From an uncultured Clostridia bacterium (GTDB lineage: Bacteria; Bacillota; Clostridia; UBA1381): 32,000 nucleotides of DNA. Below the pieces are notes generated by a model, which was not told the origin of the DNA, did no database searches, and was given only the letters and a program-made list of their open reading frames with translations. The stretch is from positions 1,142-33,141 of the forward strand of contig CANQIP010000005.1 of assembly GCA_947623955.1 (NCBI GenBank), read 5' to 3'. Position numbers and translations under genes: made by a program. How positions within the stretch are numbered: position 1 is the first letter of the stretch; each line of letters opens with the position of its first letter. This document shows, piece after piece, positions 1-32,000 of the stretch.

Positions 1-623
1 GCATAAGGGTAATACCGATAAGCTGCGCAACGGGTGCGGGTCTTAACACGGTACTCGGCGAGGCTGACGCGCTCGTGCGCGATAAGATTGAGCGCGAGAA
101 GGAAAAGGGCAGAAACAGGACGCTGCGCATTATGACCGTCGGCATACCGAACGTCGGGAAATCCAGTCTTATAAACCGTCTGCTCGGACGAGCGAGCGCA
201 AAAACGGGCGACCGCCCCGGTATTACGCGCGGTAAGCAGTGGCTTAAAATAAAGGGCGGCGCGGAGCTGCTCGACACACCGGGCATATTGCCGCCGAAAT
301 TTGAGGATCAGGCTGTGGCAACGCGGCTTGCATACACGGGCGCGATTAAGGACGAGATTATGAACACGGAACTCCTCGCCTACTCCCTGTGCGAATATCT
401 GCGCGACAACTACCCCGACGAGCTGTGTGCGAGGTACAAGCTTGATACTGTCGCGGGGCTTAAGGGCTACGAGGTGCTTGAAAAGATAGGCAGAAAGCGC
501 GGATTTGTAATATCCGGCGGCGAGGTTGATATGGAACGCGCCGCGAACACTGTTTTAGACGAACTGCGCAGCGCGAAAATCGGCGCGGTTACGCTCGAAA
601 CGCCCGATGATATTAAAGAATAA
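1..623 (+). CDS. rbgA: Ribosome biogenesis GTPase A (RbgA/YlqF), C-terminal part; the 5' end lies upstream of the window
   Basis: Frame 3 is open from base 3. GTPase motifs GIPNVGKSSLINRL and DTPGILPPKF are present, and the colinear resemblance to Bacillus RbgA holds as recalled. A hairpin terminator follows. Confidence 0.9.
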   Translation, partial: IRVIPISCATGAGLNTVLGEADALVRDKIEREKEKGRNRTLRIMTVGIPNVGKSSLINRLLGRASAKTGDRPGITRGKQWLKIKGGAELLDTPGILPPKFEDQAVATRLAYTGAIKDEIMNTELLAYSLCEYLRDNYPDELCARYKLDTVAGLKGYEVLEKIGRKRGFVISGGEVDMERAANTVLDELRSAKIGAVTLETPDDIKE

Positions 624-628
624 CACGT

Positions 629-660
629 AAAAAGCATATCGCTTCTGCGATATGCTTTTT
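629..660. terminator. Bidirectional intrinsic terminator between rbgA and the convergent BlaI-operon genes
   Basis: Perfect hairpin aaaagcatatcgc-ttct-gcgatatgctttt, flanked by an A-run and a T-run. Confidence 0.75.
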
Positions 661-674
661 CTATCTTCGCCCGA

Positions 675-1790
675 TTATTCAACTTTCGCATAGCCCATCC
701 AGCGGTACAAAATTCTTCCTTGACTCATATACGCCAGCTCCACACGGTAGGTTTTGCCTTTGATATAATTCTCTCCGATGCTGAGATGCAAAACTGCAGT
801 CGGGGAAATGCTTTGGCTCATAAGAGTTCCGTTTTCATCATTGTATACTTTGACCCATACATAATCAATACCTGAATATGTAACATTGCTGCGAACGGTA
901 ATCTCGTTTTCGTCTGCACCGATAACGTCCACATTGAACCCTTCAACAGACAGGTTTTTATAAAAATCCCGTTCATAATCACTGAAAAACTTTGCCGAGT
1001 AATACGGCATTTTATTTAAATCCGTTATCATATCCTCCATTTCTCCGGACATTTCAACATTGTTCACGGCGGGGCAATCCGTTTTCATGCCTATATCGAC
1101 AAGCTTTAAGTCGGATGTCCAACCATACTCGCCCGCACAACTGAAAATCACGTCCATACAGCAGTTGTCCTTTATTGCGAAGAACAGCGTTACAAAATGC
1201 GTCTGTTCCGAGCTGTCACAACCGAGTTTACCGTAGATACCGTCGGCGGTCGTATCGGTTACGGCATAGCTTAAATCCGTAAGTCTGTCGGCGGCGGTGC
1301 GCTGTCTTAAATCTGCAAGATATTTATATGTTTCGCTTTCGGCGTCCAATCCGCTGCCGTTATCATACGAACCGTTCTGCAATGCCATTGTAAGCGTTCC
1401 GCGTTTGCCGGAAAGTGACAGCGTTCCTTGACTGTTTATAACGCCGTCCGTATAGCGGTAATCGTAATTTTTGACTTCACAATGAATGTTGCCGTCGTCT
1501 CCGGCGACATCGGTTTTCAAATATTCCGGCACGTACAAGCCGGATATATTGATATCAAAGCTCATATCGCCCGTCAAATATATTTCGTCCTTGTCCCAAT
1601 GCTCCATTCCGTCCGCGCCTATCGCCGCCATGACCGCGGTCGCGGCAAGTATAGAAACAGCCATTACCGCCGACATAACCGCCGCCGCAAGCCGGGCCGC
1701 TCTGCCGCGTCTGCGGCGTATTTCAGTGAACCGCTTTTGCAGCATCTTTGCCGAGCCGCTCATTTGTGTTGTGTAAAATTTTTTAAACAT
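675..1790 (-). CDS. Membrane-anchored protein, paralogue B: short basic cytoplasmic tail, one TM helix, ~310-aa ectodomain of unknown family
   Basis: 371-aa ORF. The N-terminus MFKKFYTTQMSGSAKMLQKRFTEIRRRRGRAARLAA is followed by a hydrophobic helix. An RBS-like aaaggagaaaagggcagag lies upstream. It is the last gene of the BlaI/M56 operon. Confidence 0.75.
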   Translation of the reverse strand: MFKKFYTTQMSGSAKMLQKRFTEIRRRRGRAARLAAAVMSAVMAVSILAATAVMAAIGADGMEHWDKDEIYLTGDMSFDINISGLYVPEYLKTDVAGDDGNIHCEVKNYDYRYTDGVINSQGTLSLSGKRGTLTMALQNGSYDNGSGLDAESETYKYLADLRQRTAADRLTDLSYAVTDTTADGIYGKLGCDSSEQTHFVTLFFAIKDNCCMDVIFSCAGEYGWTSDLKLVDIGMKTDCPAVNNVEMSGEMEDMITDLNKMPYYSAKFFSDYERDFYKNLSVEGFNVDVIGADENEITVRSNVTYSGIDYVWVKVYNDENGTLMSQSISPTAVLHLSIGENYIKGKTYRVELAYMSQGRILYRWMGYAKVE

Positions 1791-1817
1791 CTCTGCCCTT
1801 TTCTCCTTTCCGATTAC
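1607..1817 (-). repeat. Copy 1 of a ~210-nt direct repeat (RBS plus the first ~60 codons of the paralogues)
   Basis: Hand alignment with 2769-2970 gives about 8 substitutions and one 1-nt indel. Similarity collapses right after the TM-coding part. Confidence 0.85.
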
Positions 1818-1829
1818 TCTTTCGGTCTA

Positions 1830-2942
1830 TTATTCGATTGTTACATATTCGCGTTGGCGGTATCGTATTGTGCTGTATCCGGAAAAATCTTTCATGCATA
1901 TAAAATCTATTATATAAGTTTTGCCTTTTTCAAATTTGCCTGTTATATTCCCGTTATCGTTAAAATGCTGAGGCATTAATGTTATAGTGTCCGATACAGG
2001 CAGATGATAATATGCAGTTGTGTCAATCATGTCCGAGCCTGTGTCCGCAGAATATATATCGCAGCGCATTGAGTCGATTCCCGCGTGATTGACATTTGCC
2101 TTAATTTTGATGTAATCCTCTTTCGTTTCCACAACCTTTATATCAATCCCGTCAACTTTTCTGTTAATATAATTCATATCTTCAAAATATGTATAATATC
2201 CGTATCGGTAGCCGTTATTTTTATATTTGATCGCGCCTATAAAATCACCTATTTGGGTTAAATTCGATATATTTAAAAGCTGATAATTGTTTTTGTCGCT
2301 TTCGAATATATCATCAGCGTCGAATAAAACGGCAAAATTATTTATTTTGTTTTCTGCTTCGTTTATGTCGATAAAAAGGACCGCCTTTTTGTCGCTTTTG
2401 TTGTTTTCCGATAAATCCATATTTTCATGGTGGAATGTCATTCGACGCATTGTTTCGGAATCATAGTTCGGATTTTTTGCGATAAATAAACTATTTAATT
2501 CATCCGACCACGGATAATACAACGGTGAATCGGAATATAGCGTTACAGTCTTTCCGTTCCCCGACATCGTTAATATACATCTTTTGCTGACCCATCCACG
2601 TGTGTCGCGTACGTTCGCAATATCAAGTTTTGCATCAACGCGATGTTCGTCCCCTGCAAGCATAGAAAACCATTCCGGTTGATTTGTAAGATTATCGGTA
2701 TGTATGATAAACTCCTCTCTACCCAAAATGTATAACTCATTTTCGTGATAGTATTCCAATCCATCCTTGCCTATTGCCGCCATGACCGCGGTCGCAGCAA
2801 GTATAGAAACAGCCATTACCACCGACATAACCGTCGCCGCAAGCCGAGCCGCTCTGCCGCGTCTGCGGCGTATTTCGGTGAACCGCTTTTGCAGCATCTT
2901 TGCCGAACCGCTCATTTGTGTTGTGTAAAATTTCTTAAACAT
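1830..2942 (-). CDS. Membrane-anchored protein, paralogue A: same N-terminal module as 675-1790, with a diverged ectodomain
   Basis: 370-aa ORF. The first ~58 aa are almost identical to paralogue B; the remainder is only loosely similar (for example the C-terminal KGKTY...E). Confidence 0.75.
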   Translation of the reverse strand: MFKKFYTTQMSGSAKMLQKRFTEIRRRRGRAARLAATVMSVVMAVSILAATAVMAAIGKDGLEYYHENELYILGREEFIIHTDNLTNQPEWFSMLAGDEHRVDAKLDIANVRDTRGWVSKRCILTMSGNGKTVTLYSDSPLYYPWSDELNSLFIAKNPNYDSETMRRMTFHHENMDLSENNKSDKKAVLFIDINEAENKINNFAVLFDADDIFESDKNNYQLLNISNLTQIGDFIGAIKYKNNGYRYGYYTYFEDMNYINRKVDGIDIKVVETKEDYIKIKANVNHAGIDSMRCDIYSADTGSDMIDTTAYYHLPVSDTITLMPQHFNDNGNITGKFEKGKTYIIDFICMKDFSGYSTIRYRQREYVTIE

Positions 2943-2970
2943 CTCTGCCCTTTTCTCCTTTCCGAATTAC
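2769..2970 (-). repeat. Copy 2 of the ~210-nt direct repeat
   Basis: See copy 1. The repeat includes the identical leader catctctgcccttttctcctttccga. Confidence 0.85.
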
Positions 2971-3797
2971 CATAACAAATCCAGAATAGCAGCCATATAC
3001 ATTTTTTGCTCGTTGCCGCTCATATTGCGAGTTACTGCCATATCACACGCTATCTCGCATGACTCGTTCACGTTTGCGGCAAACAGGTATGCCATCGGGT
3101 TAAACCAGTGCAGTGCGTTTACAAATAGCGAGAACCATTTTATGAGCAAATCTCCGCGTTTATAATGTGTCAGTTCATGCAGGAATACCATACGCATCTG
3201 AACATCCGTGAGGCTGGTCATCGGCATATATACTACGGGAAACAGTGCACCGGCGAGCATAGGCGACTTCACCTCCGGCGAGGTGCGCACGCGTATGCGG
3301 CGCTTTATCTTAAGCTCATTTTTGACCTGTTCGAGTATGGCGTTATCCTCAACGTTAAGCGAGCCTTTACGGCGTTTTATCAGAAATACAGTGTAGCTCA
3401 CGGCTGCCGCCAGAATGAAAATCCCCGCACCCGCAAGCCATATGTACGCGAATAAATCCATGAGCCGTACGCGTTTTTCGGGTGCAAGCTCTATCTCGCG
3501 GTACTCAAACGGTACATTCTCTATTATAACAGGCGCGTCGGTTTTGTGCTGATTGTCCTCAGCCGCAGTTTCTGTCTGCTGTACTTCCACCTGTTTTGAC
3601 ACGAAATTTACCGTATCTGTCGGCACGAGCCGCCAGAACGGCACGAGCATAAACACTCCCGAGATGATCCATGCCGCGTATTGCAGTCGCGCGGGGAAAA
3701 AGCGCGTCATTACGGGCTTTAGCAAAAGCAGCACCGCCACGACCGCGAAACCGAGCACGCTCATTGAAAGAACTGTTGTAAAAGCTGTATAAATCAT
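2967..3797 (-). CDS. M56-family (BlaR1-like) membrane metalloprotease without a C-terminal sensor domain
   Basis: HExxH motif in FLHELTHYKRGD and several TM helices. Only 276 aa long. A 4-nt overlap (ATGA) with the upstream BlaI-like gene indicates translational coupling. Confidence 0.85.
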   Translation of the reverse strand: MIYTAFTTVLSMSVLGFAVVAVLLLLKPVMTRFFPARLQYAAWIISGVFMLVPFWRLVPTDTVNFVSKQVEVQQTETAAEDNQHKTDAPVIIENVPFEYREIELAPEKRVRLMDLFAYIWLAGAGIFILAAAVSYTVFLIKRRKGSLNVEDNAILEQVKNELKIKRRIRVRTSPEVKSPMLAGALFPVVYMPMTSLTDVQMRMVFLHELTHYKRGDLLIKWFSLFVNALHWFNPMAYLFAANVNESCEIACDMAVTRNMSGNEQKMYMAAILDLLW

Positions 3798-4171
3798 TTA
3801 TCGCTCTCCAAAAACATTTTTTTAAGTTCGTCAACCTCATCCTCCGAGATTTCCTCGTTTTCATAAAGCGACGCGACCATACGCTTTACCGAGCCGCCGT
3901 AAAGCTTAGACAAAAACGATTTTGTTTCGTTTATGCTGTATTCGCTGCGTTTCATAATCGGGTAATAGCAATTCGTCTTTCCGTGCTTTGTAAAGCCGAT
4001 TATTCCCTTCTTTGACAGCCTCTGCAAAAGCGTCGATACCGTTGAAGGCGTCCACTCACGTCCCGACAGCCTTTCACACACGCCGCTCACGGTCATGCTC
4101 CCGTCCGCATCCCATAAAAGCCGCATGACTTCGTATTCCGCATCCGTTATAGTTTGTTTTTGCGTTGACAT
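3794..4171 (-). CDS. BlaI/MecI/CopY-family winged-helix transcriptional repressor
   Basis: 125 aa from ATG 4171, with AGGAGG 8 nt upstream. The family-typical N-terminus reads ITDAEYEVMRLLW...TVSTLLQRLSKKG. Paired with the M56 protease gene. Confidence 0.85.
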   Translation of the reverse strand: MSTQKQTITDAEYEVMRLLWDADGSMTVSGVCERLSGREWTPSTVSTLLQRLSKKGIIGFTKHGKTNCYYPIMKRSEYSINETKSFLSKLYGGSVKRMVASLYENEEISEDEVDELKKMFLESDK

Positions 4172-4190
4172 CAACTGTTCCTCCTATCCT

Positions 4191-4240
4191 TACATTTGTA
4201 GCTACATCTATATATTACACCTGTAGCTACGTTTTGTCAA
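4191..4240 (-). promoter_or_regulatory. Promoter of the BlaI operon overlapped by two TACAnnTGTA operator boxes
   Basis: On the minus strand: TTGACA (4240-4235), a 17-nt spacer, then TAATAT (4217-4212). The boxes are tacacctgta (4216-4225) and tacatttgta (4191-4200), each extended into the palindrome TGTAGCTAC(A). This matches the classical BlaI/MecI/CopY box. Confidence 0.65.
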
Positions 4241-4261
4241 TAGCTTACGGAAAATTTTTCA

Positions 4262-4299
4262 CAAAAAAAAAATACGAAACGGCTTTATACCGTTTCGTA
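4262..4299 (-). terminator. Intrinsic terminator downstream of the HPr-like gene
   Basis: 10-bp stem tacgaaacgg/ccgtttcgta, followed on the minus strand by a T-run. Confidence 0.7.
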
Positions 4300-4326
4300 C
4301 CTCATAACAATTTTATGTAGCCAAAA

Positions 4327-4557
4327 TTACTTAATGATGAACTTGTCAAGCTCAGCCACAAAAGCGTCACAGTCATCGCTGTGAACCTCAACCTTAATCG
4401 GCTTTGAAAGATCAAGGCTGAATATACCCATGATCGACTTAGCGTCTACAACATATCTGCCGGACGTTAAATCAACATCAAAATCATACTTGCTTACAGT
4501 GTTCACGAAATCTTTTACGTCGTTGATCGAACCTAACAGAAGATTAAATGTTTTCAT
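4327..4557 (-). CDS. Small HPr-family (phosphocarrier-like) protein
   Basis: 76-aa ORF with RBS ggaggaaata. The pattern DFDVDL..GRYVVDAKSIMGIFSLDL resembles short clostridial HPr-like proteins as I recall them. No canonical His-15 site is seen. Confidence 0.6.
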   Translation of the reverse strand: MKTFNLLLGSINDVKDFVNTVSKYDFDVDLTSGRYVVDAKSIMGIFSLDLSKPIKVEVHSDDCDAFVAELDKFIIK

Positions 4558-4744
4558 AATTATTTCCTCCTCATTTTCATATCTTACCTGTTTGTGTCTT
4601 TGTTACACATCTTAATAATACATCTTTTCTTTTAAATAGTCAATAGGTATTGCTTTTTTTTGTTAAATTTTATATAATAATGCTAATGCGGATATTGAAA
4701 AGGTCAATATTTTGGTAAATCTGTTTACATAAAGAGGTAATGGA

Positions 4745-6040
4745 ATGAAAAAAGCGGCATTTTACACGCTCGGCTGTAAGGTAAATCAGTACGAAACGGA
4801 GGCAATGGCGGAGCTTTTTATGGGCGCGGGGTACGAAGTGTGCGATTTTTCCGAAAAAGCGGACGTGTACGTTATAAATACATGCTCGGTAACGAATATG
4901 GGCGACAGGAAATCGCGGCAGGTTATACGCAGGGCTAAAAAGACGAATCCCGACGCGATTGTGGCTGTAACGGGCTGCTACGCCCAGACCGCGCCCGATG
5001 AGATACTCGGTATAGACGGCGTAAATATCGTCATAGGCACGAAAGGCAGGGGCGATATTGTGCATCTTGTCGAGAGCGCGGCAACGGGCGCGCCGGTAAA
5101 TTGCGTGTCAGATATAATGACAAATCACGAGTTTGAAGAACTCAATATAAAACGCTACATGAACAGAACGAGAGCGTTTATAAAAATACAGGAGGGGTGC
5201 AGTCAGTTTTGCTCGTACTGCATTATCCCCTACGCACGCGGTCCCGTGCGGAGCAGACCGTCCGACGAGGTTGTGTGCGAGGTAAAACGGCTCGCGCAAA
5301 ACGGCTACAAGGAGATTATTCTCGTCGGTATACACGTCGCGTCGTACGGTAAGGATTTAACGGGCACAAGCCTTGAAAAGCTTATTGCGGAGCTTGACGG
5401 CATAGACGATATCGAGCGTATACGGCTTTCTTCAATCGAGCCGATGACGCTCGACCATAAATTTATCGACAGCATAAAGGCGTCGAAAAAGCTGTGCCAC
5501 CATTTCCATATATCGCTCCAGTCGGGCTGCGACGAAACGCTTAAACGCATGAACCGCAAGTATACGGCGGAGCAGTTTGGAGGAATAGTAAACGGTATAA
5601 GAAGGGCGTTCCCCGACGCGGCTGTCACGACCGATATAATGGTAGGTTTCCCCGGCGAAACGGACGAGGAATTTGCAAAAACGGCGGAATTTGTGAGGAA
5701 AACGGACTTTGCCGACGCGCATATATTCCAGTATTCGCGCCGAAAAGGCACTCCCGCAGCAAAGCGCGCCGACCAGGTCACGCCCGAGGTAAAGGAGAAA
5801 CGCGCGAAGGTTATAGCGGAAATTACCGAAAAGAGCCGTGACGCGTTTCTTGCGCGGTTTATCGGAAAAACGATGCGCGTGCTGTTCGAGCAGCGCGCCG
5901 CAGACGGTATGTTTGAGGGCAAGACGGACAATTATATTACCGTTCACTCACCGTCGGACGCGGATTTAAACGATGAATTTCGGGATGTTAAGCTTGAAAG
6001 ACACGAAAACGGCATAATGTACGGTCACATCGTTGAATAG
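4745..6040 (+). CDS. mtaB: tRNA t6A37 methylthiotransferase MtaB (radical SAM, MiaB-like)
   Basis: The N-terminus reads FYTLGCKVNQYETEAM and carries the three-Cys UPF0004 pattern. The radical-SAM motif CSQFCSYCIIP and a C-terminal TRAM-like region are present. RBS aaagaggtaatgg. Confidence 0.9.
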   Translation: MKKAAFYTLGCKVNQYETEAMAELFMGAGYEVCDFSEKADVYVINTCSVTNMGDRKSRQVIRRAKKTNPDAIVAVTGCYAQTAPDEILGIDGVNIVIGTKGRGDIVHLVESAATGAPVNCVSDIMTNHEFEELNIKRYMNRTRAFIKIQEGCSQFCSYCIIPYARGPVRSRPSDEVVCEVKRLAQNGYKEIILVGIHVASYGKDLTGTSLEKLIAELDGIDDIERIRLSSIEPMTLDHKFIDSIKASKKLCHHFHISLQSGCDETLKRMNRKYTAEQFGGIVNGIRRAFPDAAVTTDIMVGFPGETDEEFAKTAEFVRKTDFADAHIFQYSRRKGTPAAKRADQVTPEVKEKRAKVIAEITEKSRDAFLARFIGKTMRVLFEQRAADGMFEGKTDNYITVHSPSDADLNDEFRDVKLERHENGIMYGHIVE

Positions 6041-6047
6041 GAACAAC

Positions 6048-6077
6048 AAAAAAGCGTATCGTTTCGATACGCTTTTT
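6048..6077. terminator. Bidirectional terminator between mtaB and the convergent efp operon
   Basis: Hairpin aaaaagcgtatcg-ttt-cgatacgcttttt. Confidence 0.75.
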
Positions 6078-6085
6078 GTTTGCAA

Positions 6086-6541
6086 TTATTCGTCTTCCCC
6101 GTCGTCAGAATTGAGATTAAATTCAAGTTCTATTTCCTCGTGACAGTTCGGGCATACGATCGCGCTGTCGTCGTCGATCATATCAAAGTCAATCATAACG
6201 TCCTCGCCGCAGTTGGGACATTCAATCTCGAAATAATCTCCGCCGTCATCTTCAAGGTCGTCGTACTCGTCATCGTCAAAGTCATCGTCGTCATCGTAGA
6301 TGTCGCGCTCATAATCATCGCCGTAAATGTCGTCCGCTATGGAGAAGAGCGCGTCGTCGAGTTCGTCCGTGACATCCTCAACGTTCTCAACTCTTTCTTC
6401 CAACTCGCCTATTCTGTCAGCCATAGCTCCCACAACGTCGATAAGTTTCATAATAAGCTTACCCTCGTCGCTTTTCGGGTTTATGTCAAGCCCCTCTGCG
6501 TAACCTTTAAGGTATGCCGCCTGTTTGATCAAATCTTCCAT
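6086..6541 (-). CDS. Highly acidic zinc-ribbon protein (CD1247-N-terminal-domain-like) encoded downstream of efp
   Basis: 151 aa with a D/E-rich centre and two CxxC pairs (CPNCGEDV...CPNCHEE). The helical N-terminus reads QAAYLKGYAEGL. Confidence 0.7.
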   Translation of the reverse strand: MEDLIKQAAYLKGYAEGLDINPKSDEGKLIMKLIDVVGAMADRIGELEERVENVEDVTDELDDALFSIADDIYGDDYERDIYDDDDDFDDDEYDDLEDDGGDYFEIECPNCGEDVMIDFDMIDDDSAIVCPNCHEEIELEFNLNSDDGEDE

Positions 6542-6559
6542 AGTATACCTCCTACAGAA

Positions 6560-7120
6560 TTACTTTACGCGTTCCATGTACTCGCCCGTTCTCGTGTCTA
6601 CTCTTATAATCTCGTTTACGTCAATGAACAAGGGAACATTGATAACCGCGCCCGTTTCAAGCGTTGCGGGCTTCATTGCGTTTGTAGATGTGTTGCCCGC
6701 AAAGCCCGGCTCGGTCTCCGTTACCTGAAGTTCCACGAATGTCGGAGGCTCTACGCCGAAGATGTTGCCCTTGTAGGACATAATCTTGCACACGTCGTTT
6801 TCCTTGACAAACTTCATTTCATTCTCTATTTCGCCCTTGGCAATGTCAATCATGTCGTATGTTTCATTATCCATGAAGTGGTAGAAATCGTCGTCGCCGT
6901 AAGAATACGACATATCCTTTCTGTCAATGTGTGCCTCCTCGAATTTTTCGGTCGGTCTGAAGGTCTTTTCAACAACGCCGCCGTTTATTACGTTCTTGAG
7001 CTTAGTTCTTACAAACGCCGCACCCTTGCCCGGCTTAACGTGCTGAAACTCGACTATCTGGTATACGTTACCCTCAAATTCAAACGTTCTGCCGTTTCTA
7101 AAATCTCCTGCTGTAATCAT
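6560..7120 (-). CDS. efp: Translation elongation factor P
   Basis: [43 protein letters not shown] is canonical EF-P. I chose the start at 7120 (RBS aggagga 7 nt upstream) rather than the track's 7207. Confidence 0.95.
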
Positions 7121-7236
7121 AAAAAATCCTCCTGTGTCATTTGTTTCTATTCCTATTGTATATATTCTAATATATTTTGCCCGAAAAGTCAACAAAAAAA
7201 GAACCAAAACTTGGAATTTGGCTCTTTTCGTGAGAT

Positions 7237-8871
7237 TTAATTTTCAATCTGTGATTTTACAAGGCTTTCACCGCAGTAAATTTCACGCAGTTTCGGCTTT
7301 TCTATCTTGCCTGTCGGGTTGCGCGGCACGTCGGCGAATATGATTTTACGCGGACGCTTGTAGCGCGGCAGTTCGAGACAAAACTCGTTTATATCGTCCT
7401 CCGTGCATGTTACGTTCGGTTTAAGCTCGATTATGGCAGCCGTAATTTCTCCGAGACGGTGGTCGGGCAGACCGATTACGGCAACGTCCTTAATCGCGTC
7501 GTTCTTTCTTAAAAAGTCCTCGATCTGCACGGGGTAAATATTCTCGCCGCCGGAGATGATTACGTCCTTTGCGCGGTCAACAAGGTATATAAAGCCGTCC
7601 TCGTCCTCCTGCGCGACGTCGCCGGTTAAAAGCCAGCCGTCCTTTAACACCTCGTCGGTCGATTTTTTGTCGTTGTAGTAGCAAAGCATTACGCCGGGAC
7701 CCTTGACGCACAATTCGCCTACCTCTCCCCGCTTGACCTCGCTGCCGTCGGGGTTTATAATTTTCGTTTCCCAGCCGTAGCCCGCCTTGCCTATCGCGCC
7801 GACCTTGTGTATATTTTCAACGCCAAGGTGTACACATCCAGGGCCTATCGACTCGGACAAGCCGTAGTTTGTATCGTAGTCGTGATTGGGGAAATGCTCC
7901 TTCCAGCGTTTTATAAGGCTCGGCGGTACGGGCTGTGCGCCTATGTGCATGAGTCTCCACTGTGAAAGGTTATATTTCTCCGGCTTTATCTCGCCGCTGT
8001 CTATAGCGTCGAGAATATCCTGCGCCCACGGCACAAGCAGCCATACTATCGTACATTCTTCCTCCGATACGGCGCGGAGTATCCACTCCGGCTTTATGCC
8101 CTTCAACAGCACAGCCTTACTGCCCGAAATCAGCGAGCCAAACCAGTGCATTTTCGCGCCGGTGTGGTAAAGCGGCGGTATGCAAAGGAACACATCGTCA
8201 TGCGTCTGTCCGTGGTGCTTTTGCTCCACCGTCGCGCTGTGCATAAGGCTTGTGTGGTCGTGCAGTATCGCCTTCGGGAAACCCGTCGTACCTGACGAGA
8301 AGTAAATCGCCGCATGGTCGTTATCGGTAATCTCCACGTCGGGCTTTATCGAACGCATAAACTTTACAAGATAGTCGTAGCTTTCCGCGAACGTCGGGCA
8401 TGACGCGCCCACAAAGAACGTCTGCTTTACGTTCGGTATCTTATCGCATATCTCCTCAACTCTTCCGATAAACTCCGGACCGAAAATCAGCGCGTCCGCC
8501 TCTGCAAGCTCAATGCAATATTTAATTTCGTCCGCCGTATAGCGGTAGTTTAACGGTACGGCTATCGCGCCCGCTTTGAGCGTGCCGAAATAAATCGGCA
8601 GCCATTCAAGACAGTTCATAAGAAGGATAGCCACCTTGTCGCCCTTCTTTATGCCGCGGCTCAGTAAAAGATTTGCGAAACGGTTTGCGCGTTTGTCGAA
8701 TTCCTTCCAAGTAATTTCGGTGCGTCCCGCCTCCATCGGATTTGTTTCGATAAGCGCGTACTCTCTCCACGTAACCTTTGAGTGTTCCATAACCTTCGGG
8801 TTTATTTCAACGAGCGCGACCTCATTCGCGTACTGCTCCGCGTTTCTTTCAAGCAGCTCTGTAATTGGCAT
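7237..8871 (-). CDS. AMP-forming acyl-CoA synthetase / class I adenylate-forming enzyme
   Basis: AMP-binding signature [14 protein letters not shown], plus GWLLTGDVA...[16 protein letters not shown] and a C-terminal [11 protein letters not shown] aaggggagag. Confidence 0.85.
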
Positions 8872-8898
8872 TGTTCTCTCCCCTTTTCGCGCGGCTTA

Positions 8899-10452
8899 TT
8901 ATTTGTCCTCTTCCTTTATTGCGAATACGCCGTCAAGGAATTTGTCGTCAAACTTCTTTGTAAACGCCGACACAATAGGTACGACAACGAGCGACACAGC
9001 CATAGCGCATACGCCCATTTCCGGCGCTTTTGCCGCTGCGGCATTGATCGAGCCGCCGGATATCGCGAGTACTATCGTCGGTATCGCAACGGTCAGAAAA
9101 CCGCATATCATACCTGCCCACGCGCCCGCCTTTGTAATCTTCTTTGAGTATATACCCCATATGTACGGGCCTATGAAACATCCCGAAACGATGCCCCAGC
9201 TAAACGACATGATGTTTACTATAATACTGATGTTAGCCGTTGCAAATAAGTACGAAAGTCCGACAAACACGAGACAGAGTATTCTCGTAAGGAGCATCTG
9301 ATTTTTCTCTGCGTAGTCCTTTTTGATTGCGGGTATGAGATCAACCGAGATCGACGACGACGATGAAAGCACTATCGACGACAGCGTTGACATCGACGCC
9401 GACAAAAGCAGTACGAGTATTACCGCGAATATGATTACGGGTACAATACTTGCTCCGCCGCCGAGAGCCTTTACGAGTACGTTCGGGATAACCGAGTCAA
9501 CGCCGCCCGCAGGGAGTTCCGTAAGCACCAGTCTCGAAAGCGAGCCGATAAAGTACGCGCCGCAGCCGATTATGAGCGAGAACGCCGTTGAAATAATCGT
9601 AGCGCGGGGAATTGATTTTACGTCCTTAATCGCGTAGTATTTGCTTACCATCTGCGGAAGTCCCCATGTGCCAAAACTTGTGAGAAGTATGTTTATGCAA
9701 AGGAACTGCCAGCTTGCGCCGCCGAACCAGCTTGTAAGCTGCGATCCCTTGCTTACTCCGTTTTCGGTAACAGCGGAAAGACGGGGTATGATCTGTGCAA
9801 AGCCGCCTACATTCGGCGAGTGAACAACGGCTATAACCATCGCTATAACGCCGACAATCATTATGATACCCTGTACAAAATCGGTGTACGCCGTCGCGAC
9901 GTAGCCGCCGAGTACGAGATAAGCCGCCGTAAGCACCGCTATTATAAGCAGCCATACGTTTATCGGCACGCTCGGGAACACCGTCTGGAACATCGTTCCG
10001 AGACCCTTATATACAGCCGCGCTGTACGGTACGAGAAATACGAATATGATTATTGCCGAGAATATTTTAAGAGCCTTGCAGTCGTAACGTGACTCGAAGA
10101 AACCCGGCATAGTCTTAACGTTCAGCGTGTGCGTCATTGTGCGCGAGCGTTTCGCGAGCAAAAGCCACGCTACGAGACAACCGAGTACCGCGTTGCCTAT
10201 GCCTATCCACAGGCTGCCAAGACCAATGTTCCAGCCGTGCTGACCCGCGTAGCCGACAAAAACGACAGCCGAAAAATACGCCGTGCCGTACGCAAACGCG
10301 CTGACCCATGCGCCTATCTTACGGTTTCCCAAAAGAAAGCCGTCAACTGTTTTTGCTTTTCTTGTGCTGATAATTCCTATTGCCACCATCGCGAGCGCAA
10401 AAATAATGAGCGCCACGATCGTGACGGTTTGAATGAGTTGTAAATTTTCCAT
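8899..10452 (-). CDS. Sodium:solute symporter (SSS) family transporter
   Basis: 517 aa with about 13 hydrophobic helices and an SSS-like N-terminal region. It lies 27 nt upstream of the acyl-CoA synthetase gene, so the two probably form an operon. Confidence 0.85.
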   Translation of the reverse strand: MENLQLIQTVTIVALIIFALAMVAIGIISTRKAKTVDGFLLGNRKIGAWVSAFAYGTAYFSAVVFVGYAGQHGWNIGLGSLWIGIGNAVLGCLVAWLLLAKRSRTMTHTLNVKTMPGFFESRYDCKALKIFSAIIIFVFLVPYSAAVYKGLGTMFQTVFPSVPINVWLLIIAVLTAAYLVLGGYVATAYTDFVQGIIMIVGVIAMVIAVVHSPNVGGFAQIIPRLSAVTENGVSKGSQLTSWFGGASWQFLCINILLTSFGTWGLPQMVSKYYAIKDVKSIPRATIISTAFSLIIGCGAYFIGSLSRLVLTELPAGGVDSVIPNVLVKALGGGASIVPVIIFAVILVLLLSASMSTLSSIVLSSSSSISVDLIPAIKKDYAEKNQMLLTRILCLVFVGLSYLFATANISIIVNIMSFSWGIVSGCFIGPYIWGIYSKKITKAGAWAGMICGFLTVAIPTIVLAISGGSINAAAAKAPEMGVCAMAVSLVVVPIVSAFTKKFDDKFLDGVFAIKEEDK

Positions 10453-10631
10453 TTCCTACCTGTCCTTCCTTACTTCTTTGGATTTTTGATTTTAAAATTG
10501 ATGTCTCCCCCGTACTGCTAAAAAACTACGGCTGATATTATACCATATACGGCGGTATAAATAAAGCCGTCCGCCTGTTTTTTTCCGTTTTGCATAAAAA
10601 ATTAACTCTGTTTTTGTGTATTTGTAATAGC

Positions 10632-10659
10632 AAAAAAAGAGCCCGAAGGCCCTTTTTTA
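10632..10659. terminator. Terminator after the SGNH esterase gene
   Basis: aaaaaagagcc-cgaa-ggccctttttt: an A-run/T-run extended hairpin with one mismatch. Confidence 0.55.
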
Positions 10660-10668
10660 AATTCGTTT

Positions 10669-13600
10669 TTATTTTACCGACGCGGTTATTTCGTTGCCGA
10701 GTGTGTCGGTGAATTTGTACTCGTAGTCTGTGTTGAACATATCGTCGTTGTTCCAACCAAGCTCCATATCCTTTAGACCCTGCGCCACCATCGACGCCCA
10801 CTTCTGCGCCGCGGCGTACGAGGAATGGAGCGTGTCGCCGCCGACCTCGGTGAGATTGTAATTCTTCGTTATCACGCCGTCGGCATTGTCGCCGTAAAGC
10901 GAGTTGAGGAAGTCATAGCTCATCTTTGACAGGTCTATGTATAGACAATCCTCGTCAACCGCCGCGTCTATGAGATAGCTGCTCCACGAAACGGACGGCT
11001 TATAGTCATGCTCGGACGCGTTGGGCGTTACGAGTATGGGAACCACGTCGTTTTCGCGGCACTCCCTGATCATAGCCTTTACGCACGACGTCATTTCCTC
11101 TCGCGTCGAATAGCTGCGGTCGTTGTAGCCGCACTCTATAAGGCAGTATGTCGGGCGGTTGTTCACAATCGACGGGAACGCCGTATCGTACAGTCCTTTC
11201 GCGTATTGTCCGCTGTTTGCGAGGTTCACGATGTCGGCGTTAATGTAGTTATCCAAAACCTGACCCCAGCCAGTTCTGCCGCCGCCTACCTCCCTTTCAT
11301 AGCTGCCGTAGTAATTGCACGCAAGCGAGTCTCCGATTACGTATATAAGCGGCTTTGTGTCAAGTCCCGAGCGCGTCAGACTTACGCTGTCCATGAGCGT
11401 AGAGCCGTCCGTCATTGAAACGGTCACTTTGCCGCTGTCGCCGATATAGAAATCCTTTACCGTGTACTGCGAGCCTTCGGTGAGCTTTCTGTCCGCGTCG
11501 CATTGGTCGACGTTGTTGCCCGCCATAAAGCCGTTCACAAATATATCGCCGCGCTTTGCCTCGCCCTTCTTGAAGGTGATGTTGTAGCGGTCTGTGAGGA
11601 AAGTGCCGTCAAGCGTCACGCCGTCGGCGCAGTTGCCGATATTTTCATACGTGTAAACGGGTGAAATCTGGTACCATATACCGTTCGGCACGCACGTTAC
11701 CTTAAAGCCCTCAATCGTTGTGTCGCTGTTCTTTATTTCTTCTATCAAGCCGTCCTTGCAGAAATACACCTTCTTTGTACCGTTCGCGGCGGCTACCTTG
11801 TCGCCCGTCTTTACCTTTTTGCTGCTTACGTTCCTCAACTCGCCGCTTGCAAGATAATACGCCGTAACGACCGTGCCGTCCTCTTTTACCGTGTACGCCG
11901 GTATGTCGCCGAGTTCGACGTCCTCCGTGCCGTTCCACCAGCTCACCTTGTATCCCGTTATATGCTCGTCGGGCGTTATTTCGTTTTCCGCGTATGACAC
12001 ATCAGCCTCGGCAATTCTGTCCATATAGTAGCCGTCAACCACGTAATCTACCGAAACTGCGTTGTCAACGCCCGTGTAAGCGTTCGCCGTAATCGTGGCT
12101 TTGCCCGTGCCTACGGGCGCAAGACGACCTGTCGGGGTCACCTTTAACACGCTCTCGTCGGACGATTTAAAGTCTTTGAGCATATACGAACCCATCTGCA
12201 TATCAGCATCGCCGGTTTTAACGCCGTATACATCGAACGCCAAATCTGTACCGTGCAGGTTGAGATATACCGTATTCCTGTTCCAATCGGTTATTTTCGC
12301 GTTTCCGACAATTTCTATCTCCTTCTGTACCGTCGTGCCGTTGTACGACGCGGTCAATGTCATTTTGCCCGACGCTACAGCCGAGGGGCTGACCGTGCAT
12401 ATGCCCTCAAAAGGCGGATAGGGCGTTCTGTCGTGCGGTGGCATCAGAACCTCCGCAAGAGCTGAGTCGGTCGTAAATTCAACGTGTGTTCCGTAAGGCG
12501 TGTACTCGGGTACGGCTGTGTATGTATATGTGCAGTCGCTTTCGTTTGCGAATGATGTTTCGGTTTTAACGGGCGGTACGATTTTGTCGGGACCCTCTAT
12601 CGTGATTTTGGTCGGGTCGGGGTACGATACACCGATATAGTCAAGCGCTGCGCCCTTGCCCGATACCGCGTTTATCTTGCTCACCGTGACGTTCTCACCG
12701 CCGCTTACAGCATCGTTTACGCAATACAGGCAGTCGTTCTGCTTTAAAAATACCTGACCGTTCTTCGTGTCGTAAAACAGTTCAAAATCCATGTTGTTCT
12801 TTTCGGCAATAACGGTGTCGTTCACGCTCATGTTTTCGCCGTCGTAGCTTATGCGCACTGGTATGTTGCAGTCGGATATAACGTCAGCGTAACCGTCCTT
12901 GTCGAATGTGACGCGACCGAATACCCGTGTAACTTCGCGCGCGTCTATCCCCTCGCCTATTTTGTACTCGCCGTCGAGCGCGAGAGTACCGTTTACCGTG
13001 CCGAAGTCGGACTCGTAATATTCCGCGTCCGTTTCGCACGTAAACGGTATATCCACGTTCGCGCCGTCCGATGTTATCTTCGCCGTAGTTTCGGATTCGC
13101 TGTAGCCGTCCTTGTACGCCTTAATCGTTACCGTCTCGCCCTCGGGATACGACGGGAGCGTGATGTGTCCGGTCTCGTCGGCAAGGAATTTTATGCCGTT
13201 TACGACGAGGTTCGCGTACTGCGTGGAGTTTATGTTAAGGTCGCGCAGCGGCTTGCCGTCGCCCTCGCTGATTTCGATTTTGCTGATGCACACCGCGCCC
13301 CACTTGTCGGCGTGGAACTCAATCGCCTTTGTACTTTCGCCCGTAACGACGCTTTCCGTCCGCCATGTGTCGAAGTTGTCGCCGTTTATCGAAATGTAGC
13401 GGTCGGCAATTTTAAGATACGCGTAAGGGTCGTTTGTGTTTCTGAGCGTCGAGCCGTTGTTTGTGACAACGGGCTTTGCGAATGTCAGCGTAACCTTGCT
13501 GCCCGCCGCTATTTCGGGTATGTTGAGCGTTATAATCGCGTTGTCGTTCACGTTCGCGCAGCCGAGGTATATGTACGAACCCGAAGCCGTAAATGTGTTA

Positions 13601-13854
13601 TTTACGGGGAACGTGCCCGCGTCCTTGTTGTGGGCGAGATCCGTTATCGCCGCGTATTTGCGGTTCATGTCGCCGGAGGTCGTGACCGTTATGTCCTTTG
13701 TGAGCGCAACGTCCGTTATGTCGTTAGGCGAGCCGTCGGTTATCACGTTGTTGCCGCTGAACGTGTACGTAACGCCGTTCGCCGCAGCCGCGCCGATGCC
13801 CGCCACCGACACGCAGAGAAACGCCGAAAGTATAATTGCCGCTATCTTTTTCAT
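10669..13854 (-). CDS. Secreted multidomain carbohydrate esterase: signal peptide, beta-sandwich/Ig-like modules, C-terminal SGNH/GDSL hydrolase (rhamnogalacturonan-acetylesterase-like)
   Basis: An internal ATG at 13854 is preceded by AAAGGAGAT and by its own promoter. The signal peptide is MKKIAAIILSAFLCVSVAGIGAAAANG. A Big_2-like segment reads VLKVTPTGRLAPVGTGKATITA. SGNH blocks are IGDSLA, GWGQVL, NLANSGQ, GYNDR and GGDTLHSS. Confidence 0.8.
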   Translation of the reverse strand: MKKIAAIILSAFLCVSVAGIGAAAANGVTYTFSGNNVITDGSPNDITDVALTKDITVTTSGDMNRKYAAITDLAHNKDAGTFPVNNTFTASGSYIYLGCANVNDNAIITLNIPEIAAGSKVTLTFAKPVVTNNGSTLRNTNDPYAYLKIADRYISINGDNFDTWRTESVVTGESTKAIEFHADKWGAVCISKIEISEGDGKPLRDLNINSTQYANLVVNGIKFLADETGHITLPSYPEGETVTIKAYKDGYSESETTAKITSDGANVDIPFTCETDAEYYESDFGTVNGTLALDGEYKIGEGIDAREVTRVFGRVTFDKDGYADVISDCNIPVRISYDGENMSVNDTVIAEKNNMDFELFYDTKNGQVFLKQNDCLYCVNDAVSGGENVTVSKINAVSGKGAALDYIGVSYPDPTKITIEGPDKIVPPVKTETSFANESDCTYTYTAVPEYTPYGTHVEFTTDSALAEVLMPPHDRTPYPPFEGICTVSPSAVASGKMTLTASYNGTTVQKEIEIVGNAKITDWNRNTVYLNLHGTDLAFDVYGVKTGDADMQMGSYMLKDFKSSDESVLKVTPTGRLAPVGTGKATITANAYTGVDNAVSVDYVVDGYYMDRIAEADVSYAENEITPDEHITGYKVSWWNGTEDVELGDIPAYTVKEDGTVVTAYYLASGELRNVSSKKVKTGDKVAAANGTKKVYFCKDGLIEEIKNSDTTIEGFKVTCVPNGIWYQISPVYTYENIGNCADGVTLDGTFLTDRYNITFKKGEAKRGDIFVNGFMAGNNVDQCDADRKLTEGSQYTVKDFYIGDSGKVTVSMTDGSTLMDSVSLTRSGLDTKPLIYVIGDSLACNYYGSYEREVGGGRTGWGQVLDNYINADIVNLANSGQYAKGLYDTAFPSIVNNRPTYCLIECGYNDRSYSTREEMTSCVKAMIRECRENDVVPILVTPNASEHDYKPSVSWSSYLIDAAVDEDCLYIDLSKMSYDFLNSLYGDNADGVITKNYNLTEVGGDTLHSSYAAAQKWASMVAQGLKDMELGWNNDDMFNTDYEYKFTDTLGNEITASVK

Positions 13855-16800
13855 GCTTTTATCTCCTTTTGGTTTGTTTTTATATATTGTATCAGAAAAT
13901 TTATAGTATTGCAAGTACACAAAAACAGACCGCACATGCGCCTTACCCTTTTTGGTATAGCCGATGATGTCCTCGATGTTTACCTCGTTGTTTTGCAGCT
14001 TTTCAAGGTTGGTGTAATACTCATCGTTCGCGTCCGCTATGATCTTCTGTTCTATGTCGTCCGATATTTTGTATTCCTTACCGTCAACGGTCATACTGTT
14101 TATTCTTTGAATTTTCAAAGAGTCCGCCGTATACTTTGACGCGTCGTCGGGCGACGCTTTCGCCACACCGTCAGCGACGGATTGAATAATAGTGTCTGCA
14201 TTGTTCTGTTTCGCCGCCTTATGCTCTGCCGCCGCTTGTTTTTCGGCTTGGTCTTTTTCTATAGCGGCGGGCGTAGAGGTTTCAAACGGATTTTTCGGCT
14301 TTCGTCCGTGATACGGTTCGGTATACACAAGCTTTGCATTGTCCTCCACATCTTCTCGCATGTTGCTTTGTGTTTCTTTTTGCGCCTCGGACTTGACCTT
14401 GTTTATAACGCGCTGCTTGATTATTTCGGGCAAGTCATTATAATTACCCTTAACGGTAATCCGTTTCTGTTTCTTGCCGTCTATAAAGTCTTGTACTTCG
14501 TCGCTTTCGAGCGTTGCTAAAACTCCTTCGTATTGCTCGTCGGTCATATCACCGGCGTAAAGGTCAGTATTTACTTCGATTACGTCCTCGACGTTTTCAC
14601 CGGCAAGTAACCTTTTCATGTAACCTTCCTTAACCTTGTTGCTGTCCTCGCTGTATTGTCTTGCCTGTTTTTGGGTCAGTTCGTAGGTTTTATCGTCGTA
14701 TTTTATATACGTCTTGCCGCTATCCTTATCAAAGCCGCCGTTAGCGAGTGCCTCTTTTATTCTTTCCGTTTCCTCGACAGTGTCGGCGGACATACCTGTA
14801 TTTGTGGGGTCGCCCGTAAACTTCTGTAAATAATAATCCCACCGCTTACGGTTAATAACACCGGGGTGAATAATGCCCTCATCATCAAGAGAACCGACTA
14901 TATTGTTATACAGACCGTTTAAGATGTTCTCGACGTTCTTGACGGGTACGCCGTTTAATGTGCCGAGTGACTTTGCCAAATCGTTAATAGCCTTTGCGTA
15001 TGCGGGAGGGTTGCTCATACCGTTGTCGTCAATCGTCTTTGCAAGCGACATAACCCCGCTTACAATATCGTTTATCCCACTTAAAGCCGACACTTCCATA
15101 TCATACCAGTTGCCGCCTTTGCCGATGTTGAATTTCGCAAGCAGTTCTTCTATGAGCTGCGTCGTCTCACTGCCGCCGAGTGTCGTACCCGCTATTGTGT
15201 TCACGCAGTCGGTAAGATACGCGCTTATTGAGGCGATATATTCGGCGGTGTCGCGGGCTGTAAAATACATATCTGTACTTACATCAATATCCCCGCTGTC
15301 AAAATATAAATCTTGCGCTTGCAAAGCAAGTGTTTCGATTGTTTCTGTCAGTTGCGCCGCGTCAACATCGCTCGCCACATCGTAGTCGCGTATAATACGT
15401 TTTGCGGCTTTTTGATATTCCTGTTGTGTTTTTGCGCTTTCGTTCTCCTCTTCGGTCGCCTTTTTGTTTGCCTTCCGCTGTTCCGCACGCTCCCGCGAGC
15501 GTTTAAGCTGTGTTTCGCGCCATTCGAGATACGCTTGATTTTCCGCCTCGCTGCCGATCATAAGGTTATTCCAGTCCTCCTCATTCGGCACTGGCGGCGC
15601 GTCCTCACTCTCCGCGTTTGTATCAACGCTGTGCTTGACATTTTCGTTATTCTGTGATATATTATTGGTAAAGGCATTGTTCGGAAGAGCGTTTTCAGAC
15701 GTCTGTCCGGGGTTCATATTTTGAACATCTGACACTTCCGACGCCTTATTTTTATATGCGGTTATGACAGATAATCTCCCCGTATCGGGTACTGCCTCAA
15801 CTACATAATAACTACCGTCTATTCTTTTCTCAAACACAACCTTTTTGGCGGGTGTGTTATCTTTATTTTTAAACCTCCAATCCGTTGTTTCCGATACCGT
15901 CATTGTATCGTAATTGTCAAGAACATACCCAATTCGCGCTATATCTCTGCTGTCAGCCATTGATTGGTCAGCCGTGCCGTTTGCTCCGTGGTCGTTTTCA
16001 ATATGCTCTATGGCATACTTGTCTATTGTGTTGTATGAACCTGAAACATCCGTACCCAGTTTATTTTTTATTTCTTGTGCGGCTCTATCTGATATTTTGG
16101 AAATTCTGTAATACCATCTTGTGCGACCGTCTTTTATACTGTCCATATACCTTATAAGTCCATTGTCAACCGCCGCCGTGTCGTCAGCCGTCCACTGCCC
16201 CGATTTTGTCGCAAGCTCCGCCGCCGTAGCGTCCGCGCCATTCTGTTCCAAAGCCGCCTTTGCCGTTTCGTATGTTTCCTTATTGGAAATGCCCTCGTAC
16301 ATAAATTCGTCAATGCGGCTCTCCGCCTCGTTCTTGAAGTCGTCGGTAAACATTTCCTTTTGCATGGTGTTTTCATACAGTTTGGAAACCTTTTTGTTAT
16401 TCTCCTCATTCGGTGCGGGCGGAGCGTCCTCACTCTCCGCGTTTGTATCAACGCTGTACTTGACATTTTCACCCGTCTGCGTCTGCTCCGATGTATCAAC
16501 CGAATAATCAGTCTTGACATTTTCGTCGGGATTTGTTATACTGGTATCAACGGAGTTTCCTTTCGCGGATGTGGATTTATCCACGGCCTTTGAGCCACTA
16601 AAAGCCGGAAAGGGAACTTCGTCTATTTTTCCAATATTGTATACGGTTTTGTTTTCGCTGTCCAATCCTACTGAGATTGTAAGTCTATAATACTTTCCGT
16701 CAAAATCCCTGAAATAACCTGTCCGATAATTAAATCCGTCTTTTGCAAAGTTATGATTTTTTCTGTCGGGTTCAGTTGTCTTACCTCTCTTTGATATTTG

Positions 16801-17067
16801 CGCCAATTCATCAATATGACCGGCAGCAGTTATTTTTGTTTTGTATTCTTTATCAGTCAATCTTCTGGTAGTATTATCAGGATTTCTAACTTCATTCCTA
16901 TATCCCAATTTCCACGCGGTTTTCTCGGATATAGTAAGATTATCACCATCGTCTGTCGGAATTACAACATCACGCCCGTTACGGATTTCGTTATTGATAT
17001 AGTCATAAACCTCACCTTCCCAGTCGTCGGGGTTGTCGCTTTTAATTACCTGTCTGTCAGCCTGCAC
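13855..17067 (-). CDS. Element-encoded multidomain 'polyvalent'-type protein whose frame runs across the att junction, without a stop, into the esterase gene
   Basis: These are the first 1071 codons of the 2132-codon track ORF. The N-terminal module reads NHNFAKDGFNYRTGYFRDFDGKYYRLTISVG. A His-rich nuclease-like module reads IDKYAIEHIENDHGANG...RLSVITAYKNK. A long helical region follows. The GTG start has no obvious RBS, and the element-derived sequence ends at about 13935. Confidence 0.55.
13886..13914 (-). promoter_or_regulatory. Sigma-A-type promoter of the SGNH esterase gene
   Basis: On the minus strand: TTGCAA (13914-13909), a 17-nt spacer, then TACAAT (13891-13886), about 30 nt upstream of the RBS. 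Confidence 0.55.
13921..13934 (+). repeat. 14-nt att-like repeat AAAAACAGACCGCA at the outer end of the element
   Basis: Identical to the reverse complement of 24127-24140, which is the 3' arm plus U-tract of the tRNA-Arg terminator. Confidence 0.6.
15577..15645 (-). repeat. Intragenic 69-nt repeat, copy 2 (linker ENVKHSVDTNAESEDAPPVPNEE)
   Basis: About 62/69 nt identical to 16402-16470 by hand alignment. Confidence 0.8.
16402..16470 (-). repeat. Intragenic 69-nt repeat, copy 1 (linker ENVKYSVDTNAESEDAPPAPNEE)
   Basis: See 15577-15645. Each copy follows a globular module. Confidence 0.8.
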
Positions 17068-17194
17068 ATATTTTAAGTTTGTACCGGGTATCGTTTCTAC
17101 ACTGTAAGCCGTCTCCCCTGAGGCTCCCCTATTGGGGGAGCTGTCAGCGTAGCTGACTGAGGGGTTTGTATTTCTGTGCGCACCTGCCGACGCG

Positions 17195-17326
17195 TTATCG
17201 GCTCTCTCCCAACATCCGTCTTTTCTTTTTCTTCTCGTATGAGCTGCGCGATATTCCCAACTTATCAGCGACTTGCTGATTTGTCATACCAAATCTCGCC
17301 TGCTCCGCCTCTAAATTTCTGAACAT
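17195..17326 (-). CDS. 43-aa helix-turn-helix fragment (XRE-like, probably truncated or frameshifted)
   Basis: Translation is MFRNLEAEQARFGMTNQQVADKLGISRSSYEKKKKRRMLGESR, with RBS gaaggtgagg. It ends inside an A-rich run and overlaps the open upstream frame of the polyvalent-type ORF. Confidence 0.4.
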   Translation of the reverse strand: MFRNLEAEQARFGMTNQQVADKLGISRSSYEKKKKRRMLGESR

Positions 17327-17415
17327 TTTTCCTCACCTTCTTTCAATTTACATCATTTTGTTGTGTTTTTAACCCTTTTGTGCTATAATCACCATAGAAA
17401 GCGAGGTGATTATCA

Positions 17416-17583
17416 ATGGATGCTCGTGTTGAGGTTGCTCTGCAACTGACATTGAAAAATTTGAATGCTGCTGAGTATATGAAAGATACAAGACTGACAA
17501 ATGCTAAAGATACAAACATAAAATTAGCCGAGGCAGTAACAGAATTTTTCAATACCGTTTATGACAAACTACCGAAAGAGTAA
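17416..17583 (+). CDS. 55-aa helical protein of unknown function
   Basis: ATG preceded by GAGGTGA. A TGcTATAAT extended -10 lies at 17381-17389. Too short for the track threshold. Confidence 0.35.
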   Translation: MDARVEVALQLTLKNLNAAEYMKDTRLTNAKDTNIKLAEAVTEFFNTVYDKLPKE

Positions 17584-17584
17584 A

Positions 17585-17734
17585 TTACTCTTTTATTTCG
17601 CTTATTTTCTTAAGCATGTCTAAAATATGAGATTGTGCATGCGGCGGATAGTTTTCAAAGCCCTCTATCATTGTTTCTACTTTTTGATAGAGTGCTTTTT
17701 TTATCCGTTGTAATGTTTCTTTCTCATCAACCAC
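17585..17734 (-). CDS. 49-aa protein of unknown function in the cro-like position, divergent from the XRE gene
   Basis: GTG start with GAGGTGA 5 nt upstream. It lies immediately downstream of a consensus TTGACA-17-TATAAT promoter. Confidence 0.4.
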   Translation of the reverse strand: MVDEKETLQRIKKALYQKVETMIEGFENYPPHAQSHILDMLKKISEIKE

Positions 17735-17762
17735 TGTTCTCACCTCGCTTTCATAAATTACC

Positions 17763-17843
17763 ATTTTGCTAATCTAAAAACATTATATTAGCGTTTTGCT
17801 ATTTTGTCAATACTTTTTTCAAAAATATTATCATTTTGTTAAT
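17763..17843. promoter_or_regulatory. Four copies of an 11-nt operator-like motif RTTTTGYYAWT in the divergent promoter region
   Basis: The copies are ATTTTGCTAAT (17763), GTTTTGCTATT (17793), ATTTTGTCAAT (17801) and ATTTTGTTAAT (17833). They overlap or flank both promoters. Confidence 0.45.
17782..17810 (-). promoter_or_regulatory. Consensus sigma-A promoter reading leftward
   Basis: On the minus strand: TTGACA (17810-17805), a 17-nt spacer, then TATAAT (17787-17782). Confidence 0.6.
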
Positions 17844-17849
17844 TTTTTA

Positions 17850-17878
17850 TTGACAACCGTATTTTAATAGTGTATATT
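17850..17878 (+). promoter_or_regulatory. Promoter of the XRE operon
   Basis: TTGACA (17850-17855), a 17-nt spacer, then TATATT (17873-17878). AGGAGG precedes the ATG at 17898. Confidence 0.55.
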
Positions 17879-17897
17879 AACTTTAGGAGGTGGCACT

Positions 17898-18281
17898 ATG
17901 AACGGCTTTGGAGAACGGCTTGTAGCTGCGCGTGAAAAAAAAGGATTAAGTCAAAAAGCTCTTGCGGAACTTTTGGATATTACACCTACACGCTTAAACT
18001 ATTGGGAAAAAAACAAACGTGAACCTGATTTCTATTATTTTTCTCAAATAATAGAAGTTTTGGACATTGAGGCTAACGAATTACTCGGACTTTCTAAAAC
18101 AGCAGATCAGTTAAATCGAAACAAGGATTTCTCTCTTTCCAAAATAGAGCAAAGCCTCATAGCTGATTTTCGTAACCTCTCGGATCAAGGGCAGGACTAT
18201 ATACTTCAAACTATGGATATGGTAAAAGATAAATATAAAAAAGATTTTTATTCTTCCAACGTGGAGGAAAAAGTAAGCTAA
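17898..18281 (+). CDS. XRE-family helix-turn-helix transcriptional regulator (repressor-like)
   Basis: GERLVAAREKKGLSQKALAELLDITPTRLNYWEKNKREP is a typical Cro/C1-type HTH. Strong RBS. Confidence 0.85.
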   Translation: MNGFGERLVAAREKKGLSQKALAELLDITPTRLNYWEKNKREPDFYYFSQIIEVLDIEANELLGLSKTADQLNRNKDFSLSKIEQSLIADFRNLSDQGQDYILQTMDMVKDKYKKDFYSSNVEEKVS

Positions 18282-18287
18282 GGTGTT

Positions 18288-18674
18288 ATGACAATGAATA
18301 TATTAGATAAAATAACGCGGATATTGTTTTACCCGTCATGGTTTGGATATATTTTCGGAACTATGTGCATTTTTATATGTTTCGGTATGTATCTGAAATC
18401 TACATGGCATGATACTGCAATAGCACAAAAACGCTTTATTATCATTTCCTTGATATGTTTAGCCATCGGCATTATCAACATTCCTTTAACTGGTATTGTT
18501 AAAGCAAATGCCGATAAAGGTGTAAGCGGTACAGGGGCAAAGATATACGATGAAATAACGGAATATGCTCACAAAATTTACGGCGAAGATTATCCCGATG
18601 CTATTACATCACTGCGTGATGATTTAAAAACTCTCAGCGAAGGCTACAATGAAGGGTATAGTGACAGTTATTGA
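18288..18674 (+). CDS. Small membrane protein (2 TM helices plus an acidic tail), unknown function
   Basis: 128-aa ORF with RBS AAGGTG. It starts 6 nt after the XRE stop and has two clear hydrophobic segments. Confidence 0.55.
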   Translation: MTMNILDKITRILFYPSWFGYIFGTMCIFICFGMYLKSTWHDTAIAQKRFIIISLICLAIGIINIPLTGIVKANADKGVSGTGAKIYDEITEYAHKIYGEDYPDAITSLRDDLKTLSEGYNEGYSDSY

Positions 18675-18706
18675 GAATGACGTGATTATTAGAAGGAGTA
18701 AAGCGT

Positions 18707-19201
18707 ATGTCCGAGCAAGAGTCGTCTACATTTACGATAATTATAGCGGCTGTTATAGCAGTCATATATCTAATATATAGAATGATTAAAGTTTTTATTG
18801 ATAGTCCAAGTAGAAAAAATGTCATATTCTTTACTTTGACGTGCGAATATCTTATTGACTCTATGGAAGTTGATATTGACGACTTAAATCCAAAATGTAA
18901 GACACTCCTGATGCAACAAATAAAGCAACTGATAAAACAAACAAAAAAAGAAATTCAGAAGTGGGATAAATCTGTTAATTATACATATATGGCATATAAA
19001 ACAATATATAACATGGCTTTTGATTTGCTTTCTACTGGCAAATTTAATATGTATGACGGAATATTCTATAGAGAGGGTTCACATTTACATACTGTTTGTA
19101 TAAGATGTCTTGATTGGTATAAAACAAATGGATATATTACTGAATTGCAATATAAGGAGCAGTTGAATATTTTATATGATAATATATTTCATTTAGGATA
19201 A
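18707..19201 (+). CDS. Membrane-anchored protein (N-terminal TM plus ~135-aa helical cytoplasmic domain), unknown function
   Basis: 164-aa ORF with RBS GAAGGAG. The hydrophobic segment is TFTIIIAAVIAVIYLIY. Confidence 0.55.
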   Translation: MSEQESSTFTIIIAAVIAVIYLIYRMIKVFIDSPSRKNVIFFTLTCEYLIDSMEVDIDDLNPKCKTLLMQQIKQLIKQTKKEIQKWDKSVNYTYMAYKTIYNMAFDLLSTGKFNMYDGIFYREGSHLHTVCIRCLDWYKTNGYITELQYKEQLNILYDNIFHLG

Positions 19202-19233
19202 AATTTTAAGATATACAAGAAGGAATAGTTAAA

Positions 19234-19377
19234 ATGAAAAAGATACTGATATTTCTTTTTCTGTATATGATGTGCGGCGCAACTGCTTACGCGCACGCGG
19301 GCAGAACCGACGCATACGGCGGTCACTACGACAACGAAACGGGCGAATATCACTATCACCACGGCTACCCCGCGCAT
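19234..19377 (+). pseudogene. 5' fragment (48 codons) of a YHYH-motif membrane protein gene, cut by the inversion
   Basis: RBS GAAGGAA, a signal peptide, then HAGRTDAYGGHYDNETGEYHYHHGYPAH. Past 19377 the track ORF merely reads antisense through the CHAP gene. Confidence 0.65.
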
Positions 19378-20330
19378 CTTACCTTTGACAGGCCGGTGTC
19401 ATCACTTACCTTACATTCAATCATATATCCGTTATCATCTATTCCTATAATTTCCCCGTAACTGATAACGGGTGGATTCCATTCGTTATAATCAACGCTA
19501 ACGCATGATTGATTATTATTTTTGTCATATGCGTATATATGATTTAAGTACAGAATATTTTTTTCGCTGTTATGTTTAGAGAAATTTATATACAATTTCC
19601 ATATTCCGGGGGAAGTGTTCACCATGTCATTCCATATAAGGTCATCTTGATCGTTATTTAGAGTCCATGTCGCACATTTTACATTTGAAATACCTGAGGA
19701 ATCGGAAACCGAACATTGAAGCATGTATCCGTTTGCATCTACTCCGACAACCTTTGCATCAGATATTGTCGGCGGTGTTGTATCTCCTGAATCCCATTTT
19801 GGTCGGATAACGCCTTGAAAATTTCCCCAACCGCCAAAATACTGCATAGTTTGATACTGTGCCGCGGTTCCGTTATAATTGTTGGCAGCACCGTTTTGAC
19901 CCACGCCTTTCATAATTGACACGGTACAGCCTTCTATCGCTACCGCTACATGACCGTATGAGTTTGAAGAGTTGGCTCCAAAGCATAATATATCTCCGGG
20001 CTGAGGTACGAAATCCGGCGTATTAGAAATTTTTTGCCATCCACTCGGATATGATTTACTGAAATAATCCTTAGCGTCATAAGTCCTAAAACCGCCTCCA
20101 CCGGTGTTTTTCCAGTAGTGCGCATCGCCGTATACTATATAATTCATATATGCCGACACAAAGTCAGTACATTGACCGCCAAAACCCGAATCCTTGTACA
20201 TAACTCCATTGTTAGCTTGTGTTTTTGCCCAATTTACAGCTTGATCACGCGTCATTGCTCCAGCGGAAACGGTGTATAAAGCTATAACGGCAAAAATCAC
20301 TCCCACAATACACAAAAATTTTCTCTTCAT
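19365..20330 (-). CDS. Secreted CHAP-domain peptidoglycan hydrolase with Bsp-like repeats, 3'-truncated by the inversion
   Basis: It has a signal peptide and CHAP Cys/His motifs (GGQCTDFV, YGHVAV). One complete Bsp-like repeat is present (CATWTLNNDQDDLIW...HIYAYD). A second repeat breaks off at ...SKVRCA, followed by an out-of-context G and a stop. Confidence 0.8.
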   Translation of the reverse strand: MKRKFLCIVGVIFAVIALYTVSAGAMTRDQAVNWAKTQANNGVMYKDSGFGGQCTDFVSAYMNYIVYGDAHYWKNTGGGGFRTYDAKDYFSKSYPSGWQKISNTPDFVPQPGDILCFGANSSNSYGHVAVAIEGCTVSIMKGVGQNGAANNYNGTAAQYQTMQYFGGWGNFQGVIRPKWDSGDTTPPTISDAKVVGVDANGYMLQCSVSDSSGISNVKCATWTLNNDQDDLIWNDMVNTSPGIWKLYINFSKHNSEKNILYLNHIYAYDKNNNQSCVSVDYNEWNPPVISYGEIIGIDDNGYMIECKVSDDTGLSKVRCAG

Positions 20331-20625
20331 TTTAATTCCTCCTACAAATAAATTTTCGCATCAAAAATGCGTGGCACAAATCCGCACCACGCACAAAAAC
20401 GCGGCTTGGATAAATGTTACCACACATTTTTTATTATATATAGAATACTGTAAACTGCATCTCAAACACTATAACTGTTCTGCATATAAGCTGTTCTACA
20501 TACAAGACCGCGCTTTTTGCAAAGTATGGTTATAGTGTTTGTACATAAAAAACATAATATTCCTTTAACAAAGAATATCATAATTTTTTATATTAAAAAA
20601 ACAGTATTATATATGATTATATAAT

Positions 20626-20664
20626 AAAAAATGTTGTGGTATATATACTATACCACATTTTTTG
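20626..20664. terminator. Hairpin terminator downstream of sigK
   Basis: Hairpin tgtggtata-tatac-tataccaca with flanking A- and T-runs. Confidence 0.65.
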
Positions 20665-20698
20665 CTTATTTTCAATAGGAATATTTATTTTTCTGCTT

Positions 20699-21388
20699 TT
20701 ACAGTGTCCCTTTAAGCTCCGCCGCGAGCTTTTCAAGGCAGCGTTTTTCGATACGGCTCACGTAGCTGCGGCTTATACCGAGAATATCCGCGACCTCGCG
20801 CTGTGTCTTGCGCTTGCCGCCGCCGAGACCGTAACGCCAGCAGATTATATTCGTTTCGTTTACGGTGAGCGTTTTCTTTATCGCGGCACGGAGCTTCTGC
20901 GCCTCTATTTTATCCGAAATAATCTCGGAAACGTCCGTGTCGTCGGCTGTGAGTATATCGGAAAGCGTCATATTGTTGCCTTCCTTGTCCGAACCGACGC
21001 TTTCCTCGATTGACACCTCGTTCTGCAGTTTCTTAGCCTTGCGCATGTACATAAGCACTTCATTTTCTATGCACCGCGATATGTATGTTGAAAGACGGCT
21101 GTTTTTGCGCGGGTTAAAGGTGTTAATACCCTTTATAAGCCCTATTGTGCCGATTGAAATCAAATCCTCTGTATTTTTATCGTCGGCGTACTTTTTCGCG
21201 ATGTGCGCCACAAGGCGCAGATTGCGCTCTATAAGAATATTTTTCGCGCTTTCGCTGCCCTCGGCGTACTCGACAAGGTATTTTTTCTCTTCCTCAGCAG
21301 TCAGCGGTTTCGGGAAAGCGGCGCTCCCGCTTACATACCCCGCGAGTATAAGTACCGTCTGTATCCATTCAAAAAAAATCCCCAACAT
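20699..21388 (-). CDS. sigK: Sporulation sigma factor SigK (pro-sigma-K), uninterrupted
   Basis: YVSGSAAFPKPLTAEEEKKYL, NLRLVAHIAKKY, GTIGLIKGI, DKEGN and GISRSYVSRIEKRCL match SigK rather than SigE as I recall them. I chose the start at 21388 (MLGIFFEW..., RBS AAGGGGG), which leaves a short pro-sequence. Confidence 0.88.
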   Translation of the reverse strand: MLGIFFEWIQTVLILAGYVSGSAAFPKPLTAEEEKKYLVEYAEGSESAKNILIERNLRLVAHIAKKYADDKNTEDLISIGTIGLIKGINTFNPRKNSRLSTYISRCIENEVLMYMRKAKKLQNEVSIEESVGSDKEGNNMTLSDILTADDTDVSEIISDKIEAQKLRAAIKKTLTVNETNIICWRYGLGGGKRKTQREVADILGISRSYVSRIEKRCLEKLAAELKGTL

Positions 21389-21609
21389 CTGTCCGCACCC
21401 CCTTAAAACATAATATGCGCGGTACAAACTTTGTTTTAACATCGTCGCTGTCCTTATTTTGTTTATATTTTTGAATATTGGGAAAGATTATACGGTAAGT
21501 CATATTTTGTCTTTTTATTGTAACACACATATAAAGGGGCTGATATTGATTTGAAACGGATAAACCTATATAATTAAAGCGTGTATAGGAGGAAACGGAG
21601 GTCGGATAT

Positions 21610-22935
21610 ATGTTATGTAATAAATGCGGTTCACAGATACCCGATGATGCTACAGAGTGCGAATTTTGCGGAGCAAAGGTGGACGCTTCCGCCAACAACA
21701 GCGATACAAAGGTACTGAATACAGATGAACTGGCTGCCGCCGCGGCAGGTGTCGGCACTGGAGCTGCCGTCAATAACGGCGGTGATATTTTTGACGATAA
21801 CGAAAAGAAACGCCGCGAACAAATGGAAAAAATGATGGAGGACAAGAAAAAGCAGCTTTCCGAAATCGAGAAAAGGCGCAATGAAAAACGTAAAAAACAG
21901 AAGAGAAAAAAGATAGCGATAATCGCCCTTATCTGCGCGGCAGCCGCAGGTGCGACCGGTCTCGGAGCGCATTATGTAATCAAGGGTGTGATCGGCAATA
22001 CGGTGACAACGGAGCAGACATTGCCTGTATCTTCTCCGACTCCGTCGGCGAGCCCGTCACCGTCGGCAAGCCCGTCAGCCTCGCCTTCGGTAAGTCCGTC
22101 GCCGTCACCGTCGGCTGCACCGACCGCAAGCGTTTCACCGTCGGGTGTGTCGGCGTCGGGTACGCAGAACGGTAACGGCTCGACCACGCAGTCATGGACG
22201 AGCGTGTCTTCGGGCGCATCGTCTCCGCGTTCAGGTTCGTCCTCGGGTACAACCGGCGGCAGACAGGGGGGCAGCGGTTCATCAACAGGTCAGTCGTCGT
22301 CGGGAACAACGGCATCCTCGGGCGGCTCTGGCAGCAGCGCGTCATCTTCATCGTCCTCTGCGTGGGGCGGAGGTTCATCGTCGCAAGGCTCGTCGTCACA
22401 AACCGCGTATGCGAACGCTGCCGACAGCGGTATTGTGTCGGATAAAATTTCGGCAAAGCTCGTCACAGGCGGCGAGGTTATACGCGACAGCGCGACAGGT
22501 AAGCCGTTAATGACGTTTGTAATGGGCGGCACCCGGTATTACGCGAACGTGTCCGAGGGCAGCACAACCGATCAGGTTAAGGGCAAAACCTTTACCATAG
22601 ACGCGGACGCGACGGGAGAAAGCTATAACGGCAACACCATTTACGAAATTTCAAGCATGACGAAGTACGATGGCGACTACATTCTGCCGAATTCAGGTAC
22701 AAGACTTCTGACGCAGAGCGATATAAGCGGATTGTCAAAATACGACCTTGCGCTTGCCCGAAATGAAATTTATGCGCGTCACGGACGCAAATTCCAGACT
22801 GCGGAGTACAGCAATTATTTCTCGGCAAAGTCGTGGTACCACATAAACCCGAATTATAATTACAGCGACGACGACGGCAACTTAAACGACATAGAGCGTA
22901 AAAACGTTATGCTGATACTTAACGCGGAAAAATAA
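21610..22935 (+). CDS. Zinc-ribbon / TM / Ser-Pro-Gly-rich / YARHG-domain protein
   Basis: The N-terminus carries CNKCGSQIP...CEFCG. A K-rich segment and TM helix follow, then a long low-complexity linker. The C-terminus carries LARNEIYARHGRKF (YARHG motif). Confidence 0.8.
   Translation: MLCNKCGSQIPDDATECEFCGAKVDASANNSDTKVLNTDELAAAAAGVGTGAAVNNGGDIFDDNEKKRREQMEKMMEDKKKQLSEIEKRRNEKRKKQKRKKIAIIALICAAAAGATGLGAHYVIKGVIGNTVTTEQTLPVSSPTPSASPSPSASPSASPSVSPSPSPSAAPTASVSPSGVSASGTQNGNGSTTQSWTSVSSGASSPRSGSSSGTTGGRQGGSGSSTGQSSSGTTASSGGSGSSASSSSSSAWGGGSSSQGSSSQTAYANAADSGIVSDKISAKLVTGGEVIRDSATGKPLMTFVMGGTRYYANVSEGSTTDQVKGKTFTIDADATGESYNGNTIYEISSMTKYDGDYILPNSGTRLLTQSDISGLSKYDLALARNEIYARHGRKFQTAEYSNYFSAKSWYHINPNYNYSDDDGNLNDIERKNVMLILNAEK
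22027..22396 (+). repeat. Low-complexity Ser/Pro/Gly-coding tract inside the YARHG gene
   Basis: Degenerate SPSPSA-type and SSGS-type repeats. They generate spurious ORFs in the other frames. Confidence 0.7.
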
Positions 22936-22969
22936 AATTGCACACATAGGATAAAAGGGATATAAAAAG

Positions 22970-23002
22970 ACGGGGACACTAAAGCAATTTTAGTGTCCCC
23001 GT
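22970..23002. terminator. Bidirectional terminator between the YARHG gene and metA
   Basis: 14-bp stem acggggacactaaa / tttagtgtccccgt. Confidence 0.75.
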
Positions 23003-23008
23003 TACGTT

Positions 23009-23926
23009 TTAGTTGATGCTGTCTATATCATACGGAGTAATCTGATATACGAAGTAGTTGAGCCAGTTTGAAAACAGGAGATACGCGTGAGAGCGCCACC
23101 TCGCCGCCGGACGCCTTGTCGGGTCGTCGTTGGGGAAGTAGTGCTTGGGTATCTGCGGATTTAAGCCCTTTTCGAGGTCGCGGAAGTATTCGTCGCGCAG
23201 CGTGTTCGCGTCGTACTCGCTGTGACCCGTCACAAAAATGCGTCTGCCGCCCTTTGTGAATACAATGTACACGCCCGCCTCCTTTGACTCGGCAAGCACT
23301 TCAAGTTCCTTTACCTTGTCTATATCCTCTCTTAAAACGCATGAGTGGCGCGAATGGGGAGCGTAAAATTCGCTGTCGAACCCGCGCACAAGCTTAGCCG
23401 TCCTGCGCGTCACGCGGTGGCGGAACACACCGGAGCATTTTTCTTTGAGCGCGTGTTTCGGCACGCCGTAATGGTAGTACATACCCGCGAACGCCGCCCA
23501 GCAGATGTGGAGCGTGGAGGTGACGTTCGTCTTTGACCACTCCATTATTTCTACAAGTTCATCCCAGTAATCGACTTCTTCAAACTCCAAATTCTCGACC
23601 GGCGCGCCGGTTATGATCATGCCGTCGTATTTCGACTTTTTTATCTCGTCGAACGTCTTGTAGAACGCCGCCAGATGCTCGGCGGACGTATTTTTCGATT
23701 CGTGCGAGTCCATTTGCAGAAAATCAATCTCCACCTGCAGCGGCGAGTTGGACAAAAGCCTTAAAAGCTGCGTTTCGGTCGTTATTTTGGTAGGCATCAG
23801 ATTTACTATTACTATTTTAAGAGGACGTATATCCTGGTGCATAGCCTTTTTTTCACTCATTACAAATATATTCTCCCTGCGCAGCTGGCTTGTCGCAGGC
23901 AACTTGTCCGGAATTTTGATAGGCAT
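23009..23926 (-). CDS. metA: Homoserine O-acyltransferase MetA
   Basis: [23 protein letters not shown]...[14 protein letters not shown] is canonical MetA. I chose the start at 23926 (305 aa) rather than the track's 23986. Confidence 0.9.
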
Positions 23927-23986
23927 ATACACTCTCTCCCTTCGTGATTTAATCCGTCTATATGAGTATAACACAAAAATCCGCAT

Positions 23987-24015
23987 TTGACAATATTAAA
24001 ATGATATGGTAGAAT
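23987..24015 (+). promoter_or_regulatory. tRNA-Arg promoter, sharing a palindromic -35 with the divergent metA promoter
   Basis: On the plus strand: TTGACA (23987-23992), 17 nt, TAGAAT (24010-24015). On the minus strand: TTGTCA (23993-23988), 17 nt, TATACT upstream of metA. Confidence 0.5.
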
Positions 24016-24025
24016 AATCGGGTAC

Positions 24026-24102
24026 GCACCCGTAGCTCAGTCGGATAGAGCGCAAGACTCCGACTCTTGAGGCCGCAGGTTCGAATCCCGTCGGGTGCGC
24101 CA
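24026..24102 (+). tRNA. tRNA-Arg: tRNA-Arg (anticodon CCG), CCA encoded
   Basis: The cloverleaf was folded by hand. Acceptor stem GCACCCG/CGGGTGC, D-arm GCTC..GAGC, anticodon stem CAAGA/TCTTG with loop CTCCGAC, and T-loop TTCGAAT. There is one A:C mismatch in the T-stem. Confidence 0.88.
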
Positions 24103-24107
24103 GAATA

Positions 24108-24140
24108 GAAACAGACCGCATAGGTATGCGGTCTGTTTTT
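24108..24140 (+). terminator. tRNA-Arg terminator hairpin; inferred integration target of the element
   Basis: Hairpin gaaacagaccgca-taggta-tgcggtctgttttt. Its 3' arm is repeated (as the reverse complement) at 13921-13934. Confidence 0.75.
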
Positions 24141-24144
24141 CTGT

Positions 24145-24166
24145 ATCCCCGAATTATCCCCGAATT
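24145..24166. repeat. Tandem 11-nt repeat ATCCCCGAATT x2 between the att repeat and the integrase stop codon
   Basis: Perfect tandem duplication. Its position is typical for arm-type integrase binding sites. Confidence 0.5.
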
Positions 24167-24177
24167 TTACCGGAAAT

Positions 24178-25338
24178 TTATATTTTTGCTCTAATTTTGT
24201 TCAGTACAGTGAGCGCACGTTCTTCCTCTTTTGGATATAAATGCGAGTAAGTGTTCCAGGTCATTTTAATATCGCTGTGACCGAGACGGCGAGCGATTTC
24301 CTGAATATTGATACCGTTATTAGCGAGAAGGGATGCGTGGCTATGTCTAAAATCGTGTATACGGATTTTCTTCAATCCTGCCGCAGACGCGTATTTTTGG
24401 TTACGGTTTTCGATCGTGCTGTCACGTAGGCATTTGACGCCGCCGCATATCCGCCAGTCGTCCGAAAATCCGTCAAGCATTTTCAGCCGATTATAATGTT
24501 CGGTCAAAACGTCTTTCAGCGGCAAAGGTATTTGTATATCACGCACGGAGCTTTTATTTTTCGGCGGCGTTTCGCGGTCGCCGCCCTTTAGCTTTTGCGC
24601 GATACTGCGAGTTACGTGGATTGTGTTATCCGATATATCCGTCCATTTCAGCGCGTTTATTTCGCCCTTTCTCATGCCGGTGTAGAAAGCGATATTGAAA
24701 AACACATAGAAATTCCACTCGTAAAGGCTGCCGAATGTCTGTTCCGACTGCTCGGCTTGTTCACGCGCGGCGGCAATAAATTTTAAAAATTCGTCCGCCG
24801 TGTAAAAATCCATATCGTTTTTTATTATATTCGCGTCTTTGAAATTGCCGAGCTTTGTCAGCGGGTTTTTGTCGATGTACTCCATTTTTACGGCATAGTT
24901 CAACACGGCGCGAAAAACAGAATATATTTTATGCTTATACTCCAGCGAAAGAGAGTTTTTTGTTGACGTCATGTATTCGTCTATGTGCGTTTTCCAACGC
25001 TGAAACTGCGGCACTGTCAGCTTGCCGAGCCGCGCCGAACCAAAAAAGGGGATAATATAGCTTTTAATGATTTTGCTGTTTCGGTCAAGGGTGCTTTCAC
25101 GGACTTCGTTTCTTTTAACCCGAATATACTCATTACATAGGTCTGTTACCGTAATCTTCATTGAGATGTCCTCGTTATTAAGATCGCGCACGAGGCGGCT
25201 TTCAAGTTCTTTTGCCGCATCCTTGCCGTAAGCGACACGCTCAATCTGCTTATATGCGCCGAAACTGTCAACGTAGTTTACGCGCACACGGTATTTCTGC
25301 AAGCCGTTTTTTTTATCGCCTGTTTTATAAATCGGCAT
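24178..25338 (-). CDS. int: Tyrosine site-specific integrase (phage-integrase family, with an N-terminal arm-binding-type domain)
   Basis: The C-terminal catalytic pattern is HDFRHSHASLL...RLGHSDIKMTWNTYSHL. The N-terminus reads KYRVRVNYVDSFGAYKQ. Adjacent to the 3' side of the tRNA gene. Confidence 0.9.
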   Translation of the reverse strand: MPIYKTGDKKNGLQKYRVRVNYVDSFGAYKQIERVAYGKDAAKELESRLVRDLNNEDISMKITVTDLCNEYIRVKRNEVRESTLDRNSKIIKSYIIPFFGSARLGKLTVPQFQRWKTHIDEYMTSTKNSLSLEYKHKIYSVFRAVLNYAVKMEYIDKNPLTKLGNFKDANIIKNDMDFYTADEFLKFIAAAREQAEQSEQTFGSLYEWNFYVFFNIAFYTGMRKGEINALKWTDISDNTIHVTRSIAQKLKGGDRETPPKNKSSVRDIQIPLPLKDVLTEHYNRLKMLDGFSDDWRICGGVKCLRDSTIENRNQKYASAAGLKKIRIHDFRHSHASLLANNGINIQEIARRLGHSDIKMTWNTYSHLYPKEEERALTVLNKIRAKI

Positions 25339-25353
25339 AAAAATAACACTCCC

Positions 25354-26073
25354 TTATTTATTTTTCTTATCCCACTCAGCATATTCGGAGTTTGGGAACA
25401 TCTCAACAAACCAATCATCTATGCCCTCAACCGGATTACAGTGGGGACAGGCGGTGTAGCCTTGCAGAACAGCATCATATCTATGTAAGGTCGCCCGTAC
25501 TTTGCCTTTGCCGTGCAGGGCCTTGCAGGAAAGAGTATGGTAACAGTGTCCATGTTGAGTGACATATACATTATATTCCATTCCCCAGCCGTATTCACGG
25601 TGATATTTGTACGGAAGTCCGTCGTCCCCTATAGCATAGCCGTCGGGACATTTCGGCGGAGTGTTGCCATGTTTTTTTAGTTCCTCGATTTCTTGTATAT
25701 GCTGCTCATTCAAATTGTTGATTTCGCTTTTATGCTTCTGTTTCAACGTGTCGATTTCTGCGATATGCTCTTTTTCGATACCTTTTATATTTCTTCTGTG
25801 CACAACCGACAAGCCTATAATGCCCGCGATACTGATTACCGGCACGACAGGGAATGACGATGTTTTCGCAGCCGCGTTATTGTTGTGCTGCGCGGCGGTA
25901 AGCGGCGCAGTAGTAGGCGGCGTTTTCTGTACGGACGCTATCGGCGGCGATAACGGATCGGGCGTTTCAAGGTGCAGTTCCGGCTTTGGCGTTGCGGTTG
26001 ACGTGGAAGAATTACCCGACGTGTGAACTGTTTTGTCTTTAAAGTCATACGGGCATACGCCGTCTATGTGTTC
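25354..26073 (-). pseudogene. 3' fragment (239 codons) of the YHYH-motif membrane protein gene
   Basis: The frame is open from 26073 with no start codon before the GTG at 25845. The sequence runs EHIDGVCPYDF..., a P/T-rich linker, a TM helix, a coiled coil, then a Cys/His module (GHCYHTLSC...ACPHCNP). It continues in frame from 19377 once the segment is flipped. Confidence 0.65.
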
Positions 26074-26515
26074 ATGTGCGACATGGACGAACGAAAACGG
26101 GCAGGATGACCTTGTATGGACTGATATGGTAAATACGTCCCCGGGAATATGGAAATTATATATTCATTTTTCAGAGCATGGTAAAAACACTCCATATGCA
26201 AATGACATATATGCCTATGATACTTTTCAGAAAGAATCAAAATGTTACAGTGTTCCGTTTGATTATTGGGATTTGAACGCTTTTCCGTTTGCGATATATA
26301 AATATAATGACCATATAAATGTGATAAATCTTGCATCAACTTCAAAAAATGCGGCTGTTATCTTCGCAAAATATGACGGTTCAAAACTTGTTGATTCAAG
26401 TTTCAGCAATGAAAGTTTTACGTCGGGAGAAAGAAAAAGCTATTCAAAATCGGGAAATGAATACAAAGTGCTCATATGGAACAGCCTTACGGGAATGAAA
26501 CCGTTGACGCAGTAA
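26074..26515 (+). pseudogene. 3' fragment of the CHAP/Bsp-repeat hydrolase gene
   Basis: It begins (C)ATWTNENGQDDLVWTDMVNTSPGIWKLYIHFSEHGK...DIYAYD, which completes the repeat broken at 19371. It has no RBS or signal peptide of its own. Confidence 0.75.
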
Positions 26516-26525
26516 TAGCCGCTGT

Positions 26526-26561
26526 AAAAAATACCACCCTCATAAAGAGAGTGGTATTTTT
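26526..26561. terminator. Bidirectional terminator between the CHAP 3' fragment and recR
   Basis: Hairpin aaaaataccac-(13 nt)-gtggtattttt. Confidence 0.65.
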
Positions 26562-26563
26562 CT

Positions 26564-27160
26564 TTACATTATCTGTCTGCCTTCGAGTGCCTTTACGAGC
26601 GTTATTTTATCGGCGTATTCTATGTCGCTGCCGACGGGTATGCCGTGAGCGATACGCGTCACCTTAACGTCGAACGGCGCGAGCAGCTTTGATATATACA
26701 CCGCCGTTGCCGTACCGTTGACGGTCGGGTTTGTTGCCATAATGACCTCTTTGACCTTACCGTCCGCGAGCCTTAAAAGCAGCTCGTTTATCTTTATGTC
26801 GTCGGGCGTTATGCCGTCCATCGGCGACAGCGCGCCGTGAAGAACGTGGTAAAGACCGTTGTACTCGTTCGTTGACTCTATCGCCGAAACGTCCTCGGGG
26901 CTTTCTACAACGCATATAACCGACGCGTCGCGTTTCGGTGACGCGCAGATTTTACAGGGCGATGTGTCGGTGAGGTTTTGGCACACCGTGCAAAACTTTA
27001 TCTTTTCTTTCGCCTCGGTTATGCACAAAGCCATATTTTTAGCCTCGTCCGCGCTCATGCGCTCCAGAATATGGAACGCTATTCTCTCCGCGCTCCTCCT
27101 GCCTATACCGGGAAGTCCCTCAAATTTTTCTATCAGATTTTCTATAGCCGTCGCGTGCAT
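26564..27160 (-). CDS. recR: Recombination protein RecR
   Basis: LIEKFEGLPGIGRRSAERIAFH (HhH), a C4 zinc finger CTVCQNLTD..CKIC and a Toprim region. Confidence 0.95.
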   Translation of the reverse strand: MHATAIENLIEKFEGLPGIGRRSAERIAFHILERMSADEAKNMALCITEAKEKIKFCTVCQNLTDTSPCKICASPKRDASVICVVESPEDVSAIESTNEYNGLYHVLHGALSPMDGITPDDIKINELLLRLADGKVKEVIMATNPTVNGTATAVYISKLLAPFDVKVTRIAHGIPVGSDIEYADKITLVKALEGRQIM

Positions 27161-27164
27161 CGTA

Positions 27165-27518
27165 TCAGAAAAGTCCGGGGATATTTATTCCGCCTGTTAT
27201 GGCGCTCATACCCTCCGCCATCATGTCCTCAGCCTTCTTTATAGCGTCGTTTACCGCTACAATAACGAGATCTTCAAGTGTCTCAACGTCCTCGGGGTCA
27301 ACCGCCTCGGGATTGATTTTAAGCGAGAGGATTTCTTTCTTGCCGTTGGCTGTTACCGTTACCATGCCGCCGCCCGCGGTTGCCTCAACGGTCTTTTCCT
27401 CTATCTCCGCCTGAACCTTCTCCATTTCTTCCTGCATCTTCTGCGCCTGCTTAACCACGTTTGACACGTTTCTGTTCTGGTTCATGCCTGCGCCCGCAAA
27501 TCCTTTGTACTTACCCAT
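27165..27518 (-). CDS. ybaB: YbaB/EbfC-family nucleoid-associated protein
   Basis: 117 aa containing VVKQAQKMQEEMEKVQAEIE...GGGMVTVTANG. Conserved dnaX-ybaB-recR order. Confidence 0.9.
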   Translation of the reverse strand: MGKYKGFAGAGMNQNRNVSNVVKQAQKMQEEMEKVQAEIEEKTVEATAGGGMVTVTANGKKEILSLKINPEAVDPEDVETLEDLVIVAVNDAIKKAEDMMAEGMSAITGGINIPGLF

Positions 27519-27551
27519 AAATTTATACCTCTTTCCGATTTGATTTTTAAT

Positions 27552-29393
27552 TTATTCGTCATCGTCGGGCGGCAATTCGCCCTCCTCAAGAAATTCCTCT
27601 CTGTCGTTGTCGTCATCGGCGAACGATGACTGCGAGAAGTCTTCGTCGTCAGCCGTATAACCCACAAACTCGCTCTCGTCCGCGTTCTCTATAATTTCGC
27701 CGAAGTTTTGCATCAGATTGTCAATCGGGTCTTTTGAAACGGGCTTTCCCTCGCCCGCGTCCCCGCCTGCGGACGACTGCAGTCCCCATATGTCGGGGAG
27801 CTCGTCGGGAAGCTCGTTTTCATACGCGACCTTGACAATATAATCCGTGCCGCTTGCGCGTTTGAAAACCTGCGTCAGCTTGTCCTTATAGTTGGCGGCT
27901 ATCATATACGTTCCGCCCTCGTTGTTTTTAAATATCAATATAATGCCGTCGTTGTCAATCGTGATGTTCCTGTTGCGCAGCGCAGCCGTCAGATAACCCG
28001 CCGAGCGTATCATCACACGCGATATATTGTCCCAGTTACGCGCCGCCTTCACAAGCGGATGGTCGGCTGTAAGCTCGTATTCGGGAATGGGATTGTAGAG
28101 CCGTATCGGCACTTTTTTCTTTTCCGCAGGCTGCGGCTTGTCGCCGAGCGCGTTTTGCTCTGGTTTAACCGTTACGCCGTTTTTTACTTTATCTTCAAGC
28201 TTTTTAATACGATTTTCAAGCGGCGTCGTGTCCGTAACTGCTCCGCCCGCAACCTTCGTTTCAAGCGATGTAAGCCTGTCCATAAGCGCCTCGGGAGCAG
28301 TGTCAAATTCGGGGCGCGATATTTTAATGAGCGCAAGTTCGTATATAATCCTCGGCATTCTCACCCACTTCGCGTCGGCAGCCGCATCGGACAGAACCGT
28401 CACGGCATGCGACAGCTTTTCAAACGAAACTCTGTCCGCGAGCGACTTTAATTTTATCATATCCTCGGCGTTTAAGTCAAGTATTCCCTCGCTTTTATCT
28501 GTCACCTTGCACAGCATCATATCGCGGAAATTCTTTATAAGGCTGTCCATAAACACCTTTAAGTCTTTGCCCTCGGACAGCACGCCGTCTATGACCGAAA
28601 TTATCCCCGCCGCGTCGCCGTCTATCACGTATTCCGTTATTTTAAATATGCTGTCGGCGGTGGAAATGCCGAGCACGGACGTTATGCTTTCAGCCGTAAC
28701 GCTCGACCCCTCCGCCAATACAACTCTTTCAAGGATACTGAGTCCGTCTCTCATCGAGCCATCCGCAAGACGGGCGAGCATTTTGTAAGCGTCCTCGGTA
28801 ATCTTAAAGCCTTCGCCGTGCGCTATCTCCTTCATTCTTAGGATTATGTCCGACGGCATTATACGCCTGAAATCGAATCGCTGACAGCGCGACAGAATTG
28901 TCTGCGGAACTTTGTGCGCCTCGGTTGTGGCGAGAATGAATATTACGTGTTCGGGTGGTTCTTCGAGCGTTTTCAAAAGAGCGTTGAACGCGCCGGAGCT
29001 GAGCATATGCACCTCGTCGATAATGTACACGGTGTACTTCGCCGCGGTTGAAACGTAATTTACGTCGTCGCGTATTTCGCGGATATTGTCAACGCCGTTG
29101 TTCGACGCGGCGTCTATTTCCTTAACGTCCATAATGCTGCCGTCGAGTATGCCACGGCATATCTCGCACTCGTTGCACGGACTTCCGTCCACGGGGTGCA
29201 GGCAGTTTACGGCGCGTGAAAACACTTTTGCGCACGTCGTTTTGCCCGTGCCGCGCGTGCCGCAGAAAAGGTAGGCATGTCCGACCTTGCCGCCGATTAT
29301 CTGGTTTTTCAGCGTCCTTGTGATATGCGTCTGACCCACAATATCCTCAAACACCATGGGCCGCCATTTACGGTAAATCGCCTGATGTTCCAT
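27552..29393 (-). CDS. dnaX: DNA polymerase III subunits gamma/tau
   Basis: YRKWRPMVFEDIVGQ, Walker A GTRGTGKTT, a Zn module and DEVHMLS. I chose the start at 29393 (MEHQAIY, RBS GGAAGGAGAG) because the track start at 29423 overlaps the upstream RNA terminator. Confidence 0.93.
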   Translation of the reverse strand: MEHQAIYRKWRPMVFEDIVGQTHITRTLKNQIIGGKVGHAYLFCGTRGTGKTTCAKVFSRAVNCLHPVDGSPCNECEICRGILDGSIMDVKEIDAASNNGVDNIREIRDDVNYVSTAAKYTVYIIDEVHMLSSGAFNALLKTLEEPPEHVIFILATTEAHKVPQTILSRCQRFDFRRIMPSDIILRMKEIAHGEGFKITEDAYKMLARLADGSMRDGLSILERVVLAEGSSVTAESITSVLGISTADSIFKITEYVIDGDAAGIISVIDGVLSEGKDLKVFMDSLIKNFRDMMLCKVTDKSEGILDLNAEDMIKLKSLADRVSFEKLSHAVTVLSDAAADAKWVRMPRIIYELALIKISRPEFDTAPEALMDRLTSLETKVAGGAVTDTTPLENRIKKLEDKVKNGVTVKPEQNALGDKPQPAEKKKVPIRLYNPIPEYELTADHPLVKAARNWDNISRVMIRSAGYLTAALRNRNITIDNDGIILIFKNNEGGTYMIAANYKDKLTQVFKRASGTDYIVKVAYENELPDELPDIWGLQSSAGGDAGEGKPVSKDPIDNLMQNFGEIIENADESEFVGYTADDEDFSQSSFADDDNDREEFLEEGELPPDDDE

Positions 29394-29461
29394 ACCCTTC
29401 TCTCCTTCCCGCGTCTTTAACATGAAAAAACGCCGTTATGGCGCGTTGTTGTCTTATAAAA

Positions 29462-29575
29462 GGCTCCGACCGAGGTTACCGCAACACATCGAACGCACTG
29501 CTTATTGCTGCTTGGTTCCCCATCTGACAAGGTTCGCAGGTTTCAATCGCGCGGGCTCGGTCATCATCGCCTACC
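29462..29575 (-). ncRNA. ffs: Signal recognition particle RNA (small 4.5S-type hairpin)
   Basis: A 114-nt extended hairpin folded by hand. The domain-IV-like apex is GUCAGAUGG-GGAA-CCAAGCAGC. A TTGCAG-17-TAGAAT promoter lies upstream and a hairpin plus U-run downstream. The conserved position is upstream of dnaX. Confidence 0.65.
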
Positions 29576-29610
29576 GTTCAAACTATTAAGCTGTTATTCA
29601 ATACTCGTAT

Positions 29611-29639
29611 ATTCTACCACGTTTTTTATAAAACTGCAA
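29611..29639 (-). promoter_or_regulatory. Promoter of the SRP RNA
   Basis: On the minus strand: TTGCAG (29639-29634), 17 nt, TAGAAT (29616-29611), preceded by TGg. Confidence 0.5.
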
Positions 29640-29695
29640 TAGGTAATTTGAATTTTTTTCTTTATATAAAAATCACGCCCCGCTGCTACTGTATT

Positions 29696-30016
29696 TTATT
29701 CTTCTTCTCTCTCAACAGACAGCTTGACAACAACTGTTTTGGTATCGGCGTTGTTCCATATCGAATGAGGTGTCATTCCGTCAACAAAAAGCGACTCGTT
29801 CTTTTTCACTGTCACGCTTTCCTCGCCCAAAATCACCCTCGCCTCGCCGTCAACAACAATGAACACATGGTTGTCGCTGTGAGTATGATTGCCCGCGGGT
29901 CCTCCGCCGTCCTTTGACAAATAACCTATCGCGCCCCATTTAACCGTGCCGATTTCGTTAAAAAGCGTCTTTGCCAAAAATCCGCTGTGCTCCGGCGGTG
30001 TTATAAAATTCTGCAT
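29696..30016 (-). CDS. Cupin-domain protein
   Basis: 106 aa from the ATG at 30016 (RBS AAGGAGG). Cupin-like GNHTHSDNHVFIVVDGEA ... TPHSIWN. Confidence 0.7.
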   Translation of the reverse strand: MQNFITPPEHSGFLAKTLFNEIGTVKWGAIGYLSKDGGGPAGNHTHSDNHVFIVVDGEARVILGEESVTVKKNESLFVDGMTPHSIWNNADTKTVVVKLSVEREEE

Positions 30017-30086
30017 ATAAAAAACCTCCTTGTATTGTGATATTATCACTATACACCCTGTAGTAACTACAGAGTCAAGAGTTTTT

Positions 30087-30857
30087 TTATTTTATCGGGA
30101 TCCACAATTTCATATATCTTACAAAATCGCTGTTCTCATGCGCCCTCAGCAGCAAATGTCCTATAATATTGCCGGAAATTGTATAGCCCGCACTGTCGGT
30201 ATATTGCCGTATATTTTTATATATGTTATGCGCGAAACAGCCCGACGAGGATTTGATTATCGTACAGAGTGCCTTTTCGCTTTTGAATGTCCGCAATCCC
30301 GTCACATCAAAACCGAATGCCTCCGCCCATTTATCCTCTATCGAAAAACACCAGTTTATTTTTTCTTTTTCTATAAGCAACGTATTTTCCACAAACGGAT
30401 ACGCGTCTATCCACTTGGCGAACTTTTTCGAGCTGCTCATATCATAATCGTAGTCCATGCGATTGACAATGTAATGCAAAACGGGTGGTCGGCATAGAGT
30501 ATATTTGTTCAGATGCTTGTCAATGCCGGATATATCGGAGTTGATTTCGGAAACTTTCTTTTTCAGTAATTGATAATATTTTATCTTATTTTCAATCTCA
30601 TTCTCCTTCATACGCATTCGGCAAAGAACATCACCGACGGTGTCGGTTTGCTGTATGGATAAAATGTCCTGCTGCTTAAATTCGATACTTCTGTATTTTT
30701 TATATTCCAGCATAAAATTAACATCCCATGCCCCGTAATACCGATAGCCGTTATCGGGATTTTTAAAAGGGTGCACAAGCCCCTCGGACTCATAATATCG
30801 TATGGTTTCAACGGGAATATTCAGCAGCTTTGATACCTGCCCTATGGTATAGCTCAT
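30087..30857 (-). CDS. MerR-family transcriptional regulator with a C-terminal effector-binding (GyrI-like) domain
   Basis: MSYTIGQVSKLLNIPVETIRYYESEGLV is a MerR HTH. The C-terminal domain is ~150 aa. Confidence 0.85.
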   Translation of the reverse strand: MSYTIGQVSKLLNIPVETIRYYESEGLVHPFKNPDNGYRYYGAWDVNFMLEYKKYRSIEFKQQDILSIQQTDTVGDVLCRMRMKENEIENKIKYYQLLKKKVSEINSDISGIDKHLNKYTLCRPPVLHYIVNRMDYDYDMSSSKKFAKWIDAYPFVENTLLIEKEKINWCFSIEDKWAEAFGFDVTGLRTFKSEKALCTIIKSSSGCFAHNIYKNIRQYTDSAGYTISGNIIGHLLLRAHENSDFVRYMKLWIPIK

Positions 30858-30982
30858 ATTATCGCCTCTTTTCGACTGTGTTATAAATTACATTATAGCG
30901 TGATTATAAAATATTTTCAAGATAAACAACGTTTTCGCACATTTGAGCGAAGAATTATAACATAATACAGCGATGGTCAAAC

Positions 30983-31021
30983 AAAAAAAAAGAAAACACC
31001 GATAATCACGCAGATTATCAG
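30983..31021 (-). terminator. Terminator downstream of the tmRNA
   Basis: Stem gataatc/gattatc, followed on the minus strand by a long T-run. Confidence 0.55.
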
Positions 31022-31041
31022 CGTTTCCCTTTAAAAGTCAT

Positions 31042-31390
31042 TGGTGGAGCTGAGGAGAATCGAACTCCTGTCCGAAAACAAGTCCGGTCGAACCTCTCCG
31101 AGCGCAGACTGCGGTTAAAATTCCCTTCCGCACCGTTTCGCAGTCTAAGCTATGCGGTCGGTAGCTCCTAAGTCATGGATAAGGTCGGAGCGAGCCTTAA
31201 CTCACGTTCACCGCTTAAAATGATGCCGGCTGCGCGCCGCGGTACTCACGCAGGCGACAACGCCGCAATTAGGCAGCGTAAGCTAATTCTGTATCGTTAG
31301 CGTTTATATTTAAGTTTGAGCTTTTAAGGTGGCGCTCACCACCACTCGCTGTTCGGCGTTCATCGTCCCCGTCGAAGCCATTGCAGCCCC
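31042..31390 (-). ncRNA. ssrA: tmRNA (SsrA), predicted tag ANDTELAYAA
   Basis: On the minus strand the 5' end is GGGGCTGCAATGGCTTCGACGGGG. The 3' end is a tRNA-like GGAGTTCGATTCTCCTCAGCTCCACCA. The internal reading frame is GCT AAC GAT ACA GAA TTA GCT TAC GCT GCC TAA. Confidence 0.9.
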
Positions 31391-31507
31391 ATGTAATTCG
31401 CTATATATTATATCCGTTTACGTGATAAAGTATAACATTTTTACGCCGCGCTGTCAATACATCAATGCCGCTGTTGTATTTTTCTTTCAAAAATTTCAAA
31501 TTAAGAC

Positions 31508-31536
31508 TTGCAATTTAATATTTCTTCTGGTATAAT
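31508..31536 (+). promoter_or_regulatory. Consensus promoter of tRNA-Leu
   Basis: TTGCAA, 17 nt, TATAAT, ending 13 nt before the tRNA. Confidence 0.6.
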
Positions 31537-31549
31537 AGATGAGCAATAT

Positions 31550-31636
31550 GCGGATATGGCGGAATTGGCAGACGCGCTAGATTCAGGTTCTAGTGAGGGT
31601 TCCTTCATGCAGGTTCAAGTCCTGTTATCCGCACCA
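31550..31636 (+). tRNA. tRNA-Leu: tRNA-Leu (anticodon CAG), long variable arm, CCA encoded
   Basis: Acceptor stem GCGGATA/TATCCGC, anticodon stem CTAGA/TCTAG with loop TTCAGGT, and T-loop TTCAAGT. Confidence 0.93.
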
Positions 31637-31645
31637 CGTCGCATT

Positions 31646-31671
31646 AAAAAGCCGCCCGAGGGCGGCTTTTT
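31646..31671. terminator. Bidirectional terminator after tRNA-Leu
   Basis: Hairpin aaaaagccgccc-gag-ggcggcttttt. Confidence 0.8.
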
Positions 31672-31680
31672 ACATTACTG

Positions 31681-32000
31681 TCAATCCATAACCTTTACGC
31701 TTTCTATTGTTCCGGAAGTTTTTACGTACTTTGAGTAGAGGTCGATATCGCGTCCCACGGACAGTTCCGTGCTGTCGTCGAGGACGTAATTATCATCGGA
31801 TTCCCTTCCTACTGCCTGAATGGTAACATAGCAGGTGTAGCGGTCGGGAAGTTCGGGATTAACGACGCGTCCGTCGGCTGTCGTTGACTGCTGCGTTGCG
31901 TTTTCATAGCGCACGTCAACAATTTCTCCCAAGTCTTTTTCGCTTTTTTTATCGGTAATTTTTCCCATTCTTTCAAGCGCGTCAACCGTATACTTTCTCA
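31681..32000 (-). CDS. Hypothetical protein (possibly DUF4330-like), 5' end beyond the window
   Basis: The frame stays open upstream of the listed Met to the window edge. The family guess rests only on a vague recollection of the C-terminal pattern. Confidence 0.4.
   Translation of the reverse strand, partial: RKYTVDALERMGKITDKKSEKDLGEIVDVRYENATQQSTTADGRVVNPELPDRYTCYVTIQAVGRESDDNYVLDDSTELSVGRDIDLYSKYVKTSGTIESVKVMD

Follow-up and report, generated by a model that had tools for sequence, protein, structure and literature searches.

The question raised by this locus is whether an integrase-bearing segment beside a tRNA-Arg gene entered its host through the terminator hairpin of that gene or through the tRNA itself. 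The locus lies in a 32,000-nucleotide stretch from an uncultured Clostridia bacterium (GCA_947623955.1, CANQIP010000005.1:1142-33141), which we call the window and number from its first letter. The tRNA-Arg (CCG) gene that served as integration target is located at 24026..24102 (+ strand, ARAGORN). A terminator hairpin follows at 24107..24140 (+), with its 5' arm at 24107-24120, its loop at 24121-24126 and its 3' arm plus T-tract at 24127-24140; the region 24103-24146 folds at -22.5 kcal/mol (z = -7.2). A 14-nt sequence, AAAAACAGACCGCA, is present at 13921-13934 (+) and its reverse complement at 24127-24140. The match stretches to 19 nt with one mismatch (13916-13934 against 24127-24145), and the 5' arm of the hairpin also matches the repeat with one mismatch. 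The distant copy at 13916..13934 (-), which reads TGCGGTCTGTTTTTGTGTA, is a leftover 3' arm and T-tract (+GTGTA) of a terminator hairpin and is the far-end marker of the element; the surrounding region 13905-13960 has no hairpin (z = 0.07) and no partner arm. The original prediction had proposed a compact element inserted in the terminator hairpin and not in the tRNA body. Its sequence observations hold, namely the 14-nt repeat, an inversion of 19378-26073, two pieces of 5443 and 1933 bp, a 37-nt gap beside the integrase ORF and a perfect tandem of ATCCCCGAATT.

The inverted segment (19378..26073) is 6696 bp long. Its breakpoints, which share the microhomology GCGCAT/GCACAT, fall in a 287-aa gene of the element and in a host CHAP gene, and un-inverting it restores the 287-aa ORF and a 464-aa CHAP/GBS_Bsp protein. 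The N-terminal part of the 287-aa gene (19234..19377, +) ends at inversion junction J1 (19377|19378) and its C-terminal part lies at 25354..26073 (-); joined to the reverse complement of 26073-25354, 19234-19377 gives one continuous ORF. The N-terminal part encodes a signal peptide and a GEYHYHHGYPAH motif, and no Pfam family was assigned to it. The host CHAP/GBS_Bsp-like gene is split into an N-terminal part at 19378-20330 (-) and a C-terminal part at 26074..26515 (+). The restored CHAP protein is identical to that of an intact gene in relative L043 at 461 of 464 residues without gaps, and the L043 alignment across J2 becomes a single 8381-bp HSP only after the segment is un-inverted. Contigs of five other samples (ERZ27249158, ERZ27249180, ERZ27249647, ERR10663770 and ERR10663773) carry the inverted layout at 99.4-100% identity, so it is not an assembly artefact. 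Both junctions are spanned by independent contigs, and the inversion is real in at least five independent assemblies. It placed the two ends of the element facing each other in inverted orientation, and excision is therefore impossible.

Relatives that lack the element, L043/L044 (about 96% nucleotide identity), L047 and L010, have no integrase gene and are collinear with the un-inverted window, which shows that the integrase element truly sits at the tRNA-Arg locus. Homology with these genomes breaks exactly at the element boundary points. Their empty sites read tRNA-Arg, hairpin, TGCGGTCTGTTTTT(G)TGTA, brnTA or another gene, and then an esterase gene. The 19 nt of 13916-13934 also occur after tRNA-Arg in the empty sites of L043 and L047. 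The tRNA-Arg itself is identical in L043 and L010 and differs at two positions in L047. In the window the esterase (SGNH/GDSL-type, secreted, 1061 aa, Pfam Lipase_GDSL_2) flanks the element at 10669..13854 (-), with a promoter-like site, TTGCAA-17-TACAAT, at 13886..13914 (-); its orthologues, 94-98% identical, adjoin tRNA-Arg in the element-free genomes. These comparisons support an ancestral order of tRNA-Arg, terminator and esterase on one strand, as predicted from the window, with brnTA in between in some genomes.

The foreign segment between tRNA-Arg and esterase amounts to about 7.4 kb, made up of 13935-19377 (5443 bp) and 24141-26073 (1933 bp). Its lysogeny arm includes a cI-like XRE-type HTH protein of 127 aa (17898..18281, +; Pfam HTH_3, 2.7e-13), which falls in PHROG transcriptional repressor/regulator families. 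Two called ORFs of the lysogeny-arm operon follow on the + strand. One, of 128 aa (18288..18674), has no significant Pfam or PHROG family match and is likely a membrane protein, judging by eye from its hydrophobic translation. The other, of 164 aa (18707..19201), has no Pfam or PHROG assignment. On the opposite strand lies a Cro-like HTH gene (17195..17326, -) which is truncated to 43 aa; in L006 and L013 the protein has its full length of 64 aa, and homology with both stops at window position 17216. The element thus carries a divergent XRE/Cro-like switch, in agreement with the predicted integrase/XRE arm and divergent arm.

The remaining gene is an internal fragment of a polyvalent-type protein gene (13935..17145, -; Pfam PBECR3, 5e-15), whose PBECR3 nuclease domain spans roughly 15736-16098. 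The fragment lacks a start codon, an RBS and a stop, none occurring before the repeat, and it is in frame with the esterase gene, which yields a mechanical ORF of 2132 aa. In alignments with polyvalent homologues of 587-1705 aa, similarity starts 13-26 codons before the mechanical GTG and falls at internal positions of those proteins; the frame opens mid-module, as a fragment of a family member, and no homologue was detected for its C-terminal ~500 residues. Pfam and PHROG searches of the element ORFs gave no family match for replication, packaging, head, tail or lysis genes, nor for rep, primase, small terminase subunit, relaxase or transfer functions. Relative L006 is a same-lineage variant which has the identical inversion junction, a fuller early region and fewer deletions. 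We found no un-inverted and no complete copy of this particular element. Because the polyvalent ORF has lost both of its ends, the Cro-like gene is cut short, arm sites are absent from the far side and L006 is fuller, the element is a decayed, immobile prophage remnant cut by deletions, an ordinary kind of genomic fossil, and not the compact element of unclear mobilisation that had been proposed.

The tyrosine integrase (386 aa, 24178..25338, -) is encoded by an ORF that appears intact. It matches Pfam Phage_integrase (2.1e-21, residues 211-369), Phage_int_SAM_3 (6.4e-14, residues 63-115) and the PHROG 1 integrase family (3.8e-71), has 3331 homologues at E<=1e-30, and contains the motifs GMRKGE, HDFRHSHAS and GHSDIKMTWNTYSHL, which, read by eye in the translation, are candidates for the catalytic R..K..HxxR..H..Y residues. 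Between its ORF and the repeat are 37 nt (24141-24177), in which ATCCCCGAATT is present at 24145-24155 and again at 24156-24166, a perfect tandem (24145..24166, +) of P' arm-type integrase binding sites. Tandem 11-nt repeats occupy the equivalent position in all 15 relatives in which a tRNA or tmRNA adjoins the integrase gene. L011, L050 and L049 share the ATCCCCGAATT motif and its position, L049 has an extra ATCCCCGAA copy about 190 nt away across the core, and in attP-form relatives the arm motif reappears on the opposite arm. Integrase residues 1-62 are 94-95% identical among ATCCCCGAATT elements (L011, L050) and only 69-74% identical to those of TACACG elements, while the remaining residues are 83-91% identical. 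The predicted assignment of the tandem 11-mers as arm-type sites is thus supported, with a motif that co-varies with the separate N-terminal, arm-binding domain (residues 1-62). Both arm-site pairs are present in L024, L115, L026 and L049; in the window no ATCCCCGAATT-like site lies near 13935, and a P pair is absent from the whole element.

How the family chooses its target can be seen in the relatives. Integrase relatives at 63-64% identity reside in IMG/VR contigs of 29-37 kb and belong to siphovirus-type prophages; the attL side of one related phage carries tape measure, Dit, tail fibre, holin and endolysin genes. The gene set of the element was not kept as a unit beyond near-identical (99.4-100%) same-lineage contigs, L013 and L050 sharing only the integrase and fragments. 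[quoted passage not shown] The hairpin beside the integrase gene (ACCGCA-type) is phage-borne there, and a different, host terminator stands at attL, the far end. The attP of L115 carries the tRNA-Leu core, those of L026 and L049 carry a tRNA fragment of 17-19 nt, and in all three the hairpin is part of attP. L049, a complete relative, also has an LPD38 polyvalent gene beside the P arm, which is the position of the polyvalent fragment in the window. In L024, a 6.9 kb element with both arm-site pairs, clean ends and no structural genes, a 16-nt tRNA-Ala direct repeat is followed by a second, host terminator. The spacer, the hairpin and the 16-nt tRNA end are identical in L008, L011 and L012, which carry them at non-orthologous host loci. 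A displaced tRNA fragment is retained at the far end in L051/L074/L075 and L024, and a hairpin lies between tRNA and arm sites in 15 of the 15 relatives with an adjoining tRNA or tmRNA. The integrase family uses many different tRNAs as well as tmRNA, and every attP recovered from it holds a tRNA fragment; the attP of the window's own element was not found among the relatives searched. As judged from these att alignments, the crossover in the relatives falls in the final 16-17 nt of the tRNA, the hairpin on the integrase side is phage-borne, and the host terminator is displaced.

By analogy with these relatives, the likely crossover or identity block in the window is the last 16-17 nt of tRNA-Arg (about 24086-24102), and the hairpin at 24107-24140 is probably element-borne, the same hairpin being also present at empty sites. 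The 14-mer would then most likely be the remaining half of the resident terminator after its displacement, and not the crossover core. No second copy of CCCGTCGGGTGCGCCA occurs in the window at up to three mismatches, except one chance match in recR, and no tRNA-Arg 3' fragment is left at the far end of the element, a loss that a far-end deletion would explain. The far end is too degraded to place the crossover point directly, and insertion in the hairpin instead of the tRNA, as the original prediction had it, is disfavoured by the 17-nt tRNA identity block and phage-borne hairpin of the relatives.

That strand exchange took place inside the 3' arm/T-tract of the tRNA-Arg terminator, TGCGGTCTGTTTTT(+NTGTA), with the repeat as att core and the hairpin as host DNA, nevertheless has evidence on its side, and we consider it rather unlikely. 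The repeat consists of exactly the 3' arm and T-tract with nothing beyond, the hairpin and its GTGTA flank pre-exist in three element-free genomes, and the int-side spacer and 5'-arm variants are within the range of host-lineage variation. In the clade of 82-98% identical integrases the hairpin block follows the target tRNA and the P' arm motif varies on its own, the two meeting at TTTTT-CTGTAT, and integrases 90-91% identical are found at different tRNAs (Ala, Arg) beside a very similar 3' arm/T-tract. Since mv4-type integrases accept different cores if the overlaps match, similar integrases at different tRNAs need no common hairpin core. Exchange in the terminator also leaves unexplained the tRNA 3' fragment and full hairpin between the arm-site pairs of three attP-form relatives, and the tRNA-Leu triad sets the crossover in the tRNA with a phage-borne hairpin. 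The spacer AAACGA and the hairpin are 100% identical at non-orthologous tRNA-Ala loci, whereas the orthologous tRNA-Arg spacer differs between genomes 90-96% identical. Moreover, the P' sites would be just ~5-25 nt from the crossover, and a far-end deletion is needed anyway because the P arm is missing. A related reading, which we regard as unlikely, would have the Arg/Ala-targeting subclade (integrases 82-98% identical) move its exchange site away from the tRNA 3' end to the 3' arm/T-tract of an ACCGCA-type terminator hairpin; attB would then be no longer the tRNA but the intrinsic terminator that follows tRNA genes, and the 14-19-nt repeat a true core duplication.

It is highly unlikely that the segment is a satellite or integrative mobilisable element of ~7 kb, compact by design and not a decayed prophage. 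L024 is a precedent in size, arm sites, clean ends and lack of structural genes, and the integrase ORF and XRE gene of the window are intact; the truncations largely refute this reading. The polyvalent ORF begins mid-domain and has neither start, RBS nor stop, the Cro-like gene is shorter than in the fuller L006 variant, P-arm sites are absent, no replication, packaging or transfer gene was found among the ORFs, and the mutually inverted ends forbid excision. Hardly credible is the view that there is no element at all, with the 14-nt match due to chance or to the palindrome similarity of two terminators and the inversion due to misassembly. A terminator is palindromic and either of its arms may match, but only 0.03 matches per window are expected by chance for the 14-nt repeat. 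The 13921 copy lacks a partner arm, homology with element-free relatives breaks exactly there, and both junctions are reproduced in five other assemblies. These junction-spanning contigs, the L043 HSP and the restored CHAP gene (461/464 residues) refute it.

We therefore favour, at a probability of about 60%, mv4-like integration of a temperate phage-like element at the tRNA end, followed by decay to a 7.4-kb remnant. [quoted passage not shown] The tRNA side would have received from the element a replacement tRNA 3' end, its own hairpin, the 11-bp arm-site pair and the integrase gene, and the resident tRNA fragment and terminator would have been displaced to the far end. Decay may have begun with an illegitimate 6.7 kb inversion at a 6-7 nt microhomology, which split the element gene and the host CHAP gene. 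Recombination or deletion may next have taken out all that lay from the Cro-like gene to midway through the terminal polyvalent gene. A far-end deletion may then have removed the polyvalent 3' end and the P arm together with the displaced piece of tRNA and the resident terminator's 5' half, leaving only TGCGGTCTGTTTTT-GTGTA there. The ~7.4 kb that remain are the integrase gene, arm sites, four lysogeny-arm ORFs (the last one split), the repressor/Cro stub and the polyvalent fragment. The comparisons show that the element is present, that the segment is inverted, that genes are truncated and that empty sites exist, and they show the att architecture of the family; we infer the order and number of the deletions, as well as the crossover in the tRNA instead of the hairpin. 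As no tRNA-Arg fragment is left at the far end, the latter step leans on relatives of 53-63% identity and, for the 82-91% identical clade, on indirect evidence.

Further observations speak against a crossover in the tRNA. The element-free genomes already have the same hairpin, followed by (G/T)TGTAT, so the phage-borne and resident hairpins must have been near-identical, be it through an extended block of identity, through gene conversion or because an older relic of this phage family was already there. The repeat that survives also begins, within +/-2 nt, exactly at the loop/3'-arm boundary, which a tRNA crossover would make a coincidental deletion endpoint, perhaps assisted by the palindrome. 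SNPs in the spacer and 5' arm fail to distinguish phage-derived from host-derived copies.

The closest characterised system, by analogy of att architecture, is Lactobacillus phage mv4, whose Int/attP/attB system performs 'class III' integration at a tRNA 3' end (Debatisse et al., bioRxiv 10.1101/2023.11.06.565760), a class defined by Williams 2002 as cited there. The mv4 core is 17 bp of tRNA, its arm sites form two pairs of adjacent 11-bp direct repeats, and overlap identity sets its specificity (bioRxiv 10.1101/2023.11.06.565760). Like mv4, the family studied here has a heterobivalent tyrosine integrase of ~370-390 aa in Bacillota phages, a 17-bp core equal to the tRNA 3' end (seen in the relatives), an attP of roughly 215-260 bp with a pair of adjacent, directly repeated 11-bp arm sites at each end, and a target that is changeable with little change of Int. 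The likeness is one of att architecture, the nearest cultured-phage integrases found being only ~32% identical (C. difficile phages). Unlike in mv4, the core of this family is separated from the P' pair by a conserved ACCGCA-N6-TGCGGT terminator hairpin, and the window shows the P' half only, the P arm and displaced tRNA fragment being lost. Like the tRNA/tmRNA islands of the Islander catalogue (PMC4383910), which restore the split gene and whose displaced fragment marks the far end, the window has an integrase gene adjoining, and convergent with, a regenerated tRNA, and its relatives keep the far-end fragment. Unlike such islands, the window itself has lost that fragment and duplicates just half a terminator, so that island finders which rely on fragments would miss the remnant or mis-delimit it.

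Cryptic or defective prophages keep the lysogeny module and integrase gene, lose lytic and structural genes, contain truncated genes and do not excise. The window element resembles them in its integrase gene and lysogeny module, its truncations and its lack of structural genes. It differs from typical cases in that a flank-crossing inversion has inverted its ends and a phage fragment reads in frame into a host gene. Iyer et al. reportedly described the polyvalent proteins of phages and conjugative elements in 2017; the window has a PBECR3 nuclease-type domain and a module conserved in polyvalent proteins of 587-1705 aa, but unlike the complete proteins it is an internal fragment only.

Terminator targeting at this locus is thus probably an illusion created by decay; if it were true, the terminators of tRNA genes would form a distinct class of attachment site. 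The practical lessons weigh more than the conceptual ones. A half-terminator repeat beside a tRNA can mimic an att core when deletion has taken away the true far end of a prophage, and att sites are best called from intact relatives, not from remnants. Public gene calls list a 2132-aa 'protein' here that is a phage gene fragment fused in frame with a host esterase. Gut Clostridia harbour, as the relatives document, a large and uncultured clade of mv4-like integrases, whose phages carry their own tRNA 3' end and terminator. In this clade the arm-binding domain with its arm sites and the tRNA fragment appear to be swapped as separate modules, which bears on the reprogramming of integrase specificity.

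The integrase-bearing foreign segment lies between tRNA-Arg(CCG) (24026-24102) and the host esterase gene (10669-13854, Lipase_GDSL_2), and is split by an inversion of 19378-26073. Undoing this inversion, which the original prediction had already assumed, fuses 19234-19377 with 26073-25354 into a single 287-aa ORF, and 20330-19378 with 26074-26515 into a 464-aa CHAP/GBS_Bsp protein. The restored protein is identical at 461 of 464 residues, ungapped, to the product of the intact gene in the element-free relative L043. The crossover is located at a GCGCAT/GCACAT microhomology, which suggests that the inversion arose by illegitimate recombination and not by a site-specific event. The inverted junctions recur in contigs of five other samples with 99.4-100% identity; the inversion is therefore fixed in the lineage of the window, and assembly error is ruled out. 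Integration preceded the inversion, because one breakpoint falls within the foreign segment.

Exact-protein look-ups of the esterase gave no match because the assemblies call a 2132-aa fusion, and element-free orthologues were reached via cluster members. Orthologues 94-98% identical were found in four genomes (L043/L044, L047 and L010), all collinear with the un-inverted window; nucleotide identity to the window is about 96% for L043/L044 and about 90% for L010 (GCA_947626045.1). In L043 a single 8381-bp HSP runs from dnaX to window position 24146, covering dnaX, recR, the intact CHAP gene, a sigma factor gene, a YARHG gene, metA and tRNA-Arg, and the alignment restarts at 13870. Between the equivalents of 24146 and 13870 none of the four has an integrase. 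Their empty sites read tRNA-Arg, spacer, hairpin, TGCGGTCTGTTTTT-(G)TGTAT, followed by a brnT-brnA pair and then the esterase in L043, L044 and L047. The short contig L046 likewise has the pair upstream of its esterase, and L010 has a 314-aa gene between hairpin and esterase. The segment specific to the window is 7434 bp (13871-21304 in the un-inverted sequence). These empty sites thus bear out the ancestral locus that had been predicted and confirm that the segment is foreign.

The brnT-brnA toxin-antitoxin genes (L043 9421-9984; L047 3463-3967; L046 74-578) separate the esterase from the tRNA-Arg terminator in most relatives and are missing from the window, where the equivalent position is between 13870 and 13916. 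L010 retains only their promoter and start, and its 314-aa gene is low in GC. In the genus of the window, variation is concentrated in the few bases that follow TTTTT(G)TGTA. Elsewhere, a 3.6 kb block (661-4254) is absent from the 96%-identical L043/L044. It encodes a BlaI-type repressor (3794-4174), a BlaR1/M56 peptidase (2967-3797) and, in two further ORFs, proteins of about 370 aa without family, and may be a mobile cassette; L010 has a related BlaI/M56 cassette at another place, between recR and the CHAP gene.

The hairpin AGAAACAGACCGCA-TAGGTA-TGCGGTCTGTTTTT (24107-24140) lies 3' of the tRNA-Arg and folds with -22.5 kcal/mol (z = -7.2). It was skipped by the terminator scan, because the stem extension takes in the T-tract, and was seen by folding. 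The predicted 14-nt repeat is exact: AAAAACAGACCGCA at 13921-13934 is the reverse complement of 24127-24140, with 0.03 matches per window expected by chance; allowing one mismatch, the match reaches 19 nt. At 13921 the copy lacks a partner arm and folds into no structure (z = 0.07). Also as described before, the integrase ORF (24178-25338, minus strand) stops 37 nt from the repeat, with the perfect tandem ATCCCCGAATT x2 (24145-24166) in between. The C/G base after the T-tract was considered as a marker of host versus element and dropped, because L050, a tRNA-Arg element from another sample whose integrase is 97% identical to that of the window, carries G. In L050 (148-573) a different 141-aa gene replaces the 287-aa gene directly upstream of int, so the cargo beside int is variable.

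The integrase has 3331 homologues at E<=1e-30. Relatives with 63-64% identity are terminal on IMG/VR contigs of 29-37 kb, and on the far side of one phage of this kind are genes for tape measure, Dit, tail fibre, holin and endolysin. An 82%-identical integrase belongs to an element of >10 kb with S24 repressor, PcfJ, DUF3102, Lar and Rep protein. L049, an 11-kb locus of a 31.4 kb contig, has ATCCCCGAATT x2 as in the window, an S24 repressor and a Phg_2220_C gene. Its gene for a 1149-aa LPD38 polyvalent protein adjoins the att region and converges on int, the same position as that of the polyvalent fragment of the window. Integrase residues 1-62 (25153-25338) track the arm motif independently of the remaining protein, which gives added support to the assignment of 24145-24166 as arm sites. 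This N-terminal domain and the 11-nt motif (ATCCCCGAATT or TACACGTTTTT) appear to be exchanged as one module, apart from the catalytic part; the integrases of L012 and L013 are 91% identical to that of the window in residues 63-386 and only 72-74% in residues 1-62.

Fifteen relatives have a tRNA or tmRNA beside int, and in every one the tRNA 3' end is followed by a short spacer, the hairpin, a tandem 11-nt repeat and the int stop. Ten of the 15 have a hairpin of the type ACCGCA-N6-TGCGGT, although their tRNAs differ (Ala, Arg, Tyr, Trp, Leu, Pro and tmRNA). The window's own tmRNA (31042-31390) and tRNA-Leu(CAG) (31550-31636) are unoccupied and have unrelated terminators; both are targets of integrase relatives in other genomes. 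Three relatives are in the attP form (L115, on the same contig as L042; L026; L049), and all read int, a pair of arm-type sites (P'), hairpin, spacer, a 17-19-nt fragment of the tRNA 3' end, about 150-190 nt and the sites of the opposite (P) arm. For a tRNA-Leu phage all three junctions were at hand, attP (L115), attR (L040) and attL (L051, L074, L075). They have only TCCTGTTATCCGCACCA in common, which places the crossover within the last 17 nt of the tRNA. Its attL runs on into a different, host terminator (CAGAGTAAGCG...CGCTTACTCTGTTTTTTTT); judged from these junctions, the phage carries the hairpin beside int, and the terminator of the host has been moved to the far end. The same architecture has been described for phage mv4, whose core is 17 bp equal to the tRNA 3' end, whose arm sites are two pairs of adjacent 11-bp direct repeats, and whose specificity comes mainly from identity in the 7-bp overlap (bioRxiv 10.1101/2023.11.06.565760).

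Like the tRNA-Leu phage, L024 has a direct repeat of tRNA sequence (16 nt of tRNA-Ala, copies 6.9 kb apart), a second terminator after the far-end copy and arm-site pairs on both arms. The element of L024 (4318-4480 and 11159-11295), in a roe-deer MAG, appears to be intact at 6.9 kb and has an integrase of the same family; it carries cI/Cro-like genes, DUF6291, an ArpU-like regulator, Fic and an RHH protein, and no structural genes. In its P arm the 14 nt of hairpin 3' arm and T-tract occur exactly a second time, at a distance of 48 nt from the displaced tRNA fragment. This repeat was considered as support for a core within the terminator and was dropped, as the 16-nt tRNA repeat fits the classical layout, and so do the arm-site spacing and the displacement of the host terminator. 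Of the clade nearest to the window, L008, L011 and L012 agree at 100% in spacer, hairpin and 16-nt tRNA-Ala end but not in tRNA bodies or flanks, whereas the spacer at the orthologous tRNA-Arg varies between genomes of 90-96% identity.

The element had been described as compact, but truncated genes, lost arm sites and inverted ends mark it as a remnant. The Cro-like gene encodes 43 aa in the window and 64 aa in L006 and L013, and homology to both ends at 17216. L006 (sample ERR10663770) has the same inversion junction together with the intact gene, followed by a Zn-ribbon gene, and therefore at least part of the decay postdates the inversion. It is 99.4% identical across the element, including the junction 19377|19378, and diverges left of 17216 (L006 1-358), with these two genes in place of the window's polyvalent fragment; versions decayed to different degrees thus coexist in the population. 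No ATCCCCGAATT-like site was found near 13935 or elsewhere in the element beyond the P' pair, and families for replication, packaging, structural, lysis or transfer functions had no match among its ORFs. Excision by attL x attR is impossible now, because the ends are in inverted orientation.

The polyvalent ORF has a PBECR3 domain, yet it is only a gene fragment. Its homologues (e.g. P0184, P0192, P0193, P0185) align from 13-26 codons upstream of the mechanically assigned GTG and match at internal positions of 587-1705-aa proteins. Upstream of this GTG neither a start codon in the open frame (ORF listing, frame 0) nor, by inspection, an RBS was found. There is no stop codon at the 3' end, and the frame crosses the repeat and the esterase promoter into the esterase, giving the 2132-aa ORF of public gene calls (10669-17067, minus strand; L003, cluster member P0253). 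A promoter-like site, an RBS and a signal peptide belong to the esterase itself, and the 2132-aa protein is very likely an annotation artefact. The fragment had no match in phage or plasmid collections or IMG/VR, and P0190, its closest partial homologue, has a gene context that gave no further information. It contains a 69-nt direct repeat (15577-15645 and 16402-16470, 93% identical) encoding a linker-like peptide, ENVK[HY]SVDTNAESEDAPP. At the junction with the truncated Cro-like gene lies a GC-rich stretch of nested hairpins, CCCCTCAGTCAGCTACGCTGACAGCTCCCCCAATAGGGGAGCCTCAGGGG (17090-17165, minus strand; fold z = -2.1 for the surrounding 153 nt).

An integrase element at tRNA-Arg is confirmed by the empty sites; that it targeted the terminator rather than the tRNA is not, and this appearance is probably a consequence of decay. 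We assign a probability of roughly 0.6 to a decayed phage-like element with its crossover in the tRNA. By analogy with the relatives, it was most likely the element that brought the hairpin at 24107-24140. The resident terminator would have been pushed to the far end and then cut back to the 19 nt at 13916-13934 by a deletion, which would have taken its 5' arm and loop together with the displaced tRNA-Arg fragment, the P arm and the polyvalent gene's 3' end. No surviving copy of the tRNA-Arg fragment was found at the far end of the window. Element-free genomes already carry the identical hairpin with (G/T)TGTAT, so the phage-borne and resident copies must have been nearly identical, and the surviving repeat starts at the boundary of loop and arm, a caveat to a crossover in the tRNA. 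The original prediction, a crossover in the hairpin 3' arm and T-tract, appears doubtful to us; SNPs do not separate it from a tRNA crossover, and a literature search for attB sites inside tRNA terminators gave neither precedent nor contradiction.

The attP of the element itself was not found in IMG/VR, JGI metagenomes or the contigs of P0002 and P0003, which end within the tRNA. The arm-site pair had no match in IMG/VR and two in JGI metagenomes (L049, related, and L048, unrelated), and the tRNA-Arg 16-mer had only chance matches in IMG/VR, in high-GC phages. The segment is most likely the fossil of a temperate phage-like element of about 30 kb. As useful by-products, the analysis describes how att sites are built, and how modular they and the integrases are, in an abundant, uncultured integrase clade from gut Clostridia.

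Follow-up and report, generated by a model that had tools for sequence, protein, structure and literature searches.

The window, that is, the whole 32-kb stretch of DNA that was analysed, belongs to an uncultured Clostridia bacterium of the rabbit gut, and holds two unrelated genes that are each present as two separated pieces. The N-terminal piece of a CHAP/Bsp-repeat hydrolase gene lies on the minus strand (19378-20330) and encodes a signal peptide and the CHAP domain as well as Bsp repeat 1 and the initial part of repeat 2; at present it is read as an ORF of 321 aa (19365-20330, minus strand) that ends in SKVRCAG followed by a stop, and this exact product has been called in at least four independent assemblies. 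The C-terminal piece (26074-26515, plus strand) carries the rest of Bsp repeat 2 and the tail without a start codon of its own, matching the sister-strain loci L006 and L007 from the junction core onward; positions 26081-26515 code for the remaining 144 aa of the hydrolase. The second gene encodes a YHYH protein. Its N-terminal piece (19234-19377, plus strand) comprises 48 codons with a signal peptide and the YHYH motif, with 97% identity to L011 1491-1639, and continues into the antisense of the CHAP gene to give an ORF of 75 aa. The C-terminal piece is a start-less frame of 239 aa (25354-26073, minus strand) with a TM segment, a coiled coil and a Cys/His module, which matches L011 1633-2380 and L012 2951-3611. 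The original prediction had described these four pieces, and their coordinates and sequences are as it gave them.

At both places where the pieces break off there is a 7-nt core, CGCGCAT at junction J1 (19371-19377; ATGCGCG on the minus strand, the YHYH-type allele) and ATGTGCG at junction J2 (26074-26080, the CHAP-type allele). It had been proposed that these form an inverted core matching at 6 of 7 positions and that the mismatch is synonymous in both genes, and this is confirmed: the two cores share ATGTGCG/ATGCGCG only, and the mismatch changes GCG/GCA (Ala) in one frame and TGT/TGC (Cys) in the other. Flipping 19378-26073, or equally 19371-26080, in silico yields ORFs of exactly 287 aa and 464 aa, as had been predicted, whereas off-register flips yield neither. 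No base has been lost or gained at either junction, and the exchange is conservative and reciprocal.

The original prediction had been staked beforehand on the colinearity of both restored ORFs with uninterrupted homologues, and both show it; the profile searches that it had called for also find the expected domains. The restored 464-aa hydrolase contains CHAP and two GBS_Bsp-like repeats (Pfam) and aligns end to end with uninterrupted homologues at 99% identity, the intact 464-aa CHAP proteins including P0122, P0125 and P0126 at 99% and P0001 at 92%; relative to the intact L006 orthologue there are nine codon differences, no stops and no frameshifts. The YHYH ORF scores 37.9 bits with the NCBIfam model YHYH_alt (cut-off 30), and the restored 287-aa protein aligns end to end with an uninterrupted homologue at 92% identity. 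Intact YHYH homologues of 283-290 aa (89-93% identity) are colinear across the junction, with H48, H50, G53, C55, P56 and Y57 invariant among the YHYH proteins. With colinear alignment over 100% of the length to intact proteins at 92-99% identity, the split and its restoration are far beyond chance. The exact restored proteins are absent from a collection of 15 billion proteins.

The un-inverted order, which the original prediction had suggested looking for in related genomes, is found in the sister strain L006, which has about 96% nucleotide identity to the window and no mobile element at tRNA-Arg. Here the order is the gene for a 1061-aa protein (minus), tRNA-Arg (minus), metA (plus), YARHG (minus), sigK (plus), CHAP (plus) and recR (minus). 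By blastn, window positions 8251-13870 and 26074-29683 match L006 in the forward direction, and 24146-19371 match it in reverse (L006 6183-10960); the matches between the window and this parental order break at the 7-nt cores and overlap there by exactly 7 nt, and a single flip restores colinearity with the ancestral arrangement, as expected for a simple inversion. The inverted segment, delimited by the in-silico flip and the L006 match, spans 6,696 bp (19378-26073) and contains the CHAP N-terminal piece, sigK, the YARHG gene, metA, tRNA-Arg, the integrase gene and the YHYH C-terminal piece; a tyrosine integrase, tRNA-Arg, metA and sigK had all been placed there before, and Pfam and NF004471 matches, together with the location of tRNA-Arg(CCG), bear this out. 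The passenger sigK (20699-21442, minus strand) is intact (NF004471 SigK, 299 bits against a cut-off of 252), with the same neighbours in L005 and L006, and its presence suggests that the organism is probably a spore-former. The other passengers are the gene for a Zn-ribbon/YARHG protein (21610-22935, plus strand) and metA (homoserine O-acyltransferase, HTS; 23009-23986, minus strand). A repeat search of the window found no inverted repeat spanning the junctions; the flanks of the two crossover sites agree at 23 of 80 positions, which is the random level, and ATGYGCG occurs 13 times in the 32-kb window against about 17 expected, being no commoner than chance.

The integrase gene (24178-25338, minus strand) codes for a 386-aa protein with Pfam Phage_integrase and SAM-like domains, scoring 242 bits with the phrog_1 integrase family, and its stop (24178) is 76 nt from the 3' end (24102) of tRNA-Arg(CCG) (24026-24102, plus strand). 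The terminator of this tRNA is the integration target, and in L006 the same tRNA has an unoccupied site with the uninterrupted attB GGTATGCGGTCTGTTTTTGTGTA. In the window, attL ATGCGGTCTGTTTTTCTGTA (24127-24146, plus strand) forms the 3' arm of the tRNA-Arg terminator hairpin, and homology to the element-free L006 stops at 24146; attR ATGTGCGGTCTGTTTTTGTGTA (13914-13935, minus strand) has the identical 14-nt core TGCGGTCTGTTTTT, which occurs exactly at 24127-24140 (plus) and 13921-13934 (minus), where chance would give 0.35 matches if up to two mismatches are allowed. A 2132-aa fusion ORF is called across attR. At present attL and attR are inverted repeats 10.2 kb apart, and un-flipping the segment makes them direct. 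The left part of the element (13936-19377) is absent from L006 and has a low GC content (33-38%) and matches in Pfam and PHROG; it contains the gene for a 1066-aa PBECR3 polyvalent protein (minus), small ORFs, divergent promoters, an XRE repressor (plus), ORFs of 128 and 164 aa (plus) and the YHYH N-terminal piece (plus). The same module order is found in L011, L012 and L054, and in related phage lysogeny modules XRE, the small ORFs, YHYH and int are all on one strand, corresponding to the un-flipped arrangement. A tRNA or tmRNA gene lies just downstream of int in nine of the ten closest related loci scanned, and the int-beside-tRNA layout of the window is repeated in L014-L020 and L022. Judged from these sequence features, the enzyme is classified as an ordinary phage integrase of the tRNA-targeting kind with a different att core of its own, and the YHYH gene and the integrase gene are assigned to an element of about 7.4 kb inserted in the tRNA-Arg terminator.

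Both junctions are found beyond the window. J1 is present in the ENA metagenome assemblies ERZ27249167, ERZ27249180, ERZ27249158 and ERZ27249647 and in the Logan runs ERR10663770 and ERR10663773 (loci L001-L004 and L052-L053), and J2 in the same four ENA samples and in the Logan runs ERR10663770, ERR10663771 and ERR10663772 (loci L041-L047). Identity to the window is 99.8-100% in all the junction contigs, which come from four ENA samples and five Logan runs, and none of them breaks off at a junction. Over the region of the inversion the inverted contigs are near clonal, with 0-3 SNPs per 5-16 kb; one has 12 SNPs, all on the recR/dnaX side. All these contigs have the inverted orientation only, at a coverage (about 4-7x) at which a minority orientation below about 20% would not assemble. 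It could be supposed that the inversion exists in the contig and not in the cells, given that the source is a low-coverage metagenome-assembled genome; however, identical junctions come from all four ENA (NODE_) assemblies and from per-run Logan assemblies of different runs, and a 7-nt repeat is far below any assembler k-mer and unable to cause a mis-join, which makes an assembly artefact barely credible.

The reading that we consider probable, with reasonable though not high confidence, is a single recent, non-programmed chromosomal inversion at a microhomology that became fixed in one clonal lineage. A phage-derived integrative element of about 7.4 kb, as shown by the att repeats and the empty site in L006, entered the tRNA-Arg(CCG) terminator, duplicating the core TGCGGTCTGTTTTT and bringing with it the integrase, the YHYH membrane protein, two small ORFs, the XRE repressor and the 1066-aa PBECR3 polyvalent protein. 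A reciprocal, conservative exchange then joined a site in the YHYH gene (CCC CGCGCAT GAA) with Bsp repeat 2 of the CHAP gene (AAG ATGTGCG ACA), the two sites having been 6.7 kb apart in opposite orientation. It turned round int, tRNA-Arg, metA, the YARHG gene and sigK, and with them the 5' two-thirds of the CHAP gene. Since J1 kept the YHYH allele of the mismatch and J2 the CHAP allele, the crossover can be placed within the initial ATG or to its left. As the mechanism, illegitimate (short-homology) recombination at this 7-nt microhomology is the most likely. As for the consequences, the secreted 321-aa CHAP protein is probably still made with its C-terminal third missing, and the YHYH protein would be left as a 75-aa stub. 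The inversion would also uncouple int from the XRE-YHYH lysogeny operon, and with attL and attR facing each other the element would therefore no longer be able to excise, so that the inversion probably locks it in place.

The same one-off, fixed inversion may have been catalysed by the element's own integrase acting at two inverted secondary (pseudo-att) sites, with ATGYGCG as the overlap region and the mismatch resolved from the heteroduplex; we regard this as a serious contender, although an unlikely one. Tyrosine recombinases of the lambda type typically have an overlap of 7 bp, the length of the microhomology, and the exchange was conservative, with no nucleotide lost at either junction; this perfect reciprocity, with int about 0.7 kb away inside the segment and beside the YHYH site, would be expected of an enzyme-catalysed exchange too. 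In addition, the P arm of the reconstructed attP has the same 7-mer beside the core (GCGCATGTGCGGTCTG), and the CATGTGCGG that abuts the core resembles CATGCGCGG at the YHYH site and GATGTGCGA at the CHAP site. However, the natural att crossover lies within TGCGGTCTGTTTTT, to which the inversion sites match at about 6 of 14 positions in a by-eye alignment; the two sites diverge immediately past GCG, their flanks have no common arm-type or core-type repeats, and the 7-mer occurs at chance frequency. Mismatches in the middle of the overlap region are strongly inhibitory to tyrosine recombinases.

A third reading, a programmed inversion, either reversible or set off by development (an inverton or an event specific to the mother cell), in which the integrase would restore CHAP and YHYH, for example in sporulation, is very improbable. 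The lesion-free state of all four pieces, the recombinase gene within the segment and the sigK gene of a probable spore-former speak for it, and an assembly coverage this low is compatible with a minority orientation; moreover, gene reconstitution through rearrangement by a recombinase is known from spore-formers (PMC4191935, PMC5595907, PMC5025042) and intragenic invertons exist (PMC10028968). Against this, a single orientation is seen in all contigs with no breaks at the junctions, the inverted repeat is limited to the 6/7 match of a common 7-mer, and sigK is intact. The integrase is of the tRNA-integrating phage type, and the tyrosine-type (FimB/E-type) DNA invertase model NF007370 gives 20.6 bits against a cut-off of 221, so that it does not qualify as a dedicated invertase. 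The rearrangements of sporulation described in these studies (PMC4191935, PMC5595907, PMC5025042) are excisions from within genes and not inversions. An invertible arrangement is not conserved in the related genomes compared, the CHAP gene being intact in the sister strains L005, L006 and L007-L010, and the pairing of sites is strain-specific; because one of the sites lies in a mobile element missing from the sister strain, the pair cannot be an evolved system. That in certain circumstances, for instance in the sporulating mother cell, the integrase or another recombinase acts on the 7-bp core and turns the 6.7-kb segment round again is very improbable; if true, it would be the first developmental gene reconstitution of the inversion type, rather than the excision type, in a spore-former, with a phage integrase acting on non-att sites.

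The original prediction had left the event as either very recent or reversible. The first of these stands, the lesion-free pieces, the nine codon differences and the near-clonal contigs fitting a very recent event; the second is not supported, in view of the one orientation, the random flanks and the strain-specific sites. A switch driven by the enclosed integrase, possibly linked to sporulation, found no support, the integrase having its own att core and sigK being a passenger. The same prediction held that an arrangement appearing only in the inverted form would be a fixed one, and by that measure this looks like a fixed rearrangement. It is a real but ordinary strain-specific rearrangement, and nothing indicates a reversible switch; no new question is opened unless read-level data show both orientations. 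Its value is that of a clean natural example of recombination, at a tiny microhomology, between a mobile element that has integrated and a gene of the chromosome close to it, in which a secreted cell-wall hydrolase was truncated and a cargo gene of the element destroyed. It is useful for the study of strain-level structural variation and of the grounding of prophages and elements in gut Clostridia, and calls for caution in MAG annotation, where the hydrolase and YHYH genes would appear as four odd ORFs.

Several known systems invite comparison. In invertons, intragenic and 'partial intergenic' ones included (PMC10028968), as in the classical Hin/Gin and FimB/FimE switches, a segment bounded by inverted sequence alters two ORFs, as here, and a recombinase gene lies within; the intragenic thiC inverton, for one, has a repeat of 11 nt (PMC10028968), compared with 6/7 of a common 7-mer with random flanks here. 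These switches differ further: only one orientation is observed at the present locus, its two sites belong to unrelated genes that differ in evolutionary origin and relatives do not conserve them as a pair, and its recombinase is not an invertase but an integrase that has att sites of its own. The gene-intervening elements of sporulation, such as skin in sigK, SPbeta in spsM, gin in gerE and yin in yabG (PMC5025042, PMC4191935, PMC5595907, PMC10747680), share with it a phage-derived element with a recombinase, a probable spore-former as host, a gene interruption that would be exactly reversible and, in the present case, sigK nearby. They sit inside one gene and are excised from it in the mother cell by recombination of attL with attR, whereas the present element is in a tRNA terminator, sigK has its full length, and an inversion, not the insertion, splits two genes, at sites unrelated to the att core. 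An identification as a skin-like element was rejected, given the insertion in the tRNA-Arg terminator and a sigK that passes its subfamily cut-off. Of the features of tRNA-targeting elements that carry lambda-type integrases, int beside the 3' side of the tRNA, a core duplicated at the far end and an empty attB in a relative are all found here, and the lysogeny module (divergent promoters, XRE repressor, cargo gene and int) matches that of related phages; the present element differs from the usual ones in being small (about 7.4 kb), without structural genes and broken by the inversion. Strain-specific short-homology inversions, which often involve prophage or mobile-element DNA, show the same single reciprocal flip relative to the sister-strain order, the same microhomology of a few bases and the same truncated genes at the breakpoints, one of which lies here in an integrated element; nothing essential differs, and the exact junctions and lesion-free genes of the present case mainly indicate its recency.

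Two genes are split between the ends of a 6.7-kb segment (19378-26073) bounded by the 7-nt cores CGCGCAT at 19371-19377 (junction J1) and ATGTGCG at 26074-26080 (junction J2). One piece of a CHAP/Bsp-repeat hydrolase gene, CHAP-N, is the minus-strand ORF running from 20330 to 19365, which encodes 321 aa and ends in ...SKVRCAG before its stop codon, while CHAP-C is an open frame on the plus strand, from 26074/26081 to 26515. The gene for a YHYH protein is divided in the same manner into a 75-aa plus-strand ORF starting at 19234 (YHYH-N; MKKILIFLF...GEYHYHHGYPAH, followed by unrelated residues) and a minus-strand open frame without a start, from 26073 to 25354 (YHYH-C). The ORF list and the raw sequence thus agree with the four gene pieces described in the original prediction. 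Reverse-complementing 19378-26073 (equivalently 19371-26080) in silico restored both frames, as had been claimed, to ORFs of 464 and 287 aa, which were not obtained from flips shifted off the core register. In the flipped window the YHYH junction reads ...CTACCCCGCGCATGAACACATAG... and the CHAP junction ...AAAGGTAAGATG[T/C]GCGACATGGACG.... The predicted domain labels were recovered as well: Pfam identifies a CHAP domain and two GBS_Bsp-like repeats in the 464-aa protein, and NCBIfam places a YHYH_alt motif at residues 18-42 of the 287-aa protein, for which Pfam returned no YHYH-family match and only weak coiled-coil noise. The passengers of the inversion include tRNA-Arg(CCG) at 24026-24102, a tyrosine integrase, metA and a Zn-ribbon/YARHG protein (the last three from Pfam) and an intact SigK (NCBIfam), so that the integrase, tRNA-Arg, metA and sigK all lie inside the segment as predicted.

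Both restored ORFs are colinear with uninterrupted homologues in protein and DNA alignments, the comparison on which the original prediction had said its claim would stand or fall. The restored hydrolase matches the database protein P0001 (464 aa) with 92% identity over 100% of the length, the 90% cluster of P0001 holds three further 464-aa members (P0122, P0125 and P0126) that are 99% identical to the restored hydrolase, whose alignment to the intact proteins has no gaps across the junction. The restored YHYH protein is 92% identical to P0129 (288 aa) at 100% coverage, and a series of further homologues of 250-340 aa is matched at 94-100% query coverage; in the alignment its junction (...GYPAH joined to EHIDGVCPY...) is surrounded by invariant residues. 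In the nucleotide alignments, homology between intact loci and the window stops and restarts at the cores with an overlap of 7 nt. Positions 6183-10960 and 10954-14556 of L006, a 57-kb element-free contig that belongs to a different sample within the same ENA project and is ~96% identical to the window, correspond to window 24146-19371 and 26074-29683, and positions 1491-1639 and 1633-2380 of the related phage L011 correspond to window 19229-19377 and 26080-25336. The gene order in L006 is SSF transporter (-), 1061-aa secreted protein (-), a small BrnT/BrnA-like module, tRNA-Arg (-), metA (+), YARHG (-), sigK (+), intact CHAP (+), recR (-), ybaB (-) and dnaX (-). Against these flanks, the block of the window from tRNA-Arg to CHAP-N has the opposite orientation, and the window carries ~7.4 kb of extra DNA.

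This additional sequence constitutes a small integrative element that has att sites of its own. In L006 the empty site (attB) downstream of tRNA-Arg, in the 3' arm of the terminator hairpin, is uninterrupted (...GGTATGCGGTCTGTTTTTGTGTA...). The att sequence occurs twice in the window: one copy, at 24127-24146 beside the tRNA, leads into element DNA and the integrase gene (int), and the other, at 13914-13935 on the minus strand, into the promoter region of the host 1061-aa gene; they have an exact 14-nt core, TGCGGTCTGTTTTT, in common. The copies are inverted at present and become direct repeats only when the 6.7-kb segment is un-flipped, as expected of attL and attR, and the reconstructed circular attP junction reads ...GGCGCATGTGCGGTCTGTTTTTCTGTATCCCCG.... 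Between attB and the 1061-aa gene, L006 holds a small toxin-antitoxin-like module (5619-6182; a BrnA_antitoxin Pfam match plus an upstream ORF); the module is absent from the same place in the window (13871-13913), where there are just 43 nt with a promoter-like TTGCAA-N17-TACAAT.

The genes between the att sites are those for the integrase, the YHYH protein, 164-aa and 128-aa ORFs, an XRE repressor, three small ORFs and a polyvalent protein with a PBECR3 domain. The XRE gene is separated from the small ORFs on the minus strand by two divergent, back-to-back promoters at 17782-17878 of consensus sigma-70-like type (minus strand, TTGACA-17-TATAAT; plus strand, TTGACA-17-TATATT), an arrangement that looks like a phage-type lysogeny switch. 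The small ORFs at 17416-17583 and 17585-17764 are candidate RDFs for the integrase. In the phage contigs L011, L012/L013 and L054/L055 the lysogeny module has all its genes on one strand in the order XRE, small ORF(s), YHYH and int, which is the un-flipped order; past this module, L012 has genes for lysis, for the tail and for a 2972-aa LPD/PBECR3 protein. The PBECR3 frame of the element crosses attR stop-free and in frame into the gene for the 1061-aa secreted protein of the host, which is itself furnished with an RBS, an ATG and a signal peptide (MKKIAAIILSAF...); in a reconstruction of the element as a circle, the PBECR3 frame encodes 1066 aa, with a stop 20 codons beyond the core. The 2132-aa ORF at 10669-17067 (-), called as a single gene in public assemblies too, is a read-through artefact across attR. 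Elsewhere in the window, two tandem paralogous genes of ~370 aa, at 675-1790 (-) and 1830-2942 (-), begin with ~58 nearly identical residues (MFKKFYTTQMSGSAKMLQKRFTEIRRRRGRAARLAA...) and differ in their C-termini; upstream of them lie two ORFs (2967-3797 and 3794-4174) that, judged by their translations, are a putative pair of a BlaR1-type sensor-peptidase and a BlaI-type repressor.

The recombinase in the flipped segment is the integrase of the element and not an orphan invertase, as follows from the element gene content, the module order in relatives and the tRNA/tmRNA neighbours. Related loci in GTDB genomes number 27, mostly from rabbit 'Lapin' Clostridia MAGs, and nine of the ten closest, which were scanned for tRNAs, have a tRNA or tmRNA gene just downstream of int on the opposite strand. 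The protein scores 242 bits with phrog_1 'integrase' and 20.6 bits with a FimB/E-type invertase model whose cut-off is 221. One locus with the same integrase type (L016; 88% identity), also at tRNA-Arg(CCG), was considered as an un-inverted reference and rejected because its cargo is different and its YHYH-like gene is reduced to the first 29 codons (3647-3733). These are followed by a cargo ORF of 243 aa, which suggests that remodelling just upstream of int is frequent in this element family.

Both junctions recur in other assemblies. J1, with CHAP-N convergent with YHYH-N, is present in the ENA assemblies ERZ27249167, ERZ27249180, ERZ27249158 and ERZ27249647 and in the Logan assemblies ERR10663770 and ERR10663773, and J2, with the order recR, CHAP-C, YHYH-C and int, in the same four ENA samples and in Logan ERR10663770, ERR10663771 and ERR10663772. 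The junction-bearing contigs are 99.8-100% identical to the window, with 0-3 SNPs per 5-16 kb over the region except in one J2 contig (L041), whose 12 SNPs are all on the recR/dnaX side. A mis-join is ruled out by the two assembly pipelines and by a repeat of 7 nt. None of the assembled contigs of the inverted strain ends at J1 or J2; the breaks fall instead inside or just upstream of int, at 25100 (twice), 25154, 25233, 25320 (twice) and 25523, probably due to the 80-89% identical integrases of co-resident rabbit-gut Clostridia genomes. An un-inverted form of the window strain was sought through the restored, 164-aa, recR and integrase proteins, and only inverted junctions were met: the exact restored 464-aa and 287-aa proteins are absent from a collection of 15 billion proteins, all contigs bearing the 164-aa protein show J1, all those bearing the exact recR protein show J2, and the exact integrase is indexed on one further contig alone, which shows J2. 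At a coverage of ~4-7x a minority orientation may be missed; the inversion is real, clonal and apparently fixed. The Logan ERR10663770 contig L052 was considered as a second lineage with J1, as its left 358 nt differ, yet it is identical to the window from 17268 on. Its differences all cluster at 17224-17267, the edge of a phage-conserved segment, its left end (1-410) resembles the L012 phage, and the join lies inside a ~200-nt segment (17216-17418) that is 88-90% conserved in related phages; rather than an independent lineage, it probably represents a chimeric join in the assembly graph or a variant element that has recombined.

The parental sequences allow the exchange to be followed base by base. 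The intact CHAP parent (L006/L007) reads AAGGTAAG-ATGTGCG-ACATGG, with ATGCGCG in the sister strain L005, and the YHYH parent (L011/L012), in reverse complement, GTGTTC-ATGCGCG-GGGTAG; the window has AAGGTAAG-ATGCGCG-GGGTAG at J1 and GTGTTC-ATGTGCG-ACATGG at J2. The exchange was reciprocal, with no bases gained or lost at the junctions, and the single mismatch implies either that both crossovers lay within or to the left of ATG or that a heteroduplex segregated. Direct comparison revealed no extended inverted repeats at the junctions, the flanks outside the 7 nt matching at 23 of 80 positions, and the sole inverted repeat reported by the repeat search (I1) pairs Bsp repeat 1 with the rest of repeat 2. 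The motif ATGYGCG occurs 13 times in the window against ~17 expected. Judged from these sequences, the crossover pattern appears to be the signature of short-homology illegitimate recombination. Action of Int on secondary sites is a minority possibility: a conservative exchange over exactly 7 bp beside an integrase gene is compatible with it, and the reconstructed attP bears CATGTGCGG next to its core, but the 7-mer ATGTGCG shared with the attP flank is a common one, and the involvement of Int is rated low because each site matches the natural crossover block TGCGGTCTGTTTTT poorly (~6/14 in a by-eye alignment).

The few CHAP differences, the lack of lesions and the clonal nature of the inverted contigs speak for a recent event. 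Between the restored CHAP gene and its L006 orthologue nine codons differ (five synonymous and one non-synonymous in CHAP-N, one synonymous and two non-synonymous in CHAP-C), too few for a decay test to show more than the lack of lesions, and no stops or frameshifts are present in any gene piece. The SNP background of the window strain is marked by N410 and T463 in CHAP. A shortened enzyme is probably still produced from CHAP-N, which would retain its promoter, its signal peptide, the CHAP domain and 1.4 Bsp repeats; CHAP-C and YHYH-C would be left without starts of their own, and int would be cut off from the XRE-YHYH operon. With attL and attR now inverted repeats 10.2 kb apart, excision by Int should be impossible and only a flip of the DNA between 13935 and 24127 would be available to it; no such flip is present in the J1 contig L001, which is colinear over 9365-25154. 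The inversion has also created a 106-nt inverted repeat, 78% complementary, between 19572-19677 (Bsp repeat 1, CHAP-N) and 26074-26179 (rest of repeat 2, CHAP-C), which could support a secondary homologous inversion leading to an in-frame single-repeat CHAP gene. Among the homologues of the restored YHYH protein, many share only its first ~45-50 residues (signal peptide and YHYH motif; 60-76% identity, 15-25% coverage), joined to unrelated C-termini, so that the YHYH head behaves as a shuffled N-terminal module, at whose end the inversion breakpoint happens to fall.

The original prediction held the event to be either very recent or reversible. The inversion and its recency stand, while a reversible or developmental switch found no support, and a reversible or mother-cell inversion is considered very improbable. 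Programmed invertons, intragenic ones included, have inverted repeats recognised by a recombinase and both orientations in the population (PMC10028968), whereas here neither was seen, and relatives do not share the pair of sites. Sporulation gene-intervening elements are insertions within one gene that are removed by excision (PMC4191935, PMC5595907, PMC5025042, PMC10747680); in the present case, by contrast, sigK is intact, the element lies in a tRNA terminator, and the two genes were divided by an inversion whose sites are not att sites. The arrangement described here comes nearest to ordinary strain-specific inversions in which a mobile element recombines with the chromosome, and is a new instance of this already known kind of event.
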